Assembly (NCBI GenBank): GCA_964016885.1
Contig: OZ024742.1
Location: 368,218,001-368,282,000 of the forward strand
Direction: 5' to 3'
Source of the DNA: Eledone cirrhosa
Lineage: Eukaryota
DNA length: 64,000 bases
Shown here: piece after piece, positions 1-64,000 of the stretch
Layout of the letters: the number at the start of each line of letters is the position of its first letter
Position numbering within the stretch: the first letter of the stretch is position 1
The notes under the pieces: generated by a model
Databases searched by the model: none
What the model was told of the DNA's origin: nothing
What the model saw: only the letters and a program-made list of their open reading frames with translations
Program-made: the position numbers and the translations under genes

Positions 1-269
1 ACTTGAATATTATCTGTTGATCCTATACAAGCTCCTTCATAAATTGATATAATTTCACCCAAATTGTAGGAATCTTATAATGAAACGAGACGTCCGTCTG
101 GGAAGAGATATATTCGATATGTCTCATATGAAATAATACAGCCAATTTTCCACACAATACATTTAGTTAGCACCCCGAACGTTTAATTAGGAATATACTC
201 ACTTATTTCCTAATGTTTCTTGAGTGAGTTGGAATTTGGCCGGCGTATCGCTAAAAGCTTTCTCCGATA

Positions 270-270
<1 letters not shown>

Positions 271-322
<52 letters not shown>
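271..322. repeat. (TA)n microsatellite
   Basis: Direct TA dinucleotide run. Confidence 0.95.
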
Positions 323-325
<3 letters not shown>

Positions 326-490
326 CAATATGTTGAAAAGGTAACACATAAGAGAGAGAGAGATAGTGCGCTATCAATCAAACAGGGAAAATCCACCGTA
401 TATGGAATTTATAACCCATGGAAGGCAGAGTAGACGATAATTAAAAGTATAAATTAAAGTGTAAATACATACCTCGATAACTATCTAACA

Positions 491-570
491 CACACGTACA
501 AATCCAAAGAGATCTGTTTCGCCAATAAGTTGTAGACAGACATGAATAATCCATGGTTCGTCAGCGTATG
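491..570 (-). ncRNA. Type I hammerhead ribozyme fold (Penelope/retrozyme-type)
   Basis: Minus strand reads CATACG-CTGACGA-(stem II, weak: A-CCA...TGG-C)-GAAACAGATCT cttt GGATTTGT-A-CGTGTG. Core boxes are intact, stem III is 8 bp, the cleavage triplet is GUA, and stem I is CATACG/CGTGTG. Confidence 0.7.
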
Positions 571-677
571 TAAGGCTTTTCAGGCAACTCTAAGAGAATC
601 GAAAGCGACCGTCCCGCCACACGTTGGAGAGAGAAGTCACAACGTGACTAGGACAGTAACCAATGGCCTCTGAGGAC

Positions 678-3600
678 CACACACTGACACACACTGACAC
701 ACATTGACACACACTGACACACACACTGACACACACTGACACACACACTGACACTGACACTGGCACACACTGACACACACTAACACACAGACTGAGATAC
801 ACTGACACACACACAGACACACACTTACACACACTGACACACACGCTGACACACACTGACACACATTGACACACACTGACACACACACTGACACACACTG
901 ACACACACACTGACACAGACACTGGCACACACTGACACACACTAACACACAGACTGACATACACTGACACACACACAGACACACACTTAAACACACTGAC
1001 ACACACGCTGACACACACTGACACACACTGACACACTGACACACACACTGACACATACACTGGCACACACTGACACACACTAACACACAGACTGAGATAC
1101 ACTGACAAACACACAGACACACACTGACACACACTGACACACACTGACACACACACTGGCACACACTGACACACACACACTGACACACACTAACACACAG
1201 ACTGAGATACACTGACACACACACAGACACACACTGACACACACTGAAACACACGCTGACACACACTGACACACACTGACATACACACTGACACACACTG
1301 ACACACACTGACACACACACTGACACAGACACTGGCACACACTGACACACACTAACACACAGACTGAGATACACTGACAAACACACTGGCACACACTGAC
1401 GCACACACTGAAACACACTGACATACACTGACACACACACTGACACACACTGACACACACTGACACACACACTGACACACACTGACATACACTGACACAC
1501 ACACTGACACACACGGACACACACTGACACACACACTGACACACACTGACACACACTGACACACACACTGACACACACTGACACACACTGACACACACAC
1601 TGACAAACACACTGACACACACTGACACACACACTGACACACACTGACACACACTGACACACACACTGACACACACTGACATACACTGACACACACACTG
1701 ACACACACTGACACACACTGACACCCACTGACACACACTGACACCCAGTGACACACACTGACACACACTAACACACACACTGACACACACTGACACACAC
1801 TGACACACACTGACACACACAGACACACACTGGCACACACAGTGGCACACACACTGTCACACACTGACACATAATGACATACACTGACACACACACTGAC
1901 ACACACACTGACACATACACTGACACACACTGACACACACTGACATACACTGACACACACTGACACACACTGACACACACTGACGCACACACTGACACAC
2001 ACACTGACACACATACTGGCACATACTGACACACACTGACACACACTGACACACACACACTGACACACACACTGACACATAAACTGACACACACTGACAC
2101 ACACACTGACACACACTGACACACACTGACACACACTGACACACACTGACACACACTGACACACACACTTACACACACACACTGACACATACACTGACAC
2201 ACACTGACACACACTGACACACACTGACACACACTGACATACACTGACACACACTGAAACACACACTGACACACACTGATATACACACTGACACACACAC
2301 TGACACACATACTGGCACACACTGACACACACTGACACACACTGACACACACTGACACACACTGACACACACACACTGACACACACTGACACATACACTG
2401 ACACACACTGACACACACTGACACACACTGACACACACTGACACACACTGACACACACACTGACACACACTGACACACACTGACACACACACTTACACAC
2501 ACACTGACACATACACTGACACACACTGGCACACACTGACCCGCACTGACACACACTGACACACACACTTACACACACACTGACACATACACTGACATAC
2601 ACTGACACACACTGAAACACACACTGACACACACTGATATACACACTGACACACACACTGACACTCATTGACACTCACTGACACACACTGACACAAACTG
2701 ACACATACACTGACACACACTGACACACACTGACACACACATTGACACACACACACTGACACACACTGACATACACTGACACACACTGACACACACTGTC
2801 ACACACTGACACACACTGACGCACACACTGACACACACACTGACACATACACTGACACACACTGACACACACTGACACACACTGACATACACTGACACAC
2901 ACTGACACACACTGACACACACACTGGCACACATTGACACACACTGACACACACTGACACACACTGACACACACTGAGACATACACTGACACACACTGAC
3001 ACACACTGACACACACTGACATACACTGACACACACTGACACACACTGACACACACTGACACACACTGACACACACACTGACACAGACACTGGCACACAC
3101 TGACACACAGACTGACACACATACTGGCACATACACTGACACACACTGACACACACTGACACACACTGACATACACTGACACACACTGACACACACTGAC
3201 ACACACACTGGCACACATTGACACACACTGACACACACTGACACACACTGACACACACTGAGACATACACTGACACACACTGACACACACTGACACACAC
3301 TGACATACACTGACACACACTGACACACACTGACACACACTGACACACACTGACACACACTGACGCACACACTGACACTCACACTGACACACATACTGGC
3401 ACATACTGACACACACTGACACACACTGACACACACTGACACACACACACTGACACACACACTGACACACACTAACACACAGACTGACACACACTGACAC
3501 AGACACAGACACACACTGACAGATACTGACACACACACTAATACACACACTGACACACACTGACACAAATTCTGACACACACCGACATACACACAGACAC

Positions 3601-6600
3601 ACACTGACACACACTAACACAGACTGAGATACACTGACAAACACACTGACACACACTGACATACACTGACACACACACTGACACACACTGACACACACTG
3701 ACACACACACTGACACAAACTGACACACACTGACACACACTGACACACACACTGACACACACACAGGCACACACTGACACACACACACTGACACACACTA
3801 ACACACAGACTGAGATACACTGACACACACACAGAAACACACTGACACACTCTGACACACACACTGACACAGACACTGGCACACACTGACACACACACTG
3901 ACACACACTGACACACACACAGACACACACTAACACACAGACTGACACACACTGACACATACTGACACACACACTGATACACACACTGACACACACTGAC
4001 ACAAATTCTGACACACACCGACATACACACACTGAAACACACTCACACACACTGACACACACACTGATACACACACTGACACACACTGACACACACACTG
4101 ACACACACTGACAGACACACTGACACACACACTGACACACACACTGACACACACTGACACACACACTGACACACACTGACACACACTGACACACACACTG
4201 ACACACACTGACACGCACTCTGACACACACACTAACACACACTGACACACACACATTGACACACACACTGACACACATACACTGACACACACTAACACAC
4301 AGACTGACACACACTGACACACACACTGACACACACTGACACACACTGACACACACACTGACACAAACTGACACACACACTGACACACACTGACACGCAC
4401 TCTGACACACACACTAACACACACTAACACACACACTGACACACACTGACACACACACTGACACGCACTCTGAGACACACAGTAACAAACATTGACACAC
4501 ACTGACGCACACACTAACACACACTGACACACACACTGACACACACACACTGACACACACTAACACACACACTGACACACACACTGACACACACTGACAC
4601 ACACTGACACACACTGACACACACAATGACACACACACTGACACACACTGACACCCACTGACACACACTGACACCCACTGACACACACTGACACACACTA
4701 ACACACACACAGACACACACTGACACACACTGACACACACTGACACACACAGACACACACTGGCACACACAGTGGCACACACACTGTCACACACTGACAC
4801 ATAATGACATACACTGACACACACACTGACACACACACTGACACATACACTGACACACACTGACACACACTGACATACACTGACACACACTGACACACAC
4901 TGACACACACTGACACACACTGACGCACACACTGACACACACACTGACACACATACTGGCACATACTGACACACACTGACACACACTGACATACACTGAC
5001 ACACACTGAAACACACACTGACACACACTGACACACACACTTACACACACACTGACACATACACTGACACACACTGACACACACTGACACACACTGACAT
5101 ACACTGACACACACTGAAACACACACTGACACACACTGATATACACACTGACACACACACTGACACACATACTGGCACAGACTGACACATACTGACACAC
5201 ACTGACACACACTGACACACACACACTGACACACACTGACACATACACTGACACACACACTGACACACACTGACACACACTGACACACACTGACACACAC
5301 TGACACACACACTGACACACACTGACACACACTGACACACACTGACACACACACTTACACACACACTGACACATACACTGACACACACTGACACACACTG
5401 ACACACACTGACATACACTGACACACACTGAAACACACACTGACACACACTGATATACACACTGACACACACACTGACACACATTGACACTCACTGACAC
5501 ACACTGACACACACTGACACATACACTGACACGAACTGACACACACTGACACACACATTGACACACACACACTGACACACACTGACATACACTGACACAC
5601 ACTGACACACACTGTCACGCACTGACACACACTGACACACACACTGACACACACACTGACACATACACTGACACACACTGACACACACTGACACACACTG
5701 ACATACACTGACACACACTGACACACACTGACACACACACTGGCACACATTGACACACACTGACACACACTGACACACACTGACACACACTGACACACAC
5801 TGACACATACACTGACACATACTGACACACACTGACACACACTGACATACACTGACACACACTGACACACACTGACACACACTGACACACACACTGACAC
5901 ACACACTGACACATAAACTGACACACACTGACACACACTGACACACACTGACATACACTGACACACACTGACACACACTGACACACACACTGACACACAC
6001 TGATATACACACTGACACACACACTGACACACATACTGGCACACACTGACACACACTGACACACGCTGACACACACTGCCACATACACTGACACACACTG
6101 ACACACACTGACACACACTGACATACACTGACACACACTGACACACACCGACACACACTGACACACACACTGACACACACACACTGACACATACACTGAC
6201 ACACACTGACACACACTGACACACACTGACACACACTGACACACACTGACACACACTGATATACACACTGACACACACACTGACACACATACTGGCACAC
6301 ACTGACACACACTGACACACACTGACACACACTGACACACACTGACACACACTGAAACACACACTGACACACACTGATATACACACTGACACACACACTG
6401 ACACACATACTGGCACACACTGACACACACTGACACACACTGACACACACTGACACACACTGACACACACTGACACACACTGACATACAGTGACACACAC
6501 TGACATAAACTGACACACACACTGACACACACACTGGCACACACTGACACACACTGACACACACTGACACACACTGACACACACTGACACACACTGACAC

Positions 6601-9600
6601 ACATTGACACACACTGACACACACACTGACACACACACTGACACATACACTGACACACACTGACACAAACTGACACACACTGACACACACTGAAACACAC
6701 ACTGACACACACTGATATACACACTGACACACACACTGACACACACTGACACACACTGACACACACTGACACACACTGACACACACTGACACACACACTG
6801 ACACATACACTGACACACACTGACACACACTGACACACACTGACACACACTGACACACACTGAAACACACACTGACACACACTGATATACACACTGACAC
6901 ACACACTGACACACATACTGGCACACACTGACACACACTGACACACACTGACACACACACTGACACAAACTGACACACACTGACACACACTGACACACAC
7001 ACTGACACACACACAGGCACACACTGACACACACACACTGACACAAACTAACACACAGACTGAGATACACTGACACACACACAGAAACACACTGACACAC
7101 TCTGACACACACACTGACACAGACACTGGCACACACTGACACACACACTGACACACACTGACACACACACAGACACACACTAACACACAGACTGACACAC
7201 ACTGACACATACTGACACACACACTGATACACACACTGACACACACTGACACAAATTCTGACACACACCGACATACACACACTGAAACACACTCACACAC
7301 ACTGACACACACACTGATACACACACTGACACACACTGACACACACACTGACACACACTGACACACACACTGACACACACACTGACACACACACTGACAC
7401 ACACTGACACACACACTGACACACACTGACACACACTGACACACACACTGACACACACTGACACGCACTCTGACACACACACTAACACACACTGACACAC
7501 ACACATTGACACACACACTGACACACATACACTGACACACACTAACACACAGACTGACACACACTGACACACACACTGACACACACTGACACACACTGAC
7601 ACACACACTGACACAAACTGACACACACACTGACACACACTGACACGCACTCTGACACACACACTAACACACACTAACACACACACTGACACACACTGAC
7701 ACACACACTGACACGCACTCTGAGACACACAGTAACACACATTGACACACACTGACGCACACACTAACACACACTGACACACACACTGACACACACACAC
7801 TGACACACACTAACACACACACTGACACACACACTGACACACACTGACACACACTGACACACACTGACACACACAATGACACACACACTGACACACACTG
7901 ACACCCACTGACACACACTGACACCCACTGACACATACTGACACACACTAACACACACACAGACACACACTGACACACACTGACACACACTGACACACAC
8001 TGACACACACAGACACACACTGGCACACACAGTGGCACACACACTGTCACACACTGACACATAATGACATACACTGACACACACACTGACACACACACTG
8101 ACACATACACTGACACACACTGACACACACTGACATACACTGACACACACTGACACACACTGACACACACTGACACACACTGACGCACACACTGACACAC
8201 ACACTGACACACATACTGGCACATACTGACACACACTGACACACACTGACATACACTGACACACACTGAAACACACACTGACACACACTGACACACACAC
8301 TTACACACACACTGACACATACACTGACACACACTGACACACACTGACACACACTGACATACACTGACACACAATGAAACACACACTGACACACACTGAT
8401 ATACACACTGACACACACACTGACACACATACTGGCACAGACTGACACATACTGACACACACTGACACACACTGACACACACACACTGACACACACTGAC
8501 ACATACACTGACACACACACTGACACACACTGACACACACTGACACACACTGACACACACTGACACACACACTGACACACACTGACACACACTGACACAC
8601 ACTGATACACACACTTACACACACACTGACACATACACTGACACACACTGACACACACTGACACACACTGACATACACTGACACACACTGAAACACACAC
8701 TGACACACACTGATATACACACTGACACACACACTGACACACATTGACACTCACTGACACACACTGACACACACTGACACATACACTGACACGAACTGAC
8801 ACACACTGACACACACATTGACACACACACACTGACACACACTGACATACACTGACACACACTGACACACACTGTCACGCACTGACACACACTGACACAC
8901 ACACTGACACACACACTGACACACACACTGACACACACTGACACACACTGACACACACTGACATACACTGACACACACTGACACACACTGACACACACAC
9001 TGGCACACATTGACACACACTGACACACACTGACACACACTGACACACACTGACACACACTGACACATACACTGACACATACTGACACACACTGACACAC
9101 ACTGACATACACTGACACACACTGACACACACTGACACACACTGACACACACACTGACACACACACTGACACATAAACTGACACACACTGACACACACTG
9201 ACACACACTGACATACACTGACACACACTGACACACACTGACACACACACTGACACACACTGATATACACACTGACACACACACTGACACACATACTGGC
9301 ACACACTGACACACACTGACACACGCTGACACACACTGCCACATACACTGACACACACTGACACACACTGACACACACTGACATACACTGACACACACTG
9401 ACACACACCGACACACACTGACACACACACTGACACATACACTGACACACACTGACACACACTGACACACACTGACACACACTGACACACACTGACACAC
9501 ACTGATATACACACTGACACACACACTGACACACATACTGGCACACACTGACACACACTGACACACACTGACACACACTGACACACACTGACACACACTG

Positions 9601-11230
9601 AAACACACACTGACACACACTGATATACACACTGACACACACACTGACACACATACTGGCACACACTGACACACACTGACACACACTGACACACACTGAC
9701 ACACACTGACACACACTGACATACAGTGACACACACTGACATAAACTGACACACACACTGACACACACACTGGCACACACTGACACACACTGACACACAC
9801 TGACACACACTGACACACACTGACACACACTGACACACATTGACACACACTGACACACACACTGACACACACACTGACACATACACTGACACACACTGAC
9901 ACAAACTGACACACACTGACACACACTGAAACACACACTGACACACACTGATATACACACTGACACACACACTGACACACACTGACACACACTGACACAC
10001 ACTGACACACACTGACACACACTGACACACACTGACACACACACTGACACATACACTGACACACACTGACACACACTGACACACACTGACACACACTGAC
10101 ACACACAGAAACACACACTGACACACACTGATATACACACTGACACACACACTGACACACATACTGGCACACACTGACACACACTGACACACACTGACAC
10201 ACACTAACACACACTGACACACACTGACATACACTGACACACACACTGACACACACACTGGCACACACTGACACACACTGACACACACTGACACACACTG
10301 ACACACACTGACACACACACTGACACACACACTGGCACACACTGACACACACACTGACACACACACTGGCACACACTGACACACACTGACACACACTGAC
10401 ACACACTCACACACACTGACACACACTGACACACACTGACATACACTGACACAAACACTGACACACACACTGGCACACACACTGGCACACACTGACACAC
10501 ACTGACACACACTGACACACACTGACACACACTGACACACACTGACACACACTGACACACACTCACACACACTGACACACACTGACACAGACTGACATAC
10601 ACTGACACACACACTGACACACACACTGGCACACACTGACACACACTGACACACACTGACACACACTGACACACACTGACACACACTGACACACACTGAC
10701 ACACACTGACACACACTGACATACACTGACACACACACTGACACACACTGACACACACACTGACACACACACACTGGCACACACTGACACACACTGACAC
10801 ACACTGAGACACAATGACACACACTGGCACACACTGACACACACTGACACACACACTGACACACACACACTGGCACACACTGACACACACTGACACACAC
10901 TGACACACACTGACACACATATTGATACACACACTGACACTCACACTGACACACACTGACACACACACTGACACACACTGACACACACTGGCACACACAC
11001 TGGCACACACTGACACACACACTTACACACACACTGACACACACTGACACACATATTGATACACACACTGACACACACACTGACACACACTGACACACAC
11101 ACTGACACACACTGACACACACACTGACACACACACTGACACACACACACTGACACACACACTGGCACACACACTGATACACACACTGACACACACACTG
11201 GCACACACACTGACATACACTGATACACAC
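678..11230. repeat. Large simple satellite, ~10-bp unit (CACACACTGA)n with 12/14-bp variants
   Basis: Continuous tandem acacactgac units over ~10.5 kb. The overlapping VSVCQC ORFs are translations of the repeat. Confidence 0.97.
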
Positions 11231-11509
11231 ACACACACATATATACACATATATATACACATATATACACACACATACACGCACATACACACACGCACAC
11301 ACACACACAAACACATACATCCATATATATATGTGTGTGTTTGTGTGTGTGTATGTGCGTGTGTGTATGTGCGTGTTTGTAATATGTCTATGTGTGTGTG
11401 TGTGTGTGTATACACACACGTTGATGTACACACAGATACTCACACATTTACGCACCGACACACACATATACATACACAAACATGCATACGGACATAAACA
11501 CAAACACAT

Positions 11510-11547
<38 letters not shown>

Positions 11548-11600
11548 GCTCACGCCCACACATACACAGGCACAAACAGAAACACGCACAAAATCATACA
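11231..11600. repeat. Compound (CA)n/(TA)n/(TG)n microsatellite
   Basis: Direct inspection. CA and TG blocks face each other. Confidence 0.85.
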
Positions 11601-11990
11601 CATACAGAGAGAAAGAGGCGTGGGGTATAGGGTGGTGGAGGGGAGATGGTGAGAGAAGGGGTAGGGGGAGATGAAGGGGCAGGGGAGAGTGGGAGAGAGG
11701 AGGGAAATGGTGAGATAGGGGGAGGAACCTCATACTCCTCCCATCAGATCGATTAATCTAGGTGTAGAGTGTTCCACAGTTTCTTTTGTTCCAGATAATG
11801 ATGGTTCCATTAGCCACCAAATACCATGGAGATAAAACTAAGATTTAAAGGTTAACAACTAAATCAAGCCAGCTCCACATTTTTACTTCAAACACTCCAG
11901 ATGAACATTAAAGCATAACAAAATAAAAACAATATCTATTAATATGAAAATAATATAAAAATAAAGCAATGTTGTTATAGAACCACTAAT

Positions 11991-12105
11991 GCGTGTGGCC
12001 AAGTGGTTAGGGTGTTGAATTTAAGATCATAAGGTCGTAGCTTCGATTCATCGACTGGGCGACATGTTGTGTTCTTCAATAAGTAAGACGCTTCATTTCA
12101 AGTTA
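11991..12105 (+). mobile_element. tRNA-derived SINE 5' head (degenerate)
   Basis: A-box TGGCCAAGTGG at 11996-12006 and B-box-like (G)CTTCGATTC at 12040-12049, followed by a TGTGTTCTT...AAGACGCTTCATTTCA central-domain-like motif. Confidence 0.65.
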
Positions 12106-12554
12106 GTTAACATAACAGGACCGGGACCCTCGTCATTGAAACACCAGAGAAACCTCTTGTGAGATGCAACCTTGTAGGAGGCCAATTAAACCTGCTTAGG
12201 TGTAACAACATGACAGGACTAGGGCACCAGAAAGAGTAGAAAATGTTCTTATGCCATTGAACCTTGTAAGAGGCCAGGTAAATCTGTTTAGAGGTGGCTT
12301 GTAACAGCATAACTGTGTTCCCTGTCATTAAAACACCATTAAAACCTCATATACACTACAACCTTGTAGGGAGCCGGCTAGGTGGTAACTCTAACATCTA
12401 TCTTCCCTATCATTAAAACTTCGATGAAGGTGTGAACTGTAAATATAATATCAAGCGCTATAACAATAGAGCAATATCGATATCTGGTATTGATCAGTGA
12501 ACTATTGAGAATAAGTTTCAGTGTCGCATGTCGGCGATATTTGTTCTGGTTCTT

Positions 12555-12620
12555 CAACTTTGACTTTCATTCTTCTGGGGTCAATAAAATAAAGTACCAG
12601 TCTAGTACCGGGGTAGATTC
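12555..12620 (+). mobile_element. SINE body/3' fragment (octopod-type, from recall)
   Basis: TTTCATTCTTCTGGGGTCAATAAAATAAAGTACCAG...GTACCGGGGT. A related copy lies at 49405-49485. Confidence 0.55.
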
Positions 12621-12644
12621 TTCCTCTATATTTCTATTTCCATC

Positions 12645-12702
12645 GCTCTCTCTATCTCTCTCTGTCTCATCCTATCTCTCTCTCTCTCTCTCTCTCATCC
12701 TA

Positions 12703-12765
<63 letters not shown>

Positions 12766-12775
12766 CTGTCTCATC

Positions 12776-12822
<47 letters not shown>

Positions 12823-12905
12823 ACTCTCTCTCTCTCTCTCTCTCTCATCCTATCTCTCTCTCTCTCTCATCCTATATCTCTCTCTATCTCTATCTCTCTC
12901 TACTT
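12645..12905. repeat. (TC)n/(TA)n compound microsatellite
   Basis: Direct inspection. Confidence 0.9.
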
Positions 12906-13245
12906 CTCTACCTATCCTCCATTCTTACCTCCCCTCCACCTCAGTATCCCTATTTGTCCACACGTTGGACAACAGTCCTCTTCTCTTCTATTTTATTATT
13001 TCTCTCTTTTTTTACATTTATCTCCTTTGACTAAACCTATGTCCACTCTATATTTGTGTAATTTGCCTAAAGGCATAACTAATCTCTATCTCTTTTTTTA
13101 ATGTCACAATGTGCACTGGAATGAATGGTATGGACCTTAAATAAACCGGAACTGTAGAGATTTCCAGAGGTTGGCTGAAGTGATGGGACTGTCCGTCTTT
13201 CTGTTGTTTTTTCCCGTTGTCTTCTCCTGTGCGGTCCCTATTTAG

Positions 13246-13546
<301 letters not shown>

Positions 13547-13628
13547 TTTATCCCGGGTTCAATCGGGGGTAACCACAGTAAGTAAGGTACTCAATACAAA
13601 GCTGAGTATAAATATTTAATATAGAAAG

Positions 13629-13677
13629 GCTTCTACAGGACTATAACTGTTTCATTCGGGAGAAATCATCAGGGAGC
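13629..13677 (-). ncRNA. Type I hammerhead ribozyme fold in an inverted repeat
   Basis: Minus strand reads GCTCC-CTGATGA-tttctcccgaat-GAAACAG ttatagtc CTGT-A-GAAGC. The inverted partner at 13784-13832 (+) has a mutated core (CTGGTGG). Confidence 0.7.
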
Positions 13678-13851
13678 ATGATTTTCTTTAAACCCATCAA
13701 CCAATGACCTCCACTCATCCCAATCACCACCCTCTCCTACCACCAGAAAAGATATAAATACTACCATATTACTTGGACAGCCAGCTTCCTGGTGGTTTCT
13801 CCCGACTGAAACAGTTCTAGTCCTGTAAAAGCCTTTCTATATTAAATATAT

Positions 13852-13987
<136 letters not shown>

Positions 13988-14330
13988 CTTACGTAATGCA
14001 ATACTAACATTACCTAATTTCTGCACATGGTCATTGTAGTTGGATCCCGCCAGCAAATGAGTATCGTAAAGGTACATCGGTCGGGGTATCTAAAGTTTCC
14101 TACCCAAACTAAGTCATCTTCCTCACTGATTAACGTATGTGTACACACTAGTAATTTGGGTCGAATTTTGATAATACAGACTTCATTAGATTGAGTGATG
14201 AAACAACCGAAGCTGTGTCCATTCTATTCGATAAGCTTTGACTTTTAATTATATATATATACATATGTTTATCTATATCTATATCTATATCTATATCTAT
14301 ATCTATCTAATCTATCTATCTATCTAGCTA

Positions 14331-14422
<92 letters not shown>

Positions 14423-14484
14423 GTGTTTCCGTAGGAAGGGTAAAGGAAAAGTGAGTGCTCTATGTATGCTACAGAGCTATTTAA

Positions 14485-14838
14485 ATATGTAATAAACAAC
14501 ATAAGACAATTATTCCATTTACTAAGGGTTTCACGAAGACAGACGAGCTCAACTGAGACGTCTGAAATCGCTCATCAGAATGAAAATTTAATATGGACGT
14601 AAGATAGGAATTTAAAAACAAAGGCTAATACAATTCAAAGCGAGGCTGATATATAATAAAATAAAGGTAAACGGGGGAAAATATACACACTGAAATAGAA
14701 CGCAAGGTTTTTAAATTCATATCTTACGTCCATATTGATTTTTCATTCTGATGAGCGATTTCAGATGTCTCTATTAGGCTCGTCTGTCTTCGTGAAACCT
14801 TTGGTAAATGGAATAATTGCCTTATGTTGTTTGTTACA

Positions 14839-14842
<4 letters not shown>
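14485..14842. mobile_element. Inverted-repeat relic (~135-bp arms), Penelope pseudo-LTR-like
   Basis: 14485-14618 is the diverged reverse complement of 14708-14842. Each arm carries a hammerhead core. Confidence 0.75.
14741..14813 (+). ncRNA. Type I hammerhead ribozyme fold
   Basis: TTTCATT-CTGATGA-GCGA...TCGT-GAAACC ttt GGT-A-AATGGAA. A mirror copy lies on the minus strand at 14513-14585. Confidence 0.75.
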
Positions 14843-14906
<64 letters not shown>

Positions 14907-14907
<1 letters not shown>

Positions 14908-15102
14908 CTAAGGAAATGTGGTAAGGAACCAGGTGGACCATAACGCACCAAAGTACTCAATACTTGGGGTAGTAGAGTGGGTAATAGGAACCAGTAAGAC
15001 CCCGACAGCTGAGCTCAAGCCGTTTCGACGGCTAATTCTGAAGTCCAGAATTAGCCGTCGAAACGGCTTGAGCTCAGCTGTCGGGGTCTTACTGGTTCCT
15101 AT
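14907..15102. mobile_element. Repeat family X copy 1 ending in a perfect palindrome (57-bp arms, 14984-15102)
   Basis: Arms 14984-15040 and 15046-15102. An inverted partial copy lies at ~15583-15700 and a second full copy at 62487-62688. Contains a hammerhead 3' half (GAAACGGC...GCTGTC). Confidence 0.8.
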
Positions 15103-15246
15103 ATATATATATATATATATACAACTTAACAGGCTGAATACGGCGATGACACATTCCTTTAACAGAGTGTGTGGCAGCATAAAATAATGAATGGGGATAA
15201 ATATCTAAATATCCAACCACTCTTAGGCGTGCGTCAACATGTGAAC

Positions 15247-15339
15247 ACATATCTGACGAGCTTCCAATTCCAGAGTGAGAATCGATCATTAATCGATTCG
15301 TTCCTCGAACTGATCGAAAGTGAAACATGTGTAATATGT
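15247..15339 (+). ncRNA. Type I hammerhead ribozyme fold
   Basis: ACATAT-CTGACGA-GCTT...AAGT-GAAACA tg TGT-A-ATATGT, with a perfect 6-bp stem I and an intact core. Confidence 0.75.
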
Positions 15340-15479
15340 AATTAAATATGTAAATGGTGTAATACTGATTCTTTGTTCCCTTTTAGTATTATTATTGATA
15401 CTCTGCTCCCTACCAGCACCAAGTGCTCATCTTGGCATACCACCTACAGACGCAATTAACTTGTACCTCTAATACCTAA

Positions 15480-15581
<102 letters not shown>

Positions 15582-15698
15582 ACTGAGTCCAGAAATAGCT
15601 GTCGAAACTCTTTTCCTATTACCCACTCTACTACCTAAGTATCGAGTACTCTGGTGCGTTATGGTCCACCTGGTTCCTTACCACACTACCTTCGTTAC

Positions 15699-15751
<53 letters not shown>

Positions 15752-16104
15752 ATATATATATATAAATGTATATACATGTTTCCTGGTCAGTCTGTGAACT
15801 TCAAATATTTTTCAGTACTTTAAAATATGTTTTTATCTTTGGGAGTTAGGAAAATACGATTGATTATAGAATGTTTCTTCATCTTTTCAGCATAAAAACT
15901 GCTAACCTATATTAATGGCCGCCTTCTTTCACTAAATATCTTTCGACGTTATATATTAGAAACTATAGGAATCAATACTAATTAGCTCCTAGAATTATCC
16001 AGTCACTTCACTGTCTTAGCCTTGTTTTATTTTAATATTGTTTTATCTTTTACAGTTCGTGTTACGTTGCCGCATCGATAAAATCAACCATGATAATAAT
16101 ATGG

Positions 16105-16372
16105 TGTATGGGGGGGTATGTATGTGTGTGTGTGTATATGTGTGTGTATGAGTGCGTGTGTGTGTCTATGTGAATGTGTGTGTGTATGTGAATGTCTGTG
16201 TGTGAGTGAGTGTGTGTGAGTGAGTGAGTGTGTGTGTGTGTTTGTGTTTGTGTGCATATGTGTCTGTGAATGTGTGTGTGTATGTGAATGTGTGTGTATG
16301 TGTGGGTGTATGTGAATGGGTGTATGTGTGTGTATGTGAATATCTGTGTGTGTGTGTGAGTGAGTGTGTGTA
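16105..16372. repeat. Degenerate (TG)n microsatellite
   Basis: Direct inspection. Confidence 0.85.
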
Positions 16373-16920
16373 TAGAACAATGAAAACAAAATAAAAGTTA
16401 GAAATAAATAGTTAATTAGTTCGTTGTTTTACGATAGATTCAGAGGGTCACGTGTTCGTGGCAGATCGACATATCGACGATCATAGTAGTGATTACGTTA
16501 TTATCTATTTCTAGTCTCAAAAGTCCTGTCCTTCAGAAACACTATATCTATATTATAAAGCTGACGGCCATATGTATGTAACAAACCTTTCGCCAAATGG
16601 CTGAACCAAACAACACAAATTTGCACCATAGATGTAACTTTTTCCAAGTAAGAGAGTGAGGGTATTTTTCTCTACTAAATTTAGTTAAAAGATTAAAGAT
16701 ATTTTATTGTTTATTTAAATATTCACTTCTTTAAAATTTTCCAATATCAACACTTTCGGTTATACAAAATTCCTCTCTCTTTCTTACTCTGCCTTTTTAG
16801 ATAGATACATAACTATAACGTCGCGCCCTTATAATATCTCTCTCTCTGGCTGCCTGTCTGCATTGACTTCTAACCAACTTTTAATTAATTATATATATAT
16901 ATATATATTCGTCTACATAT

Positions 16921-19900
16921 TTTCAACAGTAATACTGTACTATACTATATATTTTCAACAGTAATACTATACTATATATTTTCAACAGTAATACTATACT
17001 ATATATTTTCAACAGTAATACTATACTATATATTTTCAACATTAATACTATACTATATATGTTCAACAGTAATACTGTACTATATATTTTCAACAGTAAT
17101 ACTATACTATATATTTTCAACAGTAATACTGTACTATATATTTTCAACAGTAATACTGTACTATATATTTTCAACAGTAATACTATACTATATATGTTCA
17201 ACAGTAATACTATACTATATATGTTCAACAGTAATACTATACTATATATTTTCAACAGTAATACTGTACTATATATTTTCAACAGTAATACTATACTATA
17301 TATTTTCAACAGTAATACTATACTATATATTTTCAACAGTAATACTATACTATATATTTTCAACAGTAATACTATACTATATATTTTCAACAGTAATACT
17401 ATACTATATATTTTTAACAGTAATACTGTACTATATATTTTCAACAGTAATACTATACTATATATTTTCAACAGTAATACTATACTATATATTTTCAACA
17501 GTAATACTATACTATATATTTTCAACAGTAATACTATACTATATATGTTCAACAGTAATACTATACTATATATTTTCAACAGTAATACTATACTATATAT
17601 GTTCAACAGTAATACTATACTATATATTTTCAACAGTAATACTGTACTATATATTTTCAACAGTAATACTATACTATATATTTTCAACAGTAATACTATA
17701 CTATATATTTTCAACAGTAATACTATACTATATATTTTCAACAGTAATACTATACTATATATTTTCAACAGTAATACTATACTATATATTTTCAACAGTA
17801 ATACTATACTATATATTTTTAACAGTAATACTGTACTATATATTTTCAACAGTAATACTATACTATATATTTTCAACAGTAATACTATACTATATATTTT
17901 CAACAGTAATACTATACTATATATTTTCAACAGTAATACTGTACTATATATTTTCAACAGTAATACTGTACTATATATTTTCAACAGTAATACTGTACTA
18001 TATATTTTCAACAGTAATACTGTACTATATATTTTCAACAGTAATACTGTACTATATATTTTCAACAGTAATACTATACTATATATGTTCAACAGTAATA
18101 CTATACTATATATGTTCAACAGTAATACTATACTATATATTTTCAACAGTAATACTATACTATATATTTTCAACAGTAATATTATACTATATATTTTCAA
18201 CAGTAATACTATACTATATATTTTCAACAGTAATACTATACTATACTATATATTTACAACAGTAATACTATACTATATATTTTCAACAGTAATACTATAC
18301 TATATATTTTCAACAGTAATACTGTACTATATATTTTCAACAGTAATATTATACTATATATTTTCAACAGTAATACTATACTATACTATATATTTACAAC
18401 AGTAATACTATACTATATATTTTCAACAGTAATACTATACTATATATTTTCAACAGTAATACTATACTATATATTTTCAACAGTAATATTATACTATATA
18501 TTTTCAACAGTAATACTATACTATACTATATATTTACAACAGTAATACTATACTATATATTTTCAACAGTAATACTGTACTATATATTTTCAACAGTAAT
18601 ACTATACTATATATTTTCAACAGTAATACTATACTATATATTTTCAACAGTAATACTGTACTATATATTTTCAACAGTAATACTATACTATATATTTTCA
18701 ACAGTAATACTATACTATATATTTTCAACAGTAATACTGTACTATATATTTTCAACAGTAATACTATACTATATATTTTCAACAGTAATACTATACTATA
18801 TATTTTCAACAGTAATACTATACTATATATTTTCAACAGTAATACTATACTATATATTTTCAACAGTAATACTGTACTATATATTTTCAACAGTAATACT
18901 ATACTATATATTTTCAACAGTAATACTATACTATATATTTTCAACAGTAATACTATACTTTATATTTTCAACAGTAATACTATACTATATATTTTCAACA
19001 GTAATACTATACTATATATTTACAACAGTAATACTATACTATATATTTTCAACAGTAATACTATACTATATATTTTCAACAGTAATACTATACTATATAT
19101 TTTCAACAGTAATACTGTACTATATATTTTCAACAGTAATACTGTACTATATATTTACAACAGTAATACTATACTATATATTTTCAACAGTAATACTATA
19201 CTATATATTTTCAACAGTAATACTGTACTATATATTTACAACAGTAATACTATACTATATATTTTCAACAGTAATACTATACTATATATTTTCAACAGTA
19301 ATACTGTACTATATATTTACAACAGTAATACTATACTATATATTTTCAACAGTAATACTATACTATATATTTTCAACAGTAATACTGTACTATATATTTA
19401 CAACAGTAATACTATACTATATATTTTCAACAGTAATACTGTACTATATATTTTCAACAGTAATACTATACTATATATTTTCAACAGTAATACTATACTA
19501 TACTATATATTTTCAACAGTAATGCTATACTATATATGTTCAACAGTAATACTATACTATATATTTTCAACAGTAATACTATACTATATATTTTCAACAG
19601 TAATACTATACTATATATTTACAACAGTAATACTATACTATATATTTTCAACAGTAATACTATACTATATATTTTCAACAGTAATACTGTAATATATATT
19701 TTCAACAGTAATACTATACTATATATTTTCAACAGTAATACTATACTATATATTTTCAACAGTATTACTATACTATATATTTTCAACAGTAATACTATAC
19801 TATATATTTTCAACAGTAATACTGTACTATATATTTTCAACAGTAATACTGTACTATATATTTTCAACAGTAATACTATACTATATATTTACAACAGTAA

Positions 19901-22278
19901 TACTATACTATATATTTACAACAGTAATACTATACTATATATTTACAACAGTAATACTATACTATATATTTTCAACAGTAATACTGTACTATATATTTAC
20001 AACAGTAATACTGTACTATACATTTTCAACAGTAATACTATACTATATATTTTCAACAGTAATACTATACTATATATTTTCAACATTAATACTGTACTAT
20101 ATATGTTCAACAGTAATACTATACTATATCTGTTCAACAGTAATACTATACTATATATTTTCAACAGTAATACTGTACTATATATTTTCAACAGTAATAC
20201 TATACTATATATTTTCAACAGTAATATTATACAATATATTTTCAACAGTAATACTGTACTATATATTTTCAACAGTAAAACTGTACTATATATTTTCAAC
20301 AGTAATACTGTACTATATATTTTCAACAGTAATACTGTACTATATATGTTCAACATTAATACTATACTATATATGTTCAACAGTAATACTATACTATATA
20401 TGTTCAACAATAATACTATACTATATATTTTCAACAGTAATACTGTACTATATATTTTCAACAGTAATACTATACTATATATTTTCAACAGTAATACTAT
20501 ACTGTATATTTTCAACAGTAATACTGTACTATATATTTGCAACAGTAATACTATACTATATATTTTCAACAGTAATACTGTACTATATATTTTCAACAGT
20601 AATACTATACTATATATTTTCAACAGTAATACTATACTATATATTTTCAACAGTAATACTATACTATATATTTTCAACAGTAATACTATACTATATATTT
20701 TCAACAGTAATACTGTACTATATATTTGCAACAGTAATACTATACTATATATTTTCAACAGTAATACTGTACTATATATTTTCAACAGTAATACTGTACT
20801 ATATATTTTCAACAGTAATACTATACTATATATTTTCAACAGTAATACTATACTATATATTTTCAACAGTAATACTGTACTATATATGTTCAACAGTAAT
20901 ACTATACTATATATTTTCAACAGTAATACTATACTATATATTTTCAACAGTAATACTATACTATACTATATATTTTCAACAGTAATACTATACTATATAT
21001 TTTCAACAGTAATACTGTACTATATATTTTCAACAGTAATACTGTACTATCTATTTTCAACAGTAATACTATACTATATATTTTCAACAGTAATACTATA
21101 CTATACTATATATTTTCAACAGTAATACTATACTATACTATATATTTTCAACAGTAATACTGTACTATATATTTTCAACAGTAATACTATACTATATATT
21201 TTCAACAGTAATACTGTACTATCTATTTTCAACAGTAATACTATACTATATATTTTCAACAGTAATACTATACTATACTATATATTTTCAACAGTAATAC
21301 TGTACTATATATGTTCAACAGTAATACTATATTATATATTTTCAACAGTAATACTATACTATATATTTTCAACAGTAATACTGTACTATATATTTTCAAC
21401 AGTAATACTATACTATATATTTTCAACAGTAATACTGTACTATCTATTTTCAACAGTAATACTATACTATATATTTTCAACAGTAATACTATACTATACT
21501 ATATATTTTCAACAGTAATACTATACTATACTATATATTTTCAACAGTAATACTGTACTATATATTTTCAACAGTAATACTATACTATATATTTTCAACA
21601 GTAATACTATACTATACTATATATTTTCAACAGTAATACTGTACTATATATGTTCAACAGTAATACTATACTATATATTTTCAACAGTAATACTATACTA
21701 TATATTTTCAACAGTAATACTGTACTATATATTTTCAACAGTAATACTATACTATATATTTTCAAAGGTAATACTGTACTATCTATTTTCAACAGTAATA
21801 CTATACTATATATGTTCAACAGTAATACTATACTATACTATATATTTTCAACAGTAATACTATACTATACTATATGTTTTCAACAGTAATACTATACTAT
21901 ACTATATATGTTCAACAGTAATACTATACTATACTATATATTTTCAACAGTAATACTATACTATACTATATATTTTCAACAGTAATACTATACTATACTA
22001 TATATGTTCAACAGTAATACTATACTATACTATATATTTTCAACAGTAATACTATACTATACTATATATTTTCAACAGTAATACTATACTATACTATATA
22101 TGTTCAACAGTAATACTATACTATACTATATATGTTCAACAGTAATACTATACTATACTATATATTTTCAACAGTAATACTATACTATACTATATATTTT
22201 CAAAAGTAATATTGTACTATATATGTTCAACAGTAATACTATACTATATATTTACAACAGTAATACTGTACTATATAT
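16921..22278. repeat. 27-bp AT-rich satellite (TTTTCAACAGTAATACTATACTATATA)n, roughly 195 copies
   Basis: The 27-bp period gives the 9-aa periodic ORFs IFNSNTILY/KIYSIVLLL. Variants of 32 bp with an extra CTATA are concentrated near the right end. Confidence 0.97.
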
Positions 22279-24564
22279 TCTCGCCACTTTCACCCATCTT
22301 TCATAGAAACGGCTGGGGTGCAGCACCTCGCTCTCCATCCTGATCCTTCTTCCGAAATGATATCGGAAGAAACGGACCAGTTGTTGGCCAGAAAGAAAGG
22401 TGTCTGACCTCAGTCCTTTCAGACGCGTCCACCATACAACCTCGTTTGCCATGGCTATTACGCACAGAAACACCGCCTCTCCTTCGTTTTTGAAGAGGGG
22501 AGGCGGCTTGATCGTTACAATAGACTCGGTGGTCAACCGGATTGGTCCCACCCTTGACAGCAGTTGTTCGACATAGCCCCACAGATCGGCAATGCCCGAG
22601 CAGTGTACCAATGCGTGTGCAACGGTTTCCTCGTCGCACACGCATCTGGGACAGACCTCTTTCGATGGGTCCCTACCCGGGCGCCCGTGTCTGTAGAGCC
22701 TTTCTCGAACGGGCAGAGCCCTTCTGTAGCATTGCCAGGCCAGGGACCTCTGGAAGTTATCCATGGGTCCCGGGCTGAATGTCCTACCGAACAGGTTGGC
22801 CAGTTCGTCTTCCTCCATGCCTAGGGCTTCTCCGAGGGCGTCGTCGCACCTGCTAACCACCAGCCCTCTATAGAATGACGAGGTGGATTCTCCACTGACA
22901 GCCGGGTCCGCCTGCCAGAGAGCCGTGAGCACCTGGGCACACTCGGTGTGCCAGGCGCCCAGTTTTCTCGGTCTTTGCTTGACCCAGGATTGCAGCTCGG
23001 TGAGTGAGACGAGTCTGGGAAAGGCTCGCCTCACAAACGGGGCCCACACCGGTTGACCGGAGAGGAATACCTGAAGGTGCCGTAGCCTTAATGCGTGTTT
23101 ACGTATCATCAACCACGGCATCCCCAGCCCTCCTTTCGAAGGGTGTTGACAGCAGATGGATCTCCTCACCATAGGAGCCCGCTTCTTCCAAAGGAATTGG
23201 AAGAGTGCGCGCTCCATTTTGGCGAGCGTTTCCCTTGGGCAAGGCACCACGGTCAGGCGGTAGTAGATGACGGACGCTATATAAGTGTTCGCCACCTCCG
23301 CCCGACCTTTCAGGGACAGTTTGCACTCGGCCCACTTCTGGGTCAGTGCAAACACCCTGCTCGTCACCTCACCCCGGTTCTTCTCCACCTGGAGGTCTGG
23401 TCCGAACCAGACCCCGAGCAATTTCACCGGGCCCTCCGTCCAGCGCCCGACGACGCCATAGGAGGGCATCGATCTGCCCCTCCACGTGCCGAGTTGCAGA
23501 CCGATCGACTTGTCCCGGTTCACCTTAGCCCCTGTAAACCTTTCGTACTCCTCCGGTAAGGTGCCGATCGCCCCGATTTCCGAGGCCGTCGACACCATTA
23601 CTGTTACGTCATCGGCGTAGGCTGACACCGCTTTCCGCAATCCCGGTTCCAACGGGATCCCCTGCAACAACTCCAACTTCCGCAGCAGTGGCTCTAGAGT
23701 CACTACATACAGAAGGGAGGAGAGAGGGCACCCCTGTCGGATGGACCGCGCGATTTCGAACGGCTCCGAGAGGTAGCCGTTCACCTTGACCCTAGAGCAG
23801 ATGCGGCTGCTGTGCATGGCATTGATCCAGCCCCTGAAAACGGGTCCGAAGCCTGCCGCCGCTAGCACCGCATCCAGGTAACCATGGTCGACCCTATCGA
23901 ATGCCTTAGATTGATCCAAGTTGATCAGGGCCCCACCAAAGCCGGGTTCGTTCCCAACCCTCTCTATGATGTATCGCATGAGGTGGAGGTTATCGTGGAT
24001 GGACCTGGACGGGATAGCACATGTCTGCGCATCTCCCACCAGGTTGCCCACGACAAGCGCCAACCTCTTTGCTAGCACCTTGGCCAAAATCTGTAACTCT
24101 GTATTTAGCAGAGTTATGGGCCTGAAATTATTTATATCGTCCCCCTTGTTCTCGTCCTTCCTCACTAGCGTGACTACGCCCTTGGTCACAGCACAGGTAA
24201 TTCTCACGTTCTGTCGCCAGTTGCAGTAGACCGCCTCGAGGAGTTCGGGGAACAAGTCCGGCATAGCTAGATATAGTTCGTATGGAAGACCATCGAGACC
24301 CGGGGATTTGCGTTTGCCGCATTGGCTCAGCATGTCCTCTATCTCAGCGGCTGAAATCGGCTCCTCGCAGGACTTCGCCTCCCTGTCCGAGAGACGCGGC
24401 AGGTCGTCGAGGTATGGACCGAAGTCCACGTCCTCAACCGGCCCCCCGCCCCTTCCGAACAATTCGGCAAAGTGCTTTTGAAAAGCCTCGCACATCTGCT
24501 TAGATTCAAGGATCACCCGTCCATCCTGGTCTCGCAAAGACCGGATAGTGTATCTGCTCCCTCT

Positions 24565-24565
<1 letters not shown>
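22279..24565 (-). mobile_element. Tx1-clade non-LTR retrotransposon copy A (ORF2 fragment; 5'-truncated; 3' end replaced by satellite)
   Basis: RT motifs KSPGLDGL, LDQSKAFDRV, QGCPLS and YADD, plus C-terminal CPRC...HALVHC. The 5' side abuts (GATA)n at 24566-24642. Confidence 0.92.
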
Positions 24566-24642
<77 letters not shown>

Positions 24643-24643
<1 letters not shown>

Positions 24644-27239
24644 ATGTCTTTATTAGCCACAAGGGCACAAAAGAAGGGGACAAATACAAATGGGGTGTTT
24701 ACATACAGGTATATAAAAATAAAACTATTAATACAATAACAAATAACAATTGAAATCCCCAATAGGGGGGAGGCGTTACACGGGTTGTACACACCCCGAA
24801 AAAATGTACAACCCTCATCTATAGGAGCACCAAGAGTGATTACTGCCTTCCTCTCTTCCTCTTTTTCCTCAACCTACAGGCTTATATAGAGAGAAGGCCC
24901 AACCACTCGGGCCATCTTTGCCACATTCACCCACCTTTTATCAAATTTGCTGGGGTACAGCACCTCTCTCTCCATCCTGATTCTTCTACCAAAATGATAT
25001 TTGAAAAAACGAATCAGTTGCTCGCCGAAGAGAAAGGTGTCTGACCTCAGCCCTTTAAACCTCGTCCACCATATAACCTCTTTCACCATAGCCATAACAC
25101 ATAGGAAAACCGCCTCTCCCTCGTTTTTGAAGGAGGGTGGCGGTTTGATCGTGACAATGGACTCGGTGGTCAACTGGATTGGTCCCACCTGCGACAATAG
25201 TCGTTCTACATAGCTCCACAGGTCGGAAACGCCCGGCAGTGTACGAATGCGTGCGCGACGGCTTCCTCGTCGCACACGCATCTCGGACAGATCTTTTTCG
25301 AAGGGTCCCAGCCCTGGCGCCCGTGTCTGAAGAACTTGTCTCGAACTGGTAGAGCTCCTCGGTAGCACTGCCAAGCCATGGACTTTTGGAAGTTGTCCAT
25401 TGGTCTCGGGCGGAAGGTCCTACCGAACAGACTGGCCAGTTCGTCCTCCTCTACGCCTAGAGTTTCTCCGAGCGTGTCGTCGCACTTGCTGCGGACCAAC
25501 CTTCTATAGAATGTCGAAGTGGAGTCTCCACTGATAGCCGGGTCCGTTTGCCAGAGGACTGTGAGCGCCTGAGCACATTCGATGTGCCAGTCGCCCATTT
25601 TTCTCGGTCTTTGCTTGACCCAGGGTTGCAGCTCGCTCAGCGAGACGAGTCGTGGGATGGCTCACCTCACGAACGGGGCCCACACCGGTTGTCTGGTGAG
25701 GAATACGTGGAGGTGTCGCAGCCTGAGCGCTTGTTTGCGCATAGTCAGCCACGGCAACCCCAGCCCTCCGTTTGAAGGGTGTTGGCAGCAGATGGATCTT
25801 CTCACCAAAGGAGCCCGTTTCTTACAAAGGAATTGGAAGAGCGCGCGCTCCATTTTGGTGAGCGTTTTGGCTGGACAATGCACGACGGTCAAGCGGTAGT
25901 AGATGACGGACGCTATAAAAGTGTTTGCCACCTCCGCCCGACCTTTCAAGGATAGTTTGCACTCGGCCCACTTCTGGGTGAGTGCAAACACCTTGGCCGA
26001 CACCTCGTTCCAGTTCTTCTCCACCTGGAGGTCCGGACCAAACCAGACCCCGAGCAGCTTTACCGGTTCTTCCGTCCAGCGTCCGACGGCGCCATCGGAA
26101 GGCATCGGCTTGCCTCTCCACGTTCCGAGTTGCAAACCGACGGAATTGTCCCGGTTCATCTTCGCTCCTGTGAACCTTTCGTATTCTTTCAGTAAGGTGC
26201 CGACCTACCCGATTTGCGAGGTACTCGACACCATTACTGTCATGTCGTCGGCGTATGCCGACGCCGCTTTTCGCAGTCGCGGTCCCAAAGGGATGCCCTG
26301 CAATAGCTCCAACTTCCGCAGTAGTGACTCGAGAGTCAGTACGTACAAACAGGGAGGAGAGAGGGCATCCCTGTCGGATGGATCGCGTGATATGTAACGG
26401 CCCCGAGAGGTAGCCGTTCACCTTGACCCTTGAGATGTTGCTGCTGTGCATTGCAGCAATCCAGCCCCTGAACACGGGTCCGAAGCCTGCCGCCTCCAGC
26501 AGCGCATCCAGGTAACGATGGTCAACCCTATTGAAAGCCTTAGACTGATCCAAGTTGATCAGGACCCCAACGAAGCCGGGTTTATACCCAACCCTCTCTA
26601 TGATGTATCGCATGAGGTGGAGGTTGTCGTGTATGGACCTAGTCGGGATTCCAGGAGACCGGAGAACAATCCGGCATTGCTACGTAAAATTCGTAGGGTA
26701 GACCGTCGAGACCTGGAGATTTGCGTTTGCCGCATTGGCTCAGCGCGTCCCCTATCTTAGCGGCCGAAATCGGCCTTTCGCAGAACTTCGCCTCGCTGTC
26801 CAAGAGTCGCGGTAGGCCGTCGAGGTATGGACCGAAATCCATAGCCCCTCCCGGCGCGCCACCCTGCCCGAACAGTTGAGCAAAGTGCCGCTGAAAGGCC
26901 GCGCACATCTGCTTCGGCTCACGTATCACGCGTCCGTCTTGGTCCTTCAAAGACCGAATCGTGGACTTGTTGCTACTTTTCGCCTCCGTGACTCGGGCCC
27001 AGCTAACAGCTTTAGCTCCCTTGTTTCCCAGAGCACGTATTTTGCTTCTGACAACGCAGCCTTCATGCTTTGCGTCGAACAACTGGTCCAAGGCCGTTCT
27101 CGTCGCTAGCACGCTGGCTACGTTGCCACTCCTAAGTGCCTCTTCTACTTTATCTACCAGTTCCTTTTCGGTCTTAATTCTATCTAACACTAATTCTTTA
27201 CTAAAACCTATCGAGTCTAATCTAACTGCCCTCTTGAGA
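24643..27239 (-). mobile_element. Tx1-clade copy B (5'-truncated, frameshifted, internal deletion near 26640)
   Basis: Fragmented RT ORFs 24874-27239 homologous to copy D ORF2. The 3' UTR has AATAAA abutting the TATC tract. Flanked by GATA tracts on both sides. Confidence 0.9.
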
Positions 27240-27486
27240 GATAGATAGATAGATAAATTTCTATTTATTTGCCACGAGGGCACAAAAGAAGGGGACATTT
27301 ACACAGTGGGGGAGTTTACATAAATCGAGTAAAGAAAAAGGAATAACAATAATAATATAACAATAAAAAGTCCTCAAAAGGGAGGGGGCGTGTTGGGGAT
27401 TGCACATACCCCCGAAAAGTGTGCAACTCTTTTCGCGGGGGAAGCCCAGAGAGGAGGCGCTCCCCCTTTCCTCTTCACTTCTTCAC

Positions 27487-30400
27487 CTACAGAACAATGT
27501 AGAGAGAAGGCCCATTTACACGGGCCATTCTCGCTTCTTTCACCCACCTTTCATAAAACTGTCTGGGGCCAAGCACTTCTCTCTCCATCCTGATCCTTCT
27601 TCCGAAGTGGTATCGGAAGAAGTAAACCAGGTGATGGCCGGAGAGAAAGTCACCCGACCTCAGACCTTTCAGGCGCGTCCACCACACAACCTCTTTCATC
27701 ATGGCTATTACGCACAGAAAGACCGCCTCTGCTTCATTTCTGAAGGGAGGAGGCGGCTTGATGTTCACCACAGACTCGGCGGTTAATCGAATCGGCGCCA
27801 CACGCGACAGCAGTCGTTCGACGTAGCCCCACAGATCGGCAACGCCCGGGCAGTGTGCCAGTGCGTGCGCAACGGTTTCCTCGTCGCGCACGCATCTGGG
27901 ACAGATCTTTTTCGCGGGATCCCTGCCCAGGCGCCCGTGTCTGTAGAGCTTTTCTCGAACGGGCAGAGCCCCCCGGTAACACTGCCAGGCTAGGGACCTC
28001 TGGAAGTTGTCCATGGGTCCCGGGTCGAAAGTTCTACCGAACAGGCTGGCCAGTTCGTCCTCCTCCATGCCTAGCGACTCTCCAAGGGTGTCGTCGACCT
28101 TGCTAGCCACCAACCCTCTATAGAATGTCGAGGTGGATTCTCCACTGATAGTCGGGTCCGCTTGCCAGATAGCCGTGAGCGCCTGGGCACACTCGGTGTG
28201 CCAGTTGCCCAGTTTTCTCGGTCTTTGCTTCACCCAGGATTGCAGTTCGGTGAGCGAGACGAGCTGTGGGAAGGCTCGCCTCACAAACGGGACCCACACC
28301 GGCTGACCGTTGAGGAATACCTGTAGATGCCGTAGCCTCAATGCGTGCCTACGCATCAACAGCCACGGCATACCCAGCCCTCCTTTCGAAGGGTGCTGGC
28401 AGCAGATGGATCTCCTCACCATGGGAGGCCGCTTCTTCCAGAGGAACTGGAAGAGCATGCGTTCCATGATGGTGAGCTTTTCCTTGGGGCAAGGCACGAC
28501 GGTCAGGCGGTAGTAGATGACGGACGCTATGTAAGCGTTCGTCACCTCCGCCAGACCTTTCAGTGATAGTTTGCACTTGGCCCACTTCTGGGTCAGCGCA
28601 AACACCCTGCTCGTCACCTCGCCCCAATTCTTCTCCACCTGGAGGTCCGGTCCGAACCAGACCCCGAGCAGCTTCACCGGGCCCTCCGTCCACCGCCCGA
28701 TGACACCGTCTAACGGCATCGGTTTGCCCCTCCACGTTCCGAGTTGCAAACCTACTGACTTGTTCTGGTTCATCCTATCCACCGTCAGCCTTTCGTATTC
28801 CTCCAGTAGGGTGGCGATCGCCCCGATTTCCGAGGCGTCCGCCACCATTACTGTTACGTCGTCGGCATAGGCCGAGACCGCTTTGTGCAATCCCGGTTCC
28901 AGGGGTATGCCCCGCAGCAACTCCAACTTCCGCAGCAGTGGCTCGAGAGTCAATACGTACAGAAGGGAGGAGAGGGGGCACCCCTGTCTGATGGACCGGG
29001 TGATTTGAAACGGCTCCGAGAGGTAGCCGTTTACTTTAATCCTAGAGTAGATGTTGCCACTGTGCATGGCAGAAATCCAGCCCCTGAAAACGGGTCCGAA
29101 GCCCGCCGCCGCTAGCACCGCATCCAGGTAACCATGGTCGACCCTATCGAACGCCTTAGATTGATCCAAGTTGATCAGGGCACCACCAAAGCCGGGTTCG
29201 TTGCCAACCCTCTCTATGATGTATCGCATGAGGTGGAGGTTGTCGTGAATGGACCTGGACGGGATAGCGCATGTCTGCGCGTCTCCCACCAAACCACCCA
29301 CCACAAGCGCCAACCTCTTCGCCAACACCTTGGCCAAAATCTGTAACTCTGCATTCAGCAGAGTTATGGGCCTAAAGTTACTTAAGTCGTCCCCCTTGCT
29401 CTCATCCTTCCTCACTAGCGTGACCACGCCCTTGGTCACAGAACAGGGAATTCTCCCGTTCTGTTGCCAGTTGCAATAGACAGCCTCGAGGAGTTCGGAG
29501 AACAAGACCGGCATAGCTAAATAAAGTTCGTATGGTAGACCATCGAGACCCGGAGATTTACGTCTGCTGCATTGGCTGAGCGCTTCCCCGATTTCAGTGG
29601 CTGTGATTGGCCTTTCGCAGCACTCCGCTTCGCCGCTCGAAAGACGCGGTAGACCGTCGAGGTATGGACCGAAGTCCACATCCCCGTCCGGCCCCCCGCC
29701 CCCTCCGAACAGTCGAGCAAAGTGCCTTTGAAAGGCCTCGCACATCCGCTCAGGTTCAAGGATCACCCGTCCATCCTGGTCTCGCAAAGACCGAATGGTG
29801 GATTTAATCCCACTCTTGGCTTCTGTCACGCGGGCCCAGCTAACAGCTTTGGTCACCTCGTTTCCTAAAGCACGTATTTTACTTCGGACAACGCAGCCTT
29901 CGTGCTTCGCGTCAAAGAACTGGCTCAACGCCGTTCTCGCCGCTAACACTCTGGCTACGTCTCCGCTCCTAATCGCCTCTTCTAGTTTATCTGTTAACTC
30001 CCTTTCCTTCCTATTTCTATTCGCCGCTAGTTCCTTACTGTAACCTATCGAACTTACTCTAATCTCTCTCTTTAGAGATACCCACCACCTACTGTTGACG
30101 ATCGCTCCCGTCAACCGCATCTTAACTAAGCTACTAATCTGGTTCCTGTAATCTTTCTTTGCCGGCAAGGACAAGTTCATCTTCCAGTAACTGGGACCCT
30201 GTCTATACGTTCTATCAAGGTTGACCACGCAGGTCACTAATTTGTGATCTGAATAGCCAACCATGATCAATTCTGGACAACTAAATACGTCCCTATCCTT
30301 ACTCCTAACCAAAAACCTATCTAGGTACGATCTAGATTGTCCACTGCGGTTTGCCCAGGTCCAGGTTGGCGCAGTTGGACAATCTAGTCGAAATCTATCG

Positions 30401-30925
30401 ACCAGGTCGAATCGATCGAGTAACCCCTTGAGGCTGCTACACCCCCCTCTATCGGGACATGCCCCTGCATAGTCCCAACGCGCATCTAGGATTCCATTCC
30501 TGTCCCCCACTAAAAGCAGGGAACGCGACGTTCCTAGAAAAGTCTCCAGACGCTGGAAGAAGTCGGCTCTTTCCGCCCCGAAGGGGGCATAAAGACCGAC
30601 CAGTCTGAAAGCCCCGCCTTCACCGCCCCCGACGTCCAGCACCAGTAATCGACCCCCCGGGTCCGAGTGAACAATCTGTACGTCGAGAGCCAGACGTTTA
30701 TCCAGCAGTACGGCAACTCCCCCCCCCCGCCTCCGGGTTGACAGAGAGATGCGTGCATCTCAAAGTCATCGAAGGCGGGCGCCAGCTGTCTCACGCTGCT
30801 GATCCGACTCTCGCAAACAACCATCACATCTATACTTTGTGACCTGAGGTCATTTAGAAGCTTTGCTTTCTTCCAAGCTGAGCCCAGGCCACGCGCGTTC
30901 AAACAGCCAACTCTCAATTGATCTA
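27487..30925 (-). pseudogene. ORF2 of copy C: APE endonuclease + reverse transcriptase + CCHC zinc finger (frameshift at C-run ~30720)
   Basis: ORFs 30534-30917 (LNARGL) and 27487-30642 (YLDRFL, SDH, YADD) join by a one-base shift. The start codon appears mutated (ATA). Confidence 0.85.
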
Positions 30926-32754
30926 TTTTGGTGTTGAAAGTGAAGAAAGAAAAGCACCTACCTCTCCGGGTTGTGTAATTTCCATGGCATCAGGTGTGTT
31001 GGGTGGAGGGATGTTTTGTGGTGGTGTGGGGGTACCCGTGTGTGGTGGGGTTGGGGTATTTGGAGTTGTGCCAGGGAGAGGGGCGGTTATGGGGAAATCT
31101 TTCAAGAGGACGCGATTTAACGGTTTTAAACAGGGGGGGGGGGGCTCACGTCCCGTCTAAATTGTTCTTTTAAGGAACGATAAAGGTCCAGAGGGACCTT
31201 TATCATTTTTAAATGGGTGAAGTTCTCTGTTGAGAAAAAGTTTGGCCCTTCGGTCTGCACCATAGGGTTATTGTTTATTAATTTAACCAGTTTTTTGTTT
31301 TCTTTATTTATATATGTGTATTGCAACGTCTTTTTTTGTGATGCTGTCAATGTTTCGGAGAGGGGAGGCGCAGATTTATTTTTGTTTGTTGAGGGTGGGG
31401 TGTTTTTGATTGGAGTTGGTGTTTGTGTGTGGGTTATTTGTGGTGTGCTGGGTGTGTGTTTTCTTTTTTTTTTTTTAACTTGTCTGAAGGCTTCTCCTTC
31501 TTCTTCAGAAGTTGGGGGAAACTCTTCAGCGCTAGGTGGGAGGGACGTGTTGTGTGGTTGTTTTTTTTGCGGGAGGGGTAGATTTGTTACTGTTTTTTTA
31601 TTATTTGTTTGGAATGGGTTTTGTGGTGGTGATGGTAATGTTTGTGTCGTGCTTGTGGTTGGTGATGGTGGTGGTGATGTTTGTGTTGTGGTTGGTGGTG
31701 GTGATTTTTGTGTCGTGCTTGTGTTTGGTGCTGGTGGTGGTGATGTTTGTGTTGTGTTTGTGGTTGGTGGTGTCTGTATTTTGTTTGCTGTGTGTGGTAT
31801 TAGTGTATTTTTGGAGGTGGGTGGTGTTGGTGTACTGTTTTTGGTGGGTGTGGGCAATAGTCCTTTTTGGGGGATACGTTTCGGGCAGTTAGCCTTAACG
31901 TGTCCCCTTTCCATGCATAAATAGCATGCTGGTCTTCTCCCCTCTACAATTATGTCTATTGGGGTAAGGTCATCCAGCCAGATGCGATCCGGGATTTGTG
32001 CTATTCTTTCGGGCCTCATTTGGACTAGTATGTCGAGGCCCATTCCCAGGAACGCATCTCCAGTTGCCTGCCCCATTGACAGCATTGTGTCTTCGCCCAT
32101 GTCTATGAAGCCAGCAATAGCCCACCAGAAGTCCATTGTGGGCAGCATTGTTTTTACTTTTACTCTCTGTGTTCTTCTACCCATGTAGGAGGGATAGAAG
32201 CTGTATGTTGTCGATGAGAGTGGGCTTAGGGAAAGCTTCTCCGCCGTTTCCTTGTCTTTTGTTAGGACCGAAATGCTGCCATAGAGTCGGTCCTTTCGTA
32301 TGAAGAGAATATTCTTCATATAGTCTTTTAGGACCAACTCTATTTCCATTTGGCTGGGCTGTGCTGGCTGTCTTGTCTGGTTCAGTATAGTTCTGAAGAG
32401 AACTGTGCTCTCTGTTCTGGCTTTCTTGAATTCTGGGGGTGAGTTAATGGAAAACATTCCGTTCTCCCCCAAGACTATTTGTTTTTTTGCTTCGGCCAGT
32501 TTTTCTCTGGCGGCAGTTAAGTCAATTGGTGTGTATATTATGGATTGTTTTGTTTTCTGGGCGAAAGTTGCCCTGTTGTTATTTGTATTATTTTCTGTTT
32601 GTTTGTTTTCCGTTTGCTCATTTTCCTTAACATTTGTTTTTTCATTTTCCTTGTTTGTTTCGTTGTCTAATTTTGTTGTAATTATTTTTTGTTCTTCAGA
32701 CTTGGGGGGCGTGGCAGAGCTAATGGCAGACATGTCTGCCATCTTTTCCGCCAT
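30923..32754 (-). pseudogene. ORF1 of copy C (gag-like, CX2CX4HX4C; frameshift at G-run ~31135)
   Basis: CYLCMERGHVKANC. Homologous to copy D ORF1, and the C-terminus continues in ORF 30923-31105. Confidence 0.85.
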
Positions 32755-33226
32755 GCTGCCAAGAAAGAAATTTTTCGGCAAAAAAATAGATATTTATTTT
32801 ACCCCCTAAAAAGGGGGTAAATGCAAAAATGTTTCCCTAAATAACAGGGGTTAGTGTTCCAAATGTGTTGCACTGAAAAATTTATCCGGTACTTACTATA
32901 GTGAGGGTAAATCCTGATGGAATAACGGAGCCGATGTGAAGCGTGTCTTACTCTATCAAGATAGGTTTCTTTTATTTGCCACTAGGGCATCAAAAGTGGG
33001 ACAAGTACAAAGGGGGAGTTTACACAAAAAGGCGTCCTCAATAAGGAGGAGGCAATAACAAAATATAAAAATAAAATAAGATATAACAAAAAATAAAATT
33101 TTTAACAAAATCCTCAATAGAGAGGAGGCGCCTTGGGGGGTCGCACACACCCCCGAAAAAAGTGTGCAACCCTTCTCCTCAGGAGCACAGAGAAGGGGTG
33201 CTCCCTTGGTCTTTCATCTTCCTCAC

Positions 33227-36200
33227 CTATAGTCTGATGTAGAGTGAAGGCCCATTCACACGGGCCATTCTCGCCACTTTCACCCATCTTTCATAGAAAC
33301 GGCTGGGGTGCAGCACCTCTCTCTCCATCCTGATCCTTCTTCCGAAATGATAACGGAAGAAACGGACCAGTTGTTGGCCAGAGAGAAAGGTGCCTGACCT
33401 CAGTCCTTTCAGACGCGTCCACCATACAACCTCTTTCGCCATGGCTATTACGCACAGAAACACCGCCTCTGCTTCATCTTTGAAGGGGGGAGGCGGCTTG
33501 ATCATTACAATAGACTCGGTGGTCAACCGGATCGGTCCCACCCTTGACAGCAGTTGTTCGACATAGCCCCACAGATCGGCTACGCCCGAGCAGTGTACCA
33601 ATGCGTGTGCAACGGTTTCCTCGTCGCACACGCATCTGGGACAGATCTTTTTGGCGGGGTCCCTACCCGGGCGCCCGTGTCTGTAGAGCCTTTCTCGAAC
33701 GGGTAAAGCCCCTCGGTAGCACTGCCAGGCCAGGGACTTCTGGAAGTTGTCCATAGGTCCCGGGCTGAATGTCCTACCGAACAGGCTGGCCAGTTCGTCC
33801 TCCTCCATGTCTAGGGCTTCTCCGAGGGCGTCGTCGCACCTGCTGCGTACCAGCCCTCTATAGAATGTTGCGGTGGAGTCTCCACTGATAACCGGATCCG
33901 CCTGCCAGAGGGCGGTGAGCGCCTGGGCACACTCATTGTGCCAGGCGCCCAGTTTTCTCGGTCTTTGCTTGACCCAGGATTGCAGCTCGGTGAGTGAGAC
34001 GAGTCTGGGAAAGGTTCGTCTCACAAACGAGGCCCACACCGGTTGTCCGGTGAGGAATACGTAGAGGTGCCGTAGCCTTAATGCGTGTTTACGCATCATT
34101 AGCCACGGCATCCCCAGCCCTCCTTTCGAAGGGTGTTGACAGCAGATGGATCTCCTCACCATAGGAGCCCGCCTCTTCCAAAGGAATTGGAAGAGCGCGC
34201 GCTCCATCTTGGTGAGGGTTTCCCTTGGGCAGGGCACTACGGTCAGGCGGTAGTAGATGACGGACGCTATGTAGGTGTTCGCCACCTCCGCCCGACCTTT
34301 CAGGGATAGTTTGCAACTGGCCCACTTCTGGGTCAGTGCAAACACCCTGTTCGTAACCTCCGCCCAGTTTTTCTCCACCTGGAGGTCCGGTCCGAACCAG
34401 ACCCCGAGCAACTTCACCGGGCCCTCCGTCCAGCGTCCGACGACGCCATCGGAGGGCATCGGTCTGCCCCTCCACGTGCCGAGTTGCAAACCGATCGACT
34501 TGTCCCGGTTCAGCTTAGCCCCTGTGAAATTTTCGTACTCCTCCAGTAAGGTGCCGACCGCCTCGATTTCGGAGGCCGTCGACACCATTACTGTCACGTC
34601 ATCGGCGTAGGCCGACACCGCTTTCCGCAATCCCGGTTCCAAAGGGATGCCCTGCAACAACTCCAACTTCCGCAGTAGTGGCTCGAGAGTCAACACATAC
34701 AGAAGGGAGGAGAGAGGGCACCCTTGTCGGATGGACCGCGCGATTTTGAACGGCTCCGAGAGGTAGCCGTTCACCTTGACCCTAGAGCAGATGCGGCTGC
34801 TGTGCATAGCAGTGATCCAGCCCCTGAAAACGGGTCCGAAGCCTGCCGCCGCTAGCACCGCATCCAGGTAACCATGGTCGACCCTATCGAACGCCTTAGA
34901 TTGATCCAAGTTGATCAGAGCCCCACCAAAGCCGGGTTCGTTCCCAACCCTCTCTATGATGTATCGCATGAGGTGGAGGTTGTCATGGATGGACCTGGAC
35001 GGGATAGCGCATGTCTGCGCATCTCCCACCAGGTTGCCCACGATAAGCGCCAACCTCTTTGCTAGCACCTTGGCCAAAATCTGTAACTCTGTATTTAGCA
35101 GAGTTATGGGCCTGAAGTTACTTATTTCGTCCCCCTTGTTCTCGTCCTTCCTCACTAGCGTGACTACGCCCTTGGTCACAGTACAGGGAATTCTCCCGTT
35201 CTGTTGCCAGTTGCAGTAGACCGCCTCGAGGAGATCGGGGAACAAGTCCGGCATAGCTAGATATAATTCGTAAGGAAGACCATCGAGACCCGGGGATTTG
35301 CGTTTGCCGCATTGGCTCAGCACGTCCTCTATCTCAGCGGCCGAAATCGGCTCCTCGCAGGACTTCGCCTCCCTGTCCGAGAGGCGCGGCAGGCCGTCGA
35401 GGTATGGACCGAAGTCCACGTTCCCAACCGGCTCCCCGCCCTTCCCGAACAGTCGGGCAAAGTGCCTTTGAAAGGCGTCACACATCTGCTTAGGCTCAAG
35501 AATCGCCCGTCCATCCAGGTCTCGCAAAGACCGGATGGTGGATTTAGTTCCACTGTTGGCCTCTGTCACGCGGGCCCAGCTAACAGCTTTGGTCCCCTCG
35601 TTCCCTAGAGCACGTATTTTACTTCGGACAACGCAGCCTTCGTGCTTCGCGTCAAAAAACTGGCTCAAAGCCGTTCTCGACGCTAGCACTCTGGCCACGT
35701 CGCCGCTTCTAATTGCCTCTTCTACTCTATCTATTAGCTCCCTTTCCTTCCTATTCCTATCCGCAGCTAGAACCTTACTAAATTCTATCGAGACTACTCT
35801 AATCTCTCTCTTTAGAGATACCCACCACCTGCTGTTGACGATCGCTCCAGTCAACCGTTCCTTAACTAACGTACTAATCCGATTCCTGTAGGCTCTACTT
35901 GCCGGCAAGGACAAGTTGAGCTTCCAGTAACCGGGGCCCTGTCTATGAGTTCTGTCAAGGTTGACCATGCAGGTCACTAATTTGTGGTCTGAATAGCCAA
36001 CCATGCGCATTTTTGGACAACTTAAAAAGTCCTTATCCTTAATTCTAACTAAGAACCTATCTAGGTACGACCTAGATGATCCGCTACGATTTGCCCAAGT
36101 CCAGGTTGGCGCAGTCGGAAAATCTAGTCGATATCTATCGGCCAGGTCAAATCGACCGATTAACCCTTTGAGGCTATTACACCCCTCTCTATCGGGGCAG

Positions 36201-36664
36201 GCCCCTACGTAGTCCCAGCGTGCATCTAGGATACCATTCCAGTCCCCCACTAATAGCAAGGAGCGGGACGTCCCTAGAAAAGTCTCCAGACGATGGAAGA
36301 AGTCCGGCCGCATTGACCCGAAAGGGCCGTAGGCGGCTACCAACCTAAACGCTCCGCCTTTACTACTGCCAAGGTCCAGAACCACTAGTCGACCCTCCGG
36401 GTCCAAATGTACCATCTGTGTTGCGAGACCCAGATGTTTTTGCAGCAGAACGACAACTCCACCCCCACCTCCGGGCTGACAGAGAGATGCGTGCATCTCA
36501 AAGTCATCAAAGGTGGGGGCCAGCTGTCGCACGTTGCTGATCCGGGCCTCGCAAATAACCATCACATCTATACGTTGTGACCTGAGGTCATTTAGAAGCA
36601 TTGCTTGCTTCCAAGTTGAGCCCAGGCCACGCGCATTTAAACAGCCTACTCTTAGCATAGCCAT
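33227..36664 (-). CDS. ORF2 of copy D: AP-endonuclease + reverse transcriptase + C-terminal CCHC zinc finger (~1145 aa)
   Basis: ATG at 36664 (MAMLRVGCLNARGL). EN motifs GDWN, YLDRF and SDH; RT motifs LDQSKAFDRV, QGCPLS and YADD; zinc finger CPRCVCDEETVAHALVHC. Confidence 0.95.
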   Translation of the reverse strand: MAMLRVGCLNARGLGSTWKQAMLLNDLRSQRIDVMVICEARISNVRQLAPTFDDFEMHASLCQPGGGGGVVVLLQKHLGLATQMVHLDPEGRLVVLDLGSSKGGAFRLVAAYGPFGSMRPDFFHRLETFLGTSRSLLLVGDWNGILDARWDYVGACPDREGCNSLKGLIGRFDLADRYRLDFPTAPTWTWANRSGSSRSYLDRFLVRIKDKDFLSCPKMRMVGYSDHKLVTCMVNLDRTHRQGPGYWKLNLSLPASRAYRNRISTLVKERLTGAIVNSRWWVSLKREIRVVSIEFSKVLAADRNRKERELIDRVEEAIRSGDVARVLASRTALSQFFDAKHEGCVVRSKIRALGNEGTKAVSWARVTEANSGTKSTIRSLRDLDGRAILEPKQMCDAFQRHFARLFGKGGEPVGNVDFGPYLDGLPRLSDREAKSCEEPISAAEIEDVLSQCGKRKSPGLDGLPYELYLAMPDLFPDLLEAVYCNWQQNGRIPCTVTKGVVTLVRKDENKGDEISNFRPITLLNTELQILAKVLAKRLALIVGNLVGDAQTCAIPSRSIHDNLHLMRYIIERVGNEPGFGGALINLDQSKAFDRVDHGYLDAVLAAAGFGPVFRGWITAMHSSRICSRVKVNGYLSEPFKIARSIRQGCPLSSLLYVLTLEPLLRKLELLQGIPLEPGLRKAVSAYADDVTVMVSTASEIEAVGTLLEEYENFTGAKLNRDKSIGLQLGTWRGRPMPSDGVVGRWTEGPVKLLGVWFGPDLQVEKNWAEVTNRVFALTQKWASCKLSLKGRAEVANTYIASVIYYRLTVVPCPRETLTKMERALFQFLWKRRAPMVRRSICCQHPSKGGLGMPWLMMRKHALRLRHLYVFLTGQPVWASFVRRTFPRLVSLTELQSWVKQRPRKLGAWHNECAQALTALWQADPVISGDSTATFYRGLVRSRCDDALGEALDMEEDELASLFGRTFSPGPMDNFQKSLAWQCYRGALPVRERLYRHGRPGRDPAKKICPRCVCDEETVAHALVHCSGVADLWGYVEQLLSRVGPIRLTTESIVMIKPPPPFKDEAEAVFLCVIAMAKEVVWWTRLKGLRSGTFLSGQQLVRFFRYHFGRRIRMEREVLHPSRFYERWVKVARMARVNGPSLYIRL

Positions 36665-36688
36665 GTTGGTGGTGAAGAGAAAAGGCAC

Positions 36689-38479
36689 TTACCTCTCTGC
36701 GTCCCGGGTATCGGGCTGCACAATTTCCATTAGGGTGGGGGATGGGTTGTTGGGTGGGGTGGTGGTTTGTGGAAGTGTGGGGGCATCAGTGTGTTGTGTG
36801 GTTGGGGAGCTTGGAGTTGTGTGGGTGTTTGGGGAGGGGGTGGGATAGTTTTTTAGGAGGACGCGGTTAATGGGCCCGACGCAGGGGGGACCCACGTCCT
36901 CTTTAAAATTGTTTTTTAAAGTTTTATAGGTGTCCTGTGGGGCCTTAATCATTTTGAGGTGGGGGAAATCCCCTGCCTGGGTGAAGTTAGGCCCTTGTGT
37001 TTTTATTAGATTGTTGTTGTACACAATGTTTAACAGTTTTTTGTTTCTTGTATTTATGTATGTGTATGCATGTTTTTGTTTTTGTGTGGTGTTTTTTGTT
37101 TGCTGTTGTTGTGAGCTCTTTTGTGTTGGTGTCAGTGTTATGTTTTGGGGAGGGTTTTTTTTCATTTGTGTGTCTGAGGTGTGTTTTCTTTTTTTTCTTT
37201 TGATTGTGTGGAAGTGCTCCTCCTCGTCTGACGACGAACTAGGGTCATCTTCCGCGTTGGAGGGGAGGGGTATATTTTCGGGTTGTGTTTGCGGTACGGG
37301 TGTTTTGGAAATTGTTTTTGTTTTTTGAGTGGAGGGGATGGGTTGGACATTGTTTTGTTTTGGTTTGAGCTGTGGTGGTTGTTTTTGTAGTGGTAGTTGT
37401 GGTGATTGTGTTGGTTGTGCAGTTGTTGGTGGTGTAGGCAGGATTGGGGTTTTCTTATTAAGTTGGGGACAGACAGCCCTCAGGTGACCTCTGGTTCCGC
37501 AGAGGTAACACGAGGGCCGTCTACCCTCAACGGTAATGTTGATGAAGGTTAGATCATCCAGTATGACGCGTTCAGGGATCTGGGCGATCCTTTCGGGCCT
37601 CATTTGAACTACAAGTTCGAGGCTCGTTCCACTGAACGCGTCACCCGATGCCTTTCCCATGGACACCAGCATGTCATCCTCCAGGTCCAGAAAACCTGTC
37701 AAAACCCACCATATGTCCATAATCGGCAGGATGGTGTGGATTTTTATTTTTTGTGTTCTTCTACCCATGTACGTAGGGTAGAAGGTGTATGCGGTGGATG
37801 TGATTGGTTTGATGGACAGTTTCACTGCTGTGTCCCTGTCCTTCATGAGAATGGATAGACTCCCGTAGAGTCTATCCTTCTGAATGAAGGTGATGTCCTT
37901 CATGACGTCTTTTAAAACCAGCTCTATCTCGCTCTGTGATGGTTGAGCTGGTTTTTTACTTTTGTTCGAGATTGTCCTAAACATGACCGTGTTTAGGAGT
38001 CTCTGGCTTTTTAGTTCCGGGGGGGAATGGATTGTGAATGAACCATTTTCCCCGTACACTATATATTTTTTCGCATCCGCCAGTAGCTCCTTCGCTTTTG
38101 TTATATCTACTGGCAGATAGTCGAGGGTTTTCCTTGTCGTCTCGGCGAAGGAGAAATTTTGTTTGTTTGTGTTGTTGTTGTCGTTGGTGGTGTTGTTGTT
38201 ATCATTGTTGTTGTTGTCACCGTTATTGGTCTTGTTGTTGTTATTGTTATTGTTATTGGTGTTGTTTTCGTCCGTCGCATTGTTGTTGTTGTTGCTGTTG
38301 CTGCTGGTTCTTTGGGTTGTTGCCATGGCAACGTCAAGTTGTCGGTTAACAGGTGGAGAGAATTCTTCCTCTGGCTGACCTATCTTCTTGACCTCTGCTA
38401 CTGTGACAGTGGCAGGGGGAAGCTGTAAGTTCATCTTCCCCTTTCCTCCTTCGAATTTTGGTGAAGAAGCTTCGGCCAT
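36689..38479 (-). CDS. ORF1 of copy D: nucleic-acid-binding gag-like protein (596 aa)
   Basis: CYLCGTRGHLRAVC zinc knuckle, Asn-rich and Pro/Thr/Gln-rich low-complexity tracts, and a basic KRKKRK patch. Sits directly upstream of ORF2. Confidence 0.92.
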   Translation of the reverse strand: MAEASSPKFEGGKGKMNLQLPPATVTVAEVKKIGQPEEEFSPPVNRQLDVAMATTQRTSSNSNNNNNATDENNTNNNNNNNNKTNNGDNNNNDNNNTTNDNNNTNKQNFSFAETTRKTLDYLPVDITKAKELLADAKKYIVYGENGSFTIHSPPELKSQRLLNTVMFRTISNKSKKPAQPSQSEIELVLKDVMKDITFIQKDRLYGSLSILMKDRDTAVKLSIKPITSTAYTFYPTYMGRRTQKIKIHTILPIMDIWWVLTGFLDLEDDMLVSMGKASGDAFSGTSLELVVQMRPERIAQIPERVILDDLTFINITVEGRRPSCYLCGTRGHLRAVCPQLNKKTPILPTPPTTAQPTQSPQLPLQKQPPQLKPKQNNVQPIPSTQKTKTISKTPVPQTQPENIPLPSNAEDDPSSSSDEEEHFHTIKRKKRKHTSDTQMKKNPPQNITLTPTQKSSQQQQTKNTTQKQKHAYTYINTRNKKLLNIVYNNNLIKTQGPNFTQAGDFPHLKMIKAPQDTYKTLKNNFKEDVGPPCVGPINRVLLKNYPTPSPNTHTTPSSPTTQHTDAPTLPQTTTPPNNPSPTLMEIVQPDTRDAER

Positions 38480-38718
38480 TTAAAAAAATATTGACTTTTC
38501 AACAAGAAAAAACTTTTTTTAACTATTTCGCCTAAAGGCGTAGAATATTTTGAGAGACTGACCAGATCAAAGTTTGACCTGGCAGTCCCTCTACAAAATG
38601 GTACAAAAATTAAAGTTATCAGACAAGAATTTCTATAGAAATTTAAACAGAACTTACTCAGCAAGTTATACGCGTGTGTCCATCCCAAAATAGATGATAG
38701 ATAGATAGATAGATAGAT

Positions 38719-41700
38719 TTCTTTATTTGCTACAAGGGCGCACAAGAAAAGAGACAAATACAAAGACACATGCCTGGAATTTTACATACAGTCGTGTAAA
38801 AAAAAATATAAAACAAACAATTATAATAATCGAAATCCCCAATAGGGGGGCAACGCCACAAATGGGTTGTTTAATACCCCGTCGATAGAACAACCCTCAA
38901 CTTCAGGAGCGTGTTGTTCAAATGCTCTTTTCTTTCTTTTGCTCGCTTCTTTAACCTACAGGCTTATATACAGAGAAGGCCCAATCACTCGGGCCATTTT
39001 TGCCATATTCACCCACCTTTCAGTAAATTTACTGGGGTGCAGTGCCTCTCTCTCCACTCTGATTCTTCTTCGAAAGTGATACTTAAAGAAGGGAATCTAT
39101 TGTTGTCCGGAGAGAAAGGCATCTGTCCTCAGTCTTCTCAATCTCGTCCACCATATAACCTCTTTCACCATAGCCACCGTACAGAGGAAAACCGCCTCTC
39201 TTTCGTTTTTGAAAAAGGCTGGCGGTTTGATCGTTATTATGGACTTGGCAGTCAACTGGATGTGTCCCATACGCGACAGCAGTTGTTCTGCATAGTTCCA
39301 CAGGTCAGTTACGCCCGGGCAGTGTACAATTGCGTGCAGGACTGTTTCAATGTCCTGCGCGCATCTTGGACACGTCCTCTTGGAAGGATCCCTGCCGGGG
39401 CGTCCGTGCCTGTAGATCTTGTCACGAACCGGTAGAGCTCCTTGGTAGCACTGCCAGGCCAGGGACCTCTGGAAGTTGTCCATAGGTCCCGGGCTGAAGG
39501 TCCTACCAAACAGACTGGTGAGTTCATCGTCGTCGGCGCCCAGAGTCTCTCCGAGCACGTCGTCGCCCTTGTAACGTACAATCCCTCTATAGAATGTCGA
39601 AGTGGAGTTTCCAGAGGAGTGTGAGTGCCTGAGCGCATTCAATGTGCCAGGCGCCCATCGTTTTCGGTCTTTTCTTGACCCAGGACTGCAGCTACGTCAG
39701 CGAGACGAGTTGTGCCCACACCGGTTAGGGGTCGGTGAGGAATACCTGGAGATGCCGCAGCCTCAGCGCATGTTTGCGCATCATCAGCCACGGCATTCCC
39801 AGCCCTCCGCTGGAAGGGTGCTGTCAGCAGACGTGTCTCCTCACCAGCGGAGCCTGCTTCTTCCACAAAAACTGGAAGAGCATGCGTTCCATCTTGGCGA
39901 GATGTTCACGGGGACAAGGCACGACAGTCAAGCGGTAGTAGATGACGGACGCTATGAAAGTGTTCGCCACCTCCGCTCGACCTTTCAAGGAGAGTTTGCA
40001 CTCTGCCCACTTCTGGGTGAGTGCAAACACCTTGGCCGTCACCTCGTTCCAGTTTTTCTCCACCTGGAGGTCTGGACCGAACCAGACCGCGAGCAATTTC
40101 ACCAGTCCGTCCGTCCGTCCAGCGTCCAACGACGCTGTCGGACGTCATCGGTTTGCCTCTCCAGGTACCGAGTTGCAAACCGACAGACTTGTCTGGGTTT
40201 AGTTTTGCTCTCGTCAGCGTTTCGTATTCTTTCAGTAAGTTGCCGATCACCCCGATTTCCGAGGTGCTCGACACCATTACCGTCACGTCCTCGGCATAGG
40301 CCGACGCCGCTTTTTACAGTCCCGGTTCTAGAGGGATGTCCTGCAACAGCTCCAATTTCCGCAGTAGTGGCTCTAGAGTCAATACATACAGAATGGAGGA
40401 GAGAGAGGGCACCCCTGTCGAATGGAACGCGTGATTGCGAACGGCTCCGATAGGTAGCCGTTCACCTTGACTGCCGAGCAGATGCTGGTGTGCATCGCCT
40501 CGATCCAGCCTCTGAAAACGGGACCGAAATCGGCCGCCTTGAGAATTGCTTCCAAGTATCGATGGTCGACCCTATCGAATGCCTTAGACTGATCCAAATT
40601 GATCAGAGCCCCACCGAAGCCGGGTTTAATACCCACCCTTTCTATGATGTATCGCATGTGGTGGAGGTTGTCGTGTATGGACCTTGTCGGGATTGCACAC
40701 GTTTGCGCTTTCCCTACCAGGTTATCGACGTCAAGCGCCAACCTCGTCGCTAGCACCTTGACCAAAATCTTTTACTCTGTGTTGAGCAGGGTTATGGGCC
40801 TGAAGTTGTTAATTTCGTCCTCCTTGTTCTCGTCTTTCCTAATCAGCGTTACTACGCCCTTGCCTGCAGAACTAGGAATTCTCCCGTTCTGCTGCCAATT
40901 GCAGTAGACGGCTTCGAGGACGCCAGAGAACAAGTCCGGCATGCCTATGTAAAACTCATAGGATAGACCATCTAGACCGGGTGACTTGCATTTCCCGCAG
41001 CGGCCCAGAGCGCCCCGTATCTCACTGTCCGTGATCGGTCTTTCGCAGAACTCGGCGTCCGTGTTCGAGAGACGCGGCAGGCCGTCGAGGTATGAACTAA
41101 AGTCCATTGCCCGGTTCGGCTCACCGTCGTTCTGCTCAAACAGTCGCGCAAAGTGCTGCTGAAAGGCTGCGCACATTTGCTTGGGGTCAAGTAGCACGCG
41201 TCCGTTTTGGTCTTTCATAGACCGAATCGTGGACTTGTTGCCACTTTTTGCCTCCGCCACTCGGGCCCAGCTGACAGCTTTCGCTCCTTCGTTTCCTAGA
41301 GCACGTGTTTTGCTTCTGACCATGCAGCCTTCGTGATTCGCATCGAAGAACTGGTCCAGTGCCGTTCTCGACGCTAACACTCTAGCCGCGTTGCCACTTC
41401 TAAGTGCCTCCTCTGCCTTGGCTACTAGTTCTCTTTCTATTTTGTTTTTCTCTAAGGCTAACTCTCTGCTAAACCCTATCGATTCTATTCTAATTGCATT
41501 CTTGAGAGAGTACCACCATTTATTGTTGACGATGGTTCCCGTTAGCTGTTGCTTGACTAGTCTACTTATCCGTTCAATGTAAGCTTTACGTGCCTGCAAC
41601 GACACGTTCAGCTTCCAGTATCCGGGTCCTTGTCTTGTATTCTATCACGGTTGACTAAGCAGACGACTAATTTGTGATCTGAATAGGCAACCAAATGCAT

Positions 41701-44500
41701 TCGTGGACAGCTTAACATCTCCTTGTCCCTTTCTCTAATGAAGAACCTATCTAAATACGATCTAGATGTCCAGCTGCGGTTTACCCACGTCCACTGTGGT
41801 GCAGTCGGGAAATCCAGTCGATACCTATCGGCCAGTTGGAATTGGCCGATTAAAGTTTTGAGGCTGTTGCACCCCGCTCTACTGGGACATGCTCCCACAT
41901 AGTCCCATCGTGCATCTAGGATACCATTCCAGTCCCCCACTAAAAGTAAGGAACGAGACGTTCCCAGAAAAGACTCTAGACGCTTAAAGAAGTCTGGCCG
42001 TGATTGCGATTGCCCGGTCGGGGCATAAACGGCCACCAGTCTGAAGGCTCCACCTCCAATACTGTTCACGTCTAGGACTACCAGTCTACCCTCCGGGTCC
42101 AAGAGTACTTGTTGTACTTCGACGTCCAGGTTCTTCCGAAAGATGACAGCCACTCCACCTCCACCCCCTGGCTGACAGAGAGATTCGTAGATCTCAAAGT
42201 CGTCGAAGATGGGGGTTAGTTGCTACCTGTTGTGGATCCTGGACTCGGTGATGGCTAGCACATCCATACGGTGTGACCTAAGGTCGTTTAAAAGTTGGCC
42301 CTATTTCCAGGGCATCCCTAGGCCACGCACATTTACGGTTCCAACTCGTAAACTAGCCATGTTGGTGAAGAAGAGTTGAAGAAAAAGGACGAAAGGTGCA
42401 CTTACCTTTTCGTTTCCTGGGGATCGTGTGGTTCAATCTCCATTTGGGTGCTGGATGGGGTGTTGGGTTGGGTGGGGAAACATTTTAACAGGACGCGGTT
42501 GATGGGTTTTTGGCAGGGGTTGCCCACGTCCTGTGAACATTTATTTTTCAGGTCATTATAGGTTTCCATAGAAACCCTTATAAGTTTAAGGTGTGGAGAC
42601 GGTTCTGCCTTGACGAAAGTTTTGCCCTCCGTCTCCACCTTGGGGTTTTGGGAGATGACCTCCATCAAACTCTTGTTGTTTGTGTTGATGTATGCGTATT
42701 GTTGTTTGTGTTTTTGTTGTGTTGTTTTAGTTTGTTGTTCGTCCGGGAGTTTTCTTTTTATGGTGGGTGCTTGTGTTTGGGGTGGTGTTGGTGTTGGTTT
42801 TGCTGGTAGGGGGATGTTTGACTGTGATGTTGTTTGTGTTTTTGTTTGTGTCTGTGGTTGTGTGTTGGTGTTGGTGATTGGAGTTTTGGGGGTTTTGTGG
42901 TGTCTCTTTTTTTGTTTTTTTTAGATTTCCGCGGCTCTCTCTCTTCTTCACTTAAAGAAGGAGAAGCAGCCTCATCTGTCGATGAATAATCATCGTCAGG
43001 AGTGTGGGGTAGGGGTGTGTTGTGTGGTGGTAGTGTTTCGGTGTGTGTGTTTGTGGTAGTGTTTGATGGAGTGGGATGGGGTGGGGTAGTGTTCTTCAGG
43101 GGTGTTGTCTCTGTTTTTTCTGTTGTTGTTGGTTGAGTGGCTGTTTGTTTTGGTGTGGTTGCTCGTTTCGTCTGTTGTTGTAATTGTGGTGCTGGTGGTT
43201 GTTTTGGTGTTGGTAATACTGTTTTTTAATGATGTTGTTGTGATGTGTTTGTGAAGGACAGGGGGCTTTTAGGTGTACTGTGCTACCACAGCGAAAGCAA
43301 TTAAATTTTCGTCCTTCTACCGAAATATTTATTTTGTTGTTGTCGTCGATGACGACTTTTTCGGGTATTTTGGAGATTCTCTCCGGCCTCATTTGCAACA
43401 GAATCTCCAAATCAGTACCCGCCCACCTTTGTCGAATAGAGTTTCGTATTGAAAGAATCATATCAGTTTCTGGCTCTACGAAGCCAGCCAAGATCCACCA
43501 GATGTTAATGTTTGGTGGTATATTTTTAATTTTTATTTTTTGTATCCTTTTTCCCATGTATGTAGGGAAAAAGGTGAATGCTTTTGACACCATTAGTGTC
43601 ACAGAATGTTTTGGGACGAGTGCCTTGCTTTTAAACAGTACGGAAACGCTTCCGTACGGAAACACTTTCGATATTTGCTAGAATTTCCTTCAGGGTATCT
43701 TCTATATCTCCTTCACTAACAAATATCGGCTTTCTCGTGATATTGGATACAGTACTAAAGGTCACTGTCCTCCGAACTGTGTCTTCTTTTATTTCGAGGG
43801 GTGAGTTAATTCTAAACCCACCCTTGTCTTCGAAAGTTACAAATTTTCTTCTTTGCTGGAGCATATCTCTTGCATTGGAGATGTCAAGATTTATAAAATC
43901 TTGTTTTTTGTTCACTGTTTCAGCAAAATACATTTTTTTTGTGTGGTGTTGCTGTTGTTGTTGTTGTTGTTTTTCTTGTCGCTGTTAGCCTCGGTGTTGG
44001 AAATGTCAGTTCCTTGACGAGGTGAAACATTATGTGTAGATGTATCTGTGGAGTTGTTGATGTTGTTTTTTTTCATGTGTATGTATATTAATGGGTTTAA
44101 TTCCTGTGATTTCATTTTTCTCCGCTTCCACGGTAGAAATTGTACAATTTTCATGTGGTAATATTTTTTCCCTTTTGTTGACAGTCGTATCTATGGCGAC
44201 GTCTATAGTAGCAGAAGCAGATATAACGTTAATATCTGCTTCTTTACCTCTCTTTTCTCTGTCGACGTTCTCTAGCGTTCTTTTCGTGTTATTCATGTTT
44301 TATAGTTGGCAAAATTTGATATTTTAAAATAATTTTTAAATTAAATTTTCGCCCCTAAAGGGGAGAAAAATGGGATTACCACCCAGCTGACAATTCAACT
44401 TGGGGGTTAATCTACAAAATAATATGTTTTTTCAAACAAATTGTTCTGTTTTTCGTATATAAATTTAAAGAAAATCTTACCGGCGATGTTCCACGCGTCA
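38719..44500 (-). mobile_element. Tx1-clade copy E, full length but decayed (divergent family)
   Basis: ORF2 fragments 38956-42360 (EN, RT, zf) and ORF1 fragments 42402-44296 (CFRCGSTVHLKAPC), with many frameshifts. GATA tracts on both sides. Confidence 0.92.
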
Positions 44501-44556
44501 GACAGATAGAGAGATAGATAGATAGATAAATAGATAGATAGATAGATAGATAGATA

Positions 44557-46168
44557 AGTTTCTTTTATTTGCCACTAGGGCATCAAAAGTGGGACAAGTA
44601 CAAAGGGGGGAGTTTACACAAAAAGGCGTCCTCAATAAGGAGGAGGCAATAACAAAATATAAAAATAAAATAAGATATAACAAAAAATAAAATTTTTAAC
44701 AAAATCCTCAATAGAGAGGAGGCGCCTTGGGGGGTCGCACACACCCCCGAAAAAGGTGTGCAACCCTTCTCCTCAGGAGCACAGAGAAGGGGTGCTCCCT
44801 TGGTCTTTCATCTTCCTCACCTATAGTCTGATGTAGAGTGAAGGCCCATTCACACGGGCCATTCTCGCCACTTTCACCCATCTTTCATAGAAACGGCTGG
44901 GGTGCAGCACCTCTCTCTCCATCCTGATCCTTCTTCCGAAATGATATCGGAAGAAACGGACCAGTTGTTGGCCAGAGAGAAAGGTGCCCGACCTCAGTCC
45001 TTTCAGACGCGTCCACCATACAACCTCTTTCGCCATGGCTATTACGCACAGAAACACCGCCTCTGTTTCATCTTTGAAGGGGGGAGGCGGCTTGATCATT
45101 ACAATAGACTCGGTGGTCAACCGGATCGGTCCCACCCTTGACAGCAGTTGTTCGACATAGCCCCACAGATCGGCTACGCCCGAGCAGTGTACCAATGCGT
45201 GTGCAACGGTTTCCTCGTCGCACACGCATCTGGGACAGATCTTTTTGGCGGGGTCCCTACCCGGGCGCCCGTGTCTGTAGAGCCTTTCTCGAACGGGTAA
45301 AGCCCCTCGGTAGCACTGCCAGGCCAGGGACTTCTGGAAGTTGTCCATAGGTCCCGGGCTGAATGTCCTACCGAACAGGCTGGCCAGTTCGTCCTCCTCC
45401 ATGTCTAGGGCTTCTCCGAGGGCGTCGTCGCACCTGCTGCGCACCAGCCCTCTATAGAATGTTGCGGTGGAGTCTCCACTGATAACCAGATCCGCCTGCC
45501 AGAGGGCGGTGAGCGCCTGGGCACACTCAGTGTGCCAGGCGCCCAGTTTTCTCGGTCTTTGCTTGACCCAGGATTGCAGCTCGGTGAGTGAGACGAGTCT
45601 GGGAAAGGTTCGTCTCACAAACGAGGCCCACACCGGTTGTCCGGTGAGGAATACGTAGAGGTGCCGTAGCCTTAATGCGTGTTTACGCATCATTAGCCAC
45701 GGCATCCCCAGCCCTCCTTTCGAAGGGTGTTGACAGCAGATGGATCTCCTCACCATAGGAGCCCGCCTCTTCCAAAGGAATTGGAAGAGCGCGCGCTCCA
45801 TCTTGGTGAGGGTTTCCCTTGGGCAGGGCACTACGGTCAGGCGGTAGTAGATGACGGACGCTATGTAGGTGTTCGCCACCTCCGCCCGACCTTTCAGGGA
45901 TAGTTTGCAACTGGCCCACTTCTGGGTCAGTGCAAACACCCTGTTCGTAACCTCCGCCCAGTTTTTCTCCACCTGGAGGTCCGGTCCGAACCAGACCCCG
46001 AGCAACTTCACCGGGCCCTCCGTCCAGCGTCCGACGACGCTATCGGAGGGCATCGGTCTGCCCCTCCACGTGCCGAGTTGCAAACCGATCGACTTGTCCC
46101 GGTTCAGCTTAGCCCCTGTGAACTTTTCGTACTCCTCCAGTAAGGTGCCGACCGCCTCGATTTCGGAG
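44557..46168 (-). mobile_element. Tx1-clade copy F, 5'-truncated, nearly identical to the 3' part of D
   Basis: The 3' UTR and ORF2 C-terminus match D almost base for base. Between GATA tracts 44501-44556 and 46168-46215. Confidence 0.93.
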
Positions 46169-46172
46169 ATAG

Positions 46173-46203
<31 letters not shown>

Positions 46204-46215
46204 GATAGATAGATA

Positions 46216-47195
46216 TGTTTCTTTTATTTGCCAGCAGGGCATCAAAAGTGGGACAAGTACAATGGGGGGAGTTTACAAAACAAGGCGTCCTCAATAAGGA
46301 GGAGGCAATAACAATATATAAAAATAAAATAAAATATAACAAAAAATAAAATTTATAACAAAGTCCTCAATAGCGAGGAGGCGCCTTGGGTGGTCGCACA
46401 CACCCCCGAAAAAAGTGTGCAACCCTTCTCCTCAGGAGCACATAGAAGGGATGCTCCCTTAGTCTTTCATCTTCCTCACCTATAGTCTGATGTAGAGTGA
46501 AGGCCCATTCACACGGGCCATTCTCGCCACTTTCACCCATCTTTCATAGAAACGGCTGGGGTGCAGCACCTCTCTCTCCATCCTGCCTTCTTCCGAAATG
46601 ATATCGGAAGAAACAGACCAGTTGTTGGCCAGAGAGAAAGGTGTCTGACCTCAGTCCTTTCAGACGCGTCCACCATACAACCTCTTTCGCCATGGCTATT
46701 ACGCACAGAAACACCGCCTCTCCTTCGTTTTTGAAGAGGGGAGGCGGCTTGATCGTTACAATAGACTCGGTGGTCAACCGGATCGGTCCCACCCTTGACA
46801 GCAGTTGTTCGACATAGCCCCACAGATCGGCAATGCCCGAGCAGTGTACCAATGCGTGTGCAACGGTTTCCTCGTCGCACACGCATCTGGGACAGATCTT
46901 TTTCGATGGGTCCCTACCCGGGCGCCCGTGTCTGTAGAGCCTTTCTCGAACGGGCAGAGCCCTTCTGTAGCATTGCCAGGCCAGGGACCTCTGGATGTTA
47001 TCCATGGGTCCCGGGCTGAATGTCCTACCGAACAGGTTGGCCAGTTCGTCTTCCTCCATGCATAGGGCTTCTCCGAGGGCGTCGTCGCACCTGCTAACCA
47101 CCAGCCCTCTATAGAATGACGAGGTGGATTCTCCACTGACAGCCGGGTCCGCCTGCCAGAGAGCCGTGAGCGCCTGGGCACACTCGGTGTGCCAG
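46216..47195 (-). mobile_element. Tx1-clade copy G, 5'-truncated (A-like ORF2 end, D-like 3' UTR)
   Basis: Shares copy A diagnostic variants (WQCYRRALP, KPPPLFKNEGEAV). Flanked by GATA tracts. Confidence 0.9.
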
Positions 47196-47220
47196 AGATA
47201 GATAGATAGATAGATAGATA

Positions 47221-47935
47221 AATTTCTTTATTAGCCACAAGGGCACAAAAGAAGGGGACAAATACAAATGGGGAGTTTACATACCGGTATATGAAAATAA
47301 AACTATTAATAAAATAACAAATAACAATTGAAATCCCCAATAAATGTACAACCCTCATCTCCAGGAGCACCAAGAGTGAGTACACCCTTCCTCTCTTCCT
47401 CTTTTTCCTCAACCTACAGGCTTATATAGAGAGAAGGCCCAACCACTCGGGCCATCTTTGCCATATTCACCCACCTTTCATAAAATTTGCTGGGGTACAG
47501 CACCTCTCTCTCCATCCTGATTCTTCTACCAAAATGATATTTGAAAAAACGAATCAGTTGCTCGCCGAAGAGAAAGGTGTCTGACCTCAGCCCTTTAAAC
47601 CTCGTCCACCATATAACCTCTTTCACCATAGCCATAACACATAGGAAAACCGCCTCGCCCTCGTTTTTGAAGGAGGGTGGCGGTTTGATCGTGACAATGG
47701 ACTCGGTGGTCAACTGGATTAGTCCCACTCGCGAAAATAGTCGTTCTACATAGCCCCACAGGTCGGTAACGCCCGGGCAGTGTACAAATACCTAGTTTCT
47801 CTGAGCGTGTCGTCGCACTTGCTGCGGACCAACCCTCTATAGAATGTCGAAGTGGAGTCTCTACTGGGCGACGGGTCCGTTTGCCAGAGGACTGTGAGCG
47901 CCTGAGCACATTCGATGTGCCAGTCGCCCATTTTC
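47221..47935 (-). mobile_element. Tx1-clade copy H, 5'-truncated (B family, with deletions)
   Basis: The ORF2 C-terminus (...VVGPSLYISL*) and 3' UTR match copy B. Confidence 0.9.
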
Positions 47936-47944
47936 CATATATAT

Positions 47945-48720
<776 letters not shown>

Positions 48721-48756
48721 GAATTCTCAAAGTCATTAAATATAGATAGATAGATA

Positions 48757-49040
48757 TCTTTCTTTATTTGCCACAGGGGCGTACAAAAATGGGACATTAC
48801 ACGACGTGACGGTGGGGCCTTTACATAAAAATCATATAACTTTCACATTAATAAATAACAATAAACTATATATAATAAAATAACAATTGAAATCCCCAAT
48901 AGGGGGGAACGTTACTGCAGGGTTGTTTTACACCCCGTGGAGAGAACAACCCTCAACACCAGGAACAAGTTTTGTAGGTGTTCCTGTCTTCCCTCTGTTC
49001 ATCTTCCTCAACCTACAGGTTTATATACAGAGAAGGCCCA
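48757..49040 (-). mobile_element. Tx1-clade copy I (3' UTR plus last ~9 codons of ORF2; another family)
   Basis: GPSLYINL* then a 3' UTR ending GCCCCTGTGGCAAATAAAG. Short GATA tracts at 48743-48756 and 49041-49058. Confidence 0.85.
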
Positions 49041-49404
49041 GATAGATAGACAGATAGACCTGCAACTCTAATATTTACACACAACCATACACTAACATAG
49101 ACAGGTTGTACTTCCTGTCTCAGACCTGGTGCTACAACAAGTTGGCTTTCCAGTAACAATGTCCTGGCTTCTAACACTACATTTAAAAATAGTTCCTCTT
49201 TTAATATTGAGTCAGTTTTATGCTGAATATTTAGGAAATTAACTAGAAATAAATTACCAAAATATTTATTCTCCTTCAAATGAATTCTCAAAGTCATTAA
49301 TTAACGTAAACTATAGGCTTTCTCTTATGCAAACCATTAATTTTAGCAAGCCAGAAATTTGCCAGTTTGTCTGGTCCGTATATAGTCCTGGTATGTTATA
49401 ACAA

Positions 49405-49485
49405 TCTTTCATCCTTACGAGGTCGATAAAATAAAGTACCAGTAATGTACTGGGTAATTTCTGGCCTTGTGCCAATAGTAGAAAC
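49405..49485 (+). mobile_element. SINE body/3' fragment
   Basis: CTTTCATCCTTACGAGGTCGATAAAATAAAGTACCAG, similar to 12555-12620. Confidence 0.55.
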
Positions 49486-49558
49486 AGTTATAACAATCTT
49501 GGACTCCAACATTTAAATACATTTACCACTATTGCTGTCATTATTGATGACAAAAGCT

Positions 49559-49606
<48 letters not shown>

Positions 49607-49613
<7 letters not shown>

Positions 49614-50254
49614 GGAGAAAATGAAACGAAATTTTATTTCCCACTCTTAGTACGGCTGTTACTTAAATATAAGTATGTACACGTACATACATATATGTAT
49701 ACAGACGTACAGTAGTATGTATATATATATACATACATGCAGACATATATATATATGTACGTACGGATTCACCGAACATCTATTATAATGCTCGGTGTGT
49801 TTGTAAACAAACATCCCGTATTAAGCCGTACATACTTATATTTAAGTAACAGCCGTACTAAGAGTGGGAAATGAAATTTCGTTTCATTTTTTCCGTTTAT
49901 CGTTTTCGGTGCACCCGGCCGATTAACCCACTCAATATGCAAATTGGGCTACTCAACCGTTAATATGCATAAGGTAAGTATATACGTTCAACAATCTGGC
50001 AGGAAGGTATACGTTGCTGACGATAGCTAATAAGCTTGAAACTGGTACAGCGTTCCTTTGTCAGTGTTGAACAAACGAGCAACGATGGTTGCTGGACACT
50101 ACGGCTTAATATGGGATGTTTGTTTACAAACACACCGAGCATTGTAATAAATGTTCGGTGAATCCCTACGTACATATATATGTGTGCATGTATGTATATA
50201 TATATATACATACTACTGTACGTCTGTATACATATATGTATGTACGTGTACATA

Positions 50255-50260
<6 letters not shown>
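49607..50260. mobile_element. Penelope pLTR/retrozyme-like element family Y copy 2
   Basis: The forward unit 49831-50260 starts and ends with CATACTTATA. 49607-49830 is an inverted copy spanning the unit's end-to-start junction. Confidence 0.78.
50011..50053 (+). ncRNA. Minimal type I hammerhead ribozyme
   Basis: ACGTTG-CTGACGA-tAGCT aata AGCTt-GAAAC TG GT-A-CAGCGT. Stem I changes relative to the 48322 copy keep pairing (A-T to T.G). Confidence 0.8.
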
Positions 50261-50325
<65 letters not shown>

Positions 50326-50429
50326 ATAGTACTCAAATATCAGGAGACTTAGCTGCCAAAAATCAGTGAAAATCTGAAAAAAAACTTTGACTCACCATAG
50401 TAAGATACATTGTTGCTTTTGAAGTTTGT

Positions 50430-50615
50430 TGATGGATCTCCGTCGGTTACGACGATGAATGTTCCATTTGTTCGATCAACAGCCAGCCTGCTCGTTAAAT
50501 TAACGTGTATCAGACTTAGTACAGATATATGTACAGTTAACGTAGTTCTGGGGGTACTCAGAGTGACAAGAGGGGCTAACAAATTACTGTATACCCTTTA
50601 AATTATAAGTACAGT
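50430..50615 (-). mobile_element. Degenerate SINE fragment (octopod-type, from recall)
   Basis: GATCAAC...CAGCCTGCTCGTTAAATTAACGTG...TTAACGTAGTTCTGGGGG resembles an abundant Octopus SINE as I recall it. Not database-verified. Confidence 0.5.
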
Positions 50616-51179
50616 CCATCTTGTTCCATACTGTAAGGGGTTGAGCCCTTCACATACACTCTACATTCGTTGTCAATCATGTTTAATGTACAAAGAAAAT
50701 TGTCGCAGGAATGTTACCAATTAAAATAACATTTCACCGGAGATAGATTAACAAAACTGGATGGGGGGGGGGGGGCTGGAATAAGATAGGGGAGGGTGGT
50801 GTAAGAGGGGGAGAGGTGGTAACATTCTGAAATTATAATAAGTGGAGTGACGGACAATTGGAGACCTGAGAGTTGTGACATTCTCTTAATTCGAGAGAAG
50901 TCTGTTCCCTTTCTAGAACAACTGAAAAATTCATCATCGAAACTGATGGAGGCTTACTCTATCTGTTTAGTGTTCTTTACACTATTATTTAGTCCAATAA
51001 ACAATATCGATGACATATACCTATTGATATCCAGATGAGAAAAACTGACCTTCTAATATGGAAGTTTCTCACTGATGTGTAAACAAAGTTTTACAACTCT
51101 TAAGACCAGCTTAGAATTACTGAAGCTGATATATAGCAAATATTGAATGTACTGCTACACTGTGTTACTGTATTGGCTG

Positions 51180-51340
51180 TGTTGAATGTTGGGTGTGTTG
51201 GGTGTGTTGGGTGTTGGGTGTGTTGGGTGTTAGGTAGGTGTGTTGTGTGTTAGGTGTGTTAGGTGTGTTAGGTGTTGGGTGTGTTAGGTGTGTTGGGTGT
51301 GTTCTGTGTTGGGTGGGTTAGGTGTGTGTGTGTGTGTGTT
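51180..51340. repeat. Degenerate (GTGTTGG/GTGTTAG)n simple repeat
   Basis: Direct inspection. Confidence 0.8.
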
Positions 51341-51389
51341 GACAGTTCAAGGCGACAACAAACGGAGGTACAAAAGTCTTAGTTTCATG

Positions 51390-52145
51390 CTTTATATTGA
51401 AAAAAGGAAAGAAAGTTGGACGTGTCGGGCTTAAGTCCTTCTTCAGGAGTACAAATAGAGAAGGGGTGAGAATGGAGAAACAGAGAGAAGGTCCAGTAAA
51501 GACACAAAAATATCGAAAATGAAGATGGTAAACAAGGTAGTCATGGTAACGAGTAGAAACGCAAAGGGGAGCTCGTGTGTGTGTGTATATGTATGGTTAT
51601 ATGTGTGAGTGTAAGTGATAGTTTAAATGTGTGTGATAGTAAAGGTATATTGTGTAAAGTAACAAAGATAGTGAGTGTATGTGTATATCGATGTGGTAGT
51701 GGACATGTATGTGGAAGTGAATGTAAGTTTGAATGTGTGTACTGTGTATGTGTGTTTGTATAAAGTATATGTAGTATAGCGTATGTCCGTGAGAAGAGTG
51801 GATTAGTATGTGTGAGTGTATGATAAATTATAACGTGTGTATATATGTTGAAGTTTATAATGTGTACGTGAAAAGTATCTAACTGTGATATGTAAGGGTG
51901 TATGTATTAACGAGTATGTGTCATAGGATAAAGGACGTAGTATAGTGTGTGATAGAGAGTATATGACAGAGAAGATTAAAGATGCGTGGCGCATTAAGGT
52001 GAGGGGGAAGAAAAGTTTGTAAGGAGAAAATAAGTTGCTGTTCTCTCCGCCAGCGGGATTTAGATGTTCCGGCACGATGTGCGAGCTCGAAGACACAGAG
52101 GTTACGTGTGGAGTGGCCCGCGGATCAAAAATATCAGGAGATCCG
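51390..52145 (-). mobile_element. Penelope-like element 3' relic (GIY-YIG C-terminal fragment + pLTR with degenerate hammerhead)
   Basis: Minus-strand translation of ~52135-51990 gives SAGHSTRNLCVFELAH...SRWRREQQLIFSLQTFLP, resembling the PLE GIY-YIG tail. Downstream CTGAAGAAGGACTTAAGCCCGACACGTC (51446-51419) is a hammerhead with one core mutation. Confidence 0.65.
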
Positions 52146-52151
52146 ACATAT

Positions 52152-52172
52152 GTCTCTCTCCCTCTCTCTATA

Positions 52173-52209
<37 letters not shown>

Positions 52210-52271
52210 CTTTCTCTATCTATCTATCTCTCTCTTTCTCTATCTATCTATCTCTCTCTCTCTCTCTCTCC

Positions 52272-52335
<64 letters not shown>
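52152..52335. repeat. (TCTA)n/(TC)n/(TA)n compound microsatellite
   Basis: Direct inspection. Confidence 0.9.
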
Positions 52336-52337
<2 letters not shown>

Positions 52338-52614
52338 TAAACGGACGGTAGTCCGTTTAGTAATATTGTTGTGGTCGTGTTTTCGTTGGCAATCGTCTGT
52401 TTACGACAGTACAGCGCGGCTCTACTTTATTTAACTGAGATAAAACTTATATGAGCATGAACAGTAGATCATTACGCATCTTTTGGCTTAAAAATCTAGA
52501 AATTTGGTCCAGCGGGAAAAAGTTTATAATCAAAGTTTGCTGATAAATCTTGTGTTCAAGTGAGTGAGTAGTAAGCGTGACGCTAGGGGAGGTAATCCAG
52601 AAATGACGACGTTT

Positions 52615-53135
52615 GGAATATGTATATTTGTGTACGTCGCCATATATGTATGTATATGTGTATATGTATATTTGTGTATGTCGCAATATATGTATGTATG
52701 TGTGTATATGTATATTTGTGTACGTCGCCATATATGTATGTATGTGTGTATATGTATATTTGTGTATGTCGCAATATATGTATGTGTGTATATGTATATT
52801 TGTGTACGTCGCCATATATGTATGTATGTATGTGTGTGTATGTATATTTGTGTATGTCGCCATATATGTATGTATGTGTATATGTATATTTGTGTACGTC
52901 GCCATATATGTTTGTATGTATGTGTGTATATGTATATTTGTGTACGTCGCCATATATGTATGTATGTATGTATGTGTATATGTATATTTGTGTACGTCGC
53001 CATATATGCAGTATGTATGTGTGTATATGTATATTTGTTTATGTCGCGATATATGTATGTATGTATGTGTGTATGTGTGTATATGTATATTTGTGTATGT
53101 CGCCATATATGTGTGTATGTATGTATGTGTGTATC
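52615..53135. repeat. Minisatellite, variable ~36-48 bp unit TATGTATATTTGTGTAYGTCGCCATA(TATG)n, about 12 copies
   Basis: Recurrent GTCGCCATA core separated by variable TATG/TG tracts. Confidence 0.85.
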
Positions 53136-53983
53136 GGGCTCACATACATTCTCTGTGCGTGATTTGGCTCAGCTCAGCCAATCAGCGCCAGTAGAAGAGG
53201 ATGTATCCCTACGCGTTCGGAGGGAGAAATAGCCCGCAAAGATTTGAGGACGCTATCACTTCCAGGCTAGACCGTGTTAGGGTAAACAACACTTGTTCTT
53301 TTGCTCCGTAAGCACAAACAATATGTAACGGCAAAACATTACCTACGAGCCTGACCAAACGTATTTTCTCTTGTAATCTTAATTGAATTATTTCATTATT
53401 CTTGGCATGCCAGCTTAATTCACTTCTTAACCTTTATTAATAAATAATGTAAAAAGAAGCTAAAATTCGTTGTCGATATTCCTATCGTATCTTTCTACCA
53501 AACCTGGTTCCTCGTGGCAACAACACAACAACTCTCTAAATATTCTTCTCCGCTAAATTCGAATTTATACCTAAACCAAATTGGTGACAATATATCTACA
53601 CCAAATGTGTGACCCTCGACGATTAAGTATGAAAACGCAGCCTATTTGAATTCGCCAGTCGTTTTAACGGAAATGTGGAGTGGCTTAACATTTGGAATAT
53701 TCGAATCGGGTTTCTAGACTCGCTTAGCGTAAGTCCATAAAATTCATAATATTCCATTTGTTGAAGCACGCGACCTACACAATATTTCTGTTATAACTTT
53801 CATGGTAACACAAGTAACTCACGCATACAGACGAACACAAAAATACTACACAAAAGAAAGAGTTTTTTCGACGTCTAACAAAAAGTTTCTCTTTTGGATT
53901 GAAAATTATTATTGCGAGCATAGTTTGATAAAAACAAAAAAAAAAAGAATTAAAAAAAAAAGAATTTCTCTGGATATAGAATT

Positions 53984-55699
53984 TTGCTCGGCTTATTCAG
54001 TTTTTCCATGGCACATAAATGGAGTATTTCCATTTCGAATCAATACCTTTCACTAAAATCGGGCAATTGGACTGATCAAATTCACATTCATGCCAGTTTT
54101 TACAAATCCAAAAAACGAAATTATCCTATTTCCAATCAGAAATATAGAACGCGCGCGTTAATCTTATCATTACTCATAATCGGTTGTGTCGAATTAAATC
54201 CTGGACCTGAATTTGAATTCAATGAGACTGACAAAGATCAAAACATTGATAAACAGAATGAAAAACGGAGAAAAACTGCAATTAGGAATAGGGAGTACAG
54301 ACAACGGAAAGCTGCAGAAATAAGAGAAAAAAGACAATCAGACGAAGCAAAATTTAAAAATAAGGCATGGCAAAAAGCATATAGACTGAGAAGAGGCGAT
54401 GAGGGCAAAAGTCAGGAGGCATCGTATCAAAAAGTGCGCAGACTGAGGGCAGGTGATGAGGGCAAAAATCAGCATGCATTGAATCAAAAAGAGCACAGAG
54501 TGAGAGCAGGCGATGAGGGCAAAAGTCAACAGGCATTGTATCAAAAAGCACACAGATTGAGAACAGGAGAAGAAGGAAAAGAAAAAGATGCCATATATTT
54601 TTCACATTATTATTTTACAAATGCACGGTTGATACAACAAAAACACAAATGTTTGTACAGAAAAAAACGAATTCAACGATTTAAAGACATTCGCATGCAA
54701 AGGGAAATCATGTTACACAAATTCACAAAATCATATTTGGCTTCGAAAAAAGAAAAACCAAAAAATCGGACACAGTATAGGAAGAAATTCAAGCAGGGCC
54801 TTGAAAAAGTTTCCAAAATCTACAGAGAAGCACAGGGAATTCGAAATATCATGTTTAATGAATTGAAAAAAACAATGGCTTCAGTTTATGCACACATCAA
54901 ATTAGCTAAGAAGGAGGGGTTGACTGCATACTGGGGGGAAATATTTTACCATACTTTCACAAATGAACACTTTCTATTCCCAAAAAGTACAGTTGATTAT
55001 TTTCCTCTAACAGAACTTGAAAACCACAATTTTCTGACTGATGACTGTCTAACAAATGAGTGCAGGTGTAAAGATGGTGATGAGCCAAGTGAGGGAAGTG
55101 CACAAGGAGAGGGAGGTGGGCAAAGTGAGAAAGGTGCACAAAGAGGGGGGAATGAGCCAAGTGAGAAAGGTGCACAAAGAGGGGGAGATGAGCCAAGTGA
55201 GGGAGGTGCACAAGGAGAGGGAGGTGAGCAAAGAGAGAAATGTGCACAAAGAGGGGGGGATGAGCCAAGTGAGACAGGTGCACAAAGAGGGGGAGATGAG
55301 CCAAGTGAGGAAGGCAAGCAAAGAGGGGGAGATGAGCCAAGTGAGGGAGGTGCACAAAGTGGGGGGGATGAGCCAAGTGAGAAATGTCCACAAAGAGGGG
55401 TAGATGAGCCAACTGATGGAGGTGAGCAAAGTGAGGCAGGTGCACAAAAAGAGGGGGGTGAGCAAAGTGACCAGAAAGATTTTGATGGCAGAAAATGTAC
55501 AGAACTTCTGACTTTGGCTAGATTGTGCAAATTTGGTCCCCCATCAAATTGCACAGATCCCACTGCACGTCTAAAGCTAGCTAAACGAATGCACAAGGCC
55601 ATACATGAACTTTCACCTGATTTGACTGTGTCCCAAATTCGGAAAAAATGGAAATCTTTGAGCAGTGTAAAGGATTCCATAGGGACATCTATTGCATAG
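53984..55699 (+). CDS. N-terminal segment of the Helitron polyprotein (2A-like motif, basic region, 21-aa and 13-aa repeats)
   Basis: LLIIGCVELNPGP at ~54170-54208, RLRAGDEGK repeats and GGDEPSE repeats. The likely ATG is at 54008. Confidence 0.7.
   Translation: MLGLFSFSMAHKWSISISNQYLSLKSGNWTDQIHIHASFYKSKKRNYPISNQKYRTRALILSLLIIGCVELNPGPEFEFNETDKDQNIDKQNEKRRKTAIRNREYRQRKAAEIREKRQSDEAKFKNKAWQKAYRLRRGDEGKSQEASYQKVRRLRAGDEGKNQHALNQKEHRVRAGDEGKSQQALYQKAHRLRTGEEGKEKDAIYFSHYYFTNARLIQQKHKCLYRKKRIQRFKDIRMQREIMLHKFTKSYLASKKEKPKNRTQYRKKFKQGLEKVSKIYREAQGIRNIMFNELKKTMASVYAHIKLAKKEGLTAYWGEIFYHTFTNEHFLFPKSTVDYFPLTELENHNFLTDDCLTNECRCKDGDEPSEGSAQGEGGGQSEKGAQRGGNEPSEKGAQRGGDEPSEGGAQGEGGEQREKCAQRGGDEPSETGAQRGGDEPSEEGKQRGGDEPSEGGAQSGGDEPSEKCPQRGVDEPTDGGEQSEAGAQKEGGEQSDQKDFDGRKCTELLTLARLCKFGPPSNCTDPTARLKLAKRMHKAIHELSPDLTVSQIRKKWKSLSSVKDSIGTSIA
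55075..55470 (+). repeat. Coding minisatellite, 39-bp unit (GGDEPSExGAQRG)
   Basis: Recurrent GATGAGCCAAGTGAG...GCACAAAGAGGGGG. Confidence 0.85.
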
Positions 55700-56580
55700 G
55701 ACAGTCTGACTGCACAAATGGACTTGAACTGATTCGAAGTATGGCTCCTCACTCTCTTCGCATCCGTACAATTCTGAGATGTGTGTACAAAGTGAGATCA
55801 GTCTGTGTCTGGCTAGACTCCTATGACATTTCAATCTTGGAAGGAAATTGGTCAATGTTTGATGATCTAGTAAATCCCCAAAACATGTCCAACAATCTGC
55901 TAAGCCGTTTGAATGAGATAGTGGAAAATGAAAATGAGAGCTTGCATTCAGAATCCTCAATCATGGCCAATTTTGCATCCATTATCAAACATTTTAATAA
56001 AGAGATTCAAAAAATGAAAATCAACTCCTGTGACATTTGCAAACAACGAGAATTAGATGCTAAACTCAAAGTCTGGGAGGATTGGAGCCCTTTGACAAAT
56101 CCCTATCTCCTGGAAACCATTCAACAAAACTACTCTCTGCCATGTACGATTTGCTCTACATGTAGAAATAGTCTTGTCAAAAAGTCGATACCATCATTGG
56201 CTTCAATCAATGGCCTAGAAGTGGTCAAAATTCCAAATGTGTTGTCAAAGTTGAACATGTATGAGCAGATTTTGATCCAAATGGCCAATTGCTTCATCAA
56301 TGTCATTAAATTGTCACCCTATCGTTTCAAAGGTGCACCATCACATCTAGTAGCTGCTATTAAAGGAATAGCAACTCACATGCCACTACCAGTAGAAAAC
56401 ACAATCAATCATGTAATGAAAAAACTTCCAAAATGATGCATTTGAAATAATTGTTGATAGTCTTCCAACTAAAAGGGACACAATTTGGCGATCGCTAGTG
56501 AATATGCAAAATGTCTTTGATGCCTTGGAGTGGCTGAAAAACAACAATGACATTTACAATGACATTTTGATAGACAGAAC
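55648..56580 (+). pseudogene. Cys-rich / DUF6570-like segment of the Helitron polyprotein
   Basis: CDIC...CSTC...PSLASINGL...LNMYEQILI...KGIATHMPLP, then after a frameshift SLPTK...WRSLVNMQNVFDALEWLKNNN. Confidence 0.75.
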
Positions 56581-58546
56581 CACAAATTTAGAGGACATTG
56601 TTACATGCACTGGTGAAAATGTTTCCATCAATTTTCCACACATTCTCACACAAACTGGTGCTGAAACAGTCTATGAACACCATACTGTACAGCAAATCAA
56701 GCCTGCACTCCCAAATCAAAAGGAACTTCAACTGTTTCGCATGAAACGAGTTGAAGGTACTCTTCTTCCGGACAATGATCCAAACCTGGATCTGATGTGC
56801 TTCCCCCACTTCTTCCCTAACGGAAAATTTGGAATGATGCACATGAACAGACCCCATGGTAGAGTAAAGCCCTACATGTTCATCAGAAACAGACTCAGAC
56901 ATGAGGAACCCCGGTTTCGTAGAGACATTCAGTACATTCTCTACAATTTGGACAAGGCTGACAAAAGAGCACTAGATTCTGGCATTTATGCCGTAATGAA
57001 ATCACTCAAAAGTCCAAAATTGACACTTGCTCAATTTTATAAAAGATTGGAAGACAATGATGAACAATTGGAAAGTGGTTTGTCAATGATGATGGCGAAT
57101 GTTCGTGGAACAAAGCCATTTTGGGAACGCAAGTGCTCCGACTTGAATGCCATAGATGAGAAATTCGGTCCTGCCCATTTGTTTATCACTCTTTCATGTG
57201 CTGAATACTTTTGGCCAGGCTTAAGGGAATTTTTGGAAAAACTCAATAAAGACATTGCAAATGTTGAAACAAAGCCGATAGGGAATCTCTGTGCAAATGA
57301 TGCTGTGGCTGTCAGTGAGTACTTTCACCATCGTTTTAGTGCTGTTTTTCATGATGTAATTTTAAATAAAAAAGGCCCATTTAGGGAAATTATTCATTAC
57401 TTTTGGCGACTCGAGTATCAACAACGTGGTGCCCCTCACATTCACCTTAAAGCCTGGGTTCGGGACAGTGTAATTTTTGACAAAGATCCTAAAGAAAAAA
57501 TCAAGCAATTTATTGAACGCTGCATTACTTGCCGGCTACCATCCCCTGTGGCCAGCCCAAACTTGGCAAATCTCGTTAGACGGTTCCTAGTCCATACTTG
57601 TGGCAAAGCATACTGGAGAATAGTGAGGAGAGGGAAAAGTTTTCGTAAAAAATGCCGTTTTGGCTTTGCATGTGCAGTGGGGCCATTTCGGTTTTTCTCA
57701 GTTTCTGAAAGTATCAAATCACGAAAAAATGGTAATTGGACAAAAAAACTGTACCAATTGGAAAGAAAAGAATCAGAAAAGTACATAAATGACTACAATC
57801 CATGTTTACTTCTAGCCTGGCAAGCAAATATAGATGTGCAATACATTGGTGAGAATAGTATGATTTTGAATAGATATGTCACCTGCTATCAGACTAAAGC
57901 TGAAAAAAATGAGGCTGAGGGAGTGTGGGCGAATCTGGATCATTCCAAAACAAAATATGGGAAATACAAAAGTGCTGGACTGCAATTGCTTGGGAAAAGG
58001 GATACAGGAGGGTATGAAGTTGCTGACAAACTTTTGGGGCATCATTTTTACGGGTCATCAGATCATGTTATTTGGGTAGGTGCAGACATTCCCAGTAGGC
58101 GCGGCCGCAGATTGAAATCTCAAAATGATCTCGATGAACTGAGTGAACACTCAATGGACTTGTTCTACGAGAACATGGTGGAAACTTTTTACAAAAACCG
58201 GCCAAAATTCCTGGAAGATTCCTCCTTATATGAAGTTGGCAGAAAATATGAGAGGACACAAAAAAAACCTGTTGACAAAGATGTGGCTACAAAAATGAAA
58301 TTGCTCAATGACAAGGGGTATTTTCATAGTGTAAAACAGCGGGTAGTTAAAGCACCGAATATACAGCTCAAAAATGACACAAAAGAACGTTATTACCACA
58401 ATCTTCTAATGCTGTTCAAACCCTGGCGCGATGAGGACAAAGATTTATTGGGGGGCTGCAAAACATTTGAAGAGTCCTTTCATCTGGGTGCAAACAATTT
58501 GCCTAATATGGTGAATTTTCAAAATGTGAGGAAAAAAAATCACTGA
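56498..58546 (+). CDS. HUH Rep (rolling-circle initiator) domain
   Basis: Motif I LFITLSCAE, motif II FWRLEYQQRGAPHIH, motif III YVTCYQTK; also CRFGF, INDYNP and LFKPWRDE. Confidence 0.93.
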   Translation: MNMQNVFDALEWLKNNNDIYNDILIDRTTNLEDIVTCTGENVSINFPHILTQTGAETVYEHHTVQQIKPALPNQKELQLFRMKRVEGTLLPDNDPNLDLMCFPHFFPNGKFGMMHMNRPHGRVKPYMFIRNRLRHEEPRFRRDIQYILYNLDKADKRALDSGIYAVMKSLKSPKLTLAQFYKRLEDNDEQLESGLSMMMANVRGTKPFWERKCSDLNAIDEKFGPAHLFITLSCAEYFWPGLREFLEKLNKDIANVETKPIGNLCANDAVAVSEYFHHRFSAVFHDVILNKKGPFREIIHYFWRLEYQQRGAPHIHLKAWVRDSVIFDKDPKEKIKQFIERCITCRLPSPVASPNLANLVRRFLVHTCGKAYWRIVRRGKSFRKKCRFGFACAVGPFRFFSVSESIKSRKNGNWTKKLYQLERKESEKYINDYNPCLLLAWQANIDVQYIGENSMILNRYVTCYQTKAEKNEAEGVWANLDHSKTKYGKYKSAGLQLLGKRDTGGYEVADKLLGHHFYGSSDHVIWVGADIPSRRGRRLKSQNDLDELSEHSMDLFYENMVETFYKNRPKFLEDSSLYEVGRKYERTQKKPVDKDVATKMKLLNDKGYFHSVKQRVVKAPNIQLKNDTKERYYHNLLMLFKPWRDEDKDLLGGCKTFEESFHLGANNLPNMVNFQNVRKKNH

Positions 58547-58556
58547 TGCAGTTGAG

Positions 58557-60537
58557 ATGGGGAAGAGGTTGGAGAAGGAGGGAGAGGTCGGAGAAGGACG
58601 GAGAGAAGAGGGGGAGAAGGAGGCAAGAGATGAGGCTGGTATTGATGTTCCCCAAATTTTAGATGTAGGTGAAACTGCTCTACAGACAAAAGAAACACAG
58701 CTTAATACAGATCAAATATCCATATACAATCTAATTGTATCAGCAATTGAAAAACAGGAATTGCATTGGAATTCGGAAAAACCACTACCAAGGTGCAGAT
58801 GTGATGATTGCCCACAATTTCTCAAATTTGTCTCTGGTGTAGGAGGTACAGGGAAAAGTTTTCTCATTGATATAATTTCTGACAAAGTTACTCAAATTTG
58901 TTGCAAGAGAAATGGGGCCCCAGTAGTCATTTGTGCACCAACTGGTATGGCTGCTTTCCAAATCAAGGGGACTACTTTGCACAGGCTCTTGAAACTCCCA
59001 GTCCAACATGGAAAGTCACCATCATATAGCGAATTAGAAAGTGATGAACTCAAAATTTTGCGATCCACTCTAGAGGGTGTCCGTCTGATAATTATCGATG
59101 AAATAAGTATGGTCAGTCATCTGATGTTGGCATTTATCCATAGGCGTCTAGATGAGATTTTTGGGGACCAGAGTCAAATGACCAGCCCTTTTGGAAAAAT
59201 AAATATTCTGGTTTTTGGCGATCTACTTCAACTTCCACCAGTAAATGAAAAAACACTCTTTTCCAGTATTTCTGCATATGATGCTAAAAGGACTGGTCTG
59301 GGAATAAGTGGGCAGTCACTGTGGAAATTTTTCGACTATGATGAGCTCACTATAAACATGCGGCAAAAAAATGACAGTGAAAACTATTCTGAAATGTTGG
59401 GTCGAATAAGAATAGGATCACCTACAGACATGGACATCAAGACTTTGAGTGAACATTGCCTATTCCCAGATCGCAGGGCAACAATGAGAGAGGCAACTGA
59501 GAAACTAATGCAACTTTGCACATTACCTAGTCAAAAATTTGTCTGTATTTTGCCTGTCAATGAATCTGAAGATGAATTCAATAAGGAAATGCTTAAGCAT
59601 GCCAACATCAGTACAGTTGTAGTTATTGCTGAGGACTCAGGAATGCGCCAGAAAGGTCGTAAAAAAAGTCAAAGTCAAACAAATTTTCCAAACCAAAAAG
59701 GCATCAGACACTGCTGGACTTGAGACTGAATTGCAAGTTGGAGTTGGGGCCAGAGTAATGCTGAGACGAAACATTAATTTGGTGAAGGGGCTATGTAATG
59801 GTGTCATGGGAACAGTGCAAAGCATGGTCAATGGAAAAGATGGGAAAATGGGACAAATCATTGTGGAATTTGATCACATGATAGGCAATGACATTTCAAT
59901 AGAAAAGGTGACTGCAGACTATGAAATCTCTCCTGGTGTGTATGTGACACGAAAACAGTTCCCCCTAAGCCTTGCCTATGCCATCACCATCCATAAATCA
60001 CAGGGAATAAGTGTTGATGGGGTCATTGCTGATCTTGGTCCTCTGTTGTTCGCAGATGGAATGGGCTATGTTGCACTTTCACGAGCTGGGAAACTCTGCA
60101 ATGTCTATTTGATAGATTTTGACCCACGAACCCTGATCATGTGTGACAAATCTGCTTGGGAAGAGTATAACAAATTGCGTTCTACAACAAAATTGCCTCC
60201 ACTTGGACCATGTAGAAATAAACCACCATGCATGGCTTCTGAATCTTGCATGCCAAACAAACGATCATGGCGAATGTTGAATGTGGACAACCCTTCTGAA
60301 TATGCTCCTCCTACCAAAAAACCTAAATTAGCTACAATTTCCATGCTCACTCCCATGATTAGACTACAAAATAAGGAAAATGCCTGTTTTGCCAATTCCA
60401 CACTTCAAGTTATTGCCCAATTGCCCAAACTTTGGGAAACTTTGTTGTCTACCAAATTACTCAGTCCAGTTGTTCAGGAAAAAGCAAATATTGTCAATGA
60501 TTCAAAAGTTGAACTTGCCCAATCTTCACAACATTGA
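58557..60537 (+). pseudogene. PIF1-family SF1B helicase (frameshift ~59665) plus C-terminal USP-like Cys box
   Basis: GVGGTGKS, IIIDEISMV, FGDLLQLPPV, NMRQ, GARVMLRRN, QFPLSLAYAITIHKSQG and YVALSR, then LQNKENACFANSTLQ. Confidence 0.92.
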
Positions 60538-60800
60538 AAATTGGTCAAAATTTGACAAATCTGACTTCAAACCAGATTTGAACAATGTTGGAAATCTTAA
60601 ATTGACACAAATTTTTGCCAATGTTTTTGCCACCTGAGGTAATTACAAGGGGAGGTAATTACGAGTCTCTCTCTATTATCTAATATATTTCAAATTGTAT
60701 TTTTAACTAAATTCATTTATCATAGTCTAATATTTTAAAAATAGGTTAGTGCTCCACGATGATGACCCATGTCCCCGCCATGTGGAGGGGATTCTTAGGA

Positions 60801-60860
60801 GCCATCCAGATATCATGTGACCATTTTTGATTCGCGGTGTCCACATGATATCTGGATGGC
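60801..60860. other. Perfect 19-bp inverted repeat (hairpin) downstream of the Helitron ORF
   Basis: GCCATCCAGATATCATGTG (60801-60819) pairs with CACATGATATCTGGATGGC (60842-60860). Confidence 0.8.
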
Positions 60861-61383
60861 CCTTTATACTAATTAGTCATTTATCTGCATAACAATTATA
60901 CCAGATCATTCTGATTATTGGCTTGAAATCTTTTACAAAATTAGTATAAGCAACTAAGAGGTCATCAATAGAAATAGAATTACTTTTTGAAGTTTTCATG
61001 CACAGCATTTTTTGGGATTTTAAATAAAAGTTAATATCATAATTCTTATTTTGTATACCCACATTGCAGATACAGAGAAACATGACAATCCTATATAAAG
61101 GTCGTAGACAGCAGTATCAGTTTTTATCCGTAACACCATTGAAATGCACAAGTTTCACCAATTCCCTATTATGCACTAATCATCTCAAATGCATCCATGA
61201 TTTACTAGCTTTGTCATTAAGCCAGTTGTCTCAACTAGATTGCAATTATACTCAAAAGAACTTTAAAATGTCAATCACTTGTCAGTAATTCACTATGATC
61301 ATTTAATTATTAGATAGTTGTTGCTTGCATTGCCTTAAAAAATAGTAGACCAGATAGAAAAATGCGTACAGCAAAAAAAAGTA

Positions 61384-62478
61384 ATATTGTTGGAATATAA
61401 ACCTTTAAAAATACAGGACAAGAAACTAAAATAAAACTTTAAAAGAATAGGACAAGAAACTAAGATAAAACTTTAAAGAATTGGACAAGAAATAAAAAAA
61501 TTTACAATAATATTAGTGGCAAAATTTTTTTATTCGTTTCCTGTGCTATGCCCCAGTATCTTCTTGATTAGTGCATAATAATTGCCATGCTCTCATTGTG
61601 CGTTGCCCTTGAGCGGTTGGTTCTGGTTGGGGTTGGTTGGCTGAGCAGTTCTGCTCCGTCAGAATGACCATTGCAAGAAGAATTGGCCGATGCAGCTGCA
61701 GGTCTTCTCCAAGAATGCACTTCTGGTCCCGCAACACCATACGAAGATGGAGAAGACGACCGGGACAAGATGTCGACTCTGACCACCGACTACGGCACCT
61801 CCCTCAAACACCGGTCCTCCCTCCCTCTGTCCCGTCATCCCTCCAGTCCTCCTGCTCCCCCTTCCTGTACCAGAAAGCTGTGGCACACATTCATCTGGAC
61901 TGCCGGACTTGAACTCAAGGACAAGATGAAAGGAGAAGCTGGACGGGTTGGTCAAGATCAAGGATGAGCGGGACGACAAGACCGTCCGCTGCTGCTCAAG
62001 ATCTGTGCTCATGGGCCCATGGGTCCATTCACATTATGCATGACACATGAGGCGTGTCGCCGAATGATGAAATAGGGGTATGGTTATGGCCCAATTGGTG
62101 TTCAAACCAGGATAAAAAATGATCCCCCCGGTCTGACGACGACCTCTGAATATGGACCCCAGAGCCTATGAATGTGGAACTCGATTTTTTACTAATAAAA
62201 ATTTTGCCACTAATATTATTGTAAAATTTTTTATTTCTTGTCCAATTCTTTAAAGTTTTATCTTAGTTTCTTGTCCTATTCTTTTAAAGTTTTATCTTAG
62301 TTTCTTGTCCTATTCTTTTAAAGTTTTATCTTAGTTTCTTGTCCTATTCTTTTAAAGTTTTATCTTAGTTTCTTGTCCTATTCTTTTAAAGTTTTATCTT
62401 AGTTTCTTGTCCTATTCTTTTAAAGTTTTATTTCAGTTTCTTGTCCTGTATTTTTAAAGGTTTATATTCCAACAATAT
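61384..62478. mobile_element. Foldback-like structure: long inverted repeats built from 34-bp tandem units around a GC-rich core
   Basis: The left arm 61384-61534 (3 units) is the reverse complement of the right arm 62194-62478 (7 units; GTTTTATCTTAGTTTCTTGTCCTATTCTTTTAAA). Confidence 0.8.
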
Positions 62479-62486
62479 ATATATAT

Positions 62487-62683
62487 AACGAAGAAGTTGT
62501 GGTAAGGAACCAGATGGACCATAACGCACCAGAGTAGTAGTAGTAGAGTGGGTAATAGGAAAATGTAAGACCCCGACGGCAGAGTTCAAGCCGTTTCGAC
62601 GGCTATTTCTGGACTATATTCTAATTTAGTCCAGAAATAGCCGTCGAAACGGCTTGAGCTCTGCCGTCGGAGTCTTACATTTT

Positions 62684-62688
<5 letters not shown>
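62487..62688. mobile_element. Repeat family X copy 2 with palindrome 62555-62688
   Basis: Homologous to 14907-15102, with ~62-bp arms, 2 mismatches and a ~10-nt loop. Confidence 0.8.
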
Positions 62689-62726
<38 letters not shown>

Positions 62727-63240
62727 ACATGGCGTGCTGCGTGGTTGCAAATGGGTTACATATGAATAAATTTAGTCCGTCATCAGTGATCTTCCAACCT
62801 TCATTGGTATTTCATCGCTTTAAAGACCATATACCTACGGTTGGTGCGAACAACGGCTAAAGAAAGTCGTTGGGACACGGAAATAGGGGGAACGAGCGAG
62901 ACAGTAAACAATCAAAGATGGTAATGCAACGAATCTGCTACTCTCTCTCCTACTTCCTCCCGTTTGACCTATGCGAGATTCTTTCCTCATGCACACTTCG
63001 ACCAGGTCGGATGGTCTTTATTCTCTCTCGTCTACGATTTCACAGAACTTATGTTCATCGATTTCAGGGACTTGACTCCTTCTTCCTCACTTTTCGTTGC
63101 ATTACCATCTTTAGTCCTTCATCACTGATGAAGGACTAAATTTATTCATATATATATATATATATATATATATAATGAGTTGGTGAACCGCACGTACTAC
63201 AAAAAACTACAAAACAATATATATATATATATATATATAT

Positions 63241-64000
63241 AATATTTAGAAACACACAGATACATGCGGACACACACATATATACATGAATGCATCCGCA
63301 CCCAACTGTGAGTTAAGGGTGCCAACTTCACCGATGTTGCTCAATGAATGACTGGGACAGACCAATTCAGTTTGAACCAGACTGAACCAGTATCAGAGTA
63401 AAAATACATTATGAAGAGAGAAGAAACATTTAGATATAATTAGTAATAAAATGTATCATACCTAAACTGTTCCTAAATTCCTCGACTACGTAGTTTCGTG
63501 GCATAAACAAAAACAATATATCAAAGATATAGAGTCCTTGCGAGGTCTGCCGACTTATCAAGAGGATACCTCATTTTACTAGTCTCAAGAACGCGTCTAC
63601 ACGACGTGAGAAAGAATCCCAAAAGGCGGAGGGGGAGATAGTCACGCGATATAACGGTCGAGAAACAGAGCTAAGCCTCTTATAACCACGAAGAAAATAC
63701 CACGGAGGCGGAGGGGGTATTCATATCGAGGCCGTAGAAGAGGTAGTGAAGAAGGCGAGAAGTATGAGTAATGGAAGCTTTCCAGTTGTCCCCACACTTC
63801 AAAGATTGCTCGACCAGAGGGAGTTATTAATATATTTAAAAAACACACAGATACATGCGGACACACACATATATACATGAATGCATCCGCACCCATTAAC
63901 TCACAGTTGGGTGCGGATGCATTCATGTATATATGTGTGTGTCCGCATGTATCTGTGTGTTTCTAAATATATTAATAACTCCCTCTGGTCGAGCAATCTT
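63241..64000. mobile_element. Penelope pLTR/retrozyme-like element family Z (direct terminal repeat + inverted copy running off the window)
   Basis: 63241-63305 recurs at ~63830-63895. 63802-63895 is inverted with respect to 63908-64000. A degenerate hammerhead lies on the minus strand at 63480-63565. Confidence 0.72.

Follow-up and report, generated by a model that had tools for sequence, protein, structure and literature searches.

A conserved 5′ splice-site motif at the ORF1 end of Eledone cirrhosa LINEs and the possible removal of ORF2 as an intron

We analyzed a 64,000-nt window of the Eledone cirrhosa genome and found it to hold head-to-tail L1/Tx1-like LINEs within (TATC)n. The intact element D (32965..38690; this and all features below lie on the minus strand) has TATC at both flanks and is the only full-length copy in the window with both ORFs unbroken, copies C and E carrying frameshifts. 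Its ORF1 (36689..38479) encodes 596 aa with a CX2CX4HX4C knuckle and has homologues in octopods; the knuckle residues C324, C327, H332 and C337 were invariant among the seven ORF1s compared. The Atlas neighbours of ORF1 were zf-CCHC (0.92), and the Pfam profile search returned no match for ORF1 of D itself. A pyrimidine-rich spacer (36665..36686) ends at the ATG of ORF2 (33227..36664), which encodes an endonuclease–reverse transcriptase–zinc finger protein of 1145 aa with the Pfam domains Exo_endo_phos, RVT_1 and zf-RVT (the last under its curated cut-off). The 3′ UTR starts with a purine-rich segment (33197..33226; 23/30 purines, TGA at +2), and an AATAAA poly(A) signal (32971..32976) marks the 3′ end of the element.

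The N-terminal apurinic-type endonuclease, reverse transcriptase and C-terminal zinc finger of ORF2, together with a separate ORF1 containing an RRM/CCHC-type nucleic-acid-binding region, place the element in the L1/Tx1 clade, and the TATC on both flanks of the window copies agrees with the target preference of the Tx1 subclade; families I, J, K and T have TTA as their target. A quick tree, from which family T was excluded as too short and in which the relatives included no named Tx1 element, joined the LINE families and P0001 into one group with a support of 100. The organization resembles that of Kibi, in (TC)n, and Koshi, in (TTC)n, two-ORF endonuclease–reverse transcriptase elements of the Tx1 clade that form tandem arrays in simple repeats (PMC4494074), but the present elements target (TATC)n and (TTA)n; the available text of that account mentions no splice signals. 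A first metagenome scan and a viral scan turned up no relatives. All 40 scored genome matches of element D were 100% identical over 301 nt, and the family is very abundant, with thousands of copies, and active.

The first-pass annotation had described 5′ splice sites at the ORF1 ends of the three full-length copies, and we found each of them in place: AG|GTAAGT at 36692-36687 in D and at 42405-42400 in E, and AG|GTAGGT at 30961-30956 in C. With the preceding base, the motif reads GAG|GTAAGT in D (36687..36695), where it is in phase 2 and overlaps the TAA stop, GAG|GTAGGT in C (30956..30964), where it is in phase 0 and lies inside ORF1, and AAG|GTAAGT in E (42400..42408). We compared 13 families of the same genome, with ORF2s 65-90% identical, and the motif was kept in all of them. 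At position –2, A was present in 12/13 families, and G at –1, G at +1 and T at +2 were each present in 13/13; at +3 and +4 all families had a purine, at +5 G was found in 12/13 and at +6 T in 13/13. The conservation dropped to 5/13 at –3 and 8/13 at +7, and as a background, only 15 of 111 four-fold sites were invariant. The donor was in phase 2 in nine families, with a TAA, TAG or TGA stop within it, in phase 0 in two and in phase 1 in two. As the motif occurs in three ORF1 phases and varies only within the 5′ splice consensus, its conservation is not accounted for by a stop codon. It was the best or joint-best match among the 151-358 GT sites in 12 of the 13 family copies and was present in 155 of 160 junction records, the control windows giving 0 and 5.

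These patterns support selection on the donor at the nucleotide level across the 13 families and three phases, as expected of the AG|GTRAGT 5′ site of a major-class intron, and the ORF1-end motif is very probably a selected U1 site. Beyond this genome, donor conservation is represented by two protein ends only: the ORF1s of octopods in the database end in DQGK and EGKS and resemble the phase-1 families, a hint at the protein level. Many families were predicted to fold a hairpin that conceals the donor, though no more strongly than expected from base content (mean z –0.95; combined p=0.09).

The acceptor is less uniform. It had earlier been placed on the ORF2 stop codon, which in D is the TAG at 33227..33229 and gives a predicted intron of 3466 nt (36692-33227). 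All eight ORF2 ends cited for this do read TAG|GT, but they are not independent: three belong to family D (33227, 44821 and 46480), two to one other family (24874 and 47414), and the one at 49013 is a stub. Across the families, the TAG was present in 12/13; it is not universal, family T having TAA while retaining the donor CG|GTAAGT, and the tracts of the outgroups are weak. Nor did the conservation of the TAG exceed chance when compared with synonymous positions, as the third-base A/G was also kept in 19 of 43 invariant Lys/Glu/Gln columns. In six of the eight cited ends another AG lies 7 nt upstream, between the tract and the TAG. In D this first AG is a CAG (33234..33236, last base 33234), a probable alternative acceptor that would reuse the ORF2 stop in the ORF1 frame; in E an AAG lies at –7 from the TAG|GT (38956..38980). 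Family C ends in an unbroken pyrimidine tract and TAG (27487..27510), the top-scoring AG of its ORF2. Among some 265 AGs, the terminal one was top-ranked, at 1st-4th, in seven of the eight TATC-clade families; D was the exception, at rank 18, and in Ia, Ib, J and K the rank was 16th-60th. Over all 13 families, the 3′ site of pyrimidine tract and YAG was weak or absent in six. The last ORF2 codons also contain a conserved 7-bp hairpin directly before the pyrimidine tract (33249..33266). Its covariation is suggestive only, with 91% pairing and equally high values in 29 of 500 shuffles, and a constraint on RNA structure could account for the conservation of the ORF2 end.

We studied the reading frame across the predicted junctions. 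When the donor was joined to the first AG past the tract, ORF1 met a stop within three codons in 13/13 families (permutation p~0.001), and in 7/7 when counted by lineage (p=0.0095; background 10%); the first-AG rule was adopted after exceptions had been seen in the data, and the full count requires AAG acceptors in G and E and GAG acceptors in K and T. Such AAG and GAG acceptors are rare in animals. Joining the donor at the ORF2 TAG gave a phase-matched early stop in 8/12 families (p=0.02), and 27-100 extra residues in the other 4/12. The frame comparisons thus support a donor phase that fits an immediate stop past an acceptor at the ORF2 end.

We consider it somewhat likely, with a probability of roughly 0.55, that the LINEs use the ORF1-end donor to splice ORF2 out of part of their transcripts. 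Splicing from this donor to an AG in the last ORF2 codons would remove the 3.46-kb ORF2 from some transcripts and yield a short mRNA that encodes ORF1 alone and keeps the normal 3′ UTR. The spliced mRNA would supply most of the ORF1 protein, and the unspliced RNA would supply the ORF2 protein and serve as the template. Read-through or an ORF1–ORF2 fusion was rejected, there being no common frame.

A further donor-like GTAAGT lies in the 5′ UTR of D, some 40 nt in from the 5′ end (38652..38657), with similar motifs in other families, and defines a candidate intron of 67 nt (38591..38657) ending in TTTTGTAG. It probably makes the predicted spliced mRNA a three-exon one in some families. That such a three-exon ORF1 mRNA is conserved throughout the clade of active octopod LINEs, with all of ORF2 an intron and the donor phase and downstream stop co-evolving, we regard as an even bet. 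All 396 genomic sequences that matched exactly at this donor still contained the candidate 5′ UTR intron, giving 0 spliced retrocopies vs. 396 unspliced; in human L1, spliced genomic copies amount to ~2% (PMC5860796). An RNA spliced in the 5′ UTR could move in cis.

Products of the ORF2-removing splice were sought in several data sets. Among 15 of 95 contig joints listed from four runs over 32980-38150, none of the runs being on record as RNA, no join linked 33226 or 33233 to 36693. ORF1 contigs were deeper than ORF2 contigs in one small run, which is likewise not recorded as RNA; as the depth of contigs is no guide to the relative abundance of segments within a gene, neither this difference nor the lack of a join is counted as evidence here. 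Database searches gave no transcript-derived ORF1 proteins with spliced C-termini, and the three near-full-length homologues from the ORF1 protein search were uninformative on this end.

The proposed spliced RNA would have the structure of HAL1 (half-L1), that is, ORF1 and the 3′ UTR without ORF2, and the first-pass annotation had expected it to spawn half-L1-like copies. Exact-motif searches of the genome found no ORF2-less copy among 1,547 D-type copies and none for the H or E/G motifs; copies precisely lacking the intron, of the HAL1 or SpIRE kind, are thus missing from these searches and the half-L1 prediction fails. The accompanying claim, that the unspliced RNA is the transposition template, held, as the genomic copies derive from unspliced RNA. 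All eight D-type copies with an altered +3 base continue into the spacer and ORF2. An ORF2-less RNA would escape retroposition because the ORF2 protein works in cis. Internal deletions were rejected as splice products: none of 19 junction calls was GT-AG, and several were borders of tandem copies.

A rather unlikely alternative is that U1 snRNP binds the donors but splicing seldom follows, the ORF2-end motif being a stop codon in a structured 3′ tail; U1 near the 5′ end and the ORF2 start would then aid transcription, block early polyadenylation or help to export the intronless 5.7-kb RNA. This would fit the lack of spliced retrocopies at either donor, the donor kept without a TAG in family T, and the donor-like motif near the 5′ end in most families with a recovered 5′ end, often without a clear acceptor. 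In EVD, a copia element, U1 prevents premature termination (PMC5580714), and the human L1 5′ UTR has a conserved, mostly unused donor (PMC5860796). There is little to suppress in ORF2, however, with 0-2 AATAAA per family and neither AATAAA nor ATTAAA in D, and U1 binding by itself predicts neither phase-matched stops nor top-ranked acceptors in seven of the eight TATC-clade families.

It is improbable that the donor splices elsewhere, either to an AG before or inside the ORF2 start, giving an ORF1–ORF2 fusion or, from the 5′ UTR donor, an ORF2-only mRNA such as human L1 makes (PMC2896524), or to an exon of the host or of a tandem copy further downstream. Every family has a pyrimidine-rich spacer, which in G, Ia, Ib, J and K ends in a YAG ahead of the ATG, but in 8/13 families the spacer contains no AG, and where one exists the intron would be ~30-47 nt with an inconsistent frame; RNAs keeping ORF2 should also retropose, yet the eight altered D-type copies run on unspliced. 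Least probable is a translation signal, for termination–reinitiation or ORF2 read-through, or an inherited coincidence resembling a splice site: in the 12 families with an ATG, the distance from the motif to the ORF2 start is always 25-52 nt, and all families share common ancestry, but it is kept regardless of the stop position and the ORF1–ORF2 frame, its conservation stops exactly at the edges of the U1-pairing window, its variants GTAAGT, GTAGGT and GTGAGT are those permitted by the splice consensus, and the donor hairpin lacks support beyond base composition.

The ORF2-removing splice has its closest functional parallel in Ty1/copia elements, whose gag-only spliced mRNAs include shGAG of Arabidopsis EVD and that of Drosophila copia, with a ~3-kb intron (PMC5580714). 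There, the structural gene ends in an internal donor that yields an mRNA for the structural protein only, the unspliced RNA is both enzyme mRNA and template, and U1 has a dual role (PMC5580714); here the splice is only predicted. The Ty1/copia elements carry LTRs and one gag-pol ORF whose stop is created by splicing, and EVD additionally terminates early (PMC5580714), whereas the present elements are non-LTR, have two ORFs and an ORF1 with its own stop; the shGAG system is a works-like analogue only. Human L1 is also a LINE with a conserved 5′ UTR donor and mostly unspliced RNA, but its splices (SpIREs, SpORF2) begin in the 5′ UTR and remove promoter or ORF1 sequence (PMC5860796, PMC2896524), and the products are described as dead ends (PMC5860796). 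The present elements differ in the additional donor at the ORF1 end, the predicted removal of ORF2 and the lack of spliced copies in our searches.

LINEs are thought to translate their two proteins from a single bicistronic RNA, and L1 splicing has been described as harmful to the element. If the ORF2-removing splice is real, a splice site under selection for producing a separate ORF1 mRNA would represent a second, convergent answer to the excess of ORF1 over ORF2. It would be the LINE equivalent of gag-only splicing in copia, setting the ORF1 message apart from the transposition template. It would bear on the workings of cis-preference and of the surveillance of intronless RNA. Even without any splice, the presence in a LINE of two conserved U1 sites calls for explanation; with it, an active family of thousands of copies would be controlled by the host spliceosome, possibly tissue by tissue.

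The first-pass annotation proposed that ORF2 of the LINE copies in the window is a removable ~3.5-kb intron, bounded by a 5' splice donor at the ORF1 end and an acceptor AG at the ORF2 stop. Every donor and acceptor motif that it cited was found in place, although copies C and E proved to be frameshifted. We compared one natural copy from each of 13 related families of the same genome (picked by eye from sequence clusters, with family T making up the 13), whose ORF2 regions are 65–90% identical. In columns anchored on the GT, position –2 is A in 12/13 families, –1 G, +1 G and +2 T are each found in 13/13, +3 is A in 12 and G in one, +4 is A in nine and G in four, +5 is G in 12/13 and +6 is T in 13/13, with conservation decaying beyond. 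These columns coincide with the part of the 5' splice consensus that pairs with U1. Among four-fold sites of ORF2, by comparison, only 15 of 111 columns are invariant (12 families; K omitted for a large deletion). The donor lies in phase 2 in nine families, with TAA, TAG or TGA as the stop, in phase 0 in C and Ia, and in phase 1 in Ib and J; for F, G, J and L230, whose copies are broken upstream, the phase was partly assigned by homology. The three phases and differing stops indicate that the motif is independent of the stop codon.

An unanchored scan of the 63 nt upstream of ORF2 recovered a donor match of at least 7/9 for 155 of the 160 records, compared with 0 and 5 for the control windows; the record set contains duplicates, is dominated by D and was in part retrieved via motifs adjoining the donor. 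All five exceptions are single copies that have degenerated, and one of these was counted twice; 18 of 20 cluster representatives reached the same score. Distant L1-like elements on metagenome contigs lack the pattern (6/29 reach 7/9 in a 100-nt window, 0/29 reach 8). The cited observation therefore holds, and it widens to a donor motif that is clade-wide and selected. Separately, at 30926-30924 (minus strand) the position of the ORF2 ATG of other families is occupied by ATA in family C (L071, L095, L097, L108), and the overlapping TAG is the ORF1 stop in C's shifted frame; this family would use a non-AUG ORF2 start or depend on other families.

The evidence that the ORF2-end acceptor exceeds chance is less clear than that for the donor. 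The eight ORF2 ends do read TAG/GT (slash, splice position), but they represent about five families, and six have an extra AG 7 nt before the TAG. The stop is TAG in 12/13 families, which is no clearer than at synonymous A/G sites, as 19 of 43 invariant Lys/Glu/Gln columns share the same A/G base at the third position in 11/12 families or more. TAG/GT occurs at 1/42 closed ORF2 ends of the distant metagenome elements. Family T ends in CTG TAA in 18 of 20 fetched loci, those with the end displayed, and in the 17 loci with the junction displayed its donor is CG/GTAAGT, except for one copy with AG/GTAAGT. By a crude pyrimidine-plus-YAG score over about 265 AGs, the terminal AG ranks 1st–4th in L228, C, F, H, L230, G and E, 18th in D, and 16th–60th in Ia, Ib, J and K. 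Part of the conservation could be due to RNA structure, since this region contains a conserved hairpin and, possibly, a CC-loop-GG mini-hairpin spanning the stop.

Joining the donor to the TAG brings an ORF1 stop within three codons, each family in its own phase, in 8/12 families (permutation p=0.02); the exceptions, L228, G, E and K, all have an earlier AG. With the first AG after the hairpin, such a stop follows in 13/13 families (permutation mean 8.6, p about 0.001) and in 7/7 collapsed lineages (p=0.0095), under a rule chosen post hoc, once the exceptions were known, and among families sharing ancestry; the background rate at the remaining ORF2 AGs is 10%. The earlier AG is missing from the phase-0 and phase-1 families, whose stops lie in the matching 3' UTR frame. 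The rule requires AAG or GAG acceptors, which are rare, in four families. This pairing is suggestive of the donor and ORF2-end AG belonging together.

The copies lie head-to-tail on the minus strand at 22–49 kb, with TATC repeats between them, in an assembly of 3.0 Gb. Copy D (about 38690-32965, minus) is an intact LINE with ORF1 at 38479-36689 (596 aa) and ORF2 at 36664-33227 (1145 aa; endonuclease, RT and zinc-finger domains). The CCHC knuckle is invariant in ORF1. Octopus sinensis, O. bimaculoides and Argonauta hians are the sources of its named database homologues, which makes an octopod host probable; another homologue, P0158 (603 aa, on a 2,209-nt contig), has the C-terminal DQGK of family J. 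The D family is young, as the 40 best-scored genome matches are 100% identical across 301 nt and a 14-mer from its ORF1 end has 1,547 occurrences, its reversed control 2. Judged on targeting, the class fits Tx1-clade Kibi and Koshi, likewise described as targeting microsatellites (PMC4494074). Insertion in (TTA)n instead of (TATC)n, together with a separate branch on the ORF2 tree, sets families I, J, K and T apart (L219, L221, L222, L212, L258) and suggests a target change. Elsewhere, G000:C1:423365314-423418069 holds ~10 successive copies at 5.84-kb spacing, ORF2 being open in several, and record L191 (minus strand, near 2062) has an ORF2 end that gives way, after only a few bases, to mid-ORF1 sequence of family I, probably through deletion between tandem copies. 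A long CA-rich simple-repeat tract and a 32-bp AT-rich minisatellite lie at 600-11600 and 16900-22275; the minisatellite truncates the last LINE copy at 22276. The Helitron-like element at 53954-60537 (plus) carries Rep and Pif1-type helicase fragments.

Half-L1-like copies, also predicted by the first-pass annotation, did not appear among exact-motif matches to D, H and E/G, a search that mutated copies escape. The genome search found 0 D copies in which the 3' UTR directly follows the ORF1 end, and the 8 of 1,547 D-type ends with a non-A base at +3 all run on into spacer and ORF2. Of the four candidates for H (not counted genome-wide), one was an ordinary copy and the others were three sites without relation to it; the three for E/G were all unrelated, with no ORF2-less copy. 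As cis-preference is described, ORF2-less RNA is unable to move in cis (PMC5860796), so this absence argues only mildly against splicing, yet it removes the half-L1 prediction.

We give a probability of roughly 0.55 to the leading reading, in which some of the RNA undergoes a splice joining the ORF1-end donor with an AG within the final ORF2 codons. The product would be an ORF1-only mRNA with a stop immediately after the join and the usual poly(A) signal, while unspliced RNA would yield the ORF2 protein and serve as the copied template. ORF2 as a predicted intron is plausible and partly supported, by the selected donor and the suggestive stop phase. The main rival, that U1 binds the donors without splicing, is rather unlikely, though it comes next. 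Splicing to other acceptors fits worse and is improbable. A translation signal or coincidence, set against three donor phases and differing stops, also fits worse and is slightly less probable again.

Full-text searches of open-access papers returned no LINE with a conserved ORF2-removing intron; nor did they return these octopod families, which subscription papers or Repbase may catalogue. The closest precedent for the proposed mRNA is the gag-only spliced mRNA reported for copia/EVD (PMC5580714), whereas human L1 is described as splicing in the opposite sense, removing promoter or ORF1 sequence (PMC5860796, PMC2896524).

A feature that the first-pass annotation did not list is a second donor-like motif, seen by eye ~20–65 nt from the 5' end in most families in which that end was recovered (L212, L218, L219, L228, L229 and L231); an acceptor-like TGTAG follows 35–70 nt further on in D, E, F, G and K. 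The short intron-like segment at 38657-38591 (minus strand; similar site at 32896, also minus) ends in this TGTAG, with a hairpin next. For D, 396 copies read on through the segment, the exon-side motif being followed by G, and 0 are spliced; one further match is unrelated. Either both splices are coupled, setting the mRNA pool apart from the template pool, or the donors mostly bind U1 without splicing.

Follow-up and report, generated by a model that had tools for sequence, protein, structure and literature searches.

LINE retrotransposons are thought to avoid splicing, since a spliced copy loses its promoter. The 64,000-nt stretch of Eledone cirrhosa DNA analysed here (the window; contig OZ024742.1) raises the question of what a strong splice donor is doing just inside the 5′ end of several full-length LINEs. 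An earlier note on this DNA had read a conserved putative intron into the 5′ leaders of three such elements, here called C, D and E, with the acceptor lying in a small hairpin that might gate splicing. Its positions, lengths and motifs are correct on the minus strand: donor to acceptor runs from 32896 to 32806 in C (91 nt), from 38657 to 38532 in D (126 nt) and from 44480 to 44355 in E (126 nt). The ORF1 start codons, said to lie some 50–60 nt beyond the acceptors, are at 32754, 38479 and 44295 and follow by 51, 52 and 59 nt, respectively. To these features we add acceptor-like AGs nearer the donor (38591 in D, 44412 and 44387 in E, 32837 in C) and a longer upstream hairpin (Table 1).

Table 1. 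Features of the LINE array, in window positions
Feature	Position	Strand	Copies or other support
(TCTA)n/(TAGA)n run between E and D	38690..38718	.	same repeat between other array units
Element D, full-length two-ORF L1/Tx1-like LINE	32978..38690	-	396 intact leaders genome-wide
D putative exon 1, ~31 nt, directly after (TCTA)n run	38658..38688	-	5′ end sharply common to copies
D site-1 donor TGA/GTAAGT	38652..38657	-	28/30 copies
D inner acceptor-like site TTTTGTAG, 67-nt candidate intron	38591..38598	-	AG 30/30 copies
D long hairpin	38552..38591	-	fold z -6.4 for two-hairpin region; covariation across families
D outer acceptor-like AG at 38532, 126-nt candidate intron, in small hairpin	38529..38540	-	AG 30/30 copies
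D ORF1 with CCHC knuckle	38479-36689	-	
Second strong donor AGAG/GTAAGT over D ORF1 stop codon	36687..36692	-	
D ORF2: endonuclease, RT, zf-RVT	36664-33227	-	
Acceptor-like pyrimidine tract and TAG/G over D ORF2 stop codon	33227..33250	-	
Element C, full-length, second family	27271..32958	-	463 intact leaders
C site-2 donor ATA/GTAAGT	32891..32896	-	29/30 copies
C branch-point-like CTAAC (32854-32850), reduced long hairpin, middle AG 32837 (60 nt)	32835..32854	-	AG 29/30
C small hairpin with outer acceptor-like AG at 32806 (91 nt)	32798..32821	-	AG 30/30
Element E, full-length but broken (frameshifts, stops), older third family	38729..44503	-	246 intact leaders
E site-1 donor CCG/GTAAGA	44475..44480	-	GT 28/30, GTAAG 23/30 copies
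E inner acceptor-like TTTTGTAG, AG end 44412 (69 nt), long hairpin, middle AG 44387 (94 nt)	44372..44419	-	each AG 28/30; hairpin ends approximate
E small hairpin with outer acceptor-like AG at 44355 (126 nt)	44345..44368	-	AG 26/30; ends approximate

An array of LINEs in TCTA repeats

The elements are non-LTR retrotransposons on the minus strand, arrayed head to tail at 22277–48770 with (TCTA)n runs between the units. C, D and E are members of young, TCTA-targeting L1/Tx1-like families, that of E being older. First, the ORF2 of D has the domains expected of an L1/Tx1-type element (Exo_endo_phos, RVT_1 and zf-RVT, the last below its cut-off), and its closest solved structure is human L1 ORF2p (E 1e-47; R2 only 6e-20). 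Second, the ORF1 translations of C, D and E carry a CCHC knuckle (C-x2-C-x4-H-x4-C), and 5′-truncated units occur in the window and at fetched loci, a separate ORF1 and truncated copies both being L1/Tx1 traits. Third, a TCTA/TATC-type or TA-rich repeat, the mark of microsatellite targeting, stands immediately 5′ of nearly all full-length copies viewed. The Tx1 label rests on this anatomy and repeat target, not on a reverse-transcriptase tree with named Tx1 elements, and the protein relatives searched included no named Tx1 reference among the matches. Penelope-like elements have a single ORF with RT and GIY-YIG; the elements here have two ORFs and an APE endonuclease, and thus may work like Penelope yet do not belong to that group. 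The families of C, D and E are large in the 3.0-Gb genome (663, 1065 and 633 first-look candidates), with copy-to-copy likeness over the queried stretch of 99–100% in D and C and 92–95% in E.

The units of the array end at 27271, 32978, 38729, 44571, 46230 and 48770, where a common AATAAA-GAAA tail runs straight into TCTA repeats without poly(A). One 5′-truncated unit and the 3′ end of D are 99.3% identical (32959–34574 and 44552–46168); the array is thus still growing, as several families insert separately into one and the same repeat. Family C has ATA in place of the ORF2 ATG of other families (near 30930, and at loci L177, L198 and L228; 4 of 4 copies), though it is young and abundant. The window also holds a 27-bp AT-rich satellite (about 194 copies, 16938–22279) that replaces the 3′ end of LINE unit A, a 10-bp CA-rich satellite (about 995 copies, 678–11239) that yields many spurious minus-strand ORFs, and on the plus strand a Helitron Rep-helicase split into several ORFs (54008–60537).

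Eight families with one leader layout

An endonuclease search of the genome gave only family-D copies, and other families were therefore drawn from array neighbours: 60 regions, each about 10 kb long and adjacent to another copy, yielded five further leader types, E2, B, H1, H2 and K. D, C and E were sampled at 30 copies each and H2 and K at 25 each, whereas H1, B and E2 stand on 6, 2 and 1 copies. The ORF2 5′ ends are 69–94% identical between families.

All eight families have the same layout, in the order repeat, short exon-1-like segment, donor, AU-rich stretch, long hairpin, small hairpin, AU-rich stretch and ORF1. The leaders, which the earlier note had taken to be poorly alignable outside the splice motifs, do align, at 54% mean column identity. 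They are thus homologous, and the three elements C, D and E cannot be counted as independent of one another.

In the endonuclease tree D groups with K (support 87/85) and B with H1 (84/90), neither node being starred. Leader similarity pairs the families differently, H1 with H2 and K with C, and this disagreement makes exchange of 5′ leaders between families likely. Two side observations likewise suggest exchange of the 5′ region between lineages: B and H1 have ORF2 starts that are 94% identical and different leaders, and A-type ORF2 copies, 94% identical to D, bear the D leader (L199–L214).

A donor that moves but is retained

A strong donor lies 25–80 nt from the 5′ end in every family, with GTRAG, the consensus of a U2-type 5′ splice site, in 8 of 8 and GTRAGT in 7 of 8. 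It occupies site 1 in D, E, E2 and B and site 2, about 35 nt further on, in C, H1, H2 and K, and is kept in 22 of 25 copies of K and 23 of 25 of H2. Site 1 reads AGAAGT in H1 and H2, the site 2 of which is GTGAGT or GTAAGT. Since sister families (D and K, B and H1) use different sites, either the donor changed position or families swapped leaders, but in every case one donor was retained; from these alignments we take its position to have moved at least once. U1 pairing tolerates A or G at donor position +3, and it is between these that the H2 subfamilies alternate (GTAAGT and GTGAGT).

In dinucleotide shuffles of the first 200 nt (5,000 for each of the eight families), GTRAGT appeared within the first 95 nt in 0.8–9% of shuffles per family, and GTRAG in 4.6–19%. 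The sense strand of element D has just two GTRAGT in 5.7 kb, one at +32 and the other at the ORF1 stop. The leader donor thus exceeds chance and looks selected. That the motifs are functionless chance features handed down from one ancestor we consider highly improbable: the leaders are homologous, AG is a common dinucleotide and the per-family chance of GTRAG is 5–19%, but such an account leaves unexplained a donor at two positions in leaders about 54% identical, the rarity of GTRAGT elsewhere on the sense strand and hairpins with paired changes.

It is also improbable, though less so, that the hexamer belongs to a DNA promoter element, a transcription-factor site merely resembling a splice site, with the hairpins serving translation or RNP assembly. 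The donor does sit where the internal promoter of a LINE is expected, spliced copies are lacking (below), and the human L1 donor has been argued, in the available part of the report, to lie inside a RUNX3 site (PMC5860796). Against this, the motif shifts by about 35 nt between families into unrelated flanks, alternates between GTAAGT and GTGAGT, and recurs 2 kb inside the element at the ORF1 stop.

Candidate acceptors differ between families

No acceptor is common to all eight families. Three candidate AGs, which we call inner, middle and outer, are present in 5, 7 and 7 families, respectively, each missing somewhere, and a branch-point-like YTRAY in 6 of 8. The inner AG (TTTTGTAG), 67–69 nt from site 1, is found in D, E, E2, B and H2 (in H2 too near the donor for use) and is absent from C, H1 and K. 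The middle AG, at the tip of the long hairpin, occurs in all families but D, 92–94 nt from site 1 or 60–62 nt from site 2, and all four site-2 families have YTRAC 15–21 nt before it. The outer AG, 126–130 nt or 91–92 nt from the donor, occurs in all families but K, where the small-hairpin loop reads TTTT and only 1 of 25 copies has the AG.

The intron motifs described as conserved in the earlier note therefore fare unequally. Its donor is universal, and its hairpin-loop acceptor is kept in 7 of 8 families and is never the first usable AG downstream of the donor. The note had held that the idea would fall if other full-length members lacked the motifs; K partly does so, having lost the outer AG, yet donor and hairpins are present in all eight families.

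Some features of the acceptors may indicate an actual intron. The closest to the idea of the earlier note is an efficiently spliced, Penelope-like leader intron, in which spliced RNA, probably also ORF2-less, would be the main message for ORF1p, while unspliced RNA would make ORF2p and be copied, with the hairpins setting the ratio; we regard it as the close rival of the reading favoured below, possible but on balance doubtful. In its favour, acceptor conservation tracks donor position: ATTTTGTAG has been kept by all 4 of the site-1 families, whereas 3 of the 4 site-2 families, in which it would fall too near the donor, have lost it. The loop of the small hairpin is variable (TTTA, TACA, TTCA, CCTA, CTCA, ATCA), yet in 7 of 8 families its last two bases before G are Y-A. 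Six of the 8 families allow a length of 91–94 nt, in agreement with the 89 and 93 nt of the two short host introns that we read; being 2 among about 33 exon gaps, these introns are too few to exclude introns of 60–69 nt, and so very small a sample only slightly favours the 91–94-nt pairings. Against an efficiently spliced intron are the want of a universal acceptor and an implied length that varies by family (60–69, 91–94 or 126–130 nt). Moreover, structure alone could keep the middle AG, and likewise the G of the outer AG, as both are paired within stems.

Hairpins over the candidate acceptors

In 7 of 8 families the region of the two hairpins folds better than its shuffles, with z from -2.0 to -6.4; E2 gives z -1.3. 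RNAfold agrees with the earlier note in predicting a small hairpin at the outer AG of C, D and E, with the AG at the loop and 3′ arm (in D, CGCC-TTTA-GGCG), and this hairpin is conserved with paired changes. Its stem variants include CGCCCC/GGGGCG, ACCCC/GGGGT and, in K, a G-U pair; such paired changes point to a role at the RNA level. As the hairpin is kept in K, where the AG is lost, that role would be apart from presenting the outer AG.

In the long stem, 8 of 12 pairs are changed on both sides, and 77.6% of cells are paired against 63% in shuffled and 27–49% in slid controls, figures inflated by derivation of the tested structure from the same sequences. RNAalifold on an automatic alignment recovered only 3 pairs, because loop lengths differ, and an Rfam search at gathering thresholds over 32600–44700 gave no matches. 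The tract of the inner AG is unpaired in the fold and so is not well hidden. Gating of splicing by a hairpin is plausible on these predicted folds, and the long upstream hairpin is an equally good candidate for it as the small one.

Splice-like signals around ORF2

At nearly every ORF1–ORF2 junction viewed, a strong donor lies on the ORF1 stop (30956–30961 and 42400–42405 in the window, in addition to that of D), and in the families inspected the ORF2 stop lies within a pyrimidine-tract TAG/G. In C and D, joining this donor to this acceptor would rebuild the last ORF1 codon and its stop. That signals flank ORF2 in this way speaks for the real-intron reading, as do its precedents, the Penelope leader intron (PMC2377424) and the subgenomic gag RNA of a Copia element (PMC5580714), each as given in the available text.

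A retrovirus-like scheme can be drawn from these signals, which we think unlikely: the host spliceosome would excise a leader intron gated by structure, together with all of ORF2, to give an ORF1-only message, and only unspliced RNA would give ORF2p and be copied, so that no spliced copy would reach the genome and the donor would move without ever being lost.

Genomic copies derive from unspliced RNA

Several searches bear on whether spliced RNA has been copied. First, exact junction patterns run genome-wide found 0 joined leaders against 1,422 intact ones (396 in D, 463 in C, 246 in E and 317 in H2). The eight probes covered two acceptors in each of these four families, in E the inner and the outer; an exact pattern overlooks copies that have mutated, joined and intact alike. 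Pooled over the 1,422, the rule of three bounds the spliced fraction at about 0.2%.

Second, among 140 copies chosen from the ORF1 side, none had precise intron loss, the comparison that the earlier note had proposed, so that genomic copies of the SpIRE type were not found. Deletions in single copies (L082, L092, L221, L227 and L235) were considered as splice products and rejected, as none joins the donor to an AG. ORF2-less joined copies of D numbered 0 genome-wide, a count that has no separate control.

Third, in Logan contigs of run X1, the smallest assembly, one contig is unspliced through the C acceptor (32709–32924) and one through the D acceptor (38330–38687); the run type is unlabelled and contigs drop variants, so these count neither way. 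No leader joint was among the joints listed (15 of 157 and 15 of 22) when contigs of X1, X2, X5 and X6, and again those of X1 and X2, were compared with C and D.

The data support derivation of genomic copies from unspliced RNA. In human L1, the proteins act in cis, and spliced copies make up about 2% of full-length elements although most of the RNA is unspliced, as reported in the available part of the source (PMC5860796). Taken with the 0 joined leaders against 1,422 intact, we infer that the RNA making ORF2p is almost never leader-spliced. The earlier note had argued that retention of the intron implies selective use of unspliced RNA: the copies do come from unspliced RNA, while selective use presupposes that spliced RNA exists. 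The absence of joined leaders and of ORF2-less copies weighs against the real-intron reading, although ORF2-less RNA, with no reverse transcriptase in cis, would explain why spliced copies are absent.

Proposed U1 docking on mostly unspliced RNA

The reading that we favour, held tentatively and at a little under an even chance, is that the leader donor is a docking site for U1 snRNP on LINE RNA that mostly stays unspliced, with the hairpins pairing up the candidate acceptors. U1 near the transcript start would make RNA from the internal promoter resemble a normal first exon, and would protect it against premature termination across the A-rich ORF1 (38–42% A across ORF1 regions, with 2–5 internal AATAAA per element). 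The donor at the ORF1 stop would renew this protection ahead of ORF2. With the candidate AGs paired up in hairpins, splicing would be inefficient, and full-length, promoter-bearing RNA would be the template that ORF2p copies in cis; a minor spliced form is possible, perhaps an ORF1-only message. In mammalian cells, according to the available text of one study, Restrictor is blocked by a 5′ splice site close to the promoter even when no splicing occurs, and splicing adds protection (PMC12211998).

Among the observations that argue for U1 docking are a donor in 8 of 8 families at two positions, its A/G alternation at +3, acceptors that are each absent somewhere, the paired changes in the long hairpin, the A-rich ORF1 with its AATAAA, and 0 joined forms. 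Others argue against it. Several acceptor features look selected (the ATTTTGTAG pattern, YTRAC and the Y-A loop end), and pairing site 2 with the outer AG (91–92 nt) or site 1 with the middle AG (92–94 nt) matches the host introns of 89 and 93 nt. The unpaired tract of the inner AG, the 3 pairs from RNAalifold and the reliance of E2, B and H1 on 1, 2 and 6 copies also tell against it, and the Restrictor support comes from mammalian cells. The U1-docking and real-intron readings differ mainly in the amount of splicing, and the retained donor more probably serves to recruit U1 for protection of the transcript than to have the segment cut out routinely.

Three further ideas were dropped. Evasion of HUSH fits poorly with protection that scales with intron length and does not need a 5′ splice site, as stated in the available part of the report (PMC8770142). 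Removal of upstream ATGs cannot be the common purpose, as B and E2 have these in the intron, whereas D, H1 and H2 have them in exon 1. Trans-splicing was set aside since a cis donor is always present.

Comparison with known systems

The literature searched, with most subscription papers and Repbase reports outside it, yielded no leader intron or donor in a Tx1-type LINE; a study of Octopus vulgaris repeats describes 13 recently active L1-Tx1 families, and its main text, as far as available, lacks the strings ‘intron’ and ‘splic’ (PMC13282606). The comparisons below draw on the available portions of the cited papers. In their insertion within simple repeats, the elements resemble Kibi, Koshi and crocodilian Tx1, which are L1/Tx1-type LINEs. 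The targets there are (TC)n, (TTC)n, (TTCC)n and (TTTC)n rather than (TCTA)n, and those portions mention no leader intron (PMC4494074).

Human L1, known for its SpIREs, likewise belongs to the L1 type, has a conserved donor close to its 5′ end and yields RNA that is mostly unspliced, the latter being what we propose here (PMC5860796). It differs in having about 2% spliced copies, against 0 versus 1,422 in our families, and a donor at a RUNX3 site, whereas the donor here shifts position and hairpins cover the acceptors (PMC5860796). In the Ty1/Copia element EVD of Arabidopsis, U1 both enables a short gag RNA and protects the unspliced full-length RNA (PMC5580714). EVD shares with our elements a donor near the end of the structural-protein gene, but has LTRs; its splicing has been tested, and its intron is internal and not in the leader (PMC5580714).

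The nearest likeness in the leader is to Penelope and Chlamys-3_cRei, which also have a short intron-like segment just past the 5′ end, in the region of an internal promoter, and retain it in their copies (PMC2377424, PMC8557442). In Penelope of Drosophila virilis this is a 75-bp leader intron, 46 bp after the start, that is mostly spliced, is needed for expression and is retained in copies (PMC2377424, PMC8557442). Those elements are of the GIY-YIG type with one ORF; RT-PCR or long reads demonstrated their splicing, which most Penelope transcripts undergo (PMC2377424, PMC8557442). Ours are APE-type LINEs with two ORFs, no fixed acceptor and a putative intron. A clade that keeps a donor under apparent selection without spliced copies may show how an intronless retroelement borrows U1 for its own transcription, or separates message from template. 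It also offers a natural case for the puzzle posed by Penelope, the retention of an intron, in an element whose relatives act in cis.

Follow-up and report, generated by a model that had tools for sequence, protein, structure and literature searches.

A selectively constrained candidate 2A/StopGo peptide in the N-terminal part of an HLE2-type Helitron transposase of Eledone cirrhosa

Introduction

Known cases of 2A recoding come from RNA viruses, from retrotransposons, and from a small number of cellular genes. Is it also used by rolling-circle DNA transposons? The question is raised by a locus in the 3.0-Gb genome of Eledone cirrhosa, for which a 2A-like ribosomal-skipping motif had been predicted at the N-terminus of a Helitron polyprotein. 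We analyzed a stretch of 64,000 nt that contains this locus (contig OZ024742.1, positions 368,218,001 to 368,282,000), called "the window" below; all coordinates refer to the window unless a locus name is given.

Results

The motif and its reading frame

The translation of positions 54146-54208 (plus strand) is RTRALILSLLIIGCVELNPGP. Its last eight residues, CVELNPGP (54185-54208, +), are the core, and p11 and p12 are occupied by Gly and Cys, respectively. The peptide matches the published StopGo core, i.e. (D/G/C/N)(V/I)ExNPGP (PMC12846837), and it also has the Gly at p11 and the Leu-rich hydrophobic stretch that are characteristic of such peptides, with four Leu and two Ile at positions −19 to −10. 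The exchange of Asp for Cys at p12, which had been pointed out in the original prediction, is a published functional variant (PMC12846837).

The motif is located in a stop-to-stop frame at 53954-55699 (+), the first ATG of which is at 54008. Skipping is predicted between 54205 and 54206, and the predicted leader peptide (54008-54205, +) has 66 aa, ending with the Gly of the Gly-Pro junction. In a copy of a sister family (L023, family A2) the 2A is in frame within a long ORF of 1903 aa. A search of positions 48000-64000 against Rfam yielded no match at the gathering score.

Anatomy of the element in the window

Downstream of the motif, the frames match DUF6570, Helitron_like_N, PIF1, Pif1_2B, and a weak remnant of UCH, and therefore the assignment to Helitrons holds. 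Translation, frame, and Pfam matches place the motif in the first part of a Helitron Rep-helicase gene, as had been predicted. The term "polyprotein", however, does not apply to the window copy, which is split into five frames. In comparison with the longest sister frame it has four frameshifts and ends inside UCH, and it is therefore a dead copy.

On the plus strand, the element begins with TC, preceded by an A and followed by a 10-bp hairpin (52335-52360; arms at 52337-52346 and 52351-52360). A subtype-specific 5′-untranslated region (52618-53981) stands in place of the start codons of the sister subtype; it consists of a 44-bp tandem array (52618-53128) and a segment that is absent from this sister subtype, A1b. 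The segment at 53135-53981 is found only in the subtype of the window and is, judged by contig depth, partly far more repeated than the transposase gene; it is possibly another element that inserted in the 5′ region. The predicted post-skip N-terminal region (54206-55699) is basic, contains 57-bp repeats (54383-54581) and 36-bp repeats (55079-55431), has no match in Pfam, and ends at a frameshift. It is followed by a second frame, which encodes the beginning of DUF6570, a marker of HLE2 (55621-56436; Pfam E 2e-8), by the Rep (HUH endonuclease) frame (56420-58546; Helitron_like_N E 2e-25), in which we take 57413-57445 to be the HUH-type motif, by the PIF1 helicase frame (58530-59723; Pfam E 7e-26), and by a frame with the C-terminal part of the helicase and the start of the truncated UCH (59623-60537; UCH E 0.009). 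UCH is complete in the sister families (E 2e-10 and 6e-10). A long 3′ subterminal inverted repeat spans 61384-62478, with arms at about 61384-61529 and 62197-62478, and the terminal CTAG is missing in the window copy.

The minus strand of 22252-47227 contains stacked copies of non-LTR retrotransposons (APE, RT, and zf-RVT), including one apparently intact pair of ORF1 and ORF2 (36689-38479 and 33227-36688). Just past the truncated 3′ end of the Helitron, a near-perfect palindrome with 66-bp arms (62555-62688) has no Rfam match at the gathering score. Positions 1-12000 are a strongly skewed repetitive region, with a GC skew of about −0.6, an AT skew of about +0.55, and long open frames on the minus strand.

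Copies and sister families in the genome

A DNA search, in which 40 of 319 candidates were scored, revealed 16 near-identical copies of family A1 and the sister family A2, with 81% nucleotide identity over the 5′ part. Of the 16 A1 copies, 12 have the strict core in frame; it is disrupted by a frameshift in two and altered by a single substitution in each of the other two. For A2, the peptide is exact in all 16 short copies that were fetched and in both long copies that were examined. The back-translated pattern G-C-(V/I)-E-x-N-P-G-P has 46 matches in the genome, all with the element's own nucleotide string. The reversed control of this pattern has no match in the 3.0 Gb, and neither has the pattern G-G-(V/I)-E-x-N-P-G-P.

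The pattern G-D-(V/I)-E-x-N-P-G-P has 14 matches in the genome, which stem from two other, decayed repeat families (L041-L054 and L075-L082) with Asp-type motifs and a PHD finger after the 2A. These are probably 5′ modules of non-LTR retrotransposons; a reverse transcriptase in them is not confirmed by Pfam. They were considered as in-genome donors of the window motif and were rejected as direct donors because their likeness to the window peptide is limited to the core.

Family B has 54% identity in Rep and intact frames of 2230-2245 aa. At four intact 10-kb loci of this family, no NPGP is present in any frame, either upstream of the ORF or inside it, and therefore the signal is dispensable in close relatives.

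Both long A2 copies have a common in-frame TAA in the helicase (L023:7862-7864 and L024:7843-7845), and therefore the assembly yielded no 2A-bearing copy that is fully intact. The short A2 derivatives (~3.6 kb; L055-L061 and L065-L073) are fusions of the 3′ end with a part that extends from the 5′ end through leader and 2A and over 85-97 further codons; the frame in L055 has 221 codons. These derivatives are ~99% identical, which, together with the TAA in the long copies, means that either the mobilising copy escaped our search or ribosomes read through the stop.

Classification of the element

The combination of Rep (HUH) and a PIF1 helicase identifies the element as Helitron-like. DUF6570, here located upstream of Rep, is a marker of the HLE2 group, whose subgroups c/d are enriched in UCH (PMC11417382). 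The ends depart from the HLE2 type, which has short terminal inverted repeats and inserts between two T: the base before the 5′ TC is an A in all 26 distinct flanks, and at the 3′ end of complete copies a T comes after CTAG in all 19 flanks. The element thus has the 5′ TC, the 3′ CTRR, and the insertion between A and T of HLE1, but neither the short 3′ hairpin before CTRR nor an HLE1-type transposase; it has an inverted repeat with 190-bp arms and the HLE2 markers. In A2, the 3′ inverted repeat has 190-nt arms that are 96% complementary. In the 5′ hairpin, a paired G/C is swapped between A1 and A2, with equal predicted energies of −10.2 kcal/mol.

No match to the APE endonuclease (Exo_endo_phos) was found in P0002, P0003, and P0004, the ORFs of which end in UCH, and therefore the element is not a Helentron (HLE2 subgroup b) in the strict sense. 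The transposase is only 23-28% identical to the most distant Helitron matches in this genome, which would represent HLE1. We classify the element as HLE2-type, a label that is taken from the domain markers.

The HLE2 subgroups c/d and the proto-Helentron/HLE2-reverse elements described with HELIANO (PMC11417382) have DUF6570, Rep, PIF1, and UCH, as found here; the 5′ stem-loop and the 3′ CTAG are shared with proto-Helentrons. Unlike the proto-Helentron/HLE2 elements of that paper, the elements studied here have a 5′ TC, insert between A and T as HLE1 does, and have a 190-bp subterminal 3′ inverted repeat instead of a short hairpin; in addition, the UCH of family B is in the same frame as RepHel. 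In families A and B, a transposase of the HLE2 type (DUF6570, UCH) goes together with ends of the HLE1 type (A before TC, T after CTAG) and with a 5′ hairpin. This mixture is seen in the window (52335-52360), at the 3′ ends of L055/L062, and in family B (L021/L074), and it is close, albeit not identical, to proto-Helentrons.

Selection on the motif and on the leader

Comparison of A2 (L023) with A1 (L027) revealed a block of 37 codons, Tyr104-Asp140, with 11 synonymous and no non-synonymous changes; 11 of the 12 base changes are at third positions. This protein-invariant block corresponds to 54122-54232 (+) in the window. For 50 codons of the leader, compared between A1b and A2, 3 synonymous and 20 non-synonymous changes were counted, equivalent to a dN/dS of ~1.2. 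The difference between block and leader (11:0 versus 3:20), estimated from the one pair of diverged families A1 and A2, is significant (Fisher p 1.3e-6). It is also significant when the analysis is preset to 30 residues plus the Pro (10 versus 1, against 3 versus 19 for the leader; p 3e-5).

The constraint starts 28 residues upstream of the Gly, and the nine residues from the Pro onwards are also invariant. About 28 residues is close to the length that is held in the ribosome exit tunnel. The remaining N-terminal region has dN/dS values of 0.24-0.45 and contains two further stretches of identity, of 35 and 46 aa, and therefore the length of the block is not unique. Its distinctive feature is its position bordering a neutral leader, i.e. 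the part of the leader upstream of 54122. The indels that flank the block on either side, 3 and 18 nt long, preserve the reading frame.

The length of the leader differs between the 5′ variants (66, 80, or 131 aa), but the residues that follow the predicted skip site do not. The ~66-aa leader of the original prediction thus fits the window copy, but not the sister subtype (80 aa) or the sister family (131 aa). Because its length is not fixed at 66 aa and its evolution is neutral, the leader is unlikely to be a functional second protein. An avoidance of stop codons in the leader is not significant (P 0.35, simulation). Taken together, the predicted identity as a class-A 2A/StopGo peptide is supported at the level of sequence, and purifying selection acts on exactly the motif stretch.

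Homologues in other genomes

The strict core is present in 7 of 180 homologous proteins, in all cases upstream of DUF6570, compared with ~0.002 expected; the 180 proteins were pooled from several homologue searches, the third of which was seeded with a motif-bearing protein and thus favours motif-bearing matches. Restriction to proteins with at least 450 residues upstream of DUF6570 gives 7 of 90. A further 134 homologues from a 50%-representative search, many of which are fragments, contain no core. In total, an N-terminal GD(V/I)ExNPGP was found in 7 of 314 outside homologues, so that the core does recur in homologues, as the original prediction had implied. The seven proteins (P0027, P0028, P0072, P0076, P0098, P0105, and P0160) are all Helitron transposases according to Pfam, and in P0098 and P0105 a PHD finger follows straight after the 2A.

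In a quick tree of 36 hand-picked rows, the nine 2A-bearing rows require six changes, at least four of them on strong branches. Another quick tree was calculated after seven short rows had been dropped; both trees were built without named reference Helitrons. A single clade of 2A-Helitrons was rejected for the 36 hand-picked rows (AU p 4e-55; quick tree, unrooted). Repeated gain of the 2A in Helitrons would be the simplest reading. Losses and truncated gene calls could also explain the pattern, and many of the rows without motif may be truncated. Similar motifs are present in several separate Helitron lineages.

Related peptides in published reporter assays

Natural peptides with Cys at p12 had activities of ~90% or more in lysate (PMC12846837). 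Supplement file 3 of PMC13405545 contains 11 LLIIG peptides, the source proteins of which are absent from the structure table of that study. Five of them skip, and the six others comprise two with fall-off and reduced protein, three with reduced protein only, and one that is inert; an effect of some kind was thus reported for 10 of 11. Grouped by p12, skipping was found for four of five peptides with Gly and for one of six with Asp. Two peptides ending LLIIGGVELNPGP, which differ from the window peptide at one residue over the last 13, both skip, and so does a Cys variant ending LLIIRCIELNPGP (PMC13405545). As the results for the analogues are mixed (skipping, fall-off, and reduced abundance), clean co-translational release is only one possible outcome for the window peptide.

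The mixture is also compatible with an alternative that we regard as unlikely, yet as the most serious one, namely that the Leu-rich helix stalls the ribosome and lowers abundance or ends translation without productive skipping, so that the peptide is a brake on the transposase and no split occurs. In PMC13405545, three to six upstream Leu are linked to reduced abundance, and Leu is tied to both the skipping and the reduction classes; the window peptide, with its four upstream Leu, falls within this range. Reduced abundance was reported there for 70% of the ORF1p and 59% of the ORF2p peptides of retrotransposons that were tested, and the five LLIIG peptides with reduced protein (three of 11 without skipping, two of 11 with fall-off) point in the same direction. 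The same holds for the coral protein XP_044182051.1, in which the 2A occupies residues 42-62 and the structure resembles a PIF1 helicase and a tegument-like DUB (supplement file 4 of PMC13405545): it is likely a Helentron, judged from these structural matches, and its peptide was classified as fall-off only. A neutral leader would fit a brake equally well. In contrast, the analogues with a residue other than Asp at p12 mostly skip (four of five with Gly, and the one Cys row; PMC13405545), and the invariance of the nine residues from the Pro onwards fits a defined new N-terminus.

Discussion

The window peptide appears to be a genuine 2A-type signal that selection maintains in a transposon of the rolling-circle DNA class. 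Our preferred reading, which we consider probable from the sequences and from analogy with known systems, is that purifying selection preserves a class-A 2A/StopGo signal in the N-terminal part of an HLE2-type transposase, and that this signal acts as StopGo.

The block could be conserved for another reason, i.e. as a structural or membrane-targeting helix or as the start of an exon behind a splice acceptor, with NPGP as a relic of an old capture. The leader upstream of the block indeed looks non-coding by its dN/dS and by the lack of significant stop avoidance, a pyrimidine-rich stretch ending in CAG at 54130-54139 is a putative splice acceptor, and 2A-like peptides can double as signal sequences (PMC4981915). 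However, the E, N, P, G, and P of the core and the Gly at p11 are all kept, although a plain helix would not need them, and the maximal 19-residue hydropathy is only ~1.35. Two synonymous changes upstream of the putative acceptor and the flanking indels of 3 and 18 nt argue against a splice site, and the location of the changes at third positions argues against a constraint at the DNA or RNA level. Contigs from four runs of one study, the kind of which is unrecorded, showed deletion joints and no clear GT-AG intron when aligned to the window; such contigs are uninformative on transcription. Overall, we regard conservation for another reason as quite improbable.

A chance resemblance in a degenerate copy is very improbable and is largely refuted already: the window copy is dead and the selection test includes only two diverged families, but the block has no non-synonymous change in 37 codons, the number of outside homologues with the core far exceeds expectation, with the core at the same end, and the control pattern had no match.

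The selected 2A-type signal has its closest parallels in retrotransposons. In APE-type non-LTR elements (Ingi, L1Tc, CR1, Crack, L2, and Rex1; PMC3708506), a class-A motif is located ~40-80 aa into one long ORF, as it is here, and its distribution among close relatives is patchy, as it is in the Helitrons. The layout of a 2A followed by a PHD finger (PMC3708506) recurs in the Helitron homologues P0098 and P0105. In contrast to the non-LTR elements of that study, the motif is carried here by a rolling-circle DNA transposon, which encodes Rep, PIF1, and UCH but neither reverse transcriptase nor APE, and the window family has Cys at p12 and no PHD finger after the motif.

Viral StopGo peptides (PMC12846837, with the L-rich upstream motifs 2/6; class A of PMC12338488) have the exact core, the Gly at p11, and the aliphatic upstream stretch in common with the window peptide. 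Unlike them (PMC12846837), the upstream hexamer in the window ends with I-I-G and not with (A/S/C)-G, and the 2A separates a neutral leader, not two functional viral proteins, from the downstream product.

The coral protein XP_044182051.1 (PMC13405545) also has its 2A ~60 aa from the start, but it differs in the Asp at p12, in the remaining peptide, and in the domain layout. It was filed by the authors as a DNA helicase, and the term "helitron" is absent from the main text and the four supplements of PMC13405545 that were searched. The outside homologues P0027, P0028, and P0160, which belong to two clades, start alike, with Trp-Arg ... Ile-Gly in the first 14 residues; this resembles the coral leader in the preprint supplement and is absent from A1 and A2.

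"Helitron" was likewise absent from the main texts of the 2A papers searched and from their searched supplements, and "2A-like" has no occurrence in the HELIANO paper (PMC11417382). More generally, a search of the full-text literature, for some queries among the best 30-40 of several hundred matches and with Repbase reports outside its scope, yielded no link between 2A and Helitrons, Helentrons, or DNA transposons. The original prediction that 2A is not well described for rolling-circle transposons is in accord with this literature. What was found thus seems to be a recoding signal of a known kind in a class of mobile element for which it is new, and it recurs across lineages.

How would the signal work? 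The window copy is dead, and the following mechanism thus applies to its source family. In active copies, Gly-Pro would be the point at which the ribosome stalls and releases a short unconstrained leader, the sequence of which would be immaterial. Ribosomes that resume would produce a Rep-helicase-UCH protein starting with the Pro, whereas a partial drop-off of ribosomes would cap transposase output. The N-terminus of the transposase would thus be fixed against a changing 5′ end. The 2A may have been captured from non-LTR retrotransposons, because two outside homologues have the same module of 2A and PHD finger as non-LTR elements. More tentatively, and with somewhat less than even confidence, we propose that StopGo is a recurrent, as yet undescribed feature of rolling-circle DNA transposons: HLE2 lineages may repeatedly have taken 2A from non-LTR elements, which would provide one fixed transposase N-terminus, whatever the start codon or the captured 5′ region, and a throttled dose.

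This would have several consequences. Automatic gene models of such Helitrons are predicted to have a wrong N-terminus, and the window peptide is a naturally occurring Cys variant of 2A that could be included in reporter panels. If 2A is under selection in DNA transposons, these would be the third class of mobile elements with 2A, and Helitrons would have a translational control point that is new to the literature searched. A neutral leader beside a frozen 2A is, moreover, a natural experiment on the question whether 2As in cellular genes and transposons serve to make two proteins or to regulate one, and the data favour the regulation of one protein over the making of two.
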